DNA of 64,000 nt. Origin: Candidatus Woesearchaeota archaeon. Its GTDB lineage: Archaea; Nanobdellota; Nanobdellia; Pacearchaeales; GW2011-AR1. Positions 1 to 64,000 of the stretch are shown here, piece after piece (positions within the stretch are counted from its first letter, which is position 1; each line of letters begins with the position of its first letter). A program made the position numbers and the translations under genes. The notes below the pieces were generated by a model. The model was not told the DNA's origin and searched no databases. It was given only the letters and a program-made list of their open reading frames with translations. The DNA lies in NCBI GenBank assembly GCA_964448605.1, contig CAYUZV010000002.1, positions 39,804 through 103,803 of the forward strand, read 5' to 3'.

Positions 1-423
1 TCAGGAAAATTTGCTTCTCTTGAATATATTGAAAAAATACAAAAATTGAATCAACCAATAAGAGCTCCTCCTGAAGAAGGTTCTAAAGAGAGTTCTAAAA
101 ATGCAAATGCTTATAATAGTGAGATGGTAAATGCTATAAATAGAAATACTCGAGTTGTTAATCAATTAAGCCAACAAGTTCAAAGTCATCAAATGAGTCA
201 AGGTGCACAAGATGATGAAGGTGAATTAGTGCCTATACAACCTTCTTATCAAAAACAACCTTCTCAAGGAACTAATATTGATGTTGATGTTGGTGGATGG
301 AGAGGTTCTGTTTCTGATAATGAATCTTGTGATGAACCTGCTGGACCTTCTCTTGCACCTCCTGAAGGATTTCCACCTCAAAGAGTTGAACCTAATGAAT
401 TTCCTGCTCAACCAAGAAGGTAA
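1..423 (+). CDS. 3' part of a gene entering from the left edge; Pro/Gln/Ser-rich low-complexity C-terminus
   Basis: Frame 1 is open from base 1 to the TAA at 421-423. No recognisable domain. Confidence 0.35.
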   Translation, partial: SGKFASLEYIEKIQKLNQPIRAPPEEGSKESSKNANAYNSEMVNAINRNTRVVNQLSQQVQSHQMSQGAQDDEGELVPIQPSYQKQPSQGTNIDVDVGGWRGSVSDNESCDEPAGPSLAPPEGFPPQRVEPNEFPAQPRR

Positions 424-510
424 AACGAATTCTTAATTCATTATTTAAAAAATAAAAAAATCACCTCTAATTTCACTTGTGTGAAATTAAAAAAATAAAA
501 AAATAAAAAT

Positions 511-1887
511 TTAATAGTAGCTAGTTTCACTAACTTCTTCTGTTTCTTCAGGTCTTTTAGTTAATAGCACTATAAGGATTATTAATAGAACTACAAAAAT
601 TATAACTAAAACAACAGTCAGGATGAAAACAGTGCTGTTCTGGCCAATAGTTACACCATTGCCAGCACTTTCTTCAACATTAACTGTTAGTTGTTTTGTA
701 GTAACTAATTCTCCATCACTATTAACATTCAAGCTAACTACATGAGTGCCTTCGTCAGCACTTTCAGTTGCTTTAACTTTAACTTTTACAGTTTTGCTGT
801 CTTTTGAAGGAACAACTACAACAGGTTCTAAAACTTCAATTATTAAACCAGTTGATTCTGCAGGTGTTATTGTATAAACAGCTACATCTTCACTTGGATT
901 AACTAAAGTAACCTCGAAAGTTGTTTCTTCTCCAGGAGCAACTGCTTTTGATTCAGCAGAATAAACTCCTGTTGGAGTAGTATCCACAGCAATTCTTTTC
1001 TTAGCCATAACTGCAGTATCTACATTATAAGCTTCAACTTCTAAATTATAGTCACCAGGTGTAATTCCCTTTGGAAGAGTCAAATAGATTCTAACACTTT
1101 TTGTGTCATCCAAATCATCTTCCATGTTGTCGATGCATTCATCATAGCTATCATAGTCATAATAGTAACCACCCTCGCCATCATCAACAACATCAACAAG
1201 ATAATGTATATCACAATATGCTTCCACACTATCTTCTGGGTCTAAGTCACCAATCCACATTTTTCTCTGGATTCCTAACTCTGGTATTGAAGCCTTAACA
1301 TAAACATTTTCCAATCTGTCGTTTCCATTGTTTTCTACAACAACTTCAACTGGAATTGAACTTCCTGCAGTAGTCATAGTTGGTGAATCTATTGATAAAA
1401 CATTAAGGTGGTAAAGTTCTCTCTGAACATTTACAGGCAAAGAACATTCTAATGAATCTTCACCTTTAGCAGTAACTCTAACGAAAAGAAGAATCTCTTC
1501 GTCTAAGTCATCTAAGTCCATAGTTGAAGGCAATTTTAAATTGAAAGATTTTCTGTAAGTATTACCTTCCAGAACATGAAATCTTTCAGTTGAGTCAGAG
1601 ATTTCTGACTTATAACCTTCGATGTAAACTTTTACCTTAACATCATCCATGTCTTCTGTTGCAAGAAATTTTACTTCTACTGGAATTGTTTTTCCAGCTT
1701 CTCCAGCAACAACAACATCAATGATATCATCATCAACCTGAAGCCAGTCAAGAGCATATGAGATTCCGTCAACTTCAACATCTGTCAAACATGCGAAACC
1801 ATTACAACCATATGCACTAACTGTGCTAACTGCAAAAGCTAAAGCAAATAGTGCTAAAAACATACCTAAAATTGCTTTGCTTTTCAT
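511..1887 (-). CDS. surface protein with signal peptide, CARDB/Ig-like beta-rich repeats and C-terminal TM anchor
   Basis: N-terminal MKSKAILGMFLALFALAFAVSTVSA. C-terminal hydrophobic stretch VFILTVVLVIIFVVLLIILIVLL followed by an acidic tail. Confidence 0.6.
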   Translation of the reverse strand: MKSKAILGMFLALFALAFAVSTVSAYGCNGFACLTDVEVDGISYALDWLQVDDDIIDVVVAGEAGKTIPVEVKFLATEDMDDVKVKVYIEGYKSEISDSTERFHVLEGNTYRKSFNLKLPSTMDLDDLDEEILLFVRVTAKGEDSLECSLPVNVQRELYHLNVLSIDSPTMTTAGSSIPVEVVVENNGNDRLENVYVKASIPELGIQRKMWIGDLDPEDSVEAYCDIHYLVDVVDDGEGGYYYDYDSYDECIDNMEDDLDDTKSVRIYLTLPKGITPGDYNLEVEAYNVDTAVMAKKRIAVDTTPTGVYSAESKAVAPGEETTFEVTLVNPSEDVAVYTITPAESTGLIIEVLEPVVVVPSKDSKTVKVKVKATESADEGTHVVSLNVNSDGELVTTKQLTVNVEESAGNGVTIGQNSTVFILTVVLVIIFVVLLIILIVLLTKRPEETEEVSETSYY

Positions 1888-2014
1888 TGTTAAGGTTTTT
1901 AAAATTTAATTATTCATAGAACCTATAAGCCCTTTATAAAGTTTTCTATAGTGTAGTTATTTTAAAGTTACTACAAAATATAAAACTTTAAATAGTATAC
2001 CTGAGTATACTTTT

Positions 2015-2242
2015 ATGGCAGAAATAACAACCATAAAAATTGAAAAGAAGACAAAACAGAGATTAGAGAGGTTAAAAGAGCATCCAAGAGAGACTTATGA
2101 GCAGATTCTTAGGAAAGTTCTTTATATTCTTAATTTGTCGAAGAATAATCCTGAAAAGGCACAGAGAATTTTTAAAAAGATTGATTCTGTTATTAAAAAG
2201 AGAAAGTATACGGAGGTATCTGATGATGAAGAGAGAACCTAA
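2015..2242 (+). CDS. small ribbon-helix-helix-like protein (possible antitoxin)
   Basis: 75 aa. ITTIKIEKKTKQRLERLK looks like an RHH beta-strand plus helix. TATA-like tttaaatag about 25 nt upstream. Confidence 0.4.
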   Translation: MAEITTIKIEKKTKQRLERLKEHPRETYEQILRKVLYILNLSKNNPEKAQRIFKKIDSVIKKRKYTEVSDDEERT

Positions 2243-2579
2243 AACAAGGGGAATAATTTGGAATTATTCTAGTTTTTCAGAAAAAAAAGATTATCCAAAA
2301 ATGGAGTATACTATTCTTTGGATTTATGATATTTTTAAAGGAAGAGTAGAAGAATTTTTCTTTCATGATTTTATTCCTCTTGCAAATAAACCTAATATTT
2401 TGGGAAAGTGTGTTGAGTTTTATGAAAGGAAATTTAAATTTCTTGGTTGGAGAAATATTGAACAAAAAATTGTAAGAATTTCACCTACTAATGAAAGAGA
2501 AGATGATACTTGGAAAATCAGAAAACCTCTTTCTCAGGTAGATAAGGAAATAAATCATTATTTAGAAAATAGGGTTTGA
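2223..2579 (+). CDS. hypothetical protein (start uncertain, alternative ATG at 2301)
   Basis: Overlaps the end of the RHH gene, like a two-gene module. No recognised motif. Confidence 0.3.
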   Translation: MMKREPKTRGIIWNYSSFSEKKDYPKMEYTILWIYDIFKGRVEEFFFHDFIPLANKPNILGKCVEFYERKFKFLGWRNIEQKIVRISPTNEREDDTWKIRKPLSQVDKEINHYLENRV

Positions 2580-2618
2580 TGATTTGAGTTTAACAAAATT
2601 TAAATAGTCTTTTCTCTA

Positions 2619-4403
2619 TTGATAATTATGAAAAGAGGAGTAATGTTGTTAATTGTGCTTTTGATGATGTCTTTTGTTTTAGCAGATGAGAGTTTGTTTT
2701 CAGGTGCTTATGATTGTCTTGAAGATAGATTGGGAGATGATTGTGGAAATAGTCAGAATACTGAACAGATTGCTTTTAGTTTGTTGGCTATGGCTGGAAA
2801 TTCGGGTGTTAGAGGTGATTGTAAATCTGCACTTTTGGATAATGAGAAAGATGACTGCTGGGGAAAAACTGGTTCATCTGGATGCGATTTAAAATCTACT
2901 GCTATTTCAGTTATTGCTCTTAATCATATTGGTTCAAATACTGGAGATAGAATTGACTGGATTTTAGATTCAAAAAAAATTGCAAGTGGTTTGGATTGGT
3001 ATTTGGAGATTGATACAAATAATGAATCAGAGTGCAATATTGAGGTGAATGGTGATGAAGATGATTTTGTGATTAAGGAAGATAAAACAATTGTTGGGAG
3101 TTCGTCTTGTTTGAGTGTTTCTGATGATGGTTATTTTTTGAAGATTAAAAGTAGTTGTTATGATGAGAATTTTACAATTTCGTGTGATTCTGATTTTGTT
3201 AGTGCATTTTTTTATAAACAAGAGGATGGAGATGTTTATCATCTTTCTGGACAGACAAGTGCTTCATCTGCTTATGATAGTATTGAGAGTTCTATAAATT
3301 CTTATTGTTTTACTGATTCTTCTGGTAATTGTGATTATGAAGAAAGTTTGTGGGCTGTTCTTGCTCTTGCTAAGAAAGGCAAGGATATTAAGCCATATCT
3401 TGCTTATTTGTTTGCAGGTGCAGAAAAATCTGTTAATAAAAGATATTTTCCTTCTGCATTTTTGTATATGTTTACAAAAGAGGATGAATATTATCTGGAT
3501 TTAGCTGGGAGTCAGAAAAATGGGAAATATTGGGAAGAGGGTGGTGAAAGGTTTTATGATACTGCTCTTGCTTTGATGGCTCTTGATTCTTCTTCTGAAG
3601 AGTTTCAGAGTTCTCAGAATTATTTGATTTCTATTCAAGATGAATCTGGATGCTGGTCTGGAATTTTAGATACTGCTATGATTGTTTTTGCATTAAATCC
3701 AAGTGATGCTGTTGTTGGAGGTGGTGGGAGTGTTTCGGTTTCAAAATGTCTCGATTTTGGATTTTATTGTATTTCTGCTGAAGATTGTTCAGTGGGAAAT
3801 GTTTTGGATAATTATTTTTGTCCTGGATTAGGAAATGTTTGCTGTAATGTTCAACCTGCAGGAGAGAGTTGCTATGAAAAAGGAGGAATAGAGTGTAGAA
3901 GTGACCAGGAATGCAGTGGTGCAGAAGTTGTTGCATCTGATACAAATTATTGTTGTTTAGATTCCTGTTTAGTTGTTGAGGAAAATGAATGTGAAAACAG
4001 AGGTTATACTTGCAGGTTGGAATGTTTTGATGATGAAGAAGAGAAATCTGGTTATTCTGAATATTGTGATGCTGGAATTTGTTGTTCTGAAAAAGAAGAT
4101 GGAGGAGGTTGGTTTTGGGTTATAGTTTTAATAATATTGATAATTTTGGTTATTCTTGGAATAATTTTTAGAAAAAAATTGCAGGTTTGGTTTTTTAAGT
4201 TCAAGGGAGGTGTTAAATCTAAAAAAGCCCCTGGAAGACCTAAGCATCCTCCGAATGTTATGCCTTTTCAACCTCGCCCAAGTTATCCTGGTGCACCAAG
4301 GCATCCTTCAAGTAGAGTTCCTTCTGGAAGGGCTCGTAGAAATACTCAAAAAGATAAAGAGTTTGATGATGTAATGAAGAAATTGAAGGATATGTCAAAG
4401 TGA
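2619..4403 (+). CDS. secreted membrane-anchored protein: alpha/alpha-toroid (prenyltransferase/terpene-cyclase-like) repeats, three Cys-rich modules, TM, Pro/Arg-rich tail
   Basis: Signal peptide present. Repeats such as DCWGKTGSSGCDLKSTAISVIAL, ESLWAVLALAKKG, YDTALALMAL and GCWSGILDTAMIVFAL. TM WFWVIVLIILIILVILGIIF. Confidence 0.45.
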   Translation: MIIMKRGVMLLIVLLMMSFVLADESLFSGAYDCLEDRLGDDCGNSQNTEQIAFSLLAMAGNSGVRGDCKSALLDNEKDDCWGKTGSSGCDLKSTAISVIALNHIGSNTGDRIDWILDSKKIASGLDWYLEIDTNNESECNIEVNGDEDDFVIKEDKTIVGSSSCLSVSDDGYFLKIKSSCYDENFTISCDSDFVSAFFYKQEDGDVYHLSGQTSASSAYDSIESSINSYCFTDSSGNCDYEESLWAVLALAKKGKDIKPYLAYLFAGAEKSVNKRYFPSAFLYMFTKEDEYYLDLAGSQKNGKYWEEGGERFYDTALALMALDSSSEEFQSSQNYLISIQDESGCWSGILDTAMIVFALNPSDAVVGGGGSVSVSKCLDFGFYCISAEDCSVGNVLDNYFCPGLGNVCCNVQPAGESCYEKGGIECRSDQECSGAEVVASDTNYCCLDSCLVVEENECENRGYTCRLECFDDEEEKSGYSEYCDAGICCSEKEDGGGWFWVIVLIILIILVILGIIFRKKLQVWFFKFKGGVKSKKAPGRPKHPPNVMPFQPRPSYPGAPRHPSSRVPSGRARRNTQKDKEFDDVMKKLKDMSK

Positions 4404-4519
4404 TTTTTAATCATCTAAATATTTTTAAAATAAAATCTTATATTTCTTAATTATACAAATTTATCTAAAAATTAGAATTTTTCAGATACCTTTTTATAGT
4501 TTAATAGATATATTGAATT

Positions 4520-5785
4520 ATGAAAAGAGGTATGATGTTATTGGTTTGTATTTTGTTGTTTCCCTGTGTTTTGGGAATAGAGATTGATTTGTCAAAAGAT
4601 GTTTATTATCCTGGTGAGACTTTGCAGGCAGAAATAAGCGGGAATTTTGTTTCATTAAAATTAGAGGATATTGAGATTTACAAACTGGGAACTCCTCGTC
4701 CAATGCCTGTTATTTCTAATCTTGTTCGGAGAAATGGAATTTATTATTTTTATGCTGTTCTTCCGAATTCAGAAGGGAATTTTACAATTGAAATGAAGAA
4801 TATTAATTATTATGAAAATAAAATGATGGAGGCAGATATAAGCAGGAATTTTCTTGTTGAAAGATATGAAAGCAATGATTCGATTCTTTCTATTGAGCCG
4901 GGTTTTGTTTTGACTGATAGTGATTTTTTTGTGAATGTTAAGAGTCTGAAGGGAGCAAGAGATATTAAAGCTGAATTAATTGGAACAAATGAGACTCGTC
5001 TTTTGACATTGATTCCTTTTTCTGAAAAAAAGTTGAAGTTTTCTGTTTCAGAAATAAATGAAGATACTATTTTGAAGATTGAGGATTATTCTGTTAATAT
5101 TTTTTTGAATAAAAAAGGGAGTTTTGTGGAGGATAAGGATATTATTTTTTATCCTGCTAAGATTAAGGGTTCTGCTGTTGCTGATAAGAATTATTATTTT
5201 GAGGTTATAATGGAATATATTGGGAATGAGAATGTTTTGGTTCAGTTTGAAAAGAGTGAGAATATTGATGTTAGTCCGATTTCTGTTGGTGTTATTCCTA
5301 ATGAAAGGATTTTGTTGAATATTAGTGTTAGTATTCCTAAAAAGATTGAGGGTAATTTTTCAGAGGCTATTTTGGCAGTTTATGAAGATAAAGAGGAAAG
5401 ACTTCCGGTTGTTTTTGAGATTATTGAAGATGAAAGTGATATTAATCTTAATGGGACTTCGGTTAAGGGGGGGCTTGGTTGTTTGTCTCAGGGTGGAGAG
5501 GTTTGTTTAGAAAATGAAAAATGTGTTGGAGATATTACTCCGAGTTTAGAGGGCAGTTGTTGTATTGGAGAGTGTGTAGAGATTAAAGAATCTTATTGGC
5601 AGTATATTATTGGAGGAGTTTTAATTGTTGTTCTTGTTTTAATTATTGGTTTTCTTGTTTGGAGGGCTAAGAAAAAAGGAGGGATGGAATCTCCTAAGGA
5701 TATGTTGAAAAAGAGGACTGAAAAAAGTGAGGAAAAAATGTCTGGAAAATCTCAGGAAGTTAAAGGGAGTTTAGGAAAGGTTTAG
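4520..5785 (+). CDS. surface protein with signal peptide, Cys-rich membrane-proximal module and TM anchor
   Basis: N-terminal MKRGMMLLVCILLFPCVLG. Cys module CLSQGGEVCLENEKCVGDITPSLEGSCCIGEC followed by a TM helix and a basic tail. Confidence 0.5.
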   Translation: MKRGMMLLVCILLFPCVLGIEIDLSKDVYYPGETLQAEISGNFVSLKLEDIEIYKLGTPRPMPVISNLVRRNGIYYFYAVLPNSEGNFTIEMKNINYYENKMMEADISRNFLVERYESNDSILSIEPGFVLTDSDFFVNVKSLKGARDIKAELIGTNETRLLTLIPFSEKKLKFSVSEINEDTILKIEDYSVNIFLNKKGSFVEDKDIIFYPAKIKGSAVADKNYYFEVIMEYIGNENVLVQFEKSENIDVSPISVGVIPNERILLNISVSIPKKIEGNFSEAILAVYEDKEERLPVVFEIIEDESDINLNGTSVKGGLGCLSQGGEVCLENEKCVGDITPSLEGSCCIGECVEIKESYWQYIIGGVLIVVLVLIIGFLVWRAKKKGGMESPKDMLKKRTEKSEEKMSGKSQEVKGSLGKV

Positions 5786-5797
5786 AAATTTCTTCTA

Positions 5798-5989
5798 TCA
5801 ATTCATTGATGAAATCATTTTTTTAACTTCTTCATGTGAAATTTTATTCTCTCTTTTTCTTGCCTCTCTCAGTTCATTAATTGCCCAATCACTTAATTCT
5901 CCTTCTTCAAGTAGTGTGTTTTTAATCAAAGCTACATCCAAACTTAACTTTTCTATTTCATTTCTTAAATCTTTTAATTCTAATTGCAT
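5798..5989 (-). CDS. small coiled-coil protein, possibly addiction-module-component-like
   Basis: 63 aa. SDWAINELREARKRENKISHEEVKKMI resembles antitoxin-type C-termini. Weak call. Confidence 0.3.
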   Translation of the reverse strand: MQLELKDLRNEIEKLSLDVALIKNTLLEEGELSDWAINELREARKRENKISHEEVKKMISSMN

Positions 5990-6023
5990 TTTTAACTAAC
6001 TTATTTAATCTTTAAATAATTTT

Positions 6024-6494
6024 CTACTTATTCATCTCTTTTTCTAATTCTCTGCATCTTTCTTCTGATTCTTTTGCTCGGTTTTCTGCTTCTTTTAATT
6101 TTCCAAGAATATTTTGTCTTTCAATTAAAACACCTTTTGCAATTTCATCATATCTGTGCATTTTTACTGTGACATCTGTTAAAATTGAACTTAATTCAAA
6201 ATTTTTGAAATTGAATTCAGAGGGGCTTAGAATTTCCACATGAGCTGGAAACATGTTTAGGACAATTAATAAAAGAAGGTTTATGTCTTTGACTTCTATT
6301 TCAACTTCTGCAAAAGTTGTAAAAACACCTGTTTTTTGATTGTTTTCTTCAACTTCTTTTGGTTCTCTTATTTTGTTATTTAAAATAGTTACTCCTTCTT
6401 GCTCTCCGAGTTTTTTTATCATTTCTTCTAAGGATTTTATTATGTGTTCTGGTGGTTTTCCTAAGATTTCAAAAGTTAATAGTGATTTTATCAT
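6024..6494 (-). CDS. hypothetical cytoplasmic protein
   Basis: The ATG at 6494 directly follows the stop of the upstream gene at 6491-6493. The longer track ORF would overlap that gene. Confidence 0.4.
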   Translation of the reverse strand: MIKSLLTFEILGKPPEHIIKSLEEMIKKLGEQEGVTILNNKIREPKEVEENNQKTGVFTTFAEVEIEVKDINLLLLIVLNMFPAHVEILSPSEFNFKNFELSSILTDVTVKMHRYDEIAKGVLIERQNILGKLKEAENRAKESEERCRELEKEMNK

Positions 6495-7456
6495 TCTAAT
6501 TTCTCCCAGCTTATTAATAAACTTAAAATTACACAAAAAAGTGCAAATGCAAATATTAAGGATTTATTAATAATCTCTGATTTATTTTCATAGACAATTT
6601 CGCTTTTTATATTTTCTGTTTCTGAATTAGTTGTTTTGGTTTGAGATTTTCCGAGCTTAATGATTTTTTCAGATTCTGGTTTCTGGATTTCCTGAGTTTC
6701 TTCAGGTTTAGATATTTCAGGAATTATTTCTTTTCCATCATCTTCTAATATTTCAATATCATATTCTATTTTTTCATTGTCTATTTCACAGATTAGTAAA
6801 GCATCTCCTTTTACATCAGAGTCATCTTTTTGTATTCTCATTTTTATATCTCGAGTTTCTTTATCAGGACCTGTAAGAAAGTCAGATATTTTGCCAGTTT
6901 TCCATTCTTCCTCCCATTCAAATTCTGATATTTTTTCATTGTCCTTTTCAATCCATATTTCTAAATCATAATCTTTTTCTTTTAGATTTTCAGCTTTAAT
7001 TTCAATTTCAAATTTTTCTCCATTGACTATTTCATCTTCATCCCAGTATAATTCAAATATTTCATCTTCTTCGTATTTTATTGAAATTGATTTTTCAAAC
7101 TGCCATGAGTTTGTTGAATTTCTTAATTTTACAATTATTTTGTTTTCTCCATTGTATTTTTCAGTTATTTTCATCTGAAAGTTTTTGTTATTGGATTCTG
7201 TTAAATTAAATGCTTTTTCCATCCAGTAAGTTGAGGACTGCCATTTATCTTTCCAGAAAACTCTTGCTATGTGTTTTGATTCATTTAAAATATCTATTTT
7301 TACATCATAGATATCTTCTGTAAAATTAATTAGTTCTAAATTTATTTCAAATTCATCCTTGTAAATCACTTCATCAGGTGAATTTATGTTTATTTCCTGT
7401 GCTGTTGCTAAATGCAGGATTAATAAAGTGAAGATTATGATTGTCTCTTTTTTCAT
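6491..7456 (-). CDS. surface protein with signal peptide, acidic repeats and C-terminal TM anchor
   Basis: N-terminal MKKETIIIFTLLILHLATA. C-terminal LIFAFALFCVILSLLISW. Confidence 0.5.
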   Translation of the reverse strand: MKKETIIIFTLLILHLATAQEININSPDEVIYKDEFEINLELINFTEDIYDVKIDILNESKHIARVFWKDKWQSSTYWMEKAFNLTESNNKNFQMKITEKYNGENKIIVKLRNSTNSWQFEKSISIKYEEDEIFELYWDEDEIVNGEKFEIEIKAENLKEKDYDLEIWIEKDNEKISEFEWEEEWKTGKISDFLTGPDKETRDIKMRIQKDDSDVKGDALLICEIDNEKIEYDIEILEDDGKEIIPEISKPEETQEIQKPESEKIIKLGKSQTKTTNSETENIKSEIVYENKSEIINKSLIFAFALFCVILSLLISWEKLE

Positions 7457-7545
7457 ATAGGTGAAATAAAAAAAGGTTTTTAAGGGTTTTTGTTTTCTAT
7501 AATAATTTAGAAATTATTTAATTATTTTTAGATGATTTATCAAAT

Positions 7546-7914
7546 CTAAATAAATTTCCATTCATCATCCATTTGAGATAGAGTTTCCAGGTGTTCTTTA
7601 TCAACTCCTATTCTATAGTCATAACTACTTCCATAAAAATGGGCTTGTTTAGTTTCTGGATAAATTCTTGCTCTTCCCATTCCTCTTACTCTGTATCTCT
7701 CTCCTGTTAGTGATGGGATATTGGGTGTATCAAATCCATCAACTCTTTTGAATATTATCTATTTCAAATTGTCTTAAGATTTCTTCAAGAATATCGCAAT
7801 GATAATCGCCATTTTTTCCAATGACTAAATAAGGTTCAGAATCAATATTTATTTGAACAATTTTTGTTTTTCGGGGATTTTTTCATCAAGCCATTTAACA
7901 TTTTTTATGCTCAT
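7546..7914 (-). pseudogene. disrupted about 122-codon gene (two frameshifts)
   Basis: ATG at 7914. The sense continues across three frames: MSIKNVKWLDEK / NIDSEPYLVIGKNGDYHCDILEEILRQFEIDNIQK / DGFDTPNIPSLTGERYRVRGMGRARIYPE...DDEWKFI*. Both shifts fall in A-runs. Confidence 0.5.
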
Positions 7915-7955
7915 GTTAGTCTAGATTTTAGATATTTTTAAATATTTGTATTTAA

Positions 7956-8351
7956 TCATTTGAAAAACTGGGAGAATCTTTTGCCTTTTTTTCTTGCTGT
8001 TTCAAGATTTATTGTGAGATATTTTCCAGTGTCTTTTAGATATTTGGGTTGAATGAAAAACCATCCGAATCTGTTGAATCTTATTGCTATAACTGGTTTT
8101 AATCCAAAAATATCTGCGAAGATTACAAAATTCTCAATTTGTTTTTTGTCAATATATTTTACTGGTTTTTTTGTTGCTTTGACTTCAATGCAGTATTTTT
8201 TTCCTTTTTTTCCTGCGATTATATCGCAGTCTGCATTTTCCATTGTTCCTGAACCTGCGACTCTAACTGCTCTGAAACAATTATCTATAAAAATCTGATA
8301 TAATTCTCTTTCAACCTTAGAACCTTTTGATTTATTTTTTGGGATTTTCAT
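7956..8351 (-). CDS. hjc: Holliday junction resolvase Hjc
   Basis: 131 aa. GSKVERELYQIF...AVRVAGSG...DIIAGKKGKKYCIEVKATKK matches the archaeal Hjc E/D/ExK nuclease pattern. Confidence 0.8.
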   Translation of the reverse strand: MKIPKNKSKGSKVERELYQIFIDNCFRAVRVAGSGTMENADCDIIAGKKGKKYCIEVKATKKPVKYIDKKQIENFVIFADIFGLKPVIAIRFNRFGWFFIQPKYLKDTGKYLTINLETARKKGKRFSQFFK

Positions 8352-8381
8352 TCACCTTTTTATTTCTTAGGTAAAAATTGT

Positions 8382-8816
8382 TTATAATGTTTTTGTTCTC
8401 TTTATCAAAAATAAACTCCTCACTACTGCAATTAGAAATAAAATTGGGAAAATAATTATTCCTAAAATAAAGAAAAAGGGTTCGTCTCCTGATTGTCCCC
8501 AGAAATCTGGGCCAAAAAAATATATAAATAATCCATATATGAGATTGTGAATAATTATACTTATTAGAATTCCTGAAGAGGATATTCCTGTTAAAAGAAG
8601 GTAGGTTTTTAGTTTTCCTTTTATCTTTAATTTGAAAACAGAATAAATTAGTAAAATTCCTATTGCTGTGAAGGAGAGGGCTATTACTACAATTATTGGA
8701 AAAAGTATTCTTTTGAAATTTCCTTCAATTGGAATGAAAATGAATGAGATTATGATTAGAAATAAAATTAAAAGAATGTAACAAATTGATTTTATTAGGT
8801 TTGTTTTATTTTTCAT
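8382..8816 (-). CDS. polytopic membrane protein
   Basis: Four hydrophobic helices. Overlaps the upstream gene by 11 nt. Confidence 0.5.
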   Translation of the reverse strand: MKNKTNLIKSICYILLILFLIIISFIFIPIEGNFKRILFPIIVVIALSFTAIGILLIYSVFKLKIKGKLKTYLLLTGISSSGILISIIIHNLIYGLFIYFFGPDFWGQSGDEPFFFILGIIIFPILFLIAVVRSLFLIKRTKTL

Positions 8817-9387
8817 TTATTTTTAAGTAGATTAATGCTGAAATTGAACCAATTGTATTGAAAACCAAATCCCATGCATTGTTAAAATAATCACCTACTC
8901 CTCCTTGCGGAAATATTAGGACTGTTAGAAATTCTGCTATTTCATTTAATGAGCCAATTCCAATTGCTGATAAAAATATAAGAAGATAAAAACTTATTTG
9001 AGATTGTTTGAATTTGTCCTTGAAAATGTAGAAAAGAATTAAAGTTGCAAAAAAATAAAAGTAAAAATGTGCGAATTGGTCGAATCTTAGGACTGGTGTT
9101 CCTGCTTCAAATAATGGAATTAGAATTAGTGCATATAATCTATCTCCTGCAATGTTTAAACTTCCTCCAAGCATGTGCATAAGTCCCCAACCACTTGCAC
9201 CTGCTAAAATCCATGTTGGAAAATTGTATTTAAAATGGAATTTTGTTAAAAAAATCAGTAGAGCAATCATTATTGCTATGTAAAATAAAAATTCATAATT
9301 TCCATTTAAAATATAATAAAATGCAAATGCAATTATGTAAAGAATTGTTATCCAGAATATTAGAATCTGGGTTTTTGTAATTTTCAT
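8806..9387 (-). CDS. polytopic membrane protein
   Basis: Five to six hydrophobic segments. No confident family assignment. Confidence 0.5.
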   Translation of the reverse strand: MKITKTQILIFWITILYIIAFAFYYILNGNYEFLFYIAIMIALLIFLTKFHFKYNFPTWILAGASGWGLMHMLGGSLNIAGDRLYALILIPLFEAGTPVLRFDQFAHFYFYFFATLILFYIFKDKFKQSQISFYLLIFLSAIGIGSLNEIAEFLTVLIFPQGGVGDYFNNAWDLVFNTIGSISALIYLKINEK

Positions 9388-9575
9388 TATAAATCCCTCG
9401 CAAAAAGTGTTTTTCTTTGATTTGCTTTTGCTCTTTTTATTCCTTGTTTAATTAGTTCTTCTACTTTTCTTTCTAATTCAAAACCTACTTCTTCTGAAAT
9501 GTTGTTTATTGTGCTACTTTCGTCAAGTGCTTTAACAACCTCTTTTATTTTTGTTTTTACAATTATTCCAGTCAT
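9387..9575 (-). CDS. small histone-fold/DUF1931-like protein (tentative)
   Basis: 62 aa. EELIKQGIKRAKANQRKTLFARDL resembles the C-terminal helix of histone-fold proteins. Confidence 0.35.
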   Translation of the reverse strand: MTGIIVKTKIKEVVKALDESSTINNISEEVGFELERKVEELIKQGIKRAKANQRKTLFARDL

Positions 9576-9821
9576 AATAAAATAAAGTATAAGATATATA
9601 TAAATGTTGTTTTGATGGTTAGGATGTAGATCTTTTGGACATTATCTTTCCCTTTTACATCTAAATTTTGGAAACATTTGCTAAGCAAAATTTTTCTATT
9701 AATTATTATCTGTTAAATATTTTTATTTTTAATGAAATAATTTAAAGAATGATTACAGGCATTTGGGGCAAATAAATTATGAATTAGGATAATTTATAAA
9801 GATTATTTTCTTGTGTGAGGA

Positions 9822-10478
9822 ATGAAAAAAGAATTGATTTTTGTTTTGATTATTGTAGTTTTAGTTTTGTTTACTATTTTTTATATAAATGGTTTTTTTA
9901 GAGGAGATGGATATCCTGTTCATAGAGATATTACAGTGACTTATTTTTGGGTTGGAGAGGGTGCGAGTGAAGATAATTTGTATATTTCAAATAGTGCAAG
10001 TGCTTGGAATGAAAACTGGATTGGAGATTTTGGTGGAATTGATAATCCTGAAAATAGAAATGGTTATATTCCTGCGAATTTTGTTCCTAATGAAAACTCT
10101 TTTTATTTTGCTCTTCCATATAATGATTTAGATAATAATGGAGAAAGGAAAGAGAATGCAAGAAAAGTGTATTGGTTTGATGAAAGAGATTGGACAGAGG
10201 GAGAATCTATGTTGAAAAACAAGTGGATTAGAATTATTAAAGATGGAAGGGAAGCTTATGCTCAATGGGAGGATGTTGGTCCTTTTGGAGAAGATGATGT
10301 GAATTATGTTTTTGGAGATAAATCTCCTAAAAATTTGATTAATGAAAACGTCGGGATTGATGTTTCTCCTGCTGTTAGAGATTATCTGAATCTTGATGGA
10401 ATTGACAAAGTTGACTGGCAGTTTGTGGATTTTGAAGATGTTCCTGAAGGTCCCTGGAAAGAAAGAATAACTTCATAG
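9822..10478 (+). CDS. secreted protein of unknown function
   Basis: N-terminal TM/signal sequence. Conserved-looking core VTYFWVGE...YFALPYND...WIRI..GREAYAQWEDVGPFGEDD. Confidence 0.45.
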   Translation: MKKELIFVLIIVVLVLFTIFYINGFFRGDGYPVHRDITVTYFWVGEGASEDNLYISNSASAWNENWIGDFGGIDNPENRNGYIPANFVPNENSFYFALPYNDLDNNGERKENARKVYWFDERDWTEGESMLKNKWIRIIKDGREAYAQWEDVGPFGEDDVNYVFGDKSPKNLINENVGIDVSPAVRDYLNLDGIDKVDWQFVDFEDVPEGPWKERITS

Positions 10479-10483
10479 ATTTA

Positions 10484-11323
10484 TTAGTAGAAATTTGAAG
10501 GAACTATTAAATCTCTGAAATTTACTACTTTTGCATTTGTTTTTTTAATTTCTGAAAGAAGATTTGTATATTGAGAGTATTTTTCTAAATCTAATTTTTC
10601 ATTTGTGGCAAAATCCTGCGGATGTGTCATTATTATACATTTATTTGTTTTGTTTAGAGATTCTCTGCACTTTTCTATTACTTCTTTGTAATTTCTTAGT
10701 TTATAAGTATCCCAATTGAAAGTTGAAACTGTGAATCCATATTTGGATTTTTCAGAGTTTGCAGATATTATTTTTATATTATTATTGTAAACTGCTCTTT
10801 CTGAATCTTTTGAAAGTTCGTTGCTTGGTGGAACAAAAGTCATGATTTCTGGTTCTATTTTTTTGAGTTCTTTTAGTCCTTTTTTTATTCTTTCATCTGC
10901 AGAGGAGTATAAAAGGAATTTGAATTCATAATCATTGTTTCTATATCCATGCAACATTATTTCTATTTTGCAGTGATTTTTTTTCAAATAATCAAATATT
11001 TTTTTGTCTTCTGAAAGTTTGAATGGAATTACAGCCACAGAAGGTGAGATTCCCATTGAAAGTGCATCATTAATCATTTTAATCTGGAGATTGTTTAGAT
11101 AATATGCCTGAATATCATCAATTCTAAGAATTATGTTTTTTTTACCAGGTAAGTGATATGTTTTAGTGCAAACATAAGGTTGAATTCTTTTTTGTTCAAT
11201 TGCCTCGTTTGAAATTCCATTTACTAAAGATATTAGTCCGATTATTATTGGAATTAAAATTAAGAGAAAAATTAAAATAGGAATTAAATTGTTTTCTGAT
11301 TGAGTTGTTTTTCTCTTTTTCAT
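10484..11323 (-). CDS. polysaccharide deacetylase-like protein (DUF2334-type), N-terminal TM
   Basis: ILRIDDIQ, MLHGYRNNDYEF and FVPPSNELS motifs. Adjacent to the GT2 gene. Confidence 0.5.
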   Translation of the reverse strand: MKKRKTTQSENNLIPILIFLLILIPIIIGLISLVNGISNEAIEQKRIQPYVCTKTYHLPGKKNIILRIDDIQAYYLNNLQIKMINDALSMGISPSVAVIPFKLSEDKKIFDYLKKNHCKIEIMLHGYRNNDYEFKFLLYSSADERIKKGLKELKKIEPEIMTFVPPSNELSKDSERAVYNNNIKIISANSEKSKYGFTVSTFNWDTYKLRNYKEVIEKCRESLNKTNKCIIMTHPQDFATNEKLDLEKYSQYTNLLSEIKKTNAKVVNFRDLIVPSNFY

Positions 11324-11416
11324 TTTATTAGATAAAATATAAATTTTTTCATATTGTAGACTATATGGATTAATAAATTCACGATTAAATTTACACCACC
11401 TGTTGGATATAGCATT

Positions 11417-12451
11417 TTAATATCTGTCTGCTTTATACCAATAGAGATTTTTGTTATTTAAGATTATTTCTTTTGCAAAAGTATATAAGAAAAGTATTTG
11501 TTCTGGAAATGCTAAGAGAATTTGAAATGGAAGATAAAAGAAAAGAGAGTATTTTTTGTATTTTAGAATTCCATATGATGCTGAAAGAGAGGTTACAATT
11601 ATGCTTAAAAGTATGAATATTAGGAAAAATCGGTAGCTGATTAGTATGAGAAATGGTGAGAGGATTATTGCGAGTCCCATGATTAGTCCTTCAAGATAGA
11701 TTAGTGAAAGAATTAGGGCATTGTTTGGTTTTTTCATTATTCTGAAGTTTTTTTTAAGACAATACCATCCTCCAGAATGCCAACGATAGAGTTGTCTAAA
11801 ATAAGAACGAAGATTATTTGGGTCTTGAGTGTAGACAATTGCTTTTTTGTTTAGTATTATTTTTTTATCTGCGATTTTGAATTTATAAGTGAAATCTAAA
11901 TCTTCAGTTACATTGTCGTGGTCGAATTTTATTATTTTTTTAAAGTCATCTGTTTTAAATGCTGAACCACATCCAACTAAAACATATAATGCACCTACAT
12001 AATCTTGTGCTGTTTTGAAAATTGTCTGTCCGATTAGATAGTTAATTTCTCTGACTTTTGTGAGCCAGTTTCCTTTTTTTGATTCTACAAAACCACTTAC
12101 TGCAGTAATATTGTTTGAAGAAAAGGATTTGAGTATTTCTATTGTGAAATTTGGATGGAGGCAGGTGTCTGCATCTGTTGTTATGAATATATCTGTTTTT
12201 ATGTATTTTATTCCGATTTCCTGTGCTTTTGATTTGTTTCCTGTGTTTTTAGGAAGATTTATGATTGTTATTTTGTCTGCATAAGATTCTAGAATTTTAA
12301 CTGTTCTGTCTTTTGAACCATCATTTACAACAATGATTTCCTCAGGTTTTAATTTTTGTTTTAAACAAGATTCTACGCATCTGCTTATGTGTCTTTCTTC
12401 GTTATAAGCTGTTATTAATATTGAAATTGTAGGTTGTTTTTTTGTAATCAT
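11417..12451 (-). CDS. family 2 glycosyltransferase, processive membrane type
   Basis: ISILITAYNEE, VVNDGSKDRT, TDADT and the QxxRW-type motif QLYRWHSGGW, followed by C-terminal TM helices. Confidence 0.8.
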   Translation of the reverse strand: MITKKQPTISILITAYNEERHISRCVESCLKQKLKPEEIIVVNDGSKDRTVKILESYADKITIINLPKNTGNKSKAQEIGIKYIKTDIFITTDADTCLHPNFTIEILKSFSSNNITAVSGFVESKKGNWLTKVREINYLIGQTIFKTAQDYVGALYVLVGCGSAFKTDDFKKIIKFDHDNVTEDLDFTYKFKIADKKIILNKKAIVYTQDPNNLRSYFRQLYRWHSGGWYCLKKNFRIMKKPNNALILSLIYLEGLIMGLAIILSPFLILISYRFFLIFILLSIIVTSLSASYGILKYKKYSLFFYLPFQILLAFPEQILFLYTFAKEIILNNKNLYWYKADRY

Positions 12452-12658
12452 TAATGAAGAGTGTAATTTTCATTTAATAAGTTATATTTTATGAGATGTA
12501 TAGGATTTGGTGGTTTTTTCTTTCCAGCTAATATGGATTTTTTTGTGATTGTAGGGGTCTTTTTTCATTATTTTTTTTAGAAGGCTTTCTTTATAATCCA
12601 CTGGGACTAAAGTGCTACCTTCAAAAGTTATGCCCTGTAAAATCACAAAAGGGTAATA

Positions 12659-12731
12659 TGCCCCCTCCGGGATTCGAACCCGGGTCGCAGCCTCGAAAGG
12701 GCTGAATCCTTGGCCTCTGGACGAAAGGGGC
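12659..12731 (-). tRNA. tRNA-Glu (UUC)
   Basis: Hand-folded cloverleaf: acceptor GCCCCTT/AGGGGGC, anticodon loop CTTTCGA, T arm CCGGG-TTCGAAT-CCCGG. 73 nt, no encoded CCA. Confidence 0.85.
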
Positions 12732-12784
12732 GAATAAGATAAAAATTAAAGAAGAATTTGGTTTTTAAAGTTATTGTTTAAAAT

Positions 12785-13111
12785 TTATAATTTTATTTTT
12801 TCAGCGAAATCACTTACAATAGGGATTTCTTTCTTCTCTCCTGAAAGTGCATAAAGCCAGCTTAGGAACCATGCAATTATTATGATTATATTTATTGCAA
12901 AACTGATTATCCATCCAATTATTGGAATCCATCCGAAAATTCCTGTTATTGCTCCTGCGATTAGTGCAATTATGAAAATAACAAGACTTTGTTTTGCATA
13001 ATACATCACATATTTATCCTCGCGGTTTACTAACAAAGCGATTATAAATCCGATGATACTTAGAAATGTTGCGAGAAATGCAAAAAGTATTTTGTTGTCT
13101 TTTTTTGCCAT
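12785..13111 (-). CDS. small membrane protein (DUF4870-like)
   Basis: 108 aa, three TM helices. Confidence 0.4.
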   Translation of the reverse strand: MAKKDNKILFAFLATFLSIIGFIIALLVNREDKYVMYYAKQSLVIFIIALIAGAITGIFGWIPIIGWIISFAINIIIIIAWFLSWLYALSGEKKEIPIVSDFAEKIKL

Positions 13112-13383
13112 TAGATATTCTCTTGTATTAATTTAATTCCAGTTACTATTCCCCAAATCCATGCTACAAGAATCATAATTGCTCCTATGAAAATCAGTGA
13201 AAGAGGAATTCCTAGAATAAAAAGCGATAATTGCCATATTCCTTTTTTTGTTTTTCTGCCTATTAAACTTCCAAGTCCTGGAATAAATATGTTTAGAATT
13301 AGTGCAAGGATTGCTATTGCGAGATTGTCGTTGGATTTTCTATTACTTTTTCTTTTTTTATAAACTCTGCTCTTTTTAGCCAT
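13111..13383 (-). CDS. small membrane protein
   Basis: 90 aa. Basic N-terminus and two TM helices. Stop and start abut the downstream gene. Confidence 0.4.
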   Translation of the reverse strand: MAKKSRVYKKRKSNRKSNDNLAIAILALILNIFIPGLGSLIGRKTKKGIWQLSLFILGIPLSLIFIGAIMILVAWIWGIVTGIKLIQENI

Positions 13384-13635
13384 ATTTAATTATATATTTC
13401 AGAGTTTATAAATGTTCAGGTATTTTTTGATTCATTTACCTTTAGGACATCTTAGGTGGATAAAACTAGATTTATTTTTTAGAAAATTAAGGAAAGTTTA
13501 TTTTAATTTTATCTTGATGTGTAATATAAAATAATAATTTAGAGATTATTTAATCATTCTTAGATAATTTATCAAATGCAAATAATTAATTTCAATAAGT
13601 ATAGGTTTGCAGAGTGAATTTTGATAATCAGAAAC

Positions 13636-13646
13636 CTTTATAAATA
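13636..13646 (+). promoter_or_regulatory. TATA box candidate for the uS2 gene
   Basis: ctttataaata lies about 20-30 nt upstream of the ATG at 13666, which implies a leaderless transcript. Confidence 0.4.
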
Positions 13647-13665
13647 AATCTTTTGATAGAATTCT

Positions 13666-14466
13666 ATGGTTGAAGAAAAAAATAAAGAAAAAACTGAAGA
13701 AGTGAAATCGAAAGAGAAATCTGTTGAAAATAGTGGAAATTATGAAAAGGGTAGTTTGGATTTGGATGGTGTGAAAAAGGGTTTGGAGTTGTCTGATGAG
13801 GAGATTCAGGAATTGTCTGATAAATTAAGTCAGGAGGAAATTGAAGATGAAATTAAAGATATTGAAAAAGGAGATAGTGATAAAGCTGAGACGCTTATTC
13901 CTCTTGAGAGTTATATTAAATGTGCTGTTCATCTTGGGACTAAGGTTATTACTCCTCATATGAGGAAATATGTTTACAAGAGAAGGGCAGATGGTTTGGC
14001 TGTTATTAATACTTCTTTGATTGATAAAAAACTTAGGGATGCGATTGATTTTCTTTTGAATTATGAACCAAAGGATATTTATCTTGCTTGTAAAAGGGAA
14101 GCAGGTTGGAATTCTGTTGAAAAGTTTTCTGAAGCAACAGGGATAAGAATTTTTACAAAAAAGTATCCTCCTGGAATTACTACTAATTTGGAGCTTGAGG
14201 ATTTTTTTGAAACAGAGCTTACAATTATTTGTGACCCTTGGATTGATAAGAATGCTTTAAATGATACTGCGAAATTAGGAAAGCCGGTTATGTCTTTATG
14301 TGATACAAATAATTTTACTACTAATGTTACAAAAATTATCCCATGCAATAATAAATCTAAAAAATCAATAGGATGTGTTTTGTTTATACTTGCAAGAGCT
14401 TATTGTGAATCTAAAAAAATTCCTTTTGAATATCAGTTAGAAGATTTTACAGGGGTTTTGGAGTGA
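13666..14466 (+). CDS. rps2: 30S ribosomal protein uS2 with acidic N-terminal extension
   Basis: YIKCAVHLGTKVITPHMRKYVYKRRADGLAVINT and the LCDTN motif. Confidence 0.8.
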   Translation: MVEEKNKEKTEEVKSKEKSVENSGNYEKGSLDLDGVKKGLELSDEEIQELSDKLSQEEIEDEIKDIEKGDSDKAETLIPLESYIKCAVHLGTKVITPHMRKYVYKRRADGLAVINTSLIDKKLRDAIDFLLNYEPKDIYLACKREAGWNSVEKFSEATGIRIFTKKYPPGITTNLELEDFFETELTIICDPWIDKNALNDTAKLGKPVMSLCDTNNFTTNVTKIIPCNNKSKKSIGCVLFILARAYCESKKIPFEYQLEDFTGVLE

Positions 14467-14471
14467 TTCTT

Positions 14472-15629
14472 TTAATTTTTTAGAATTTGTATTAATCTAT
14501 TTAATTTGCTTTTTCTTACTTTTCCGTAAATACCTGTTTTTATGAAATCGCATCCAAAACCTATTGCTAAATCTGCGATGGTGTTATCTAGAGTTTCTCC
14601 ACTTCTGTGGGAAATTATTGTTTTTATTTTATTTTTTTTGCATAAGTCAATCACTTGCTTTGTTTCCAATAATGAACCTATTTGATTTGGTTTAATTATG
14701 ATTCCACTTATGCTTTTTGATTTTATTGCTTTTTCTACTCTTTCTAAATTGGTTGTTGTTAAATCATCTCCTGTGATTAATTTTTTTGTTTCTTTAAGCA
14801 GTTGTTTGAATCCTTTGAAATCGTGTTCATTCAGAGGGTCTTCGATGTAAAAAATATTGTAGTTTTTTATTAAACTTGCGAGATAGTCTATTTGTTGATT
14901 TCTTGTCAGGTTTCTTACTGGATTTTTATAGTTGTAATTTTTATTGTAAAAACTGCTTCCTGCTATGTCTAATCCAATGTCTATTTTTATTTTTTTCTTT
15001 TTTAGAATGTTTCTTACTTTGTCCATAATTTCTAAAACTTCTTCGTTGCTTAATTCTGTTTCCCATGCTCCTTCATCATTTCTTTTTTTTGCCTTTAGGA
15101 ATTTTTTTACCAGATTGTATGCTTTTTCATTTATTTTTACTTTTTCTGAAAAAGTTTTTCCAGATGCTATGAATAAAAATTCCTGAAAGTCGGGTTTTTT
15201 ATTTTTTATTCCTTTGCTGTGCAATCCTCCTCCAATTGCATTTCCAATGGGTTTTATGTTTGATTTTTTTCCTCCTAAAAATTTCCATAATTCTTTTTTG
15301 TTTTCTTTTGCAAGGGCTTTTAGAAAATTTGCTTCTAATACAAAAAGAGTGTTTCCTCCTATGTCATTGAATGTTAATCTTTCTATGTATTCTAAATCTT
15401 CAAAACTATCTATTCCTAATGAATTTACTATTTCTAAATTCAAATTGTTTATGTATTTTATGTCGTGTTGAAGTGATTTTTTGTAAATTGGAACTTCGTG
15501 TTTTCCTCTTGATTTTCCAGAGGGTGCAGATGTGATGAATGTTCCTTTTTCTGTTTTTAGAATTATCTGGATTGTTTTTTCATTTCTTGAATTTTTCACC
15601 TCTTTTGCAGATATTTGTTTTATTTCCAT
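14472..15629 (-). CDS. eno: enolase (short, divergent)
   Basis: C-terminal IISHRSGETLDNTIADLAIG matches the enolase signature. N-terminal APSGKSRGKHEV replaces PSGASTG. Confidence 0.75.
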   Translation of the reverse strand: MEIKQISAKEVKNSRNEKTIQIILKTEKGTFITSAPSGKSRGKHEVPIYKKSLQHDIKYINNLNLEIVNSLGIDSFEDLEYIERLTFNDIGGNTLFVLEANFLKALAKENKKELWKFLGGKKSNIKPIGNAIGGGLHSKGIKNKKPDFQEFLFIASGKTFSEKVKINEKAYNLVKKFLKAKKRNDEGAWETELSNEEVLEIMDKVRNILKKKKIKIDIGLDIAGSSFYNKNYNYKNPVRNLTRNQQIDYLASLIKNYNIFYIEDPLNEHDFKGFKQLLKETKKLITGDDLTTTNLERVEKAIKSKSISGIIIKPNQIGSLLETKQVIDLCKKNKIKTIISHRSGETLDNTIADLAIGFGCDFIKTGIYGKVRKSKLNRLIQILKN

Positions 15630-16999
15630 TATTCTAATTCTTTTTTTAAAATTTCGTTAATTATTTTATAATCTGCTCTTTTTTGTGTTTTTGCCATTAT
15701 TTTTCCAATTAAGAAATTTAATGCTTTTTTTTCTCCATTTTTATAGTCAATTACACTTTTATTATTTTCCTTTATAACTTGTTGGATTATTTTTTGAAGT
15801 TCTTTTTTGTCTGAAATTTTTTCAGAGTTTTTTAGTTCTGATTTTGGTGAAAATGATTTTGGTGTGAATTTTCTTAAAATGTCTTTTGCTACTAATGGGG
15901 TTATTTTGTTTTTTCTTAAAAGTTCTAATAATTCTATTACATGTTCGGGATTTATTTCCAGTTCGTCTAATGATTTTTTGTTATAATTGAGGACTGAAAA
16001 TAATTCTACAGTTATCCATGGAAGTGCGAATTGAGGTTCTATTTTTTTGATTACTTTTTCATAAAGTTCTGCTATGTCTATATTTTGTATGAGAATTTTT
16101 GCATTTTCTTTGTCTATTTTGTGTTTTTTTATGATTTTTTCTAATTTTTCCAATGGAGTTTCAGGTATTTGTTTTTCAAGTTCTTGTATTAGTTTTTTAG
16201 TGAATTCCATTGAAGGCAAATCAGGTTCTGGAATAAATCTATAATCCTCTGCATTTTCTTTTAATCTCATTAGTTCTGTTTTTTCAGTTTTTGAATTCCA
16301 TCTTCTTGTTTCTTGTTTAAGGGGTTTTTCTTTTTCATGTCTTGGGATTTCTGATTTTATTGCTTTTGTTATTTCATTTATTGAATTTACATTTTTTATT
16401 TCTGTTCTTGTTGTTCCTTTGATGTTTACATTTACATCTGCTTTTATTCCTGAATCTTTGTTCAGGGCTTTTATGTAAGATAGAGTTAGGATTAATTGTC
16501 TTAGCCATACTTGGACTTCTTCTGCTGATTTGAAGTCAGGTTCTGTTACAATTTCCACTAAGGGTGCTCCTGCTCTGTTATAATCCACTGTGCCTTTTTC
16601 AGGATTCCATGCTGCAGGGTCTTCTTCTAAATGAATTTCTCTTATTCTTATTCCTAAAAATTTTCCATTTTCTGCAAAAGGTATTGAATAACTTCCTGAT
16701 GCTGTTTTTTGATAACCTGAAGGCATATCTGGCCAATTATAATGTTTTCTCTGGAAGATTACTTTTTTTGGGAGGATGTTTGGTTTGCAGTTTAAAATTA
16801 TTCCAATTTGCAATGTTTTATTTATTGCTGATTTATTTGGAAGAAGGGGTTTTGAACCGGGTTGTGCTGTGCAAATAGGACAGATATTTGTATTTGGTTG
16901 AATAACTTTCATGTCGTGGTAATTTTTACATTTACAGAATAATTTTTCTTTTGTATCTATGTAACCATGTATTTCAAGTCCAATTATTCCTTTTTCCAT
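15629..16999 (-). CDS. gatB: aspartyl/glutamyl-tRNA amidotransferase subunit B
   Basis: GLEIHGYIDTKEKLFCKC and HLEEDPAAW motifs. C-terminal YqeY-like tail LNFLIGKIMAKTQKRADYKIINEILKK. Confidence 0.75.
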   Translation of the reverse strand: MEKGIIGLEIHGYIDTKEKLFCKCKNYHDMKVIQPNTNICPICTAQPGSKPLLPNKSAINKTLQIGIILNCKPNILPKKVIFQRKHYNWPDMPSGYQKTASGSYSIPFAENGKFLGIRIREIHLEEDPAAWNPEKGTVDYNRAGAPLVEIVTEPDFKSAEEVQVWLRQLILTLSYIKALNKDSGIKADVNVNIKGTTRTEIKNVNSINEITKAIKSEIPRHEKEKPLKQETRRWNSKTEKTELMRLKENAEDYRFIPEPDLPSMEFTKKLIQELEKQIPETPLEKLEKIIKKHKIDKENAKILIQNIDIAELYEKVIKKIEPQFALPWITVELFSVLNYNKKSLDELEINPEHVIELLELLRKNKITPLVAKDILRKFTPKSFSPKSELKNSEKISDKKELQKIIQQVIKENNKSVIDYKNGEKKALNFLIGKIMAKTQKRADYKIINEILKKELE

Positions 17000-17020
17000 A
17001 TTATTTAATGAAGTTTTGGT

Positions 17021-17788
17021 TTAATAAGGTTTTTGGAGTTTCATTGAATTTCTAATCTTATGTTTTCCTATCTGAGTTCTTATTAAATTAAATAGAATTG
17101 CTCCTTTTTCTATTTTTTTTCCTAATTCATCTGCAATTGCTCTTATATAAGTCCCTGATGAACAGAAGATTGTTATATCTGCTATTTGATGGTTTTCTTG
17201 TTTGTCTTTAAGGAGTTTTTCCCAGTGGTTTAGTATTTCTTTTTGTCTGAAGTCACCTTTTAGATTATTGATTTTTGTTTTTATTTGTTTTAGTATTTTA
17301 TTGTTATTTATTTTATAAATTGAGTTTATTTTTATTTGTAGGATTTTTGCTTGTTTTTTTGGAAGTTCTTTTGGAAGTTGGTTTTTTCTTGCATAGTGAA
17401 AAAGAGGTTTACCTTTGATTTTGTAAGAGGAGTATGGTGGAAGAGTTTGATTGAAATTGCCTTTGAATGATTTTATTGTTTTTTTAATTAGGTTTGTTTC
17501 TATTTCTTTATTTGGATATTTTTTTGGTATTCCTAAAATGTCATAAGTATCTGTTGAAAATCCTAATAGGAACTTTGCTCTGTATTCTTTATTGAGTTTC
17601 ATGTATTGGGTTATTTTTTTGTTTTCTTCTTCTATTAGTAAAATTAATATGCCTTCTGCCATAGGGTCTAATCTTCCGGGATAAGAGATTTTTTTATTTT
17701 GATATTCAGGTTTTTGTTTTTTTAAAGTTTCTATTGTTTGAAGAGGTGTTAAGGATACTGGTTTGTAAATGTTTAGGATTTTTTTCAT
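17021..17788 (-). CDS. truB: tRNA pseudouridine synthase, TruB/Cbf5 family (no PUA domain)
   Basis: GRLDPMAEGILILL catalytic Asp motif and CSSGTYIRAIADELG. Confidence 0.7.
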   Translation of the reverse strand: MKKILNIYKPVSLTPLQTIETLKKQKPEYQNKKISYPGRLDPMAEGILILLIEEENKKITQYMKLNKEYRAKFLLGFSTDTYDILGIPKKYPNKEIETNLIKKTIKSFKGNFNQTLPPYSSYKIKGKPLFHYARKNQLPKELPKKQAKILQIKINSIYKINNNKILKQIKTKINNLKGDFRQKEILNHWEKLLKDKQENHQIADITIFCSSGTYIRAIADELGKKIEKGAILFNLIRTQIGKHKIRNSMKLQKPY

Positions 17789-17842
17789 TTATTTTAAAAG
17801 AAGTGAATATATTTAAGGGTTTATTTATTATTTTTAGAGATA

Positions 17843-18217
17843 TTAGTGGAATTGTCTTTCCAATCTCATCTCTGCTGGAATATCTAATGAAGAATCTATG
17901 GTGTCTTGTAATGCTCTTGCATAATCAAGAGATCTTCTTTCATTATCTGAATTTCCTTCAATTAGTTCCTTCATTCTTGAATTTTTTCCATTGTTGGAAA
18001 TATATGCTTTTGCATATGCATCTCTTTTTGCTTTAGATATAAAAATTTCTCTTTCAGAAAGATTCAGGCAGGACAGACCTGCATATCTTGTTAAAGAATC
18101 AAATGCATGGACAAGTCCTTCAAGATATTGTTGTTTTTCTGCAGATGAGTTCTTTTAATCTTTCTTCATTTCTCTGTAAAAAGTTTCTAATTTTTCCTGA
18201 AGTTCCTCTTGAGTCAT
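17843..18217 (-). pseudogene. 124-codon reading frame with one in-frame TAA at codon 21
   Basis: ATG at 18217 gives MTQEELQEKLETFYREMKKD, then TAA at 18155-18157. The same frame stays open for 103 more codons to the TAA at 17843-17845. Confidence 0.4.
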
Positions 18218-18302
18218 TTTTTTTGTAATGAGAGATTGTTTATAAATTTTTGGATATAGAAAGGTTTAAATAGTTTGGTTACGATTCGTATACGATTAGA
18301 AA

Positions 18303-18473
18303 ATGGCTTCAGATGAGACTACAGTCAAAATTAGCAAATGGTTGATAGACGAAGTTCAGAAGTATATTGAGAAAAGTAATCGCAATAAAACTGATTTTCC
18401 GTCAAAAAGGAACTTTGTTGACAGGGCTGTTATGCAGTTGCTGGAGGAAAGAGGAGTTGATTTAAATAAATAA
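18303..18473 (+). CDS. small ribbon-helix-helix-like protein (56 aa, below the track cutoff)
   Basis: MASDETTVKISKWLIDEVQKYIEK...FVDRAVMQLLEERG. TATA ggtttaaatag about 30 nt upstream. Confidence 0.4.
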   Translation: MASDETTVKISKWLIDEVQKYIEKSNRNKTDFPSKRNFVDRAVMQLLEERGVDLNK

Positions 18474-18484
18474 CAGGAGGTAAA

Positions 18485-18625
18485 ATGAAGGAGATAGAAA
18501 TTGAAAAAGCAAGGCAGTTATTGAATGTGCTTGAAATGAAATCGCCTGATAAGAAGATAGAGAGTCTGATAAAGCTTTTTTTTATTAATGAGCTCAGGGA
18601 TAGAGAAAGAAAAGTTTATTTTTAG
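18485..18625 (+). CDS. 46-aa ORF downstream of the RHH gene
   Basis: aggagg sits 5 nt upstream of the ATG. No known motif. Confidence 0.25.
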   Translation: MKEIEIEKARQLLNVLEMKSPDKKIESLIKLFFINELRDRERKVYF

Positions 18626-19155
18626 AATTTTTTTATTTTTTTAGTTATGTTTCTTATTAATTCTTTTGCGAGTAGGATGTATTTTTTTATTGTTATTATG
18701 TCTAATACATCTGTTTCTAAATTATTTTGAAGAATAACGACTTTGTCTTTTTTTACAAAATCCATTACACTTTTTTGGGATTTTTTGTTTGTTTGGATGA
18801 TTTCTTTTATTTTTTGAACTTGTTCTCTTGTGAGTTCATAGTTTTTTGAGGATTTTTTTTCAAAGATTTCTAAGTAATTGTTATTTGGTGAGGGTTTTAT
18901 TCTTTTGAATAAAATATCATAGTTTAGCATTGCATTCACTGAGTTTATGATTGATTTGTAGATTTCATCAAAAATTTTTAAAAGCAGTCTTTTTTCCTGA
19001 ACAAGTGGATATGTAACATAAGCCATATGGTCAGCAATCTGGATGCTTTTAATTGCATTGTTTATATTTTCCTGATATGTTTCAGGCATTTTAAATATAA
19101 GGAAATGAGGATTAATAAGATTTGTTGTTTTCTTTGAGGAGTTTATGAACATCAT
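18622..19155 (-). CDS. hypothetical protein
   Basis: 177-aa ORF. No motif recognised. Confidence 0.4.
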   Translation of the reverse strand: MMFINSSKKTTNLINPHFLIFKMPETYQENINNAIKSIQIADHMAYVTYPLVQEKRLLLKIFDEIYKSIINSVNAMLNYDILFKRIKPSPNNNYLEIFEKKSSKNYELTREQVQKIKEIIQTNKKSQKSVMDFVKKDKVVILQNNLETDVLDIITIKKYILLAKELIRNITKKIKKF

Positions 19156-19194
19156 AATTACCTCTGTTTATGCTTATTCAGATGTTAAAAAGAA

Positions 19195-19359
19195 TTATTT
19201 CTTTTTTGTCTTTATCTGATTGCTTGCTTTTTTAGCAGCTTTTTTTATTGTCTTTTTAGCAATCTTTTTTTCCTCATTAAGAATCTCTTTTGTCAGGGGA
19301 TCCTTCATAAGCTTCTTAGTTGCTTTCTTAGCTGCTTTTTTAACTTTTTTCGCTTTCAT
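19195..19359 (-). CDS. 54-aa lysine-rich small protein (below the track cutoff)
   Basis: MKAKKVKKAAKKATKKLMKDPLTKEILNEEKKIAKKTIKKAAKKASNQIKTKKK. The ATG overlaps the stop of the upstream gene. Confidence 0.3.
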   Translation of the reverse strand: MKAKKVKKAAKKATKKLMKDPLTKEILNEEKKIAKKTIKKAAKKASNQIKTKKK

Positions 19360-19655
19360 TTTATTTTTTTATATACTAATCCAAAAATAAGAAGCAATGC
19401 ACCTATTCCAAGGTAAAACATCCACAATTTTATTTCTGGAAAATAATCGTTTAACATTAATCCAAATCCATGAGAAAGAATAACTAATGAAGCAGAGATA
19501 AATGCAAAAAATGTAAAATATCTCTTCATTGTTGAACGAATGAAATTTATGTCTCCGATTTTTTTGATTATGTCTTCTGCATTTTCACCAATTGAATCAA
19601 ATAAAGATTCAAGTGCTTTGTCAAAAAAATCTGCAAATTTTATCCTCTTTTTCAT
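19356..19655 (-). CDS. small membrane protein
   Basis: 99 aa with two TM helices in the C-terminal half. Confidence 0.4.
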   Translation of the reverse strand: MKKRIKFADFFDKALESLFDSIGENAEDIIKKIGDINFIRSTMKRYFTFFAFISASLVILSHGFGLMLNDYFPEIKLWMFYLGIGALLLIFGLVYKKIK

Positions 19656-19689
19656 TTTAAACTTAGGTATTTATATTATTTAAATGTTT

Positions 19690-20184
19690 TTAATTATAAT
19701 ATTCTTCTTTGAACATTTTTAGTATTAGTATTGAAAATGAGACAAATAGAGGTCCTACGAAAATTCCTATCATTCCGAAAACATATAATCCAATGAACAT
19801 TCCGATTAGAGTTGTGAGTGGATGGATTCTTGATATTTTGTCGCCGAGATAAGGTCTTATTAAATTATCAATGTTGCTTATAATTATTCCTGCAATAAAA
19901 ATGCCTGTTGCTTTCCAATATTCTCCCATTATAATTAAACCAATTGCGAATGGAATCCAGACAAAAGGTGGGCCGATTACAGGCAAGAAAGAGAGTATTG
20001 CAGTGACAAATCCCCATAAGAATGCTCCTTTTATTCCTAATAAGAAAAAAGTTATTGTTAAAAGTCCACCCTGAATTAGTGCAATTATTCCGCTTACAAA
20101 TACAGTGCTATACGAGACATCTTTTAATTTTTTAATGAGAATTTTTGAATTTTTTTTGTTGAAAGAAGGACAACTAGATTGCAC
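19690..20184 (-). CDS. AI-2E/PerM family transporter, C-terminal half only (N-terminally truncated)
   Basis: ILSFLPVIGPPFVWIPFAIGL...NLIRPYLGDKISRIHPLTTLIGMFIGLYVFGMIGIFVGP is the conserved C-terminal half. The family is normally about 340 aa. Confidence 0.6.
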   Translation of the reverse strand: MQSSCPSFNKKNSKILIKKLKDVSYSTVFVSGIIALIQGGLLTITFFLLGIKGAFLWGFVTAILSFLPVIGPPFVWIPFAIGLIIMGEYWKATGIFIAGIIISNIDNLIRPYLGDKISRIHPLTTLIGMFIGLYVFGMIGIFVGPLFVSFSILILKMFKEEYYN

Positions 20185-21121
20185 TCGTAAGTTTTGTAGA
20201 AATTGTTATAATGATAATTTAAAACTAGTTAATTTTAACCATTGCAAAAATATTCAATGTGTAGAATATATTGAAAATGAGAAAGTTGAAGAGATTAGAG
20301 AAGACTTTCTATTAAATGTTATTTCACCAAAAGAAGAAATATTAAATTCTCGTGGAATTTTGTTGAAAATCGAGAGCAATGAGCCGGTAGACTTGAGTTA
20401 TGGGCTTGGGTCTACCGGTAGGTTTAGACGTTTCGCTAGAAATGTTAAAGAGGTAGAAAAAAGAATTAGTTTAAGAGATGGAGAGAATAACTTAATCATA
20501 AAAAGTGTAGACGAAAGAGGAAAAGTTACAACAAAAGAGATGAATCTTTTTGTTGATTCTAAAAAACCTAGAATAAGAAGTTATACACGAGAAAAATTTA
20601 TTAATGAAAAATTTGAAATCAAGGTTAGAGAAGATAATTTAAAAGAAATAAATCTTTTTATTAATAATAAAAAATTTGATGTTTCTTTAGACAACTGTGA
20701 AGAAGATAGAAGTTATTTTATATGTTCTTTTGATATAGACTTAAAAGAATTTGATGGCGAAGAAATAGAATATTATTTTGAAGTAATTGATATTGCTGGA
20801 AATAAAGACGAGAGTAGAGAACTTAAAGCAAAAGTTGATTTAACTCCTCCACAAATTGAGAATATTAATATTTCTTATGAAGAAAGACGAAGCAGGTATA
20901 ATGTAAAACTTAAAATTGATGAAACCAATTTTGATGAAGTAAATTATATTTATAATTATAGAGATAGAGAACGAGAGAGAAGATTTTGTTCTAGGTTAAG
21001 AGATGGAATTTGTGAACGAACTATTTATGAAAAGTATGAAAATATTAAATTAGAAATCAAAGACGAAGCAGGTAATATTTTAATTAAAGAAATAAACTTG
21101 AAAGGGGGTAGCTCAGAATGA
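20105..21121 (+). CDS. repeat-domain protein, paralogue of 59198..60862 but without a signal peptide (start uncertain)
   Basis: RISLRDGENNLIIKSVDERGKVTTKEMNLFVDSKKPRI resembles RLSFRDGEHNLTIFVKDESGNKVSETINFFVDSKEPRI in the 554-aa protein. Confidence 0.5.
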   Translation: MLYETSFNFLMRIFEFFLLKEGQLDCTRKFCRNCYNDNLKLVNFNHCKNIQCVEYIENEKVEEIREDFLLNVISPKEEILNSRGILLKIESNEPVDLSYGLGSTGRFRRFARNVKEVEKRISLRDGENNLIIKSVDERGKVTTKEMNLFVDSKKPRIRSYTREKFINEKFEIKVREDNLKEINLFINNKKFDVSLDNCEEDRSYFICSFDIDLKEFDGEEIEYYFEVIDIAGNKDESRELKAKVDLTPPQIENINISYEERRSRYNVKLKIDETNFDEVNYIYNYRDRERERRFCSRLRDGICERTIYEKYENIKLEIKDEAGNILIKEINLKGGSSE

Positions 21122-21414
21122 AAAAAATCTTTAGAATATTATTAATAATTTTAGCGATTTTAGTATTGCTCTTTGCTCTATATGGATTTTTCAATTTGAC
21201 GGGAAAAGTTATTCTTGAAGACGAAGAAGGTAATAAAGACGTTAATAGCTTGAATAATGAAGAAGTAGACAGAGATATTAATAATTATGAAATTGTTAAC
21301 AAAACTAATCCGAGTAATTTAGATGAAGGTGAATGTCTTGTCTTAGAAAACGGGCGTAAGTTTTGTATGGTAAAGAAACAAGCTAAAGTAGAAGCAGGGA
21401 AGGTGACCGGGTAA
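21118..21414 (+). CDS. small N-terminally anchored protein
   Basis: One TM helix (IFRILLIILAILVLLFALYGFF). Overlaps the upstream stop by 4 nt. Confidence 0.4.
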   Translation: MKKIFRILLIILAILVLLFALYGFFNLTGKVILEDEEGNKDVNSLNNEEVDRDINNYEIVNKTNPSNLDEGECLVLENGRKFCMVKKQAKVEAGKVTG

Positions 21415-21478
21415 GATATTAATTATTTAGTAGTAACATAACCGAAAGGTTTAAAAAGGCGCAATTACTAAAAATCAC

Positions 21479-22444
21479 ATGGAAAATATACAATTAGAAG
21501 GAAGAACATTAGAACCTCATTATGGTAGAAATGTAGACAAAGCTCCGGCTCTTTTAGAAAGATGGGAAAAAGGCGAAGGCTATATTCCTTCTGAAGCAGA
21601 TATAAGACTTTTAGAAGTTAGAAATTTTAAGAATGCTCCGCAGATAGCTAATAATTATTGGGATAGTTCTACATTATCAGCAACAAAAGGTGAAGCTGTA
21701 AAAGTTATTCTGCCTTATGTAACAACTCAAACAGGAGTTCCACAATTAACAGAAGCAGCTAGATTTGGTTTAGCTTTAATTAATCCAAATGAAACTTTAG
21801 TTCACAATGGAGTAAATTTAGATGTTGATGGTAGATGGGAAAAATTAGATGGGGGGGGTGTTTATACTTTACAAAGAGAAGGATTAGTGCTTAATCAAGA
21901 TTTAACAGAAGAACAAGCAATGCAACATCCTTTACTTTTAACAAAACTAGGACACCCAGATTATGTTGATGGAAAATTCGCTCGTTCTAAAGACGAAGTT
22001 GCGGAAATTATAGGAAAAACTTTTGAATTAGGAAAAAGTGAACATGGTTATGGTACTATGATGGGCCAGTATTTGCCTAACGTTAGCGATAAAGCTATTT
22101 TAAATGCGTGGTTTGCCGACTGGCTTGACTGCGGGTCTCGGTCTTACGCTTGGACTGATCTTGACTATGACGTTGGTCGTTTCGCCTTTTATAGCGTCGG
22201 AGACGCTGAGAAAGGTAACGCCGAAGGCGTTGACGCCGATAAAGCAAGAGTTCAGTTAAGAACATTAGAAGGAATGTTAAAGCCAGAACAAGTTGACCAA
22301 ATTGGAGTTGCTTTAGACGAAAGAGATGAGTTAAGACAAAGACTTTTAACAACAGACCAAATCTATGAAGCAGTTCAATCTTATGTTGGTTCAGCTAATG
22401 AATCAGATGTAAGAAAAATTCTTGATGGTCTTACAAAGAGATAA
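21479..22444 (+). CDS. DGR variable (target) protein
   Basis: Contains the VR at codons 210-239 (AWFADWLDCGSRSYAWTDLDYDVGRFAFYS). GC is locally higher. TATA ggtttaaaaa about 25 nt upstream. Confidence 0.75.
   Translation: MENIQLEGRTLEPHYGRNVDKAPALLERWEKGEGYIPSEADIRLLEVRNFKNAPQIANNYWDSSTLSATKGEAVKVILPYVTTQTGVPQLTEAARFGLALINPNETLVHNGVNLDVDGRWEKLDGGGVYTLQREGLVLNQDLTEEQAMQHPLLLTKLGHPDYVDGKFARSKDEVAEIIGKTFELGKSEHGYGTMMGQYLPNVSDKAILNAWFADWLDCGSRSYAWTDLDYDVGRFAFYSVGDAEKGNAEGVDADKARVQLRTLEGMLKPEQVDQIGVALDERDELRQRLLTTDQIYEAVQSYVGSANESDVRKILDGLTKR
22106..22195 (+). repeat. DGR variable repeat (VR)
   Basis: 75 of 90 nt are identical to 22614-22703. All 15 mismatches lie opposite an A in the other copy. 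Confidence 0.85.
22193..22231 (+). promoter_or_regulatory. two short GC hairpins immediately 3' of VR
   Basis: agcgtc-gga-gacgct (22193-22207) and aacgcc-gaa-ggcgtt (22217-22231). Confidence 0.45.
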
Positions 22445-22613
22445 GTTTTTATAATATTCTCATTTAATTTAATTGTCCTAGCTAACCGTTGTTACGATGT
22501 GAGCTAGGTTATACGCTTATTTACTATGGGAGCCTCGCTCTTATAAAATACAGCCGTGACACCTAGCGTGTGAAATGGCAGTGCCAAAATAAGTAAATAA
22601 GCTAACTTAGTCG

Positions 22614-22703
22614 GCGTGGTTAGCCAACAGGCTTGACAACAGGTCTAGGTCTAACGCTAGGACTAATCTTGACAATGACAATGGTCGTTTCGCCTTTAAT
22701 AAC
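22614..22703 (+). repeat. DGR template repeat (TR)
   Basis: 25 adenines, 15 of them substituted in VR. Reads AAC/AAT/AGG-rich in the VR frame. Ends 5 nt before the RT stop codon. Confidence 0.85.
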
Positions 22704-22708
22704 TGGGC

Positions 22709-24142
22709 TCACAAACTAGGACGTTTTTTATTTTTCTTAAATTTTCTTTTAGACTTGATACTTGCCATAACACAATCAATATCATCATAAGAAATAGTGT
22801 CATCTTTTAATTTCTTTTTAATATCTCTTAATCTTTCTTTGTGGCTGTAAATTTTATTTAAGATTTTGTAAATTTTTTCTCTCGGCAAGACTTCCCATAC
22901 TGATAATTGTTTATGCTCTATTAGATTGATTAAATGACTCCAAACAGTTGATTCTTTAATCCCATATTTTGTGGCAATGTCTTTTACGCTGAGACCTTTT
23001 CTGTAATGAAACAAAGTCTTTTGAACGGAATATTGTAATTCGCTTTCATTAACTTTTTTGATGTAATTGATATACTTTCTTTTGTTGTGAATAAATAATT
23101 TATTGCCGTGAGCAAAGAACCTGTTAAAATTTTTAAGCAAATATCTTCGATATTTGTAAGTGTTTGCATGAGAGCAATAAGCCAACCAACCTTCCAAAGC
23201 TTCTAATGATTTTTGTCTTCCAATAATGCCTTCATCAAATAGGATTCTTAAATGATTAAATTTTCTTCCAAAATTTTTGAGATTGCTTTTTCTAATAAGT
23301 TTATGATAATAAAAAACTCTAAAACCTAAAAAGTTTATTCCACTATCTAATCTTAAAACATTTGATTTGCTAGGGTGCAACTCTATTTTTAATTTTTCTT
23401 TTAGGAAATTGTCTATTTTTATTTTCCATTCATCGAGTTGAGCCTTAGACTCATGCAGAATCACAAAATCATCAACATAACGAATATAATATTTTGCTTT
23501 TAATTTATGCTTTACAAATTGGTCTAATTCATTGAGATATAAATTTGCGAAAAATTGGCTAGTCAAATTTCCTAAGGGCATGGCTTTTGATTTATTGTTG
23601 TAAGAAAGTATTGTTTCTATTAACCAAAGAACTCTTTTGTCGTTGACTTTCTTTTTAATTAGGTTTATAAGAATTTGGTGGTCAACTTCTTCAAAATAAT
23701 GTTTTATATCTGCTTTCAGCACAAAACATTTTCTTGTGTTATTTCGAGAAACTTTTCTTTTGAATTTGTCAAATCGTTCTAATGCTTTTAAAGTTCCTTT
23801 GCCGATTTGGTTTGCATGAGAATCATAAATAAATGTTCTTTCGAACATAGGAGAGATAACATCAATTAGGGCGTGATGAACAACTCTATCCTTAAAGATA
23901 GCTTTGCTTATTTTTCGTGTTTTCGGGTCTCTCAAAGTAAATGTTTTCAAGGAATGAGGTTCATAAGTTTGTTTAATAAGTTCTTCGTGCAATCTTTTGA
24001 GATTCTCTCTAAGATTCTTTTGAAAACGTTTTACATATCTTCTCTTTGACTTGCCTTTCTTGGCGTTTTTGAAAGCAAGGAGTAGATTATCAATACTACA
24101 TATTTTAGTAAAAAGGTCGTCTGATTTTTCTTTTGGTTTCAT
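22709..24142 (-). CDS. DGR-type reverse transcriptase with C-terminal HTH extension
   Basis: PLGNLTSQFFANLYLN (the LGxxxSQ motif typical of DGR RTs) and YIRYVDDFVIL. The C-terminal about 110 aa contains LSVKDIATKYGIKESTVWSHLINL. Confidence 0.85.
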   Translation of the reverse strand: MKPKEKSDDLFTKICSIDNLLLAFKNAKKGKSKRRYVKRFQKNLRENLKRLHEELIKQTYEPHSLKTFTLRDPKTRKISKAIFKDRVVHHALIDVISPMFERTFIYDSHANQIGKGTLKALERFDKFKRKVSRNNTRKCFVLKADIKHYFEEVDHQILINLIKKKVNDKRVLWLIETILSYNNKSKAMPLGNLTSQFFANLYLNELDQFVKHKLKAKYYIRYVDDFVILHESKAQLDEWKIKIDNFLKEKLKIELHPSKSNVLRLDSGINFLGFRVFYYHKLIRKSNLKNFGRKFNHLRILFDEGIIGRQKSLEALEGWLAYCSHANTYKYRRYLLKNFNRFFAHGNKLFIHNKRKYINYIKKVNESELQYSVQKTLFHYRKGLSVKDIATKYGIKESTVWSHLINLIEHKQLSVWEVLPREKIYKILNKIYSHKERLRDIKKKLKDDTISYDDIDCVMASIKSKRKFKKNKKRPSL

Positions 24143-24222
24143 CTCGTTTTATTTTAAGATTATTATTTAATTATTGCGTATGATATGCTAATCTTACTAT
24201 TTATATAAAATTTGCATAGCAA

Positions 24223-24537
24223 ATGCGTATGTCACCAAAAGAAAATATGATTTTATCACAGATAAAAGTTGGAAGACAAAGGCGATTAGTCTTTTGCAAT
24301 GTTGATAGCAAACCACTTTTAGTTTCAGAAATTTACAGAAAGGTGAATAAAGAAATAAAAGATAACAGAGAAGGAAAAGAAATAAGATTAAGTGATGTTA
24401 GTAGAGCATTGCAGGACTTAGTGAAACTCGGCGTAGTAAAATGTCTTAATCCTCGAAAAAGAGTCGGAGACAAGGGAATTTTATATCACCTTACCCAAAA
24501 AGGGGAGATACTCAAAAGTTGTTATAAAACACAGTAA
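24223..24537 (+). CDS. winged-helix transcriptional regulator
   Basis: LLVSEIYRKV...IRLSDVSRALQDLVKLGVVKCLN...GILYHLTQKG. Confidence 0.5.
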   Translation: MRMSPKENMILSQIKVGRQRRLVFCNVDSKPLLVSEIYRKVNKEIKDNREGKEIRLSDVSRALQDLVKLGVVKCLNPRKRVGDKGILYHLTQKGEILKSCYKTQ

Positions 24538-24721
24538 ATTAAGTCATATAAGAGCCGCTAATAAAGAATTTTTATCAAAGTTAAGGTTTTATATAGGTTA
24601 CTTTTTAATGACGTTTTTTGGCTTTTATTCTGAAGAAAATAATCATCAAAATTGTTTATTTTTAGAATTAAGTTAAGTGGCGTAATCCTACAACTAATAT
24701 ATACACATAAGCCAAAAAACC

Positions 24722-25002
24722 AAAGGGACGAAGCTTATAGTCAAAGGGACGAAATTTTTAAAAAATGACTCAAGAGGACGAAAGGGACGAAAGGGACATA
24801 GAACATTGAAGAGGACGAAAGGGACGAAACGGACGGGACATTTAAAAAAGCAAAATCTAAATTATCAACAAATTGAAGGTATATCTATAAATAGATAAGG
24901 AGTTAGTAAATTCCTTGTTAGTATTTGGTCCTTTAGGTGCATCACAACCTTTTGTTGTTTTTTAGAATGTTATTTGGCATGTCCCGTTCGTCCCCTTCGT
25001 CC
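24722..25002. repeat. iteron-like GGACGAA array with inverted arms
   Basis: Six GGACGAA cores on the + strand (24722-24841) and two on the - strand (24979-25002). They flank a 137-nt AT-rich spacer. Confidence 0.6.
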
Positions 25003-25110
25003 TTTTAGATTTTTACAGATATATCTTATCTAAACAATGAGTAAGCTTTATAAGTTGTCAATCTCTTAATTTTTATAATAAGATATTGATTGATATATCT
25101 TAAATCGCGA

Positions 25111-25181
25111 GGGTGATTAGGCTAGTGGCAAACCATCTCGCTTACATCGAGAATTCACCAGTTCGATTCTGGTATCACCCA
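25111..25181 (+). tRNA. tRNA-Val (UAC), copy 1
   Basis: Acceptor GGGTGAT/ATCACCC, anticodon arm TCTCG-CTTACAT-CGAGA, T arm ACCAG-TTCGATT-CTGGT. 71 nt. Confidence 0.8.
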
Positions 25182-25329
25182 TATAACTAAATAAGACTCA
25201 AAATTGATATAACAAAAGTTATTAATAAAAATAGTAGAACTTTGTTATACTTGTTTACACAAAGTATATCCAAAAGGATATACTCTCTAAATGGGAAGAA
25301 AATGCCATTGGACTTAAGAGGCTAAATAA

Positions 25330-25400
25330 GGGCGATTAGGCTAGTGGCAAACCATCTCGCTTACATCGAGAATTCACCAGTTCGATTCTGGTATCGCCCA
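25330..25400 (+). tRNA. tRNA-Val (UAC), copy 2
   Basis: Identical to copy 1 except for the acceptor pair 4:69 (C-G instead of T-A). Confidence 0.8.
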
Positions 25401-25475
25401 TGTTTTATCATAAATAATATGATAATAAATAAACACTAATTTTCGGATATTTCTTAAAAAGTGCACTATAGAAAT

Positions 25476-25485
25476 CTTTAAAAAG
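25476..25485 (+). promoter_or_regulatory. TATA box candidate for the precursor peptide gene
   Basis: ctttaaaaag lies 21-30 nt upstream of the ATG at 25506. Confidence 0.35.
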
Positions 25486-25505
25486 TTGAATAAACACCAA
25501 ATTTT

Positions 25506-25682
25506 ATGGAAACAAATTGTTTAGAAAAAGAAGTTGCAAAAGTAACTCCTCAAAAAACAGCGAACGAAAGAGCATATCTTTCAAGCATCATGCCAGAAGC
25601 TAGACAAGAAGGCTATACTTGTGTTACAGGTTGTAGCGATTGTGTAAGTTGCGATGGTAATGATTACGCACCACGAAAATAA
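25506..25682 (+). CDS. 58-aa Cys-rich candidate RiPP precursor (below the track cutoff)
   Basis: METNCLEKEVAKVTPQKTANERAYLSSIMPEARQEGYTCVTGCSDCVSCDGNDYAPRK. Sits directly upstream of the rSAM/SPASM gene. Confidence 0.55.
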   Translation: METNCLEKEVAKVTPQKTANERAYLSSIMPEARQEGYTCVTGCSDCVSCDGNDYAPRK

Positions 25683-25718
25683 TTCTTTTGTTAGCATTTA
25701 AAGAGTAGTGATGTCTTA

Positions 25719-26819
25719 GTGGAAAAAATGGCAAAAAAACAACTCTTCATCCAATGGGATTCTACAAATGATTGCAATCTAAGATGTAGACATTGTTATC
25801 ATAATAAAGAAGGAAATCAAAATCATTCTCAAGAAAAAAATAATTTAATGAGTTTACTAGAAGTTAAAGATATGGTTGATGATTTAGTTCAAACTTCTGA
25901 TAGATGGGATATGAATCCTCGTTTGCATATTTCTGGAGGCGAGCCTTTGATGAGAAAGGATTTATTTGATATTTTGGAATATACACAACAAAATGGAGTT
26001 ATAACAAAACTCCTTACAAATGGAACTTTAATTACAAGAGAAAAAGCAAAAGAAATAAAATCAAGAGGAGTAAATAGGGTTCAAATATCAATAGATGGGG
26101 ATAAAGAAAGACATAATTTTGTTAGGCAAAGAGAATACGCTTTCGATAAAGCAATGGAAGGCATTTCTAATTGTAGAGATACAAATATTGGGGTTACAAT
26201 TTCTTTTACTGCGATGCAATCAAATAAAGATTATATAGAACAAGCAATAAAAGACTCAATAAATGCAGGTGCAGAAATGTTTGGGATTCAATCTTATGTT
26301 CCAGATTCAAAATTAGGAATAAAAGACCCCGAATTTATTGATTCAAAAGAATTATATGAAATTTATCAGTTTCAAAGAGAATTAGACAAGAGATATGGAG
26401 ATAAAATTAATTTATTGGAAACAGAAGTTTTGTGGAATCTGATGCATTGCGACGATCCCTTGATGCAAGCATCAAGAAAAGAAGGAAAATATTTGGGCGG
26501 TTGTGGTGCAGGATTCTCAGGGGTTTCAGTTCTTTCTAATGGAAGGGTTTATCCCTGTAGAAGGCTTCCAATAGATATAGGGCATATTGGAGAGGGGTTA
26601 GTAAATTTAATAACTGAAAAAGAAATAATGCAAGATTTAAGGGATTTTCAAAAAATTACTAAAAATACTGGTTGTGAATATGTTACACATTGTAAAGGTT
26701 GTAGGGCAATTGCTTATGCAACAACAGGAGATTATATGGCAAAAGACCCAATGTGTTTTAGAAACTTAGTTAAACCAACAGATCTAAAAGATATGTATAT
26801 TGAAAATGCAAAGAGCTAA
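25719..26819 (+). CDS. radical SAM enzyme with SPASM domain (peptide maturase type)
   Basis: CNLRCRHCYH (CxxxCxxC) and a C-terminal Cys cluster GGCGAGFSGVSVLSNGRVYPCRR...CKGCRAIAY...DPMCF. An alternative ATG is at 25728. Confidence 0.85.
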   Translation: MEKMAKKQLFIQWDSTNDCNLRCRHCYHNKEGNQNHSQEKNNLMSLLEVKDMVDDLVQTSDRWDMNPRLHISGGEPLMRKDLFDILEYTQQNGVITKLLTNGTLITREKAKEIKSRGVNRVQISIDGDKERHNFVRQREYAFDKAMEGISNCRDTNIGVTISFTAMQSNKDYIEQAIKDSINAGAEMFGIQSYVPDSKLGIKDPEFIDSKELYEIYQFQRELDKRYGDKINLLETEVLWNLMHCDDPLMQASRKEGKYLGGCGAGFSGVSVLSNGRVYPCRRLPIDIGHIGEGLVNLITEKEIMQDLRDFQKITKNTGCEYVTHCKGCRAIAYATTGDYMAKDPMCFRNLVKPTDLKDMYIENAKS

Positions 26820-27309
26820 ACCTATAATTGTAGAATGTATGAAAAGATTAAATCCTAACTCTGTTTTAGATTTAGGTTGTGGTAAATGTAAATTTTCTAA
26901 GTTGTTTATTGACAGAGGGATAAATGTTACGGCAGTAGATAAAGAAAATACGATTGAATCAAAAGACAATTTAATTTTTGTTCAAAAAGACATTAGAGAT
27001 TTTGAATTTAAAAAAGACTTTGATTTAGTTGTTGGAACTGGAATTTTACACTTTCTTAAAAGAGGTGAGGCTCATCAAATGATAAAAAAGATAAAAGAGA
27101 ATACTATTTCGAATGGGTTTAACTTTTTTATTTGCATGTCAAACGAAGAAAGGTATAATGATGATATTCATTTCTATCCAAATAAAGAGGAGTTAAATAA
27201 ACTATACTCTGACTGGGAGATAATTCAAAATGAGCTTTGCCTTTCGAAGAAACATGGAGAAGGAATGCACCAACACAAAATGATTATCTTTTTAGCAAAA
27301 AAAATCTAA
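26800..27309 (+). CDS. class I SAM-dependent methyltransferase
   Basis: VLDLGCGKCKFS (motif I) and DLVVGTGILHFL. Confidence 0.7.
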   Translation: MKMQRAKPIIVECMKRLNPNSVLDLGCGKCKFSKLFIDRGINVTAVDKENTIESKDNLIFVQKDIRDFEFKKDFDLVVGTGILHFLKRGEAHQMIKKIKENTISNGFNFFICMSNEERYNDDIHFYPNKEELNKLYSDWEIIQNELCLSKKHGEGMHQHKMIIFLAKKI

Positions 27310-27310
27310 G

Positions 27311-28189
27311 ATGCCAACTTTTAGTGAGAGGTCAAAAGTATATCCATTTACAACGGAAAATTTGGCAGGATATATGAAACACCTAAATTTAGAAGATAAA
27401 AAGGTTTTATCTATTACTGGTTCAGGAGATCATATTTTAAATTCTTTTTATTATGGTGCAAATAGTGTGGTTGGATTTGACATTAATTTTCTTGCCTCAT
27501 TATTTGCAGAATTGAAATTTAATGCTATTAGGAAACTAGACTTTGAAGATTTCAAAAAATATTTTTTTGTCGAAAGTAATAAGTCAATGAGTTTTGAAAC
27601 TTACAAAAGAATAAGGGAAGATTTATCTGAATCTTGTTTAAGTTTTTTTGATAATCTCTATGAAGATTATGATTTTAGGGGAGCAGATTTAAGGAAAGGA
27701 AAATTGTTTAATAAAAGATTTGATTATGATAATTTAAGAATTAGAAGCAATCCTTATTTATTATCGGGGCAGAATTTTGAAAAAACAAAATTAAACATCC
27801 AAGATAAAAATATTCATTTAATGAATTGTAATATTAGAGATTTGTCATCCCAATTAGAAGATAATTTTGATGCAGTATTGCTTTCAAACTTAGCAGATTA
27901 TTCTCAACAAATCTATCCTAACAATCCAAATCATTTTAGTTTATTTTGTAACGAGATTCTCCCACCAGTTAAAAATCATTTGAATGAAGGAGGAATCATT
28001 TGCTCAGCTTATGTTTATGATGCAAGAGAAAAAGAGAATTACAAAAACCCTGTAGACAACCCAAACTTTAGAAGGGATATTATGGGGAATCTCGGAATGG
28101 ATTATAACGAAATAATATTCAACTCAATTGTTCCTGAAAAAGAAAATGCCTCAGATTTAGTGATCTTACTAACAAAGAAAAATGGATAA
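27311..28189 (+). CDS. DUF3419/BtaA-like SAM-binding protein
   Basis: VLSITGSGDHILN and GFDINFLASLFAELKFNAIRKLDFEDFKKYF resemble the BtaA-family N-terminal pattern. Confidence 0.5.
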   Translation: MPTFSERSKVYPFTTENLAGYMKHLNLEDKKVLSITGSGDHILNSFYYGANSVVGFDINFLASLFAELKFNAIRKLDFEDFKKYFFVESNKSMSFETYKRIREDLSESCLSFFDNLYEDYDFRGADLRKGKLFNKRFDYDNLRIRSNPYLLSGQNFEKTKLNIQDKNIHLMNCNIRDLSSQLEDNFDAVLLSNLADYSQQIYPNNPNHFSLFCNEILPPVKNHLNEGGIICSAYVYDAREKENYKNPVDNPNFRRDIMGNLGMDYNEIIFNSIVPEKENASDLVILLTKKNG

Positions 28190-28919
28190 TTTTAATAGAA
28201 ACAAATCAAAAGTTGAAAGAATAGGTGGAAGAAAAATAATCTCCAAAGAACACCAAAAACTAATTTTTTTAAAGAGAGAAGAATATTTCTATAATTTTTT
28301 CAGAAACAATCAATTTATTAAAACTCCTGACATTTATTCTATTGAAGGATTGAATATTAAAACATCTTTTGTTGAGGGGGAAGAAAAGAATACTCCTCTT
28401 GCAATAAAAGATTGGGCAAAAATTCATAATTATTTTATTGAACATCCCCTAGAAGAGAATAAGTTATTTATGCAACATGATATAAATCAGGTTTCTAGAT
28501 ATTTATTACAGCATGAAGATATCTCTAATATCCTGGGTAAAAAGATTGAATGTAAACTTAATGAAATAGATTTAAATGCCTCTATGAAAACATTGTTACA
28601 TGGAGATTTAACACCAAAGAATTTTATTTTTTATAATAATGAGAATTATTATTTTGATTTTGAATTAGGAGGCATAGGGCATCCTGCTAGAGATCTAGCT
28701 TCCTTAATTATCTCGAACCTTAGAAAAAAAGAAAAGTTGGTTAATCATTACAAGGATTCTTTTAGTCATGGTTATGGTGGTTTAGAAGAGGACATCGATA
28801 ATTGGACATTTGTCAGAGCATCTCAATTATATTTTATTTTTGATAAAAGAGAAGGTGGTGAAAAACAAAAAAATAAAATTAAGAATAATCTTATAGGAAT
28901 CATAGAAACTCTTGTTTGA
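28182..28919 (+). CDS. aminoglycoside/choline-kinase-family phosphotransferase
   Basis: LLHGDLTPKNFIF (catalytic loop) and DFELGGIGHPARDLA. Confidence 0.65.
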   Translation: MDNFNRNKSKVERIGGRKIISKEHQKLIFLKREEYFYNFFRNNQFIKTPDIYSIEGLNIKTSFVEGEEKNTPLAIKDWAKIHNYFIEHPLEENKLFMQHDINQVSRYLLQHEDISNILGKKIECKLNEIDLNASMKTLLHGDLTPKNFIFYNNENYYFDFELGGIGHPARDLASLIISNLRKKEKLVNHYKDSFSHGYGGLEEDIDNWTFVRASQLYFIFDKREGGEKQKNKIKNNLIGIIETLV

Positions 28920-29050
28920 TTAAAATCTTTTTTTTAAACAAATGAACTCTCAATGGATAAAAGAACCCTAAATGTTTTATTTAATGGATTATTGGATGAA
29001 GTTGATGGAAATTATGGAGAAATCAATTTCGAGAGCTGAATTAAGAAAGT

Positions 29051-29112
29051 ATATCCTTTATGATATAATCTTTTACACCGAGTAGTCCGAAGTTCGATTC
29101 TTCGATGGCCCA
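29051..29112 (+). repeat. tRNA-Val 3'-half-like repeat R1 (left arm type A)
   Basis: atatcctttatgatataatc + TTTACAC-CGAGT-AGTC-CGAAG-TTCGATT-CTTCG-ATGGCCC-A. No 5' half upstream. Confidence 0.75.
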
Positions 29113-29154
29113 TTTGATAGAAATTCTTATATATCTAAATTATTCTAGAGTTAT

Positions 29155-30234
29155 ATGAAAATTTATTTAATTAGGCATGGAGAAAGTATTGGAAATGCAA
29201 AAGGCATTCATCAAGGTCAAAAAAACGACTTTTCATTAAGCGAATCTGGAAAAAGTCAGGCCGAATTATTAAAAAAAAGATTTGAAGATATAAAAATCGA
29301 TGCTGCCTATTCATCTGACCTTAAAAGAGCAAAAGAAACAGCTGAATTTATATCAAAATCTAGAAATATAAAATTAATTATAGATAAACGGTTAAGAGAA
29401 AGAGATTTTGGATTAATTGGAGAACAAAAAGATATTATGTCTTCATGGAAAGATTTTTTACAGTATGAAACAAAAAAAGGAGTAAATCCTAGAGAAGCAC
29501 GACCTATTGATGGAGAAAGTGATAAAGATCATTTTGATAGGGTATATTCTTTTTTTGAAGATTTAAAAAAGAATCATGATGAAAAAGAAACAGTTTTAGT
29601 TGTTGGACACGGAGGAACAAACAAAGTTACCTTCGGAGTTATAGAACATTTTTCAGAGAAAGAAATGTATAAAACACCTCAAGCAAATACATGCGTTAAT
29701 GAGTTAGTCTTTGAAAACAATAAATGGATAGTAAATTCTATCAATAATACAGATCATCTAGAAATAGATGATGAAATAATAGGGATATTTAATAGCGTTA
29801 GAGACGAACCTTTAGATGTCATTAATAATCGATGCTGGGAAAAACATATAAAATTAAAAAAACTTTTTGATGATAAGGGATACAAAACAAAATATAAAAT
29901 TTGTTCTTTTAAATGGTCTGAGCAAAAGTTACCAATAGAAATAAAAGATTTAGTAGATAATGATTTAGACTATCATCTGTACTTGATAGTTAAGATTAAT
30001 GGTCTAAAATTACTAATAGATGCATCAAATGATTTTCAACTCCCTGAATATAATACTTGGAATGGAAAGAATAACTGCAATTTATGTATTTCTCCAGCAG
30101 AGTTTATTGAAGAAAATCTAGAAGAAATTTTAAATAAAAAGATTAAGGAGAAATATTCTAGTAATCAGATTATTTTTTTGAATGAAGTAAACGCTTTTCT
30201 AAAAAAGTTAAGAGAGAAAAGATATAAGAATTAA
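29155..30234 (+). CDS. histidine phosphatase (PGAM-like) fused to an unknown C-terminal domain
   Basis: LIRHGESIGN and VVGHGGTNK motifs in the first about 200 aa. The C-terminal 150 aa are unassigned. Confidence 0.6.
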   Translation: MKIYLIRHGESIGNAKGIHQGQKNDFSLSESGKSQAELLKKRFEDIKIDAAYSSDLKRAKETAEFISKSRNIKLIIDKRLRERDFGLIGEQKDIMSSWKDFLQYETKKGVNPREARPIDGESDKDHFDRVYSFFEDLKKNHDEKETVLVVGHGGTNKVTFGVIEHFSEKEMYKTPQANTCVNELVFENNKWIVNSINNTDHLEIDDEIIGIFNSVRDEPLDVINNRCWEKHIKLKKLFDDKGYKTKYKICSFKWSEQKLPIEIKDLVDNDLDYHLYLIVKINGLKLLIDASNDFQLPEYNTWNGKNNCNLCISPAEFIEENLEEILNKKIKEKYSSNQIIFLNEVNAFLKKLREKRYKN

Positions 30235-30251
30235 TTTTGAGCCGAAATTAT

Positions 30252-30809
30252 TTATGCATCTTTGGGCAAATAAGATCTGATAATTCTTATTACTTCTTCT
30301 GGAGAATTTAACTCTGTATCTATATCTATTCCTTCTGAATGCTGATTTCTCACACAGAACTTATATATTTCTGTTGCAGTTTTCTCATTTCCTGCAGGGA
30401 GAGGCCATTCTCCTATTGCCATCTTTTCCTCTAATGAAAAATTTCTTCTCTCTTCGACTCTTTTAATTAAAATATTTAAAGGAGCAATTAATTTAAAATA
30501 ATGACTTTCTACCCCTACTTTTTTTGTTAGATCTTCAAAAGGTCTAACATATTCATAACTGCCAAATGCCTTGTCAACAATAACTGGATGTCCTGCTGTA
30601 AGATAATTTCTAGTTAAGGATAATGCATTATTTCTTGCTAAATCTAAAAAATAATCATTGGATTTTGCTCCTTTTACAAAATGTTTAATTGAATCTAAAC
30701 TTAAATAAGCGGGATTTCCATTTAATACTTCCCAAAGTTTTTTTGCAGTTGTTGATTTTCCACTTCCAGAAGGACCTGAAATTATCAAACAATAAGGTTT
30801 AACATTCAT
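30252..30809 (-). CDS. P-loop kinase-like ATPase
   Basis: Walker A: IISGPSGSGKSTTAKK. Confidence 0.55.
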   Translation of the reverse strand: MNVKPYCLIISGPSGSGKSTTAKKLWEVLNGNPAYLSLDSIKHFVKGAKSNDYFLDLARNNALSLTRNYLTAGHPVIVDKAFGSYEYVRPFEDLTKKVGVESHYFKLIAPLNILIKRVEERRNFSLEEKMAIGEWPLPAGNEKTATEIYKFCVRNQHSEGIDIDTELNSPEEVIRIIRSYLPKDA

Positions 30810-31560
30810 ATTTACCTCCTAACTTTCTTATTGTTTCTCCAAAAAAGGTTGAGACACATCTTTCTAATTCTCCCAAATCTGCCATAAAATGGAATTCTGG
30901 GGGAAACTCTGATTTTTCAACGACAACATTTGCTTCGCTTAAGATAGTTTTTATCATAGGTGTTTTTACAAATAATCTCTTTATTTCTGGAAATGTTTCC
31001 ATTGAAAAAAAGTTATTTGGAACTACATATGGGACATCAAGATAGACTTCGCCTTCATTTAAATGTTCTAAACAATCATATCTTGTTACATCTAAAACTC
31101 TTAATTTATTATCTATTGTGGCAATCTTACAATTATTTTCAGATAAAGATTTAAAACCAGATAGAACCAATGTTTCAGAATTATGTGAAAGAAGTTTTTT
31201 TAGGTGGCTATCTGAAACTAACTGGTTTCCAAAGAATATTAAAACTTTATCAGATCGACATAACCCTCCTGCTTCATAAAATGCTTGAACAGGCCCTCTT
31301 GGCAAACCCTCATAAATCTGATAATTTTTTATTCCTTGCGTATTATATATCTCCTCAAATTTAGGTTTTAATTTAGGATTATCAATTGCTAAAATGATTC
31401 TTGAGTTTGGAACAACTTTTCTAATTGTATCTGTTAAATAGCCTATTGCAGGTATTCCTAAAATTGGGACAAGAGATTTACATCCACATTTTTGAGTTAT
31501 ATTTTTCATTCTAGAACCCTTACCTCCACAAACAATTATTGAATCTATACTATCTTCCAT
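30799..31560 (-). CDS. nucleotidyltransferase (NTP-transferase fold)
   Basis: IIVCGGKGSRMKN...KSLVPILGIPAIGY N-terminal signature. Confidence 0.6.
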   Translation of the reverse strand: MEDSIDSIIVCGGKGSRMKNITQKCGCKSLVPILGIPAIGYLTDTIRKVVPNSRIILAIDNPKLKPKFEEIYNTQGIKNYQIYEGLPRGPVQAFYEAGGLCRSDKVLIFFGNQLVSDSHLKKLLSHNSETLVLSGFKSLSENNCKIATIDNKLRVLDVTRYDCLEHLNEGEVYLDVPYVVPNNFFSMETFPEIKRLFVKTPMIKTILSEANVVVEKSEFPPEFHFMADLGELERCVSTFFGETIRKLGGKYEC

Positions 31561-31723
31561 ATTTGATTGGAGAAAGGATGTTATAAATAACTTTCTATTA
31601 TTGTAACTATAAAGTTACTAAATTATCTTGTTTGGGTTTAATTAATGAGAATTCTATAAAGAGCATAACATTATTACTAAATATGGTTAAATTTCTCTGC
31701 AAATAATTAACTTGTTACAAATA

Positions 31724-31785
31724 ATATCCTTTATGATATATTTTTTTACACCGAGTAGTCCGAAGTTCGATTCTTCGTGGGACCA
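31724..31785 (+). repeat. tRNA-Val 3'-half-like repeat R2 (left arm type A)
   Basis: Identical to R1 over caccgagtagtccgaagttcgattcttcg. The acceptor strand is TGGGACC-A. Confidence 0.75.
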
Positions 31786-31914
31786 TTTCTAAGAATTTTG
31801 TATAGAAAGTTTTATATAATTTATTAGTTTATTTTTATTGTGAGGTGATGGTACCTCAGAAGCCTTATTCTGAACAACAATAAATTTTAAATAAAATAAA
31901 CATGCAGAAATACC

Positions 31915-32139
31915 ATGGAATATAGTGATATAAGCCAAAGCGACTTTATAGAATCTGCAGCTTACCTTACAGGTGAAGATAACATAACTTATGGTAAAGG
32001 CACTTGTGCTGCACCATGTAAGAGTTGTGGTGGGGGTTGCTATGGTTGTAAAGGAAGTAATACAAGCAAAGGAGCTTCTGCTTCTTTAGAAGGCAGAGAA
32101 TCAAAACTTGCAGAGATGGTTGAAAGCGTACTTGAATAA
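31915..32139 (+). CDS. 74-aa Cys/Gly-rich candidate azoline-type RiPP precursor
   Basis: Core GTCAAPCKSCGGGCYGCKGS. Sits directly upstream of the YcaO gene. Confidence 0.55.
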   Translation: MEYSDISQSDFIESAAYLTGEDNITYGKGTCAAPCKSCGGGCYGCKGSNTSKGASASLEGRESKLAEMVESVLE

Positions 32140-32141
32140 AT

Positions 32142-33361
32142 ATGGATTTAGAAACCACTCTTAGCAAGTTTAAGATACTCGAAGAGAATTCTAGATTAGG
32201 TCTTCTTAGAAGGTCTTTTAATTTCACAGATGAACCAAAATTTTGGATGTATTCTTGTGTTTCTAGTAAAGGAAAATATGAAAGTTCCTCTCTAGATGAG
32301 GATAAGCAATTAGCAAAAGTTAAAGCATTAGGAGAGTATCTTGAGAGATATTGTTTAGATAATCCCCAACAAGATTTTTATTTTGGATCTTTTAATGAAC
32401 TAGAGAGTAGGGCAATTAATCCAATCGATTTTGTTAATTTCCGAGATTCTGATTTAAACTTTAGAAAGCAAGAATATTTAGAGAAGATTAAATCTTCTAG
32501 AATAAAATGGGTTAAAGGTAGGATTGAGCCTGACGGCTCAAAAATATTAATACCTGCCCAGTTAGTCTATGTTGATTATAATTTTGAGAGAGAGCCAATG
32601 ATTCGTCCAAGAGTAAGTACTGGAACTGCAACACACGAGTCTTTTGATGAAACATTTTATTCAGGGATCTTGGAGAATATTGAAAGAGATTCTTATATGC
32701 TTTCTTTTCTTTCAAAAAAACATCTTCCAAAAATAAATTTGAGAGATGGATTCTCTAAGGAATTGGATTATTTCAAGAGATATTTATTAGATTTACATGT
32801 ATTTGAAACAACTACTGAATTAGGTATTCCCAGTTTTATGTGTTTGAATTTGGATAAAACAGGATTAGTCCTGCTGTTTCTGTTGGATTAAAATCAGATT
32901 TAAATCCAAGGAAAGCAATAGTTGGTTCAATAAAGGAGTCACAACAAGTAAGGCAATGGATAAGAAATTTATGGATTCAAAGAAACGGACCAAAAATTTC
33001 AAGACCTGAAGAAATAAAAGAAATTGAAGATAGGGGTTTTTATTGGTATGATTTAGATAGAATTAACGATTTAGATTATTTATTAAATTCTTCTGATATA
33101 AAAGACGTTAGAGAAATTCAGTCTCAAGTTGAAAAAAAGAAAGATTTAGTTACATATTTAAAAAGTAAGGGAATTGATAGTTATTCAGTAGATTTAACTG
33201 CTGAACCCTTTAGAGAAGCAGGTTTTTATGTAGTAAGAGCAATCCAACCACAACTACATCCACTTTTTTTAGATGAGTCATTTCCTTGTTATTGGAGTGA
33301 AAGATTGGAGAAAGAATTAAATGGTCGTGAGGTTAATAAAACGCCTCATCCTTTTATGTAA
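32142..33361 (+). CDS. YcaO-domain cyclodehydratase, interrupted by a -1 frameshift between 32858 and 32888
   Basis: KALGEYLERYCL and STGTATHESFDETFYSGILENIERDSY motifs. The sense continues in another frame (SPAVSVGLKSDLNPRKAIVGSIKESQQ...) to the TAA at 33359-33361. Confidence 0.7.
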
Positions 33362-33362
33362 A

Positions 33363-34097
33363 ATGATAGACGAAATTAGAGAATTTTATGAAAGAACAAA
33401 ATTTAAGGTAGGAGAAGTAATTGAATGGGTAGATGACTATAAACCTCCTATTAATTGGGTTAAGATTTTCTTTAAAACCTATCCAAGAATGAAAAAAGTG
33501 GGTATGGATAGATTTGAAGATGATGGAGAGTTTTCTCGATTATTGAGTGAGAGAGAATCTACGAGGGAGTTTAGCGACTCGCCAATTTCTTTTGAAAAAC
33601 TAAATAAAATACTATTTTATTCTTTTGGTATAAAAAATCCAGATGTTTCATTGGAGAATACAAGAAGATTTTATCCTTCAGCAGGTGCAAGGTATCCTAT
33701 AGAAGCATATTTGCTAAACAATAATGTTGAAGGATTGGATAGGGGATTGTATCATTATAATTGCAAATCTAATGAGCTTGAATCTTTATTAGAAAAAGAT
33801 TTATCTTTAGAATCTTCCCGGATTTTTGGTGAAGCATATAAAGGCAGCCCTAATTTTATTGTTCTAAATGGAGTACTCAGTAGAACAGAGGTTAAATATG
33901 GGATTAATGCTTATAGATTTGCATTAATTGAATCAGGACATATAGGACAGAATATTTCGCTTTTAGCACAAAAAGAAAATGTAGGGTGCTGTGCTTTAGG
34001 GGGTTTTGATAATGATAAATTATCTAATTTGTTGGATATAAATCAAGAGGACGAAATACCTCTTTATGCCTTTTCTTTAGGTAGTTTAAAACAATGA
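33363..34097 (+). CDS. SagB-type (nitroreductase-fold) dehydrogenase
   Basis: RESTREF, YPSAGARYPIEAYLL, GLYHYN and IESGHIGQNISL motifs. Confidence 0.75.
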   Translation: MIDEIREFYERTKFKVGEVIEWVDDYKPPINWVKIFFKTYPRMKKVGMDRFEDDGEFSRLLSERESTREFSDSPISFEKLNKILFYSFGIKNPDVSLENTRRFYPSAGARYPIEAYLLNNNVEGLDRGLYHYNCKSNELESLLEKDLSLESSRIFGEAYKGSPNFIVLNGVLSRTEVKYGINAYRFALIESGHIGQNISLLAQKENVGCCALGGFDNDKLSNLLDINQEDEIPLYAFSLGSLKQ

Positions 34098-34699
34098 TCC
34101 TTAAATTCTTTAATAATTGAGTTCTCTCCAATTTTGTTTACAATTTCCCAAGACCGTTTATAACTGGGGTAGAAAGAACTCATTTCAATTTCCTCGTCTA
34201 GTCTACTTTTATCAAAATGCTCCTTTAATATTTTTTTGTGAATTGAATGGAGGAGTAAATGTATTGCAGTATCAAAATCTTCTTTTTTATATTTATCAAG
34301 AATAAACTCAAAATAATTTCCCATTTCTTTTTCATTTTGTATGAAAAGATTATGAATAATTTCATGCATCATCATATCCACAAATCTTTTAGGAGTTAAG
34401 GAAAAGGTTTCATCTTCTGATTCAAACTGAATAGGAATTGTTAAGGGGTCTGATATTGGCATTATTGAACTTATTTTAATTACATAGACTCGAATTTCTT
34501 CTTTCTTCCATTTTAAACCAGTAATCTCTTCACAAGAGTTTAAAACTTGCTTTTCTTTGTCTCTCCAAATATTTTTAACTTTTTCCAGATAGTGATCAAT
34601 ATGTTTTTGATATTTTTCATAGTCAAAATTTTCTTTCACAGTTGGGTTGTGTATTGTTTGTTCATAAATAAATGACCAAATAAAACTTATTTTTACCAT
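34064..34699 (-). CDS. putative zinc metallopeptidase (HExxH)
   Basis: MMHEIIHNLF motif. Convergent with the YcaO/SagB operon. Confidence 0.4.
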   Translation of the reverse strand: MVKISFIWSFIYEQTIHNPTVKENFDYEKYQKHIDHYLEKVKNIWRDKEKQVLNSCEEITGLKWKKEEIRVYVIKISSIMPISDPLTIPIQFESEDETFSLTPKRFVDMMMHEIIHNLFIQNEKEMGNYFEFILDKYKKEDFDTAIHLLLHSIHKKILKEHFDKSRLDEEIEMSSFYPSYKRSWEIVNKIGENSIIKEFKDHCFKLPKEKA

Positions 34700-34780
34700 A
34701 ATAAAACATATATTTTGGCATTTAATAAATTAACTCCCTCCCTCAAAGATTATTTCAGCTTCTTTCTTAAAAAGAAAGAA

Positions 34781-34917
34781 GCAAAAGTTCTATCTCAAAA
34801 TGTTACTAAAGGGATAATAATGTTTACACCGAGCAAAAGCATTTTTAGTAAAAAGAATTAAATAAGAAAATGCTTTTGGGAGCAGAGGATTCGGAAGTTC
34901 GATCCTTCCTAGGCCCA
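34781..34917 (+). repeat. tRNA-Val 3'-half-like repeat R3 (left arm type B, hairpin insertion)
   Basis: aaaagttctatctcaaaatgttactaaagggataataatg + TTTACACCGAG + hairpin caaaagcatttt..aaaatgcttttg + GGAAG-TTCGATC-CTTCC-TAGGCCC-A. Confidence 0.7.
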
Positions 34918-34940
34918 TATTAAATATATAGTCCAAAACT

Positions 34941-34995
34941 CTGTATAAATTAAATAATACATTTTGCTATCCACTTTTGGAAGTAATTTGATAAA
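34941..34995 (+). repeat. S repeat copy 1
   Basis: ctgtataaattaaataatacattttgctatccacttttggaagtaatttgataa. Recurs at 37332 and 41053. Confidence 0.7.
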
Positions 34996-35212
34996 TTTCA
35001 ACCAAAAATTAATTAAATTCTATTAACTTATTTTAATTATGGGTTTCTCTGTAAAACTTGTAACCCAGAGAGTTTCAATGAGGTGAGGACTCATTGTCAT
35101 ATCTAAAGTAACTCTTCGGAGAATTCGGGTCGTCAGGAGGGTGAGCCTCAATTATTTAACTAAAAATCATGGTATAGAAAGTTTTAAATACTATTGTTAT
35201 TATTATAACAAT

Positions 35213-35770
35213 ATGGTTAATAATATAACAACATTGTCAATTTTAGAACCATTACTCTTTAAACAAGAATGGACACATTTAGCTGAGATTTCAAGGGAAC
35301 TAAAAATCCCTCATCCAACATTAAGAATTTATTTAAATGAATTTGAAAAACGAGGAATAGCTGTAAAACATAACAAAGGAAGATTAACTTTATACAAACT
35401 GAATTATTCTAACCCATTAATTATGGATTATATTACTCTAATTGAGAAAAATAGATTAATTAACAAGAGTTCTAAGGAAGTTTTATTAAAAGAGATAGTA
35501 TCTCTTTTGCATAATTTAGATAATCCCTCCCTAATATTTGGTTCTGCTTCTATTAGTCTAAAAACTGCTAATGATGTGGATTTAATTATTATCGGCAACC
35601 TTGATAAATCAAAATTTAGAGATTTTGAAAAAAAACATGACATAAAGTTTCATTTGATTAACTTGAAAAGATTAGAAGAAATAAGCCCAACCCTAAAGGA
35701 AGAAATAAAAAAGAAACATTTAATAGTTCAAGATTCTGAAAGAGTAATAAAATGGATGCTAACAAATTAA
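35213..35770 (+). CDS. wHTH + minimal nucleotidyltransferase (MNT-type antitoxin)
   Basis: LIFGSASISLKTANDVDLIIIG (GSx..DxD). N-terminal HLAEISRELKIPHPTLRIYLNEFEKRG. TATA gttttaaata upstream of the ATG at 35213. Confidence 0.55.
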   Translation: MVNNITTLSILEPLLFKQEWTHLAEISRELKIPHPTLRIYLNEFEKRGIAVKHNKGRLTLYKLNYSNPLIMDYITLIEKNRLINKSSKEVLLKEIVSLLHNLDNPSLIFGSASISLKTANDVDLIIIGNLDKSKFRDFEKKHDIKFHLINLKRLEEISPTLKEEIKKKHLIVQDSERVIKWMLTN

Positions 35771-36228
35771 GATGGTGCTGTAAGCAATCTGCTGGCCTAA
35801 AGATAGACAAACCCAATGAAAATCTTGCTAAAGAATATCTGCAAAGTGCAGATGAAACATTGTCTATTTTACAAGATATTAAAGGCAAGTCTAATATGTG
35901 GCTCGCTACAACAAAATACTATTCTGAATATTTTTCTATTTATGCTTTACTTCAAAAGATTGGGATTAAATGTGAAATTCACGATTGCACGATAGAATTT
36001 GCTAAGCTATTAGAAGAAATGAAAATAATTCCAGAAGGTTATTCAAAGAAACTTGAAGATGACAAGGATTTAAGAATAGATAACCAATATTATCTTAAAA
36101 ATAAGCCTGTTGATATAAATATTCGTGAAATAAGCGAGTTTATTCTTACAATAAAAAATAAAGTTAACTCTATAACCTTGGGTGAAGTGAACAATATAAG
36201 GGATGAGATTAAGAAACTTATTATCTAA
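35752..36228 (+). CDS. HEPN-domain protein (toxin partner of MNT)
   Basis: Helical AKEYLQSADETL...YYSEYFSIYALLQKIGIKCEIH pattern. Overlaps the MNT gene by 19 nt. Confidence 0.5.
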   Translation: MDANKLRWCCKQSAGLKIDKPNENLAKEYLQSADETLSILQDIKGKSNMWLATTKYYSEYFSIYALLQKIGIKCEIHDCTIEFAKLLEEMKIIPEGYSKKLEDDKDLRIDNQYYLKNKPVDINIREISEFILTIKNKVNSITLGEVNNIRDEIKKLII

Positions 36229-36244
36229 GATTTTGCAAGAAATA

Positions 36245-36306
36245 ATATCCTTTAGGATATAATCTTTTACACCGAGATGGCGGAGGTTCGATTCTTCGAG
36301 GGCCCA
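36245..36306 (+). repeat. tRNA-Val 3'-half-like repeat R4 (left arm type A)
   Basis: atatcctttaggatat (perfect palindrome) + aatcTTTTACACCGAG..GGAGG-TTCGATT-CTTCG-AGGGCCC-A. Confidence 0.7.
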
Positions 36307-36353
36307 TATTTTAAAATAATTAACTTTTTACATGATAGTCAAATTAAACTATT

Positions 36354-37331
36354 ATGTTGATAAAAGATAATGTTTATGGTGATGAAGAAATAAATGAGGC
36401 GGTATTGATAGAGTTAATCAATTCTGAAGCATTACAAAGATTAAAGGGTGTGTCTCAACAGGGATTGCCTCAAGATTATTATCATAGAATTGTATTCTCA
36501 AGATTTGACCATTCAATAGGGGCTTTAATTTTATTAAGAAGATTGGGTGCTGATATTGAAGAGCAAATTGCAGGACTTTTGCACGATATTTCTCATACAG
36601 CTTTTTCTCATATAGTTGATTGGGTTTTAGGAGACCCCACCAAAGAGGATTACCAAGATAATAACCATATTAATATTTTTGAAAGTTCTAATATCCCAAA
36701 AATTTTAGAAAAATATGGTTTTGATTATAGAAAAATTGCAGATATAGAATCATATCTTCTTTTAGAAAAACCTGCTCCAAGTTTATGTGTAGATAGGTTT
36801 GATTACACTATTAGAGAACTTAAGGATTTAGGAGAAAATGAAATAGTGAATTTATGTGTTAATAATCTAATGAATATTGATGACCAAATGGTATTTAAAA
36901 CAAAGGAATCTGCTGAAATGTTTGCTAACGCTTATTTAAAATTACAAAAAGAACATTGGGCAGGAAATGAAGCAAGAGCAAGGTATTCTATTTTAGCAGA
37001 TGCTTTAAAGATGGCTATTGATGGAAATCTAATCACAGAAGAAGACCTAATGAAAACTGACCAATTTATTATGAATATCTTAGAAAATAGCAATCACTAT
37101 CAAATTTTAGAGAAAGTAAATATGCTAAAGAATGGATTTAAGATAGAAGAATCCGATGAAGGAATAGAATTAAAGAAGAAGTTTAGGTATATTGATCCAG
37201 AGGTTTTAGTTGGAGAAACAATATCAAATTTAACAGAGCATTCACTTGATTATAAAAATTTATTAGAAAAAGAAAAGACTAATAAAGACTCTTTTGTTAA
37301 AATTAGTATAAGTAAATTAGGCCAAAACTAG
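36354..37331 (+). CDS. HD-domain phosphohydrolase
   Basis: FSRFDHSIGALIL...AGLLHDISHTAFSH (H..HD..H pattern). Confidence 0.7.
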   Translation: MLIKDNVYGDEEINEAVLIELINSEALQRLKGVSQQGLPQDYYHRIVFSRFDHSIGALILLRRLGADIEEQIAGLLHDISHTAFSHIVDWVLGDPTKEDYQDNNHINIFESSNIPKILEKYGFDYRKIADIESYLLLEKPAPSLCVDRFDYTIRELKDLGENEIVNLCVNNLMNIDDQMVFKTKESAEMFANAYLKLQKEHWAGNEARARYSILADALKMAIDGNLITEEDLMKTDQFIMNILENSNHYQILEKVNMLKNGFKIEESDEGIELKKKFRYIDPEVLVGETISNLTEHSLDYKNLLEKEKTNKDSFVKISISKLGQN

Positions 37332-37385
37332 GTATAAACTCAATAATACATTTTGCTATCCACTTTTGGAAGTAATATGATATAT
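37332..37385 (+). repeat. S repeat copy 2
   Basis: gtataaactcaataatacattttgctatccacttttggaagtaatatgata. Confidence 0.65.
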
Positions 37386-37427
37386 TAGTTTACAAAACTA
37401 TAAAAACTTCTTTCTAATTATTATTTT

Positions 37428-37760
37428 ATGACAAAAAATTATGCTGAAGAACTAAAAGAATTAATCAATAAATATAAGGAAGAAGGTTTTGAATGGGGAA
37501 AGCCAATTGATTATCTTGAGTTTAGAAACGGGTGTTCCAAAGAAGAGATGGAAAAAGAGATTCTTGATTATTCCAATGTTGAATTTGTTGAAAAACAAAG
37601 AGAACAAGGAGAAACAAGATATAAATTATATTTTGTATATAGTTCAAAAACAGGAAGAGTTTATGTATTAAAGTTCACAGAAAAAATAAGAATAATTACA
37701 GTTTATCCGATAGGGAGACAGACCTTAAAAAATTACAAAGGAAAGTTTAAAAAATCATAA
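37428..37760 (+). CDS. hypothetical protein (possible DUF4258-like partner of the next gene)
   Basis: 110 aa. C-terminal IRIITVYP. Weak call. Confidence 0.35.
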   Translation: MTKNYAEELKELINKYKEEGFEWGKPIDYLEFRNGCSKEEMEKEILDYSNVEFVEKQREQGETRYKLYFVYSSKTGRVYVLKFTEKIRIITVYPIGRQTLKNYKGKFKKS

Positions 37761-37827
37761 ATGATTTTTAGGACTTCCTGAATTCACATTCAGAAAGTTT
37801 AAAAAAGTCTAAAAACTTATAATAATC

Positions 37828-38184
37828 ATGGCAATAAAAATACATTATAGTGAAGAAGACGATGTTTTTACTATTTACGATAATGAACATCAACCTTTAG
37901 AAACAATAGAATTTTCAGAATTTTTAAATATAGATATTGATAGAAACAAAAGAATTGTAGGATTAGAGATATTTTATGCCAGCGAGTTCTTTTCTGCATT
38001 GAATAAATTAATCACTAAGACATTATTGGAGTCTATTAATAATGTATCTATAGAATGTAATAATTATAGGAATAATTGGTTTATGGTTCTAGTCTTTAAA
38101 AATAAGGGGGATGAAATAAGGGTCCAATTACCTCCATTAAGAAAGTCAGATTATACTAGTCCACTTATCGCTAGTTGTGAATAA
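37828..38184 (+). CDS. DUF2283-like protein
   Basis: IHYSEEDDVFTIY...IDIDRNKRIVGLEIFYASEF matches the DUF2283 pattern. Confidence 0.5.
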   Translation: MAIKIHYSEEDDVFTIYDNEHQPLETIEFSEFLNIDIDRNKRIVGLEIFYASEFFSALNKLITKTLLESINNVSIECNNYRNNWFMVLVFKNKGDEIRVQLPPLRKSDYTSPLIASCE

Positions 38185-38192
38185 CAACATAT

Positions 38193-38331
38193 AGAACAAA
38201 AGTTCTATCTCAAAATGTTACTAAAAGGATAATACTGTTTACACCGAGCAAAAGCATTTTTAGTAAATATTATAAATAAGAAGATGCTTTTGGGAGCAGA
38301 GGATTCAGCAGTTCGATTCTTCGATGGCCCA
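38193..38331 (+). repeat. tRNA-Val 3'-half-like repeat R5 (left arm type B, hairpin insertion)
   Basis: agaacaaaagttctatctcaaaatgttactaaaaggataatactg + TTTACACCGAG + hairpin + ..TTCGATT-CTTCG-ATGGCCC-A. Confidence 0.7.
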
Positions 38332-38379
38332 TATTTTTGAAAAAGAAAGATTTTTAAATAACCTATTTATTGATTTAAA

Positions 38380-38667
38380 ATGGCAGAACAACAAATTTAT
38401 TCTGGAAGATTGCTTGAAAATCCTTCAGGAGTGTATACTAGGTGTGAACTTCTTGTTGGACAAGTAGAACTAACTTTAAAATTTCCAAGTGATGCTTTAA
38501 GACATCATAAACTATTACAATATGATTGTTTTAATTTTTCTGGAGATTATGATAATCAAAGTATAACTCCTGAACATATAACACCTACAGAAAGAGTTTC
38601 AGATTTATTAAAAGAAATAGAGGATTGGGACCCTAGTGAAATGGAAAGGGTAACAAAAGGATTGTAA
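38380..38667 (+). CDS. hypothetical protein
   Basis: 95-aa ORF. TATA tttttaaata upstream. Confidence 0.35.
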   Translation: MAEQQIYSGRLLENPSGVYTRCELLVGQVELTLKFPSDALRHHKLLQYDCFNFSGDYDNQSITPEHITPTERVSDLLKEIEDWDPSEMERVTKGL

Positions 38668-38720
38668 CAAAACATATATCAAAATGGCTATCAAAAAACC
38701 AATTTTTATAGTCTATTGGT

Positions 38721-39284
38721 TTATAGCTTACAGTCCTCAATAAATTTTTTGGAAATATAAAAAGTTCTTGAAGCTATTTTTTTAAGATGATGAGAAATAG
38801 ATTTTCTGTTTCCAATTGCAACATAAATGACTTTCTTACTAAAACCTATTGCAGATTTTACAGCTCCAGAAAAATCTCCATCATTAGAGATTAAATATGC
38901 TTCATCATAAATTCCTTTTTGAGCATCTAAAGCTAAATCCAATGCTAAATTAACATCACTTGCCTTTTCGATATAATAAATCTCTCCATCTTTTTTCCTT
39001 TTTTCAAGTCTTCCGAAAATGATATTAAACTTTTTTATTTTTCTTAATTTTTCAAGAAAACTCTGTTGTTCTGCATACATTTTAGGATTACTAAATTGTT
39101 CAATTGGAGCAATATAATAATTAATCCTTACTAGTTCATTATCTTCAATTAGTTTTTTACATAATTTCTCTATATCAATCTTACAATTAAAAGTCTTTTT
39201 AATAGAAAAATAAAAATTGCTTCCATCAATATAAATTGCTCTTTTGATCTTTTTAGAATTATTTTTCATGGTAAGGGATAGCAT
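38721..39284 (-). CDS. NYN/LabA-like nuclease-domain protein
   Basis: AIYIDGSNFYF and LISNDGDFSGAVK motifs. Confidence 0.6.
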   Translation of the reverse strand: MLSLTMKNNSKKIKRAIYIDGSNFYFSIKKTFNCKIDIEKLCKKLIEDNELVRINYYIAPIEQFSNPKMYAEQQSFLEKLRKIKKFNIIFGRLEKRKKDGEIYYIEKASDVNLALDLALDAQKGIYDEAYLISNDGDFSGAVKSAIGFSKKVIYVAIGNRKSISHHLKKIASRTFYISKKFIEDCKL

Positions 39285-39354
39285 AGGATCCGGTTAAAGA
39301 TCCTATGGGATTTATTAATATATTTAAGGATAAATCATTTATATAACTTTCTAT

Positions 39355-39439
39355 GGAACAAAAGTTCTATCCAAAATGTTACTAAAAGGATAATATTATT
39401 TACACCAATATGGCGAAGGTCCTATTGTGTGCAGGGTCA
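39355..39439 (+). repeat. degenerate tRNA-half-like repeat R6 (left arm type B)
   Basis: ggaacaaaagttctatccaaaatgttactaaaaggataatattatttacaccaat..gcagggtca. The T arm has decayed. Confidence 0.55.
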
Positions 39440-39490
39440 TATAAACTAAAGGATACAAATTAATATAAACACGTCCCAACAAATATTTTT

Positions 39491-39826
39491 ATGGGATTAG
39501 AATTTGACTTGTCTGAAATAACCGAAATTGAAGAAATAAGAGAATTAAAAAATGAATTGGCTCCTAGAAATCAGTGCAGAAGTTATGTTCAAAAAAAAGG
39601 TGGTAAAGCAGAACTTCTTGAAAAAGAGGAGTTTGATACTCATTATAAAGGTGGAGATTTTATGGAAGGTCCATATAGAGAAACTTTTGGTGATGGATAT
39701 GGAGAGCCCTATAATCCAAATAGACAAGCATTTGGAAAATTAAAAAAAGGAAATATTGTTTATTGTGAGTTATCTGAGGGTAACCAAGAGAAGACTAAGA
39801 TGTTATTAGAAAAAACAACTCGTTAA
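39491..39826 (+). CDS. hypothetical protein
   Basis: 111-aa ORF. Confidence 0.35.
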   Translation: MGLEFDLSEITEIEEIRELKNELAPRNQCRSYVQKKGGKAELLEKEEFDTHYKGGDFMEGPYRETFGDGYGEPYNPNRQAFGKLKKGNIVYCELSEGNQEKTKMLLEKTTR

Positions 39827-39850
39827 AAAATTAACTTTTAGGTCAATTAG

Positions 39851-39891
39851 TTTACACCGAGTAGTTCGAAGTTCGATTCTTCGAGGGTCCA
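39851..39891 (+). repeat. tRNA-Val 3'-half-like repeat R7 (no conserved left arm)
   Basis: TTTACAC-CGAGT-AGTT-CGAAG-TTCGATT-CTTCG-AGGGTCC-A. Confidence 0.7.
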
Positions 39892-39941
39892 TATAATTTA
39901 TAAATCTTAAAAATATTAATTGTTTGTAAAAAAGAGGAAAG

Positions 39942-40211
39942 ATGAAAAATCATTTTGATATAAAAAAGAGATTGATAAGCCATAAAAAGCTGGCTCAGGA
40001 AAGAACTATTTTAGCTAATGAAAGAAATACTTTAGCATATATTAGAACGGGTTTTGGAGCTCTTGTTTTAGGACTTGCTTTAATCAAATTATTTGAAGAA
40101 CATATCAAATATGTTTATGCTGGTTATGGTGTTGCTGCACTCGGAATAATTTTTATTATTTTAGGACTTGTTTATTATCCAATAAGAAAGAAAAATATTT
40201 TGAAATATTGA
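39942..40211 (+). CDS. DUF202/YidH-like small membrane protein
   Basis: ERTILANERNTLAYIRTGFG followed by two TM helices. Confidence 0.55.
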   Translation: MKNHFDIKKRLISHKKLAQERTILANERNTLAYIRTGFGALVLGLALIKLFEEHIKYVYAGYGVAALGIIFIILGLVYYPIRKKNILKY

Positions 40212-40258
40212 TTTATTCCTCATAGGATTATTTATTTAATATTCAATAAAAAGAAAAA

Positions 40259-40945
40259 ATGAAAACAAAAATCATAGCAACAATCGGACCGAAATCCATG
40301 TCCTTGCAGATTATAAAACAAATGAAATCAAACGGGTTAGACATAGCCAGGATAAACACAAAATGGGGAAACGAAAAACAATGGAATACTATGATAAAAA
40401 ATCTTCAAAAATTAAAAATAGAAATTATGATTGATATAAAAAATTTAGATGTGATTAATTGGATAAACACTAAAAAAATAGATTATCTTGCAGTTTCATA
40501 TGCTCAAAATACAAGACAAATTAAAAATATAAAAGATTTAATTAAAGATAAAAAAATCAAGACTATCTCTAAAATCGAAACTGAGAAGGGTTTGGAAAAT
40601 ATCAATGAACTAATAAAGATTAGTGATGGTATTATGATTGCAAGAGGTGATTTATCAAGAAATATCTCTTTTGAAAAGGTTCCTTATTATAAAAAATTAA
40701 TTGTTGATAAATGCAATTCAAAAAGGAAATTTGTAATTGTTGCTACAGAAATGATGCTTTCAATGGTCAAATCAAAAATTCCAACTAATGCTGAAGTGGA
40801 TGATGTTTTTAGCTCGGTTGTTGATGGGGGAAATGCTTTAATGCTTTCAGAAGAAACAGCAATTGGAAAATATCCTGTTTTATCTATTAAAACTATGAAA
40901 AAAATAATAATTTATGCTGAGAAATATTTAGAAAAGAGAATATAG
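40259..40945 (+). CDS. pyruvate-kinase barrel-domain protein (228 aa; appears to lack the B and C domains)
   Basis: TKIIATIGPKS, IARGDLS, ATEMMLSMV and PTNAEVDDVFSSVVDGGNALMLSEETAIGKYPV. Confidence 0.6.
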   Translation: MKTKIIATIGPKSMSLQIIKQMKSNGLDIARINTKWGNEKQWNTMIKNLQKLKIEIMIDIKNLDVINWINTKKIDYLAVSYAQNTRQIKNIKDLIKDKKIKTISKIETEKGLENINELIKISDGIMIARGDLSRNISFEKVPYYKKLIVDKCNSKRKFVIVATEMMLSMVKSKIPTNAEVDDVFSSVVDGGNALMLSEETAIGKYPVLSIKTMKKIIIYAEKYLEKRI

Positions 40946-41026
40946 AAAAAAGGTTCTATCTCGAAATGTTACTAAAAGGATAATAATTTTTAAACTGGGT
41001 GTCTGAAGTTCAATTCTCTCTGTTCT
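40944..41026 (+). repeat. degenerate tRNA-half-like repeat R8 (left arm type B)
   Basis: gaaaaaaggttctatctcgaaatgttactaaaaggataataatttttaaactgggtgtctgaagttcaattctctctgttcta. Confidence 0.5.
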
Positions 41027-41052
41027 ATATTAAATCAAGAGGTTAAAACTTA

Positions 41053-41105
41053 GTGTAAATTAAATAATACATTTTGTTATCTAATTTTGGAAGTAATTTG
41101 ATAAG
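41053..41105 (+). repeat. S repeat copy 3
   Basis: gtgtaaattaaataatacattttgttatctaattttggaagtaatttgataa. Confidence 0.65.
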
Positions 41106-41139
41106 ATTCTAAAACCAAAACATTTAAATAAAAGGTAAG

Positions 41140-41421
41140 ATGTATCTTACGATGGTAAATATTAATTTAACTAGAATAAGTTCAAAAGGGCAGATTGTTA
41201 TACCTATTGATATGAGAAATGATTTTAAAGAGGGTGAAGAGCTTCTAATTGTAAAAGATGAAGATAGAATCATTTTAAAAAAATCTTCAAAAATATCTGA
41301 ACAAATGAGAGAAGATTTAGAATTTGCAAAAAGAACTGATGAGGCTTTGAAAAGAATTGAATCTGGAAGCGGAACCAAGATGAATTTTGATGATTTCTTA
41401 AATGAAATGAAAAAATGGTAG
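41140..41421 (+). CDS. AbrB/SpoVT-type antitoxin
   Basis: TRISSKGQIVIPIDMRNDFKEGEELLIVKDEDRIILKK. Confidence 0.6.
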   Translation: MYLTMVNINLTRISSKGQIVIPIDMRNDFKEGEELLIVKDEDRIILKKSSKISEQMREDLEFAKRTDEALKRIESGSGTKMNFDDFLNEMKKW

Positions 41422-41500
41422 AGTTAATTTTTGAAGAAAGATTCAAAAGAATTTTTTCTAAAATTAAAGACTCGACATTAAAAGAAAAAATTATATTACA
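41415..41500 (+). pseudogene. 5' remnant of a RelE/ParE-like toxin gene cut off by repeat R9
   Basis: The ATG overlaps the antitoxin stop (atggtag). MVELIFEERFKRIFSKIKDSTLKEKII then runs straight into TACACCGAG. Confidence 0.4.
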
Positions 41501-41588
41501 CCGAGCAAAAGTATTTTCAGTTAAAGTATTAAAACAAGAAAATGCTTTTGGGAGCAGAGCATTCCGGGTTCGATTCCTTATGTGCCTA
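41495..41588 (+). repeat. tRNA-half-like repeat R9 (no left arm, hairpin insertion)
   Basis: attacaccgag + caaaagtatttt..aaaatgcttttg + ggagcagagcattccgggttcgattccttatgtgccta. Confidence 0.6.
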
Positions 41589-41834
41589 TTATCCATAAAC
41601 TTTTTCTCTTGTATCTATATCAAATACAATCCAGATATTATTTCTTAACTCTAACAAAACCCTGTATCCTCCAATTCTTAATCTAAAACAGCTTTTGTAG
41701 CCCTGTAATTTTTTTATATCAACTCTTTTTTCTTCTTGTAAATCTTTTAATTTTGAATTAATTAAATTTCTCATATTAAAAGGTAATTTAAAATATTTCT
41801 TTTTTACTTTTGAAGAGAACTCAATCTTTTTCAT
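41589..41834 (-). CDS. RelE/ParE-family toxin
   Basis: KLQGYKSCFRLRIGGYRVLLEL..NIWIVFDIDTREKVY. Confidence 0.6.
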   Translation of the reverse strand: MKKIEFSSKVKKKYFKLPFNMRNLINSKLKDLQEEKRVDIKKLQGYKSCFRLRIGGYRVLLELRNNIWIVFDIDTREKVYG

Positions 41835-41879
41835 CTGAAAACATACCTCTTATGTTGAAAATGCATAAAAATTAATTTA

Positions 41880-42113
41880 TTAATTTTTTTCATGCTCCTT
41901 TAAAATTTCTTCAAAAGAAATTGTTTCTCCTTTTTTAAACTCATCTAAAGCTTCTCTCCTTAAACTTTCACTTTCATTAGACAAAGGAAGAAAAGGTTCT
42001 ATAAAATGCCAAATAACATCATCATAAGAATCTAACAAAAGCTGTTCTTTTAGTTTTGTCATTGCAAGGTGAGTTTCATCCTTTATTCTAAGTTGCATAC
42101 TATTTGAATACAT
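41880..42113 (-). CDS. putative antitoxin of the RelE-like gene
   Basis: 77 aa, directly upstream of the toxin gene on the same strand. Confidence 0.4.
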   Translation of the reverse strand: MYSNSMQLRIKDETHLAMTKLKEQLLLDSYDDVIWHFIEPFLPLSNESESLRREALDEFKKGETISFEEILKEHEKN

Positions 42114-42140
42114 TTAGTATTTATATATCTTTCGGTTTTA

Positions 42141-42185
42141 AAGTGCTATCTCGAAATTGTTACTAAAAAGATAATAATGTTTGCA
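42141..42185 (+). repeat. left-arm-only copy R10 (type B arm, no tRNA-like part)
   Basis: aaagtgctatctcgaaattgttactaaaaagataataatgtttgc. The last copy of the array. Confidence 0.55.
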
Positions 42186-42217
42186 AAAATATAAAAACTT
42201 CTTTTTATTGTTTATTT

Positions 42218-42769
42218 ATGGAAAAAGATTATTTCATTATTGTAATCATTGCAATAGCTGGGATTTTTGTTTTGTTTTTAATTGGTGTTTTGAATTTTTA
42301 TCCAGTTGAAAGAGTTGTTCAGATTGATGCTGATAATATTAATGATGCTGTTGATTTGGCTAGACAAAGAGTTGTTAATTCACATTCTTATAATTTGTAT
42401 GAAGGTGAAAATCCTGAGTTGATTCAAAATTCTTCGAGAGATTGTGAAATGTGCTGGATTATTGTTTATCAGTACGGGGTTAATGAGGGGAAAGCTCCTT
42501 TGAATGTTGAATCTGTTGAAATGAGGTTTGATTTTGAATCTGGAAGAATAGTTAATACTACTTATTCTGAAATTTTAAGGGATTCTAAAATATATTGCAT
42601 GCCTGAACAGAGAAATGCTGATGTTTGTATAGAAATTTATGAACCTGTTTGTGGTTATTTTAGTGAAGAATCCGGATGTGAAGATTCTTCTTGTAGAAAG
42701 GAATATTCTAATTCTTGTTTTGCATGCAATGATGAAAGAGTTATTTATTATGAAAAAGGAATGTGTTAA
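42218..42769 (+). CDS. N-terminally anchored protein with C-terminal Kazal-like domain
   Basis: CIEIYEPVCGYFSE...YSNSCFACNDERVIYYEKGMC resembles the Kazal C..PVCG..Y.N.C..C pattern. Confidence 0.45.
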   Translation: MEKDYFIIVIIAIAGIFVLFLIGVLNFYPVERVVQIDADNINDAVDLARQRVVNSHSYNLYEGENPELIQNSSRDCEMCWIIVYQYGVNEGKAPLNVESVEMRFDFESGRIVNTTYSEILRDSKIYCMPEQRNADVCIEIYEPVCGYFSEESGCEDSSCRKEYSNSCFACNDERVIYYEKGMC

Positions 42770-42806
42770 TAATGTAATATATTTTTAGTTTATAAAGGGT
42801 AGTCAA

Positions 42807-43175
42807 TCAATTCTTAACAAATCCAACATTATCTCTGTTCTCAAATTCTTTATCTCCTGTAAGAAATTTTATACCTAGTTCTTTTGCCATAAAATAAGAT
42901 ATGCAATCAGTCATTGACATTCTTTTTTCTTTGTTTTCAAATCTAAATATCATTGCCTTTCTGATTGCTTCGGGACTTGTGTGAACAATGAACTTAGTAA
43001 ATCTTTCAAGATATTTTCCAGGACTTGGATAGTTATCTCTTTTTAAAACATAACAAAGTTCAGCAAAGATAAAGTTGTTTATGATTATTTTTTTGTTAAG
43101 GTAATTTTTATAATTTTCATTGCCTCTGGTTATTTCAATCAGCGTATAATTATACAGAAAGGTTTCTTCAGACAT
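42807..43175 (-). CDS. PIN-domain (VapC-like) toxin
   Basis: C-terminal KFLTGDKEF motif. Overlaps the small upstream gene by 8 nt. Confidence 0.55.
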   Translation of the reverse strand: MSEETFLYNYTLIEITRGNENYKNYLNKKIIINNFIFAELCYVLKRDNYPSPGKYLERFTKFIVHTSPEAIRKAMIFRFENKEKRMSMTDCISYFMAKELGIKFLTGDKEFENRDNVGFVKN

Positions 43176-43362
43176 TTTCTAATTCATTGTCGACTTCTTT
43201 TAATAATTTGTCTGTTGGTTTGCTGAATTCTTGAGTTCCAAAGATTTCTTCTAAAATGTTATTGTCTTGTTTTTTGAATAATAGAACTACATCTTCTCCT
43301 TCTTTTGTTTGTTCCTGTTCAATCACTTTTTGAGGTATAACTACTCTAATGAATTTCTCCAT
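43168..43362 (-). CDS. putative VapB-like antitoxin
   Basis: 64 aa, translationally coupled to the PIN gene. Confidence 0.4.
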   Translation of the reverse strand: MEKFIRVVIPQKVIEQEQTKEGEDVVLLFKKQDNNILEEIFGTQEFSKPTDKLLKEVDNELENV

Positions 43363-43586
43363 CTTCTAAGTTTTGTTTTAAGTTGTATCATGTTATAATT
43401 ATACAATATAATTATTTAATGTTGTTATGAGAAAATGTTTCTGGTGTTTTGATATCACTAAAACCTTTGGTTTTGAACCTGCACATAAATGTGCAGGTTT
43501 GCATTGGTTTTGGTGAGTCAGAAATCTTAATTTCTGAAGAGACTGACTGCACACTAAAGTGTGCAGTTTGTTTTTGCTCTGAATAA

Positions 43587-43928
43587 CTAACTCAAATTAA
43601 TCAAAGCCTCAGTTAAATCGCCATTTGCCTGTTCTAATGCTTCTTTGGCTTTTTCTTCTGAAATTCCGTTTTTTTCAATGATTGTTTGAATATCTTCATT
43701 TGTTTTGTCTTCTTCTGGTTCTTTTTCTGATTCTTCTTCTGAAATCTCTCCTGAAATTTGGAAGTTTTCCTGTCCTTGCATTTTGATTTTCACAACAGAG
43801 GGTTCTGAAATTATTATATTTTTTTCAGGTGTTTCAATAATTACTTTTTGAGCATCAATCTCTTCCTGAGCAATGCCCATCTGTTTCATCATTGCCTGCA
43901 TCTTTTTAGGATTTAGTCCACTGAACAT
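43587..43928 (-). CDS. nac: nascent polypeptide-associated complex protein (NAC + UBA)
   Basis: NPKKMQAMMKQMGI... and C-terminal EEKAKEALEQANGDLTEALINL. Confidence 0.8.
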   Translation of the reverse strand: MFSGLNPKKMQAMMKQMGIAQEEIDAQKVIIETPEKNIIISEPSVVKIKMQGQENFQISGEISEEESEKEPEEDKTNEDIQTIIEKNGISEEKAKEALEQANGDLTEALINLS

Positions 43929-43962
43929 CTTGAATATGTAAATGAGAAAGGATTTTTAAATG

Positions 43963-44373
43963 TTATTGCAATAGAGATCTTAAGTAATCTTCTCTTGATT
44001 CATCTGAAGGTCTGTCTTTAAATAATAATTCTAATAAATAATCTTCTTTTGAAGAAAATGTTTCAAAAAGATAGTCGTAGGATCTTTTTTTGATTGCTTG
44101 TGATGTTTCTTTGTTTCCAGGAACTAGTGCGAGTTTTTTTCCCTTTATCTTAAGATATTTTATTCCGAATAATTTGAGTTGAGGAATTAATCTTAAAGGA
44201 GAAATATCAGGCAATACTAAACAATAATTGCAGGGATTATCTTTCAAATAGTCATCTAATGCTTGTTTAAATGTTATTGTGTAGTTGGAGTTTGCTTGTT
44301 CTGGCTGGTTAAAGGTTATTATTCTATATTCCTTATTTTTTAGTTCTTCAACTGTTGCAAATTCTTCAAGCAT
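43963..44373 (-). CDS. hypothetical protein
   Basis: 136-aa ORF. Confidence 0.4.
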   Translation of the reverse strand: MLEEFATVEELKNKEYRIITFNQPEQANSNYTITFKQALDDYLKDNPCNYCLVLPDISPLRLIPQLKLFGIKYLKIKGKKLALVPGNKETSQAIKKRSYDYLFETFSSKEDYLLELLFKDRPSDESREDYLRSLLQ

Positions 44374-44416
44374 AGTATTTATTGAATTCAGAGTTAAAAA
44401 GTATTATTGTGTTTGA

Positions 44417-44581
44417 TTATGCTATTGGAAAGAAAATTTTCATTATTGCTACAAATGCTATTATAAGAATTATGAATAGGACGACTTGTGCAGGGCTAAA
44501 CATAAAACGGCTTTTATATTCTTCATTATACCTCATTAATCCTCCGAAACTTGAAGGCATATGAATTCCTTGATTTGCCAT
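44417..44581 (-). CDS. preprotein translocase Sec61-beta/SecG (54 aa, below the track cutoff)
   Basis: MANQGIHMPSSFGGLMRYNEEYKSRFMFSPAQVVLFIILIIAFVAIMKIFFPIA. Shows the GL.RY..E motif plus a tail-anchor TM helix. Confidence 0.6.
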   Translation of the reverse strand: MANQGIHMPSSFGGLMRYNEEYKSRFMFSPAQVVLFIILIIAFVAIMKIFFPIA

Positions 44582-44874
44582 ATTAATTAGAGAAAGAGGG
44601 TGTTTTTAAATGTTCTGATAGATTTAAATGTGCGACCACTAAACATATGTTGTAAGTTGAATTATTTTATTTACACATAAATTTTAGGAGCTTCGCTAAC
44701 CTGAATTTATTTTTTATTAATATCTGGTAAAAATTAAGAGATATGTAAGTAAGATAAGTATTGCAGGTGTGCACTTTTCTAATAGTGAGGCAGGTCTTAT
44801 TAATTTGCACTCCTATGACTTATGCCTGTAAGTTCTGTATGATAGATTTAAAAAATCAATTTGTTTATTTAATT

Positions 44875-45861
44875 ATGGTTAAAAAAGAGGTTGTTGGAAA
44901 AGGTGAGCAAAAGAAAGATTCGACTGGGTTGGTTTTGGCTTTGATTTTTTTGTTTTTGTTGTTTGTTGTTCTGGTTTTTCTTGTTTATTTACTTTATTTG
45001 AATCTTCCTGGAGAAAGTGTTAAGGGACTTGTTATGATAAAAGGACAGGATTTGACAGGTAAGAATTATTCTGCAAGACAGTTTTATCCAAATATGAAAT
45101 TTAATCATAATAATATTTCTTATTCTATTGATATTAATTGTAAGGAAAGTAAGAAGGATAATGTTTTTGATGCATTTCATATTGTTGAAAGCAGGACTCC
45201 TTTGAGTTTTTATGAAGATTCAATAAATCCTGATATTGAAATTTCATGTTCAGAGATTAATCTTGATATTGATGAATCTCACTTTATTGCTGGAGAGGGT
45301 GGTGCAAAAGAGATTGTTCAGACAGGAAGATATAATATTATTAATGAAGGGATTATTTTGCTTTATAATTCGGATAATTCTAAAATTGATAAATGTGATT
45401 ATCCTCATGTAGAGTTGCATGAGCTTATGCATGTTTTTGGATTTAATCATACTGAAAATAAGGGCAGTTTAATGTATCCTTATTTAGAGTCCTGTGAACA
45501 GATTCTTGATGAAAGTATTGTTGGGGAATTGAATATTCTATATTCTCAAGAGAATTTGCCTGATTTTTATTTTAAGAATTTAAGTGCAGTTAGGGAAGGA
45601 AGAAGACTTGATTTTAATCTTACAATTAAAAATTCAGGTGTTGTTGCATCAAGCACAACTCTTAGTATTTTTGAAAGAGACAAACTTGTTAAAACTATTG
45701 ATTTAGAGGAGATTGGATTTGGTGCAGGAATAACACTTGATATTAAAAATCTCAATCTTCTCTACAGAAATTCAGAAGAAATTAAATTTGTTATAGATAG
45801 TGATAATAAAATAAAAGAAATCAATAAGAAAAATAATGTTGCAATTATAAACTTTAAATAA
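44875..45861 (+). CDS. membrane-anchored metzincin-type zinc protease with C-terminal CARDB-like domain
   Basis: HELMHVFGFNHTENKGSLMYPY (HExxHxxGxxH plus Met-turn). ATG at 44875 followed by a TM helix. Confidence 0.65.
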   Translation: MVKKEVVGKGEQKKDSTGLVLALIFLFLLFVVLVFLVYLLYLNLPGESVKGLVMIKGQDLTGKNYSARQFYPNMKFNHNNISYSIDINCKESKKDNVFDAFHIVESRTPLSFYEDSINPDIEISCSEINLDIDESHFIAGEGGAKEIVQTGRYNIINEGIILLYNSDNSKIDKCDYPHVELHELMHVFGFNHTENKGSLMYPYLESCEQILDESIVGELNILYSQENLPDFYFKNLSAVREGRRLDFNLTIKNSGVVASSTTLSIFERDKLVKTIDLEEIGFGAGITLDIKNLNLLYRNSEEIKFVIDSDNKIKEINKKNNVAIINFK

Positions 45862-45893
45862 TTAATCTAAAGAAGCAAATAAAAAAATAAAAA

Positions 45894-46178
45894 TTATTCT
45901 TCTTCAGACTCTTCTTCAGGTTCTTCATCTGAGTCTATGTCTTCAGATTCTGATGAATCTTCAGATTCTTCACCTGAATCCGTACTTCCAGATTCTTCTT
46001 CAGAACCTTCTGATTCTTCACCTGAATCCATTTCTTCAGATTCTGATGAATCTTCTGAACTCATTTCTTCTGATCCAGATTCTTCACCTGAATCCGTACT
46101 TCCAGATTCTTCTTCAGGTTCTTCAGAACCTTCTTCTGAAGTTTCTTCAGTTGTTTCCATTTCTTCTTCCATTTTCAA
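45894..46178 (-). CDS. extremely acidic Ser/Glu/Asp/Gly repeat protein
   Basis: 94 aa, almost only E/S/D/G, with the repeat GSEEESGSTDSGEES. Opposite-strand frames are open only because of the repeat. Confidence 0.4.
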   Translation of the reverse strand: MKMEEEMETTEETSEEGSEEPEEESGSTDSGEESGSEEMSSEDSSESEEMDSGEESEGSEEESGSTDSGEESEDSSESEDIDSDEEPEEESEEE

Positions 46179-46430
46179 ACATACCTAATTTAATTAAAAT
46201 AGAATAAGTTTTTTAGTTTTTAAATCTTTGGAGTGTTATTTTACTCTGTTGGAGTGATAGAAAAGGGCTTAGTAAATGCTTTTACCTAAAATATTTATAT
46301 TAATCTCTGCTAATGTTCCGGGTTTTAAGATGTCTTGGAGAAATTTTGGTATAACTATAACTGCTTGTTTTCCGTGTTTTGCAATTTTCTTTGTTATTGT
46401 GATTTTATTTTGCATTTTTAGAATTCTTGG

Positions 46431-46931
46431 TTATCTTGGGTTTTTCGGGATTTGTTCTGGATTATGAGAATCTTGGAATGAATCATAATAACTATCATCC
46501 AAGTCATATCCGTAATCTTCTAAATCTAATTCTCTTAATGCATAAATTTCATTATTTGGGATATCATAACCTAATCCATCATCTTGCCATATGTCAGGAG
46601 TTTCTATTCTAGGAGAATCATTCAAGATTTTCTCTAATTCCCTATAAAGTTCATCATCCTCATGTTCTGCCTGAGATTCTAAATCTTCATCTCTTTTAGA
46701 TTCATAATAATTTTCTGCTTCTGCAATGTAATCTTGAATAAAGGGTTTATTATCCTCTATATCAGGTTTTCTTTCAGGTTCATAGTCCCAATTTTCAAGG
46801 GCTTCATCTATTTTTCTTTGATGTTCTTCTGCTTTTGAATATGCATCTGAATAATATCCTGGGTCAAACTCTAAGTCTGAACCTTTATATTCTTCATCAT
46901 CTTCTTCTGGGAAATCTGTATTGTATGTCAT
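46431..46931 (-). CDS. acidic Tyr/Asp/Glu-rich protein
   Basis: 166-aa ORF. No domain recognised. Confidence 0.4.
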   Translation of the reverse strand: MTYNTDFPEEDDEEYKGSDLEFDPGYYSDAYSKAEEHQRKIDEALENWDYEPERKPDIEDNKPFIQDYIAEAENYYESKRDEDLESQAEHEDDELYRELEKILNDSPRIETPDIWQDDGLGYDIPNNEIYALRELDLEDYGYDLDDSYYDSFQDSHNPEQIPKNPR

Positions 46932-47021
46932 TTTTTTGTTTTATTACATATTTTATACATAAGTGCTGTAAAAAGGGTTTATAAATCTTTCTATTTGTTG
47001 TCATTTTAAAGTTAGAACAAA

Positions 47022-47882
47022 TTAGGATATTATTGTTTGGTTTAGGTTTTCAGATGCAATCATATTGACTGCTTCTTTTATGTAATTGCTTTCTAAAGCG
47101 AATCCTAAACTTTCACCTACTAATTTGAAATTGTTTATTCCAATTGCCTGTCCTTTTGAATTAATTAAGGGGCCTCCTGAATTTCCAGGATTCAATGCCG
47201 CATCTGTCTGTATGTAGGCAGGTATTTGATTTGCTCCTTTTCTGTTAACTCCTGAAATTATTCCTTCTGAAACTGAAAAAGATAAACCTAAAGGATTTCC
47301 AATTGCAATTACTTTTTCACCTACTTTTATTTCATTAGAATTTCCTAATTCTAAATGGGGTAAGGTTCCATCTATTTTTAGTAATGCTAAATCAAGCAAG
47401 GAATTGTATCCTATGAATTCCATATCTTTTGCTTCTCTTTCAGAGGTTATTGCAGTTGCATATCTTGCTCCTGCAAGAACATGTGCATTTGTTATTACAT
47501 AACCTTTTGGTGAAATTATAAAACCAGTTCCTTGTGCAAGGTCTGTCTGAATACTTACAATTGATTTAACTGCTAAATTAATAATGCCTGAAAAATCAGA
47601 ACCTGATTCTGCTTTAATGTAATTTATTTCTTCTGAAAAATCACTTTCGATTTCAATTAGATTATTTGATAATTCTTTTATTTTACTATTTATTTCAGCA
47701 TTATTTAATTCTATTTTTTTATTTAATTGATATTCTGTTGAATTTATTTGTCCTGGTATTTGGGTTAGTTTGAAACCTATTAGGAAAATCAACATTGTCT
47801 GAATTATTAGTAAAAGAAGTATTATAATTATCCAAGTTGTTAATGCTTTGCTGGGTCCTCTTTTTATTGGTTTTTTCACCAT
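47022..47882 (-). CDS. trypsin-like serine protease (S1C/HtrA-like, no PDZ), N-terminal TM
   Basis: GTGFIISPKGYVITNAHV, DLALLKI and NPGNSGGPLIN catalytic-triad contexts. Confidence 0.75.
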   Translation of the reverse strand: MVKKPIKRGPSKALTTWIIIILLLLIIQTMLIFLIGFKLTQIPGQINSTEYQLNKKIELNNAEINSKIKELSNNLIEIESDFSEEINYIKAESGSDFSGIINLAVKSIVSIQTDLAQGTGFIISPKGYVITNAHVLAGARYATAITSEREAKDMEFIGYNSLLDLALLKIDGTLPHLELGNSNEIKVGEKVIAIGNPLGLSFSVSEGIISGVNRKGANQIPAYIQTDAALNPGNSGGPLINSKGQAIGINNFKLVGESLGFALESNYIKEAVNMIASENLNQTIIS

Positions 47883-48361
47883 TATATATTTTAGAAAATA
47901 GATTATTTAAATTTTAGGTTAGGATATTTTTTCTTCTCTCTTGAAATCACCATTTAATAAAATAGGTTTGTCTTTTATTTCATATTCTATCTCGCTGTCT
48001 GATAAATCTATTTCTGTATTTAAAAATTCATCAGGTGCAGATTTTTCATTAATTGGAGTTATTTTTCTGAATTTCATTTTAGAACTCTCTGTATTTGATT
48101 GTTTTTATAAGGTAAAGGAGATATATAAGTTTTTTGGTGATTTTGCTGTGTGGACTCCTGAGACCTATTTTAAGAAGGATGAAACTTTTTTTAGAAAATT
48201 AAGGAAAACAAGTTTAACTCTAATTTTTCTTGATATTGGTAATATGTAAGGGATAATTCATAGATTGTTCATGTATGTTGGATAATTTATCAAATGTAAA
48301 TAAAGTAATTTAAAGTAAGATATGTCCTTGCTTCTACACAGTAATTTTGGATTGTGGATAA

Positions 48362-48370
48362 ATTTAAATA
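48362..48370 (+). promoter_or_regulatory. TATA box candidate for tRNA-Asn
   Basis: atttaaata lies 24-32 nt upstream of the tRNA 5' end. Confidence 0.4.
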
Positions 48371-48393
48371 CCAATTAATTTTTGAAATATTAA

Positions 48394-48466
48394 GTCTCGG
48401 TAGCTCAGTTGGTAGAGCGCACGGCTGTTAACCGTGATGTCGGAGGTTCGAGTCCTTCCCGAGACG
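48394..48466 (+). tRNA. tRNA-Asn (GUU)
   Basis: Acceptor GTCTCGG/CCGAGAC, anticodon arm CACGG-CTGTTAA-CCGTG, T arm GGAGG-TTCGAGT-CCTTC. Confidence 0.9.
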
Positions 48467-48590
48467 TTTAATCTTCTAAATATTTTTGAGAATTTTTAAT
48501 TGTTGTATAAATTAATTTAGTTCTTATTCGGGAGTATAGTAATTGATTGGTTAAATTGTCTTCTGGAAATTCATGTCATGAACAATTGCC

Positions 48591-49070
48591 TCAATGTTTT
48601 TCTATTGTGTTTGAGTTTCCATTTTTCAATACCATTCTCCATTTTTTAGAAGTTTTCTTTTTATTAAACCAGTTTTTGTTGAATTTTTTGAAGGTTATTT
48701 TAAAATTATTTCCATTAGAAGGGTCTGCTAAAATTAAATGAGTTTTTGTATATCCTTTTATAACTGAATAATGTCCTCTTTGGGATTGAGGGTTTATATA
48801 ATTTACAAGGACAGGGATTTTTTTGTCTATGAATTTTTTTATTTCATTTATTGAAGAATTGTTTTTTGCACTAACTCTGAAATTATTTTTTCTTGCTGTT
48901 TGAATGAGGATTTTGTGGCTTGTTCCTCTTCCTTTTACTGGATTGCATTGTTTTATTATTTTTTGAATTGGAATTTTTTTTCCATAATATTGAAAAATCA
49001 TTTTAAGAGAAACTGGTCCACAAGCTGAACTTCCTTTTTTTTGTGAGTAATGTTTTAGATTTATTACCAT
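48591..49070 (-). CDS. papain-like cysteine peptidase (C39-like)
   Basis: HYSQKKGSSACGPVSLKMIFQYYG (Cys context) and RGHYSVIKGY (His context). Confidence 0.5.
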   Translation of the reverse strand: MVINLKHYSQKKGSSACGPVSLKMIFQYYGKKIPIQKIIKQCNPVKGRGTSHKILIQTARKNNFRVSAKNNSSINEIKKFIDKKIPVLVNYINPQSQRGHYSVIKGYTKTHLILADPSNGNNFKITFKKFNKNWFNKKKTSKKWRMVLKNGNSNTIEKH

Positions 49071-49231
49071 TTTGGAATATAATCTTCACCTTCTATTCTA
49101 TTAGGTATAATTGAAACTACATTTATAGAATCTCCGTCAAAGTCCCTCACAGTTGTTCTTTTTATTCTGAATTCTGGTTGGTAGGGTTTTTCTTCTTGTT
49201 CTTGTGAGTAATTATTTCTTGGTGCTATCAT
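49064..49231 (-). CDS. 55-aa ORF between the ATP-grasp and peptidase genes (below the track cutoff)
   Basis: MIAPRNNYSQEQEEKPYQPEFRIKRTTVRDFDGDSINVVSIIPNRIEGEDYIPKW. Its stop overlaps the next ATG (atggtaa). Confidence 0.35.
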   Translation of the reverse strand: MIAPRNNYSQEQEEKPYQPEFRIKRTTVRDFDGDSINVVSIIPNRIEGEDYIPKW

Positions 49232-49232
49232 T

Positions 49233-50276
49233 TTAAACTGCTATTGCCTCCATTAAACATTTATTTTGAATATCTGCTTTAATTTGTTCTGCTATTTCTG
49301 ATGCTATTCCGTTATCTCCATAATTTCCTCTTGACAAATCAACTCCCACTAAACATCCAGGACTTACTGCATTAATCTCTCCTAAATAAGTTTGAGGAAA
49401 TTCCTCATCTCCTGAATAAAAGACATCTATTCCAGCCCAATAAACTTCTTTTTTACTTAAAAGAGGGTTTATTGAATCCACAATTCTCCAATCATCTTCT
49501 GTTAATTCTGTTTTTTGAAGAGAACCTCCTTGTTTTACATTGCATCTAAATTCACCTATGTCTGGAACTCTCATTACTGCACCATAAGGTTCTCCATTTA
49601 TTACATGAATTCTTTTATCTCCATAAATTCCTGGAATGTTTTCCTGTAAAATTGCTGGCTTAGTTTTATTTTCAGTTAATCTGTTACATAATGAAACTAA
49701 ATCTTCAAAATTTTGTTCATTTAAGTTTATTCTTTCTATTCCGTTTCCACCAAAACCATTAGCTGGTTTGTAGATTAATTTTTCATCTCCTTCTTTTATT
49801 CTTAAATACATAAATTCTGCAAGTCTTTCTGAATCTGAATCTGCAATTGTTGCTGGCAAAATTCCCGGATTTTCTCTTGCAATATCTTCAAGATAATTTT
49901 TGTTTCCAAAATATTTTTGAGATTCAGGTGAATTTATAAATAATCTTCTTCCATTATTGTATTTTTCTAATTCATCTAAAAAGTCTTTTCTTATTGGAGG
50001 GTCAAATCTCACTAAAACTATGTCTGCTTGTTCAGCTAAATTTGGATTAGGTGTTGTTGATAGTGCAATTTTAAAATAAGAATCTAATGCCATTATTCCT
50101 GCCAGATATCTTGTAGAATCTCCTTCTCTATCTAATCCTTCTTCATCAATATAGATAAGAACTTTTGCTCTGTTCTCTAAATCAGAATATGAATCTCCAA
50201 ATATCTCCTTGCTTCTTTCAGGAACAATTCCAATTGCTCCTCTTCCATTTTTTATTCTATAATTTCCGTTTGTCAT
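49233..50276 (-). CDS. ATP-grasp ligase (GshB/RimK-like)
   Basis: KPANGFGGNGI, DKRIHVINGEPYGAVMRVP..GEFRCNVKQGGS and GIDVF...YLGEINAVSPG. Confidence 0.7.
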   Translation of the reverse strand: MTNGNYRIKNGRGAIGIVPERSKEIFGDSYSDLENRAKVLIYIDEEGLDREGDSTRYLAGIMALDSYFKIALSTTPNPNLAEQADIVLVRFDPPIRKDFLDELEKYNNGRRLFINSPESQKYFGNKNYLEDIARENPGILPATIADSDSERLAEFMYLRIKEGDEKLIYKPANGFGGNGIERINLNEQNFEDLVSLCNRLTENKTKPAILQENIPGIYGDKRIHVINGEPYGAVMRVPDIGEFRCNVKQGGSLQKTELTEDDWRIVDSINPLLSKKEVYWAGIDVFYSGDEEFPQTYLGEINAVSPGCLVGVDLSRGNYGDNGIASEIAEQIKADIQNKCLMEAIAV

Positions 50277-50388
50277 TCTAATGTTTTACCTCTTAGTAAC
50301 AACATGTAAAAAAACTATTTAAAATATCTTAAGTGTTTTTTTGTAAAAAGGGAAAGATTTATAAATAAATAAAACTTTTTTACAAAAA

Positions 50389-50535
50389 ATGAAAACAAAG
50401 ATTAAGAAATTAAAATTTCAGACTTTTGTTTTCAATAAAATTAAAGAAAATGAAAACAAAAATTAAGAAATTAAAATTTCAGACTTTTGTTTTCAATAAA
50501 ATTAAAGAAAATGAAAACAAAAATTAAGAAATTAT
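50389..50535 (+). repeat. 61-nt tandem repeat (2.4 copies) duplicating the start of the downstream regulator gene
   Basis: Units start at 50389, 50450 and 50511. Each carries ATGAAAACAAAAATTAAGAAATTA and the inverted pair tgaaaacaaaa/ttttgttttca. Confidence 0.8.
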
Positions 50536-51464
50536 TATTTGAGTATTCTGAAAATTCTCGGATAACAACTAAAGAATTGGGTAAAAAAATTGGAGCCAGT
50601 CAGCAGTCTGCATTTTATCTTTTGAATACTTTTAGGAAAAAGAAGATTATTAGTCCTGCTGTTCTTGTTGATGCTATTAAGTTAGGTTATACTAATGTGA
50701 TTGTTGGTTTTAATTTTTTAAAGAATGATTCTTATACAAGAAAAGAGATTGTTGATGAATTGAAAAAAGTTGATTCTATAATTGCAATAGAAGAGGGTAA
50801 AGAGGGTATTGATTTGATTGTTGAGTATTCGTGTTTGAATTTGTCTGCTTTTAATAAGATTCATTCAGAGATAATTTATAAGTTTTTTAAAAAGTTAAGA
50901 ACTACTTTTGTTTTTCCAATAATAGTTATAAGAGAGTATTCTCGCAGATATCTTACAAAAAAATATTGCAATAGGGATGTGATTCTTTCAGGTGATAGGG
51001 AGTTGAAAGAACTTAATGAAAATGAATTAAAGGTTCTTGATGAACTTGTTGATTTTCCTGAAAAAAAAATTATTGATATTTCTGATTCTCTGAAAATGAA
51101 TGTTAAGTCTGTTATTAAAATTAAGAAATCTCTTGAAAAAAAGTTTATTATAAAGGGCTATGGTGCTGTTTTTAATCATTTGAAATTGAGTGTGAATCGG
51201 CAGATGATTTTTCTTAGGTTTTCAGGTGAAGGGGGTGTGAAGGATATTGATAAATTTAATGATTATGCTAAAAATAACAAAAATATTGTTAAATTTGTTA
51301 AACTTATTGGAGAGTATCAGGTTTTGGTTTTTGTTGAGAGTTTGAAAGAAATTGAGATAATCAAGGATATAAGGACTAGTTTTCCAATAGAAAGTTATCT
51401 TATAATTAAAAGTGATAAGATGCACAAGAAAAGGTATCTTCCAAAACAAACATATTTAAAGTAG
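50511..51464 (+). CDS. Lrp/AsnC-type regulator with two tandem HTH + ligand-domain modules
   Basis: LLFEYSENSRITTKELGKKIGASQQSAFYLLNTFRKKKII, and a second module LKVLDELVDFPEKKIIDISDSLKMNVKSVIKIKKSLEKKFII. Confidence 0.55.
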   Translation: MKTKIKKLLFEYSENSRITTKELGKKIGASQQSAFYLLNTFRKKKIISPAVLVDAIKLGYTNVIVGFNFLKNDSYTRKEIVDELKKVDSIIAIEEGKEGIDLIVEYSCLNLSAFNKIHSEIIYKFFKKLRTTFVFPIIVIREYSRRYLTKKYCNRDVILSGDRELKELNENELKVLDELVDFPEKKIIDISDSLKMNVKSVIKIKKSLEKKFIIKGYGAVFNHLKLSVNRQMIFLRFSGEGGVKDIDKFNDYAKNNKNIVKFVKLIGEYQVLVFVESLKEIEIIKDIRTSFPIESYLIIKSDKMHKKRYLPKQTYLK

Positions 51465-51498
51465 TTTAAATAGTTTAATAAGTAAAAAGGAGAAGAAA

Positions 51499-52830
51499 AT
51501 GAAAATTTATGCAGTAGGTGGTTATAATGAAGTGGGTAAGAATATGACTGCTGTGGATTTGGGTGATGATGTGATTTTGTTTGATTGTGGGTTTTTTTTG
51601 CCCCCTATTGTTGAACTTGAAGAAACAGAAAAAGCTTATAGTGAAAAAAAACTTCGTTCAATAAAAGCTGTTCCGAATGATATTTTGCTGGATAAACTTG
51701 GATTAAGGTCTAAAGTTCGGGCAATAATCCCGAGTCATGCTCATCTTGACCATATTGGTGCTATTCCATTTCTTGCTTACAGATATAATGCTGATGTTAT
51801 TGGAACTCCTTATACTATTGAAGTTTTGAAAACTCTTTTGAAGGATGAAAAAATTCAGCTTAAAAATAATTTGAGAACAATACAACCAAATTCATTTTGT
51901 TATGTTCAGGGAAAGAATCGGAAGTATAAAGTTGATTTTATTAATATAACTCATTCAACTCTGCAGACTTCGCTTGTAGCATTGCATACTCCTGAAGGGA
52001 TTGTTCTTTATGCTAATGATTTTAAACTTGATGATAATCCTATTTTGGGTAAAAAACCGAATTATGAGAAAATGAAAGAGATTGCTAAAGAGGGTGTTAA
52101 GGTTTTAATTGTTGATTCTCTTTATTCAGGTGATGAGAGGAAAACTGCGAGTGAGAAGGTTGCAAGGACACTTTTAGAAGAAGTTTTATTGACTACTGAA
52201 AATAGTAATAATGGTTTGATTGTGACTACATTTTCTTCGCATATTGCAAGATTAAAGTCTATTGTGGAGTTTGGTAAAATGCTTGACAGGAAAGTTGTTT
52301 TTTTAGGAAGGAGTTTGAATAAATATGTTTCTGCTGCTTCAAAGGTTGATTTGTGTCCTTTTAGAAAAGATATTGAGATTGGGAGTTACAGAAAGCAGTT
52401 AGAGAGAAAGTTGAATAATGTTGCTCAGAAAAAAACAAAGTATATGGTTGTTTGCACGGGACATCAGGGTGAACCAGGTAGTATTTTGGATAGATTGGCT
52501 CGGAATAAACTGCCTTTTAAAATTCAGAAAAATGACCATGTTGTTTTTTCTTCATCAGTTATTCCTGCTCCTACCAATATTGAAAATAGAGAAGTTTTAG
52601 ATAATAAGTTGAAAAAAATAGGTGCGAGGATTTTTAATAATATTCATGTTAGTGGGCATGCTGGTCGTGAGGATTTGAGGGATTTTGTGAATATGCTTAA
52701 TCCAGAACATATTATTCCAGCTCATGGTTCGCATGATAAAATTGAACCAATGATGGAACTTGCTCGTGAATTAGGTTACAAACCTAAAAATCTTCATTTA
52801 TTAAATGATGGTGGAAAAGTGGATTTGTAA
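51499..52830 (+). CDS. rnj: archaeal RNase J (metallo-beta-lactamase/beta-CASP)
   Basis: IIPSHAHLDHIGAIPFL and C-terminal HVSGHAGREDL...IIPAHGS. Confidence 0.8.
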   Translation: MKIYAVGGYNEVGKNMTAVDLGDDVILFDCGFFLPPIVELEETEKAYSEKKLRSIKAVPNDILLDKLGLRSKVRAIIPSHAHLDHIGAIPFLAYRYNADVIGTPYTIEVLKTLLKDEKIQLKNNLRTIQPNSFCYVQGKNRKYKVDFINITHSTLQTSLVALHTPEGIVLYANDFKLDDNPILGKKPNYEKMKEIAKEGVKVLIVDSLYSGDERKTASEKVARTLLEEVLLTTENSNNGLIVTTFSSHIARLKSIVEFGKMLDRKVVFLGRSLNKYVSAASKVDLCPFRKDIEIGSYRKQLERKLNNVAQKKTKYMVVCTGHQGEPGSILDRLARNKLPFKIQKNDHVVFSSSVIPAPTNIENREVLDNKLKKIGARIFNNIHVSGHAGREDLRDFVNMLNPEHIIPAHGSHDKIEPMMELARELGYKPKNLHLLNDGGKVDL

Positions 52831-52831
52831 G

Positions 52832-53005
52832 ATGGTTGAAAAAAATATTTTGAAGAGAGTATTTAATTGGGTGTTGAATATCTTGTTATTTTTACTATTA
52901 GTTTTAGGGATATATTTATTTTATAATAGAATTTTTGAAAGTTGGATTATTCTTGGTTTTGGTTTTCAGGAAATTAAAAAATTATTAGAAGATAAAAAAT
53001 GGTAA
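52832..53005 (+). CDS. small membrane protein
   Basis: 57 aa, one or two TM helices. Confidence 0.3.
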   Translation: MVEKNILKRVFNWVLNILLFLLLVLGIYLFYNRIFESWIILGFGFQEIKKLLEDKKW

Positions 53006-53772
53006 AAGAAGAGATTGTGACATCTTTGAAAAATGCTGTTGAACATGGAGAGAGTTTGCAGGTTGCTGTTCAGACTTTGATTAATTCAGGTTATGATGCT
53101 AATGAGGTTCAGGATGCATCTAAATATGTTAGTGGTGGTGTTATTGGACAGGTTGAAGCAAGTGATGAAGAGCAGTTGATAATGCCTGAAGAAAAGGGAT
53201 TTTTTTCTAAATTATTTGGTCGGAAAAAGAAAGAGAGTGTGGGAGGACCTCCTCCTGAAGTTCCTGTTCCAAGTAATGTTGAGGTTCAGAAAAATTCGGC
53301 TTCAGGGCAGAAGGTTGGAGGACAACAAGGACAATCAATGGAAAATGCTATGAATAATCAAAATTCTCAAATGCCTAAAGGAGCAGGAGGTGGTGAAGGT
53401 GTTATAGGGCAGTTGGGTGGTTCTGGTGGTGTTGGTGGGCAAGGTGGTGGTGTTCAGGGTGGTGCTGGTTTAGGTGGTGGGCAAGGTGGTGGTGGTGTTG
53501 GTGGGCAAGGTGGTGGTGTTCAGAGTGGTGCTGGTTTAGGTGGTGGGCAAGGTGGTGGTGGTGTTCAGGGTAATTTTAAAGGTGGAAAAGTTCCTCCAAA
53601 TTTAGGAGGTGGTTTTCCAGCAAAACCTCTTAATAAAATTGAAGTGAGTGGGAAAGAAAAAAAATCTTATTTTAAGGAAATAATTTTGCTTATTATACTA
53701 ATTTTGTTAGTTGGTGTTTTAATTTTCAGTATATTTTTTAGAGAAAGTATTCTTGGATTTTTTAGTGGTTGA
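52999..53772 (+). CDS. Gly-rich repeat protein with C-terminal TM anchor
   Basis: The 22-aa unit GGVGGQGGGVQGGAGLGGGQGG is tandemly repeated (nt 53425-53570). C-terminal IILLIILILLVGVLIFSIFF. Confidence 0.5.
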   Translation: MVKEEIVTSLKNAVEHGESLQVAVQTLINSGYDANEVQDASKYVSGGVIGQVEASDEEQLIMPEEKGFFSKLFGRKKKESVGGPPPEVPVPSNVEVQKNSASGQKVGGQQGQSMENAMNNQNSQMPKGAGGGEGVIGQLGGSGGVGGQGGGVQGGAGLGGGQGGGGVGGQGGGVQSGAGLGGGQGGGGVQGNFKGGKVPPNLGGGFPAKPLNKIEVSGKEKKSYFKEIILLIILILLVGVLIFSIFFRESILGFFSG

Positions 53773-53824
53773 AGTTTGTTTGAGAAGGGCATAGATTTAA
53801 GTAGAGTTGAGAATCTTTTTGAAT

Positions 53825-54382
53825 ATGGTAGAAATATATTCACCTGCAGAGGATTCGTGGTTAATACAAGATTGTTTGAAAGAATGGTTGAAGGGTAGAG
53901 ATGAAAATATTAGGATTTTGGATATGGGTTCGGGTTCTGGTATTTTGGGTCATAGTTGTATTGAAATGGGATTTGAGAATGTTTTATGTGTTGATATTTC
54001 TAAGGATGTTGTTTCTGAATTGAAAAAGAAGAGTTTGAATGCTATTCAAAGTGATTTATTTTCTAATGTTAGGAGTAAATTTGATTTGATTGTTTTTAAT
54101 TCTCCTTATTTGCCCTTGGATAAAAGGGAGCCCTTAGGTAGTCAGAGGAATACTACTGGAGGTGTTAAAGGTTGTGAAGTGATTGTTAGATTTTTGAGGG
54201 GGGTTGGGGATTTTTTGAGTGATAAAGGCAGGGTTTTGTTGTTGTTTTCTTCTTTGAGTTGTCCTGAAGTGATACTTGGAGAGTGTAAGAAATTGGGTTT
54301 TGATTTTATAAGAAAAGGTTTTAAAAAAGTGGATTTTGAGTTATTAGAGGTTTATGAGGTTTGGAAAAATAAGAGATGCTAA
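53825..54382 (+). CDS. N5-glutamine methyltransferase (Mtq2/PrmC-like)
   Basis: IYSPAEDSWL, ILDMGSGSGILG and VFNSPYLP (NPPY-type) motifs. Confidence 0.7.
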   Translation: MVEIYSPAEDSWLIQDCLKEWLKGRDENIRILDMGSGSGILGHSCIEMGFENVLCVDISKDVVSELKKKSLNAIQSDLFSNVRSKFDLIVFNSPYLPLDKREPLGSQRNTTGGVKGCEVIVRFLRGVGDFLSDKGRVLLLFSSLSCPEVILGECKKLGFDFIRKGFKKVDFELLEVYEVWKNKRC

Positions 54383-54400
54383 AAGAGTTATTGCTACTTG

Positions 54401-56455
54401 TTAATTGAAATCTACCTGACTAACTCCTCCGTCTTTTTTTATTTTAATTATATTATCAACAAAACTTTCTATTTTGGGTTCATGGCTTACTAAAATTAAT
54501 TGAGATATGTTTAATTGGTTTAGAATATCTCTCATTTTGTCTAATTGTTGTGTTGAGAATCCGTCTGTTGGTTCATCAAGAATGATTATATTTGATGTTC
54601 TTAAGTTACTTAAAATTGAATTTATAACTTGGTTTAAGGATAATCTGTATGCAAGTGCTATTGCAGTTCTTTCTCCACCACTTAGGAATGCATAATCTAA
54701 TTCATAATCCTGTTGCATAATTATTGGTGAAAAATCATCATCAAGTGTTGCTGTTAGAGAATCTGATACAAGTGTTGAAAACCATGTTGAGAATAATCTT
54801 GAAAATTCTTCTTTTAATGTTATCATTATTTGTTTTTCTGTGAATAGTATCAAATTTAAAAAATCATTGGAAATCCAGTATTCAAGTGCTCTTAAAAGTT
54901 CTATGTTTTTTTGAAGTTTTTCTTTTTCTTTTATTTGTTTGTCTAATTCAAGAATTTGTTGTTCTGTGAATTGAATTTCCTTGTTTATTTCTGCTTTTTT
55001 AATTAATAATTCATTTTCAGTTGTTTTTGCTTTTTTTAATTCTTCATCCTTTTCTCTAAAAATCTCATCATATTTTTCATATTCTTTTATTGAAATTTCT
55101 GTTTTTTTAATTAATTCATCAAAATGTTCTAAATCTTTTTTTAGTGAAGCTATTTGATTTTCAATTTGCTGTTTTTGTTCTTTTTTGTCTTTTAATGAAT
55201 CAATTTTTAGTTTTATGAGTTCTAATTCTGATTTTCTTTTTTTGAATTCTTCTTTTTGTTTTTTTGTTTCTTCAATTTTTTGAATTAATTCGTTTCTTTT
55301 TTCAGTTAATTTTGTTAGAGTGTTGAATATTTGTTTTTCTTCACTGTCTGCATTTGAAAAAATATTGTTTTTGTATTCTTCTGTTACTTGTTGAAGGCAG
55401 GTAGGACATTCTCTTAAATTTGAAATTTTGTTTTTTAAATCCTGTATTTCGGATTTTTTTGAATTTAAAGAGTTTATTCTGCTTATTATGTCTAAATATT
55501 CTTTTTGTATTTCATTTTCTTTTTGTTCCTGAAAGTTTATTCTTTGGTCTAATGAATCGTATTCTTCTTTGTTGAAAGTTATGTTTTCGTTTTGTTTTAT
55601 TTGTTCCTGGATATTTTTTAATGAATTCTGATTAAATATTATTTGTCTTGATTTTTCGTTTTTCATTAGTTCTGATTTTTCTTTTTCAGTTTCTATTTTC
55701 TTTTTTTCATTTATTTTTTCCTGTATTGCATTAAGAAGGTTTTCTTTTTCCTGTCTATTTTTAGTTGCATTTTCTGAATCTGTGTTTATTTTTATTTGAT
55801 TTTGTTTTAGAGTTTGAAAGAAGGTTTGTTTTTCTATTAAATTTTCTTTAGTTTTATCTAATTCAGAGATGAGTGTTTGATTTATTCTTATTTTTTCTCT
55901 TAATTTTGAAGCTAAAATTGAGGAATTTTCCTGTATTCGTTTGTATTTGTCAATTCCGAAAACATGTCTTAATGTGTTTAATCTTATGTCTCTTGATTCC
56001 TGGATTATTTGTTTCATTTCTTCTTGAGGTGTGTAAACTGTGAATTTGTATAAAAGGTTGGTTTTTTTAGAGAATTCTTTTGGATAGTTTAACAATTCAA
56101 GAATTTTGTTTTTTACCTCTGTTATGCTTGCTTCGTATTTTTCATTATCAATTGTTATTGATGCATAATCTTGTCCTATTGATTTTCCTTTTTTCTTTAG
56201 AGTTCTTTCTATTGTGATTTCTTTATTTTCTATTTCAAAATTTAATGTAACACTTGCTTCTTCTTCTCCATTTTTTAAAAGTGCAGTTGCTTTTTGAGAG
56301 GGTTGGAGTCCGAATAATGCAAATTCTATTGCTAAAAGAATTGTGGTTTTTCCAGAACCAATATCACCTGAAAGAAGTGTAGAACCTTTTGGGAATGTGA
56401 TTTTTTGTTCTTTATAACTTCTTAGGTTTTTAATATGAATTTTTTTTAAAAGCAT
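54401..56455 (-). CDS. rad50: DNA double-strand break repair ATPase Rad50
   Basis: Walker A GDIGSGKTT, long coiled coil with zinc hook CPTC, signature LSGGERTAIALA, Walker B IIILDEPT. Confidence 0.85.
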   Translation of the reverse strand: MLLKKIHIKNLRSYKEQKITFPKGSTLLSGDIGSGKTTILLAIEFALFGLQPSQKATALLKNGEEEASVTLNFEIENKEITIERTLKKKGKSIGQDYASITIDNEKYEASITEVKNKILELLNYPKEFSKKTNLLYKFTVYTPQEEMKQIIQESRDIRLNTLRHVFGIDKYKRIQENSSILASKLREKIRINQTLISELDKTKENLIEKQTFFQTLKQNQIKINTDSENATKNRQEKENLLNAIQEKINEKKKIETEKEKSELMKNEKSRQIIFNQNSLKNIQEQIKQNENITFNKEEYDSLDQRINFQEQKENEIQKEYLDIISRINSLNSKKSEIQDLKNKISNLRECPTCLQQVTEEYKNNIFSNADSEEKQIFNTLTKLTEKRNELIQKIEETKKQKEEFKKRKSELELIKLKIDSLKDKKEQKQQIENQIASLKKDLEHFDELIKKTEISIKEYEKYDEIFREKDEELKKAKTTENELLIKKAEINKEIQFTEQQILELDKQIKEKEKLQKNIELLRALEYWISNDFLNLILFTEKQIMITLKEEFSRLFSTWFSTLVSDSLTATLDDDFSPIIMQQDYELDYAFLSGGERTAIALAYRLSLNQVINSILSNLRTSNIIILDEPTDGFSTQQLDKMRDILNQLNISQLILVSHEPKIESFVDNIIKIKKDGGVSQVDFN

Positions 56456-56571
56456 TTTTTATTTATTAAAAGGATTTTATAAAGATGATTGTGGTTAAGT
56501 TTATAATGTGTTCTTTCCTTGGATATTTATGAAAAAGAGTATGTTGAATAGTCTTATCATAAACACTTCAG

Positions 56572-56850
56572 TTGATTAATTTTGATACAGATCCTGATGC
56601 AAGAGCTTGGGGATGTTCTTTTATGGAGGAATTTTTGAATTCTAGTTATTCAAGAAATATTTTTAGAAATCAGGATGAGGTATTGAGAACAGCTGAAGAA
56701 GCTGATTTTTTAGGATATCTTTTAGATAAGGGAGCATATCATCTTATTGATAAAATTTTTGTTTATGAATATTCTTCAAGAGTTCGTTTATTAAGATTTT
56801 ATAATAGAGTTATTGCTCCGAGGCATAGTGTTCCTAAGATAAATTTTTAA
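56572..56850 (+). CDS. hypothetical ORF between rad50 and mre11 (non-ATG start in the track)
   Basis: 92-codon ORF on the opposite strand. No motif. Confidence 0.25.
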   Translation: MINFDTDPDARAWGCSFMEEFLNSSYSRNIFRNQDEVLRTAEEADFLGYLLDKGAYHLIDKIFVYEYSSRVRLLRFYNRVIAPRHSVPKINF

Positions 56851-58034
56851 AACTCAATTCCTAAAACCTTTCCTAATTCGCCAAATAATCTTTGTTCAAA
56901 TATTGTTGATTTTTCACCTTCTTGTTTTTCTATATTCAGAGATTGGATAAGTGGAAAAATATATTTGTTAAAATCAGATTCGTTGTTTGCTTCGTATTTT
57001 TTTATTAAAACTTCTTCGATTTTTTCAGATTCTTTGCTGTCTAATTGAATTTCCATTTCTTGTTTTTCTTGTTCAAGTTTTGAGGTGTTTTTTAGAAATG
57101 AGTATGCTTGTTTGTTTTTCAGATAATCTTCTATTTCCTGGAATTTTATGTCAGAGGTTTTTCCTTGTTTTAGTTTTCCTTTTATTTTTAGTAAAACTAT
57201 TTTGTCTTTTAGCTCTCTTGATTCTAGTTCTTTTAGAATTGTTTGAGTTCCGATTAAGCTGTTTTCAATTTCTAATTCTATTAATTCTGTTTGTTTTATT
57301 GGAATTTCTTTTTTTGTGCATTTTGTATATCCATTTACATCAACTATGTAAAAACTTCCGTGTTTTAATTCCTCCAGTTCTTTGAAGTTGTTTGGGAAAG
57401 TAGGGCCTCCGTAAATCATTGGTTTTTCATTTAATTGTTTTTCAAAGTTTATGTGAATATGTCCTAAGGCATAATAATCTGCTTTTGGCACTTCGTTTAA
57501 TGATATTGTTTCTATTGGAAGATTTTTCATTTCTTCTATTTCTGATATTGTTGTGTGGAGCATGAGGATTCTGAATTTGCTTTCATAGGGTTCGGTTATT
57601 TTTATTTTTTTTAAATCAGGTATTTCAAGTCCTGATTTTTTTCCTGGATAACCATAAATGAGACAAGATTCGTGAGGTATTGGTTTTAGAATTATTTCTT
57701 CTTCTGTTTCTTCAAATTTTGTTATTTCGCAGAATCCTGCTTTTTCCAGAACTTCTAAAAAAGTTTTTCCTGAAACTGAATAATCGTGAGAACCTGCTAT
57801 TACATAGGATTTTATTCCTGAATCTTTTAATTTTTTGAATTCTGCAAATGTTTCTTTTAGAATTTCTATTGGAGGAAATGCTGAATCAAATAAATCTCCT
57901 GTAAATAAGATGAAATCTGTTTTTTCTTCTATGCAGATGTCTATTGCTTTTGAGAAAGATTCTAAGTTTAGTTTTTGGAGTTCTGGTTGTCTCCATGCTC
58001 CTAAATGGGAATCTGCAATATGTGCGAATTTCAT
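56847..58034 (-). CDS. mre11: DNA double-strand break repair nuclease Mre11
   Basis: MKFAHIADSHLG, GDLFD, AGSHD and LGHIH phosphoesterase motifs. Confidence 0.85.
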   Translation of the reverse strand: MKFAHIADSHLGAWRQPELQKLNLESFSKAIDICIEEKTDFILFTGDLFDSAFPPIEILKETFAEFKKLKDSGIKSYVIAGSHDYSVSGKTFLEVLEKAGFCEITKFEETEEEIILKPIPHESCLIYGYPGKKSGLEIPDLKKIKITEPYESKFRILMLHTTISEIEEMKNLPIETISLNEVPKADYYALGHIHINFEKQLNEKPMIYGGPTFPNNFKELEELKHGSFYIVDVNGYTKCTKKEIPIKQTELIELEIENSLIGTQTILKELESRELKDKIVLLKIKGKLKQGKTSDIKFQEIEDYLKNKQAYSFLKNTSKLEQEKQEMEIQLDSKESEKIEEVLIKKYEANNESDFNKYIFPLIQSLNIEKQEGEKSTIFEQRLFGELGKVLGIEF

Positions 58035-58241
58035 TTATATCTAAATATAGAATATTTATAAGAATAATTGTTATAGGATATGTTATTCCATATCTTCATC
58101 AATCATTTCTTCGGGAAGTTCATCTGAATCCATTTAAATCACCTAAAATTATATAGATTCTGAGGTTTTAAAAGGTTTCTGTGGTGAAATTAATGGTGAT
58201 TGTATTGCGAATATTTATATTTATTGAGTTTATTTTTGGTA

Positions 58242-58433
58242 ATGGATAAAGGATTTATTATGGAAATTTCTACAAGTATGATTGCTTTTACAGGTTTCTT
58301 GGCAGGGTTGTTTACTTCACTTTATTATTTTATTCAGATAAGGAATGTTAATTTTGTTGAAGGGCTTTTGTTTGCAGTAATATATTTAAATATTAATTTC
58401 CTATTTTTATATATCAAGAAAGGGGGCATATAA
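58242..58433 (+). CDS. small membrane protein
   Basis: 63 aa, two TM helices. Followed by the hairpin ggttccc-ttcg-ggaac at about 58436-58452. Confidence 0.3.
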   Translation: MDKGFIMEISTSMIAFTGFLAGLFTSLYYFIQIRNVNFVEGLLFAVIYLNINFLFLYIKKGGI

Positions 58434-58576
58434 ACAGGTTCCCTTCGGGAACTTCTAGAATTTATATGCCTTATGAAAAGGTGGTTAAAATGAAATTTGT
58501 TTAGGATGATTTATATGTTTTGGTTTTATTCTATAGTATAGGTAATCTATTTAAACCTGGTTTTGTTTGTTAGATT

Positions 58577-58855
58577 ATGAAAGCTTTGAAACCATCGCAT
58601 AGAGAGAATAAAAGGTATCTTTTGATAAAGGGCAGTGATGCTAATAAGAATGCTGTTGAGGAGATTATTTTGGAGTTTTTGGGTGTTATCGGTTATGCTG
58701 ATGTTTGTCCTAATGTTATTTCTTCAGGTAGTGGGAAGTTGGTTTTGAGCATTAATAGGAAAATGATTGATAAAGTCAGAGCTTGTTTTTTTATGAGTGG
58801 CAGGGATTTGAGGGTTGAGAGAGTTAGTGGGAGTGTAAAGGGTGTTCAGAGTTGA
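58577..58855 (+). CDS. RNase P protein component Pop5/Rpp14-like
   Basis: LKPSHRENKRYLLIKG ... RVSGSVKG fits the Pop5 pattern. Shorter than typical. Confidence 0.55.
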   Translation: MKALKPSHRENKRYLLIKGSDANKNAVEEIILEFLGVIGYADVCPNVISSGSGKLVLSINRKMIDKVRACFFMSGRDLRVERVSGSVKGVQS

Positions 58856-58938
58856 GGGGGTGTGTATAACCTACAGACATATGTCTAGTGGTCGCACATA
58901 GTGATGTTAAAAAAATAATTTTTGTTGGGAAGTTAAAA

Positions 58939-59175
58939 TCACCTTCTAAAATGATGCTTTTCTAAATAATCAGTTAGAGATTCATTTTTGCATTGATGAT
59001 GTCCGCAGTCATTCGCACATGTTTCTTGTAAATCTGATAATGAAATTCCATGGCTTTGGAGCATTCCAATTCTATAATCATGTATGCAAACTGTTCTAAG
59101 AAGTTCTCTTTGTTCTAAATAAGATGAATTTCTGAATCCATCTCTATTAGTTGGTTTTTTTGCTTCTGTAATCAT
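58939..59175 (-). CDS. hypothetical protein
   Basis: 78-aa ORF, His/Cys-containing C-terminal half. Confidence 0.3.
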   Translation of the reverse strand: MITEAKKPTNRDGFRNSSYLEQRELLRTVCIHDYRIGMLQSHGISLSDLQETCANDCGHHQCKNESLTDYLEKHHFRR

Positions 59176-59197
59176 TTCTTTTTTAAGTATTTATATT

Positions 59198-60862
59198 TTA
59201 AATATCTACTTCAAAATTTGTTCCTATTGAGTTTCCTGCTTCGTCATTTATCTGTATATCAATTGAATGATTTCCGTTTCTGAATCTTAATCTTTTTTCG
59301 CATTTGTTTTCATCTAATCTATTGCATAATCTTCTCCATCTTGGTCTTCTGTCATTTCTGTCAATATAATAAGCACTTTCAAAATTTTCTTCTTTTATTT
59401 CAAGAGAAACATAAACATTCCTATCTTCTTTTTCCCAAAATGTATCTGGATTTAATAATTCTGGAGGAGTTGTGTCAACATCTAAGATGACTGGTTTGCT
59501 TTCTGCTTTGTTTCCTACTAAATCAGTTAATTCAAACCAGTATTTTATTTCTGTATATCCTGTTAAATCAACATTGGTATTGCATGAAAATCCTCTTCTG
59601 CCTTCAAGACATTCACTTAAATTAAGGGTTTTTTGTTCTGTTTTTGACTGGTTTTTATAGTATAAAATTAATTCAACTGGATTTTCTTCTCTGAATTCTA
59701 CTTCAAATATTCCTGATGCAAAACCTCTTTTAGGTTCTGTTTTTGAGATTCTTGGTTCTTTTGAGTCAACAAAAAAGTTGATGGTTTCTGAAACTTTGTT
59801 TCCTGACTCATCTTTTACAAAAATAGTCAGATTATGCTCTCCGTCTCTGAAAGATAATCTTTCAGTACATTTGTTTCCTTCCATTCGTCTGCAAATGCTT
59901 CTTTCTCTTGCTCTTGAATCTAATGTGTCAATGTATGTTATTTCATCTAATCTTGATTCATTTATTTCTATATCTAAGTAAACATATCTATCGTCAAATG
60001 AATAATTTAAGTAAATTATTTCTGGTAGAGATATATCTACGAAAAATTCTTCTTTTTTTGTTTCGTCTTTGCTTCCTGCCATATCTATTAATTCAAACCA
60101 GAATTCAATATTTTGATTGCTGTAAGGTGTAATTACTTTTAAATATTCATCAAATGTTATTTGCTCTTCGCAAATTTGTCTTCCTCTTTCTTCTACACAA
60201 TTACTTAAATTAAAAGGCAATACCTGATAACCTGTTAAAGAATTTCCAAAATGGAGGAGTAATGCTGCAGGATTTTCTTCTTTAAATTCTACAATGTATT
60301 TTCCCTGATAATCTGTTTCTGCTTTTGAGATTCTTGGTTCTTTTGAATCTACATAAAATTGTACTTTTTTTTCAACCGAATTTGAATTTCTGTCTCTCAT
60401 TTTTATTGTTATGTCATTTAATCCATCTCTAAAACTTATATATCTTGAAAATGATTCTGTTAATGAAGATAGTCTTTTCCATCTTCCTCTTCCGTTTATG
60501 TTGTCTATGTAAGTTAAAGAAAAAGGTTCTTCAGATTCAAGGTCAAATAAAACTTTTCTTGAATTATATATTTCGTCTTGTATTGGAGAATTGATTGTTA
60601 CATTTGGAGGTTCTTGGTCTATTGAGGAGTTGTTTCCTAAAATTTTGCATCCTTCTATATCTCTGCATTTGTAAGGTGCAGTTGGATAATAGTTGTCTGT
60701 AACACATATCTGACATATATCGTGGTAACAGGTTTTTAAGGGATTCTCTTCATCAGGTATTGATTGTCCGTAAGTTAGACATAATCTTTGATAAGCAGAT
60801 ACGAAACTTAGGGTTATTGTTAAAATTAATACTAAACTTAAGATGATTTTTGTGTTTTTCAT
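59198..60862 (-). CDS. secreted protein with three internal repeats of an about 170-aa module
   Basis: Signal peptide present. The block ..FRDG.N.ITI...D..GN......F.VDSKEPRISK.. recurs. Cys-rich N-terminus. Confidence 0.6.
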   Translation of the reverse strand: MKNTKIILSLVLILTITLSFVSAYQRLCLTYGQSIPDEENPLKTCYHDICQICVTDNYYPTAPYKCRDIEGCKILGNNSSIDQEPPNVTINSPIQDEIYNSRKVLFDLESEEPFSLTYIDNINGRGRWKRLSSLTESFSRYISFRDGLNDITIKMRDRNSNSVEKKVQFYVDSKEPRISKAETDYQGKYIVEFKEENPAALLLHFGNSLTGYQVLPFNLSNCVEERGRQICEEQITFDEYLKVITPYSNQNIEFWFELIDMAGSKDETKKEEFFVDISLPEIIYLNYSFDDRYVYLDIEINESRLDEITYIDTLDSRARERSICRRMEGNKCTERLSFRDGEHNLTIFVKDESGNKVSETINFFVDSKEPRISKTEPKRGFASGIFEVEFREENPVELILYYKNQSKTEQKTLNLSECLEGRRGFSCNTNVDLTGYTEIKYWFELTDLVGNKAESKPVILDVDTTPPELLNPDTFWEKEDRNVYVSLEIKEENFESAYYIDRNDRRPRWRRLCNRLDENKCEKRLRFRNGNHSIDIQINDEAGNSIGTNFEVDI

Positions 60863-60977
60863 TTTCTTTTTTATTTTGTCTATTCCTTTATTTAAAAGGA
60901 TTTGTGTGATTTATCTCAATCATCTCCTTTTTTTAAAAAAGGGGAAGCTAAATTAAAAAAATAAAAGAAATAAAAAT

Positions 60978-62117
60978 TTAAATTGCTTCTCCCCAGAAGT
61001 AAATACTTCCTGTGTCAAAATCTCCGTTACATGGCTCTGGCAAATCAAGTCTAAATGTTATAGACATTTCAGCGCCTGGTGCTAGTGTGTTTGCAACATA
61101 GTAAGGTCCTTGTTTCTGTGCCTGAAGTATTTCAGCATTTTCATAGAATGGATTTGGATCATTAAAACCAATACCATATTCTATATTACAATAACCTTCT
61201 GCATCGCAATTTCTGTTTCCATTAACAGCATCTTCCTCTAAATCTTTTGATGTTGAGTAAGCACCGTTTGTAGCAAAGTATCTGAAATTGCTCAATGCAA
61301 GTTGATTTGTAGTAGGGCACATTGCTCCACTGCTTGCTGAGTCGTAGAAGTCTGTTCCTGATATAAACATATCAAGCATAACTCCTGAACCTTGGTCAGC
61401 ATCATTTCCAACTAACATTGTGTCTGAATAAGAACTTGTTCCAGGTCTTACATCTTCAAACCACATGTCTCCATCAATACTTAATGCAACAAATGGGTTG
61501 AAATACCAGTATTCGTTCTCATCCATTGTTCCAGAATAGCCGTCGTAATCCATTGCCTCAACAGTTACCCAGTACTCTCCCCACATACTATCTGCTGTTT
61601 CAACAGTTAAAGTACATTCGTAGTACTGCATAGTGTCTTTGTTAAATTTGTGCAATTTTTCTTCAAGAATTCTTGCATTACATGAATCTGGAATTCTTGG
61701 TGCACATCCTTTTTCGTCGCAAATTTCGTCAACATCTCTTACAAAATAAGGACTTGTTTCCTGACAATTAACTTCTATTTCATTACCTATTCCCTGAATA
61801 TCACCAACTGTTGCAAAAACATCTTCAATTTTTTCTTTTCCATTCTTATCCATTACAAGAACATTCCATTGAATTTGTTCACCTTCGAAAGCATAATTGT
61901 TTATTCTTTCGATTAATTCAGTTCCATCTGGTGATACTCTTCCAGGTTCTGTTGCATCATCAAGCACTATCCTATTATCACACATCCAAACTATTGGTTC
62001 AAAATCTTCTGTGATAATGTCTGGAGTAACACCTGTTCCGACACTTACACCCAAAATCATAGGCATAACTGAAACAACTAACATAGCCATAGCCAATAAG
62101 CTAAATAGCTTTTTCAT
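60978..62117 (-). CDS. secreted/surface protein
   Basis: MKKLFSLLAMAMLVVSVMPMILG signal sequence from the ATG at 62117. Acidic and Cys-containing. Confidence 0.5.
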   Translation of the reverse strand: MKKLFSLLAMAMLVVSVMPMILGVSVGTGVTPDIITEDFEPIVWMCDNRIVLDDATEPGRVSPDGTELIERINNYAFEGEQIQWNVLVMDKNGKEKIEDVFATVGDIQGIGNEIEVNCQETSPYFVRDVDEICDEKGCAPRIPDSCNARILEEKLHKFNKDTMQYYECTLTVETADSMWGEYWVTVEAMDYDGYSGTMDENEYWYFNPFVALSIDGDMWFEDVRPGTSSYSDTMLVGNDADQGSGVMLDMFISGTDFYDSASSGAMCPTTNQLALSNFRYFATNGAYSTSKDLEEDAVNGNRNCDAEGYCNIEYGIGFNDPNPFYENAEILQAQKQGPYYVANTLAPGAEMSITFRLDLPEPCNGDFDTGSIYFWGEAI

Positions 62118-62389
62118 TTTATATTTATTTTTATAACCTCCTTTCAGTAATTTTAAATTTGAGAATTTTTCTATTGTTTGACTCTTTTTTGATTCACTCA
62201 TAAGTTACATTCGTCAAAAAATCTTTATAAAGAATTTCGGGATGAGAAATATATTTCCCAATTTCCCGAATATAAATGTATATTTTGCTAAGTATAGAAG
62301 TTTTACTTACTTAAAATTGATGAAAAGTTTTTAGAAAAAGTATTAATACTTCAAAAGGTTTATAAGTAGAAATATTTAGGTAAAAATAT

Positions 62390-62473
62390 GCGAGGGTTCC
62401 CGAGTGGTCAAAGGGGCAGGACTTAAGATCCTGTGACTTAGTGTCTTCGGGGGTTCGAATCCTCCCCCTCGCA
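62390..62473 (+). tRNA. tRNA-Leu (UAA)
   Basis: Acceptor GCGAGGG/CCCTCGC, anticodon arm CAGGA-CTTAAGA-TCCTG, long variable arm, T arm GGGGG-TTCGAAT-CCTCC. Confidence 0.9.
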
Positions 62474-62542
62474 TTTTGATATTGATGGTTTTAAATTATC
62501 TGGTTCCAAAAACTATTTAATAGGTTAGTGATTTATTTATTT

Positions 62543-63178
62543 ATGAATAAAAATTCCAACCTTAGCAAGCAGGGCATTTTTAAGTTCCAACTGAAACTGC
62601 CTCGCCACCTTAGAAACAACATCCCTAATATTAGATTCAGTTGGAACAATAAAAAAGGGCAGGTTTATCTTTTGGCAGCGATTATAATTTCAATTGCAGT
62701 TATTGGTTTGGGTTCGAGGGGAAATTGGATTTCTGTGAAACCTTCGCCAAAGGTGATTTATGATTTGGAAGAGGATTTGAAAAAAGAGAGTTATGAAATT
62801 GTTGATTATGGTATTTATAATGGGCAGGATGTTGATTTGCTTATTGAGAATTTTATTGATTCAGAGTTTGCTCCTTATTTTTTGAGAAAGACGGATGATT
62901 CCAATATTGTTTTTGTTTATGGTGATAAGAATAATCTGAAAGCTATGAAATATCAGAGTGCGATTAGTGGTGAGATAAATGCGAAGATTGGGGCGAATGT
63001 TAATTGGCAGAATTTTGGAACATTTTCAGAGGAGATTGATGTTGTTTTGCATGGTGATGAAATTGTTGTTAGTGTTTTGGATAGGGATTATTTTTTTAAT
63101 TTGAGAGATAATGAAATGTTTTATTTTATAATTGTTCAGAAGAGGGATGGAGAGATTCATGTTGAGATTAATGATTAG
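62543..63178 (+). CDS. possible archaeal type IV pilin-like protein (class III signal peptide)
   Basis: NNKKGQVYLLAAIIISIAVIGLG: a basic stretch, then Gly, then a hydrophobic helix. Tentative. Confidence 0.35.
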   Translation: MNKNSNLSKQGIFKFQLKLPRHLRNNIPNIRFSWNNKKGQVYLLAAIIISIAVIGLGSRGNWISVKPSPKVIYDLEEDLKKESYEIVDYGIYNGQDVDLLIENFIDSEFAPYFLRKTDDSNIVFVYGDKNNLKAMKYQSAISGEINAKIGANVNWQNFGTFSEEIDVVLHGDEIVVSVLDRDYFFNLRDNEMFYFIIVQKRDGEIHVEIND

Positions 63179-63211
63179 ATTTATAAATGCTTTTTGAATA
63201 ATGATTTATAT

Positions 63212-63286
63212 GCCTCGTTAGCTCAGTCTGGTTAGAGCACCGGCCTTTTAAGCCGGGTGTCGCAGGTTCAAATCCTGTACGGGGCA
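63212..63286 (+). tRNA. tRNA-Lys (UUU)
   Basis: Acceptor GCCTCGT/ACGGGGC, anticodon arm CCGGC-CTTTTAA-GCCGG, T arm GCAGG-TTCAAAT-CCTGT. Confidence 0.9.
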
Positions 63287-63434
63287 TAATATTATAATAA
63301 TTTTTATTAATGACAGATGATTGATTTTATTATGATATCTCTGAAAATGGTTTGTTATATGGAAAGTTGTGATTGATTATTTTCAATCTTGAACCCACCA
63401 AACATTTTATAAACTCTTTTTTGGTTTAAGATAT

Positions 63435-64000
63435 ATGAAAAAAGTGATGATTATGTTTTTAATTTTTGGAATGGTTTTTATGGTTTCTGGTATTCCTAAT
63501 CCTGCTCCGATTTATTGTGAGAATATGGGTTATACATATAATGATACTGATTGTATTTTTGATGATGGTTCATTTTGTGAGTTATGGAGTTTTTATAATG
63601 GAGATTGTGGAAGTGATAAAGTTGATGAATTGGATTGTCTTGAAAAGGGTGAGGGAATGTCTCCTGGTTATGAATGTTGTGAAGGACTTGTGAGTAAGAA
63701 TCCTAAGACACTTGTGATAGATGGTGTTTGTGATCAGATTGCTGGAAGTTTTGGAATATGTATTGCTTGTGGTGATGGGGTTTGTGAAGAGGAGTATGAG
63801 AATATTTGTAATTGTCCAGAGGATTGTTCTGAATCAGAAGATGGTGATTCTGAAGTATCTGGTCAAAAAAAAGAGGATGGAAGTGAGGATAATGGGATTG
63901 GTCAAACAATCCGAAACAGAGTTCATTCAGGAGTTTACACAAATGAAAATGGGGAGCAAATTAGAGTGAGTGAGATGGCTCAAAATAGATTTAAATTGGA
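63435..64000 (+). CDS. secreted DUF333-like + Cys-rich protein, runs off the right edge (not in the ORF track)
   Basis: MKKVMIMFLIFGMVFMVSGIPNPAPIYCENMGYTYNDTDCIFDDGSFCELWSFYNGDCG then CxxC-rich modules. The frame is open to base 64000. Confidence 0.55.
   Translation, partial: MKKVMIMFLIFGMVFMVSGIPNPAPIYCENMGYTYNDTDCIFDDGSFCELWSFYNGDCGSDKVDELDCLEKGEGMSPGYECCEGLVSKNPKTLVIDGVCDQIAGSFGICIACGDGVCEEEYENICNCPEDCSESEDGDSEVSGQKKEDGSEDNGIGQTIRNRVHSGVYTNENGEQIRVSEMAQNRFKL

Follow-up and report, generated by a model that had tools for sequence, protein, structure and literature searches.

Does a short Cys-rich reading frame in a DPANN archaeon encode the precursor of an azole-containing peptide, and do the genes around it encode the enzymes that modify this precursor? 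An earlier note on the same DNA, made from the letters alone, had proposed such a cluster, composed of a precursor, a YcaO protein, a SagB-type dehydrogenase and a candidate HExxH peptidase. The core of this proposal holds in the window, by which we mean the whole 64-kb stretch of DNA that was analysed. The four-gene cassette, predicted to make a thiazole/oxazole-modified peptide, is real and horizontally mobile, and its host is a tiny, low-GC DPANN (Pacearchaeota-like) archaeon. The best reading of the locus, which we regard as likely, is a self-contained, horizontally mobile biosynthetic cassette whose product is a linear azol(in)e-containing peptide.

The precursor peptide gene (31915..32139, + strand) encodes 74 aa and was recognised from its conservation, its leader motif and its dN/dS. 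The product contains GTCAAPCKSCGGGCYGCKGS; it is composed of a leader (QSDFIESAAYL), a C-x3-C-x2-C-x3-C-x2-C core (TCAAPCKSCGGGCYGCKGS) and a conserved C-terminal tail, KGASASLEGRESKLAEMVESVLE. A leader and a Cys/Ser/Thr-rich core are encoded beside modifying enzymes, as in the LAP class. The earlier note had named an unconserved small ORF as an observation that would refute it. However, conservation of the gene extends over 13 loci, its dN/dS of 0.03-0.25 indicates purifying selection, and in all close loci it lies 2-3 nt upstream of the YcaO gene. The leader motif IE[NSD]A[PA]Y, also written IE[S/N]A[A/P]Y, is common to 25 archaeal loci whose Cys/Ser-rich cores are hypervariable, and a second leader motif, DAKEF, is found in 11 CPR loci. 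The small ORF does encode a precursor peptide. Inside the close clade the core is nearly invariant, which is less typical of antibiotic RiPPs and counts against the azole-cassette reading.

The YcaO cyclodehydratase gene (32142..33361, + strand) starts 2 nt after the precursor ORF and carries the motifs KALGEYLERY and ENIERDSY. It was delimited by frame analysis, homologue alignment, Pfam, TIGR03604 and PDB profiles, and it is disrupted. Frame 1 runs through 32142-32891 (249 aa plus stop), and the remainder lies in another frame from 32869 onwards, ending with the stop codon at 33359-33361. The window has GGATTAG-TCCTGCT at the place where GGACTAGGTCCTGCT is found in homologues; the difference is a 1-nt deletion, the loss of a G after 32868. 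When repaired, the protein is 406 aa, equal in length to more than 20 intact homologues, with 84-88% identity to intact 406-aa homologues over 100% of the length.

The repaired protein contains the YcaO domain (Pfam PF02624, 9.6e-47, residues 55-373). Its score with TIGR03604, the SagD family model, is 215.2 bits, 4 bits short of the curated cut-off of 219.25, whereas its score with TIGR03266, the methanogenesis-marker-1 model for McrA thioamidation, is 58.8 bits against a cut-off of 365; the YcaO kinase-domain model gave 33.5 bits. The closest solved structures are the azoline-forming MusD, LynD and TruD (~1e-29, PDB profile), and the match to LynD extends to the C-terminus. Residues E65, E68, R69, E178, E181 and R182 are invariant among 22 diverse relatives, and ENIERD aligns with ELVERD of TruD and LynD, the E-x-x-ERD active-site stretch. 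The extreme C-terminus of TOMM YcaOs is proline-rich with a PxPxP motif. Here the protein ends in ..TPHPFM, and PHPF[L/M] is kept in ~75 of 79 relatives, a PxPxx variant and not the strict PxPxP. Neither the cassette nor the genes that recur beside related loci include TfuA. Judged from these profiles and motifs, the YcaO is nearest to the azoline-forming cyclodehydratases and does not group with the McrA-thioamidation type, a non-RiPP grouping that the earlier note had raised as an objection to itself.

The next gene, encoding a SagB-type FMN-dependent azoline dehydrogenase of 244 aa (33363..34097, + strand), starts 1 nt after the YcaO stop codon. The ORF has the nitroreductase fold, with SAGARYPIEAYLL and GLYHYN. 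Since homologues are 243-244 aa, 33363 is most likely the start, rather than 33321. The protein scores 118 bits with TIGR03605, above the cut-off of 78.4, and 4.8e-21 with Pfam Nitroreductase. K178 and Y179 are conserved in 98% and 100% of 75 sequences, respectively, and in McbC this KY pair is given as catalytic (PMC8442711). The solved relatives in the PDB are the thiazoline oxidases BmdC, CyaGox and McbC. The SagB-type assignment therefore stands: the family cut-off is passed, the Lys-Tyr pair is kept and the gene is coupled to YcaO, as it is in 74 of the 79 related loci, where the two genes are adjacent.

A 211-aa protein is encoded convergently (34064..34699, - strand), its gene overlapping the 3' end of the SagB gene by 34 nt. 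It carries HEIIH, and the earlier note had taken it as a possible leader peptidase. The protein has no Pfam or NCBIfam match, and its 105 homologues are all unnamed. Within the family, 34 sequences all have H112, E113, H116 and H147. The AlphaFold2 model has a pLDDT of 95, with strands at 68-100 followed by a helix at 103-121 that bears HExxH. No significant sequence or fold relative was found by PDB profile, Foldseek or hhalign against DUF2268: the best Foldseek matches were the catalytic domains of M1 aminopeptidases and LTA4H at a non-significant E of 0.6-3, the PDB sequence profile reached Wss1 and SprT at E ~0.7-1 only, and hhalign aligned the HExxH helix of DUF2268 alone, with a probability of 12%. 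The gene in this third slot varies by lineage: 23 loci have an M16 peptidase, 12 a DUF2268 peptidase and 9 a member of the 211-aa HExxH family. Because peptidases of the M16 or DUF2268 type take the same slot in related loci, a leader-peptidase role is plausible. From its invariance, predicted structure and neighbourhood, we regard the protein as a plausible candidate for the leader/follower metallopeptidase.

The earlier note had called this the classic gene set and had asked whether an E1-like/Ocin-ThiF partner was missing or fused. The azole-peptide type is retained, but the word classic is not, since such a partner is neither fused nor nearby. Neither the 406-aa YcaO nor the 244-aa SagB has an extra domain in Pfam or NCBIfam, and the search of the cassette and the 64-kb window found neither an E1-like C protein nor an Ocin-ThiF-like F protein, with no ThiF-like sequence in the window (tblastn E > 0.6). 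A partner may still be encoded elsewhere in the genome. The relatives give the same picture: of 79 related loci, only ~4 have a ThiF-like ORF in the vicinity, which leaves ~75 with no E1- or ThiF-like partner. Most characterised azoline-forming YcaOs need an E1-like, Ocin-ThiF-like or RRE partner (PMC7136475). The lack of all three here counts against the azole-cassette reading, since recognition of the leader would need another explanation and the YcaO may carry out a different chemistry. A minimal synthetase of the DPANN/CPR clade may recognise its substrate via the IESAAY leader and the conserved C-terminal follower, with no E1, ThiF or RRE component.

On the azole reading, the following pathway may be proposed. 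The 74-aa precursor would be bound via its conserved leader (..DFIESAAYL..) and possibly also via its conserved C-terminal tail. YcaO with ATP would then convert the five core cysteines, perhaps with Ser/Thr as well, to azolines by cyclodehydration, and the SagB-type flavoprotein would oxidise these to azoles. Finally, the convergent HExxH protein would trim the flanking peptide(s).

The YcaO may instead carry out a different backbone chemistry, thioamidation or amidine formation, with another role for the nitroreductase-fold protein, as in streptamidine-type clusters with standalone YcaOs. A partner-free YcaO would fit this, the YcaOs of bottromycin and streptamidine being standalone too, and so would the TIGR03604 score just under the cut-off, which also counts against the azole-cassette reading. 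However, the cassette holds neither TfuA nor a sulfur-transfer gene, the dehydrogenase keeps KY where the streptamidine enzyme has HY, the Cys/Ser-rich cores suit azole formation and the best structural relatives form azolines, so that we consider this chemistry improbable. Some databases label the homologues 'ribosomal protein S12 methylthiotransferase accessory factor', and one survey read CPR YcaOs as MCR thioamidation enzymes. These labels would make the YcaO a housekeeping protein modifier, acting in McrA-glycine thioamidation or as an accessory factor of ribosomal proteins; the small ORF beside it would then be incidental. This idea is close to refuted by the methanogen-marker score, by the fact that a mobile 3-kb cassette carries YcaO together with genes for a SagB enzyme and a conserved Cys-rich peptide, and by its occurrence in scattered lineages with differing flanking genes. 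It is also very improbable that the 74-aa product binds metal through its C-x3-C-x2-C-x3-C-x2-C motif, as a small protein in its own right and not the precursor of a modified peptide. The motif and both its flanks are almost invariant in the close clade and the helix-like C-terminal tail is conserved, as such a protein would have it; but in more distant members the leader motif and the site upstream of YcaO are retained while the cores are unrelated Cys/Ser/Pro-rich strings, which is the RiPP pattern, and the product has no family match in Pfam or NCBIfam.

The azole-cassette reading leaves the state of the cluster in this genome to be judged separately. The assembly holds no intact YcaO ORF, so the cluster is inactive as written. 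The deletion is either a recent inactivation of the cassette or an assembly error, and the sequence fits both. There is a sizeable chance, though somewhat short of even, that it is an assembly or sequencing error and that the cassette is fully functional in the source genome. Only one base is deleted, both YcaO halves are open and conserved, and in the window lineage the four genes all have dN/dS values (0.05-0.24) similar to those of intact copies; taken as a test of relaxed selection, these values show no clear rise in the three enzymes. On the other side, the frameshift site is a GG dinucleotide and no long homopolymer, the public record gives the 249-aa product (P0024), the protein collection holds no intact identical version, and the window's precursor has six lineage-specific amino-acid changes. 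No record of the exact 249-aa product came from an independent assembly of the frameshift site; run SRR7048218 yields a 100% identical contig, but L085, the only identical contig, does not extend to the site. Decay in relatives also weighs against an error. The closest one, L005, has an independent premature stop in YcaO, and the 211-aa gene is broken in L001 and L007, whereas L006, L002 and L003 carry intact versions. The breaks in this window and in these relatives count against the azole-cassette reading as well. For the source genome this means a genuine cluster that is probably inactive as assembled, a more modest outcome in practice.

The cassette is mobile. A 3.0-kb stretch (31794..34785), whose limits are the blastn end points against L001, L002, L005, L006 and L007, has counterparts of 84-91% nucleotide identity on archaeal MAG contigs that come from other samples. 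The flanking genes differ in each of the other archaeal MAGs that carry it, and the locus comparison found no neighbours common to the copies outside the cassette. The family is spread over scattered lineages of DPANN archaea and CPR bacteria. No YcaO relative was found in IMG/VR, which was searched for viral carriage, and the cassette contains no transporter or immunity genes.

Non-coding elements travel inside the cassette. A hairpin element, GAGGTGATGGTACCTCAGAAGCCTTATTCTGA (31842..31873, + strand), is conserved in 8 close loci and is 91% identical in L052, a locus with a cassette that is otherwise only a distant relative. It lies between two TATA-like boxes, a distal one 5' of it (AAAGTTTTATATAA, 31807-31820) and a proximal one 3' of it, ~30 nt before the precursor ATG. 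At the right edge, where homology to other genomes ends, a perfect hairpin, GCTTCTTTCTTAAAAAGAAAGAAGC, is followed by AAA (34758..34785), and L051, which bears a different YcaO cassette, matches the 40 nt at 34746-34785 with 97.5% identity. The GC-rich flanks of L001, L002, L005, L006 and L051 had no Rfam match at E <= 0.1. The placement of the cassette inside a giant-intron tRNA, considered for L001, L006 and L051, was rejected after ARAGORN gave no such tRNA with introns up to 3.6 kb or with joined flanks.

The earlier note had placed the cluster in its own repeat-bounded block, 3 kb from a radical SAM (rSAM) cluster. Both points were confirmed: the rSAM block ends at 28919, ~3 kb upstream, and the block is bounded by direct repeats at 31719-31789 and 34782-34921 (both + strand), which are tRNA-half remnants. 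The left unit, defined by repeat family D1, a pattern search and tRNA-Val alignment, consists of a 27-nt box (AAATAATATCCTTTATGATATATTTTT) and a copy of the 3' half of tRNA-Val(TAC), from the anticodon loop TTTACAC to ..GGGACCA, ending at 31785. It was aligned with two tRNA-Val genes, and all 41 nt of its sister copy at 29072-29112 are identical to the genuine tRNA-Val 3' half in L092. The right unit, composed of repeat families D2, D4 and D6, has a box (…GTTCTATCTCAAAATGTTACTAAAGGGATAATAATGTTTACACCGAGC), then a hairpin insert of 44 nt, and last a piece that resembles a tRNA 3' half, has GGG in its anticodon-like loop and ends ..TAGGCCCA at 34917. Its sister copies lie at 38197-38335 (~90% identical) and, in degenerate form, at 41490-41590. 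The pattern search for the repeats gave 6 matches against 0 expected. The earlier note had also called the cluster unrelated, and as regards the neighbouring blocks this is not fully safe: in L012 a His-phosphatase and a TehB-like methyltransferase, like those of the neighbouring blocks, lie directly upstream of the precursor.

The cassette thus sits between tRNA-3'-half repeats in a modular island beside tRNA-Val. The modules are small, serial and down to 0.6 kb, and some are toxin-antitoxin-like pairs. The junction units recur in three independent genomes, flanking the same His-phosphatase module in each, and the module order differs between these genomes. As in tRNA 3'-end-flanked islands of the anticodon-loop class of integrase sites, the repeats here span from the anticodon loop to the 3' end; as in such islands and integron arrays, they adjoin full tRNA-Val genes and small modules stand in series. 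Unlike in those systems, the half copies and the resident tRNA-Val are not compatible, the modules are as short as stated above, attC-type sites are absent, and no recombinase or integrase was found in the window (Pfam on ~55 ORFs, PHROGs on the unannotated ones) or in L099. An integron-type cassette array was rejected on this account, the junction repeats being tRNA-3'-half copies and not attC sites. Split-tRNA 3' halves were rejected for the window because matching 5' acceptor halves are absent there. The cassette may be one of at least 10 modules captured and reshuffled at tRNA-3'-half mimics downstream of tRNA-Val, by an integron-like system of Pacearchaeota whose recombinase is encoded elsewhere or is not yet recognisable. 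Linked to a partner-free minimal azole synthetase, such a capture system makes a combined reading that we consider unlikely.

Among known systems, microcin B17 (McbBCD) and streptolysin S (SagBCD) share with the cassette a YcaO, a FMN dehydrogenase with the KY motif and a Cys/Ser/Gly-rich core, and McbD and McbC are detectable relatives of its YcaO and dehydrogenase. However, the cassette lacks their E1-like scaffold (McbB/SagC, with its leader-binding domain), transporter and immunity genes. LynD, TruD and MusD, the closest solved relatives of the YcaO domain, are ~780 aa with fused N-terminal E1-like/RRE domains, whereas the cassette has a bare 406-aa YcaO domain; the oxidase CyaGox is related to the dehydrogenase. 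The cyanobactin and muscoride systems differ further in that no macrocyclase-like gene was found in the cassette by Pfam or NCBIfam. The bottromycin precursor has a C-terminal follower peptide instead of an N-terminal leader, and the conserved C-terminal tail of the cassette precursor would parallel it. This likeness is one of architecture, and bottromycin differs from the cassette, which has a SagB-type dehydrogenase, a multi-Cys core and a conserved N-terminal leader motif. In bottromycin biosynthesis the YcaOs are standalone enzymes that need no partner protein (PMC7136475).

LAP clusters of CPR bacteria with a YcaO, a nitroreductase, a peptidase and a precursor were described bioinformatically by Sharrar et al. 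2020 in mBio (PMC7298704). They share with the cassette the precursor, the YcaO, the adjacent nitroreductase and the peptidase; identities are 30-37% for YcaO and ~40% for SagB, at least 40 CPR loci were recovered with the cassette as query, and the product is characterised for neither. They differ in that the cassette host is archaeal (DPANN), the leader is IESAAY and not DAKEF, the C-terminal tail is conserved and the peptidase belongs to the unannotated HExxH family and not to M16. The cassette is an addition to a family already noticed by genome mining, and the architecture of the island is its more unusual feature.

In conclusion, this locus is a mobile peptide-modification cassette of a DPANN archaeon; to our knowledge, neither DPANN archaea nor the YcaO-SagB clade common to DPANN and CPR has yet yielded a characterised natural product. 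Since the cassette is small, with four genes and intact versions known, it should be expressible, and two questions become directly testable: whether an azoline-forming YcaO works with a dehydrogenase but without a leader-binding partner, and what the unannotated HExxH protein does. DPANN and CPR organisms are ultra-small and host-dependent with very reduced genomes. That they nevertheless keep and exchange a 3-kb peptide-modification cassette suggests that its product matters in interactions between symbiont and host or between symbiont and competitor.

The 64-kb window has a G+C content of about 29%. It is chromosomal DNA, and archaeal housekeeping genes surround the region, namely those for ribosomal protein S2, enolase, GatB/E, a TruB/Cbf5-type pseudouridine synthase, RNase J and a Rad50-like ATPase. 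The relatives found place the host among DPANN archaea of the Pacearchaeota/Woesearchaeota kind. All four genes of the putative azole-peptide cassette lie where the earlier note had placed them: a 74-aa ORF with a Cys/Gly-rich core (31915-32139, plus strand), a YcaO ORF that starts 2 nt after it, carries the motifs quoted for it and ends at 33361 after a frameshift, a nitroreductase-fold ORF, and a convergent 211-aa ORF with HEIIH. Homologous dehydrogenase genes encode 243-244 aa and start 1-2 nt past the YcaO stop codon; from this length and spacing, the start of the dehydrogenase gene is almost certainly 33363 and its product 244 aa long.

The YcaO frame meets a stop at 32891 after 249 codons, and the rest of the gene is read in another frame. 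The window has GGATTAG-TCCTGCT at the site of GGACTAGGTCCTGCT in intact homologues and thus lacks one G after 32868. With this G restored, YcaO has 406 aa, the exact length of more than 20 homologues, with 100% coverage and up to 88% identity. The repaired protein matches Pfam YcaO (9.6e-47) and scores 215.2 bits with the NCBIfam SagD-family model of thiazole/oxazole maturases, just under the cut-off of 219.25, whereas the rival McrA-thioamidation and YcaO kinase-domain models give 58.8 and 33.5 bits. When a profile built from 22 diverse relatives was searched against solved structures, the azoline-forming heterocyclases MusD, LynD and TruD were matched at about 1e-29 and ranked above the thioamide-type MJ1094 (4e-20) and McbD. 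The acidic ATP/Mg motifs are invariant, and the extreme C-terminus, PHPF[L/M], is kept in about 75 of 79 relatives. Thus, family models and structures alike group this YcaO with the azole type, as had been proposed, and not with non-RiPP YcaOs. The dehydrogenase likewise bears out its assignment to the SagB type: it exceeds the family cut-off (118 vs 78.4 bits), its relatives among solved structures are the thiazoline oxidases BmdC, CyaGox and McbC, and Lys178-Tyr179, a pair called catalytic in McbC (PMC8442711), is kept in 98-100% of 75 sequences.

As assembled, YcaO would be inactive because of the frameshift. This is either a recent inactivation of the cassette or an assembly error; an independent assembly covering the site was looked for and none was found. 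Recent inactivation is favored by six lineage-specific substitutions in the precursor of the window and by independent breaks elsewhere. The closest relative (L005) has a nonsense codon at YcaO codon 72, and the 211-aa gene is broken in L001/L007, so that decay of the cassette is common. On the other side, dN/dS is not raised for the three enzymes of the window.

A 70-79-aa ORF is located directly upstream of YcaO in every close locus, with pairwise dN/dS of 0.03-0.25 and synonymous sites near saturation. In more distant archaea, 25 loci retain its leader motif IE[N/S/D]A[P/A]Y, but the downstream core is swapped for unrelated Cys/Ser-rich strings, and many archaeal precursors end with an SLE-K-V/L-E-like tail. 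CPR precursors have another leader motif, DAKEF (11 loci), and Cys/Pro-rich cores. A conserved leader, a hypervariable core and a fixed place beside a modifying enzyme form the signature of a RiPP, and this argues that the small ORF is a real precursor gene, as first read. The core C-x3-C-x2-C-x3-C-x2-C hardly varies within the close clade, so these cassettes presumably yield one common product. A 32-nt hairpin element (31842-31873) is conserved between two TATA-like boxes ahead of the precursor gene; L052, with a cassette that is only distantly related, has it at 91% identity. It may function as a regulatory RNA or as a binding site for a protein.

Clustering of the neighbors of 79 related YcaO loci found YcaO and SagB adjacent in 74. 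The third gene that recurs beside them encodes a metallopeptidase, of a family that depends on the lineage (M16, 23 loci; DUF2268, 12; the 211-aa family, 9). The 211-aa protein has no match in Pfam or NCBIfam; its 105 homologues are all unnamed, and H112-E113-x-x-H116 and H147 are invariant in the 34 sequences aligned. Its AlphaFold2 model, a confident one (pLDDT 95), shows a beta-sheet followed by the HExxH helix. The top fold matches, the catalytic domains of M1 aminopeptidase and LTA4H, are not significant (E >= 0.6), and alignment with DUF2268 proteases is confined to the HExxH helix. The non-orthologous replacement by M16 or DUF2268 in the same slot is the best argument that this protein is the processing peptidase. 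Its role in leader removal, suggested at the outset, is an inference.

No E1-like or Ocin-ThiF-like domain is fused to the cassette proteins by Pfam/NCBIfam, and no such partner is encoded within the window; such genes occur near only about 4 of the 79 YcaO relatives. The majority of azoline-forming YcaOs characterised so far depend on one (PMC7136475). The gene set, which had been called classic, does comprise precursor, YcaO and SagB, but is a minimal variant.

Nucleotide identity of the cassette is 84-91% to L001/L002/L005/L006 and 71-74% to L003/L010/L012. The similarity starts at 31791-31794 and stops at 34785 or 34699, and no genes outside this stretch are shared among the compared loci. 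The 3.0-kb unit is thus a discrete mobile cassette. The repeats said to bound it are tRNA 3'-half units. The left end lies 6-9 nt past a 27-nt box joined to a copy of the tRNA-Val(TAC) 3' half (anticodon loop to 3' end), and the right end abuts a second unit type, ending in a tRNA-like 3' half with a GGG anticodon-like loop. In other genomes the cassette is bracketed by segmented inverted repeats (L001 3975-4174 and 7123-7260; L002; L005; L006 5540-5654; L051 5472-5622 and 8767-8901). The left segments are AAAATCTCTCTCAGCCATCCC ... GAGGTGCGCGCC, with two UUCG-loop hairpins, and the right ones GGCGCGCACCTC ... GGGATGGCT ... AGAGAGATTTT; these flanks have no match in Rfam. In L051 the same flanks enclose a YcaO cassette that is not orthologous, at only about 34-36% protein identity. 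The cassette has evidently moved by more than one route.

At least 10 half units of the Val(TAC) and GGG-loop types, some degenerate, split 25.1-42.2 kb into modules (29046, 31719, 34782, 36240, 38197, 39372, 39825, 40953, 41490 and 42140; island 25111-42200): the rSAM block, a His-phosphatase/kinase/nucleotidyltransferase block, the RiPP cassette and several toxin-antitoxin-like or small-gene blocks. The island adjoins two full tRNA-Val(TAC) genes, a tandem duplicate (25111-25181 and 25330-25400; 97% identical, 219 nt apart) with a palindromic box, AAAGTATATCCAAAAGGATATACTCT, between the copies (25261-25286) that resembles the half-unit box. A sister half copy (29072-29112) has 41 nt identical to the 3' half of a genuine tRNA-Val gene of another organism (L092). 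Neither resident tRNA-Val gene (25111 and 25330) has a 5' acceptor strand with which the half copies would pair, and no matching 5' halves are present in the window. An independent contig (L097/L099; L099 3645-7800) is laid out alike: it has tRNA-Val and then five half units spaced 0.6-1.2 kb, each followed by 1-4 same-strand small genes, with a His-phosphatase block homologue next. In a third genome (L100/L102) the His-phosphatase block is flanked by the same half units (L100 3276-7151). Module order differs among the three islands, and no integrase or other recombinase was detected in the window or in L099. Read conservatively, the half units would have been left behind by successive site-specific integrations (anticodon-loop class); cassette capture is a possible alternative.

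His-phosphatase genes are found beside YcaO-SagB in 7-9 of the 79 loci (including L012, L025, L028, L034, L044, L055, L078 and L082). In L012 (1742-2824), a His-phosphatase and a TehB-like methyltransferase are directly upstream of the precursor, and homologues of both (27-32% identity) are in neighboring blocks of the window (29155-31560). Together, the His-phosphatase, AAA_33 kinase and nucleotidyltransferase genes form a conserved module that is mobile in its own right. In L095 (4379-13095) this module is part of a stretch of about 7 kb that is duplicated in tandem, and the matching L093 stretch is single-copy, which suggests tandem integration or amplification of the element. A 228-aa ORF (40259-40945) within the island, flanked by repeat units, matches the pyruvate kinase barrel in its C-terminal part only (best stretch, profile positions 179-328); it may represent a fragment of a gene or else a truncated paralogue. 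A reverse transcriptase (RVT_1 + HTH_40, 477 aa) adjoins an Rfam RT-16 RNA (71.8 bits; 22477-22610 and 22709-24142, minus strand), and the two are about 1 kb upstream of the tRNA-Val genes and the island. A Peptidase_C39 protein (159 aa) adjoins a glutathione-synthetase-type ATP-grasp enzyme (347 aa; 48591-50276, minus strand), and they may be another peptide-processing pair.

With one genome per species, 303 relatives were found, and the best 80 of them belong to DPANN archaea (Pace-, Woese-, Iain-, Aenigm- and Nanoarchaeota) and CPR/Patescibacteria. One contig (L001/L007, 21,700 bp) carries conflicting taxonomic labels: it is 'Candidatus Heimdallarchaeaceae archaeon' in the source of its protein record P0006 and 'Candidatus Pacearchaeota archaeon Meg22_1012_Bin_115' in the genome record. 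In CPR genomes, Sharrar et al. 2020 had already described linear azol(in)e peptide (LAP) clusters that combine a precursor with YcaO, a nitroreductase and a peptidase; they reported 110 clusters in 93 genomes besides one in their own soil MAG, with a nitroreductase adjoining YcaO in 89 of the 110 (PMC7298704). Archaeal surveys list DPANN YcaO-type RiPP clusters, none characterised (PMC12144867). No paper was found on this archaeal subfamily, the IE[N/S/D]A[P/A]Y leader motif or the 211-aa protein. The kind to which the cassette belongs is so far known from bioinformatics alone.

In conclusion, the observation of this cluster is confirmed and its interpretation supported, with amendments: a broken YcaO, no partner, tRNA-half boundaries and an uncharacterised HExxH family. 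Its chemistry is as expected and the family had already been noticed; still, this is a compact, testable and uncharacterised system from organisms without known natural products, and it is housed in an unusual modular island.
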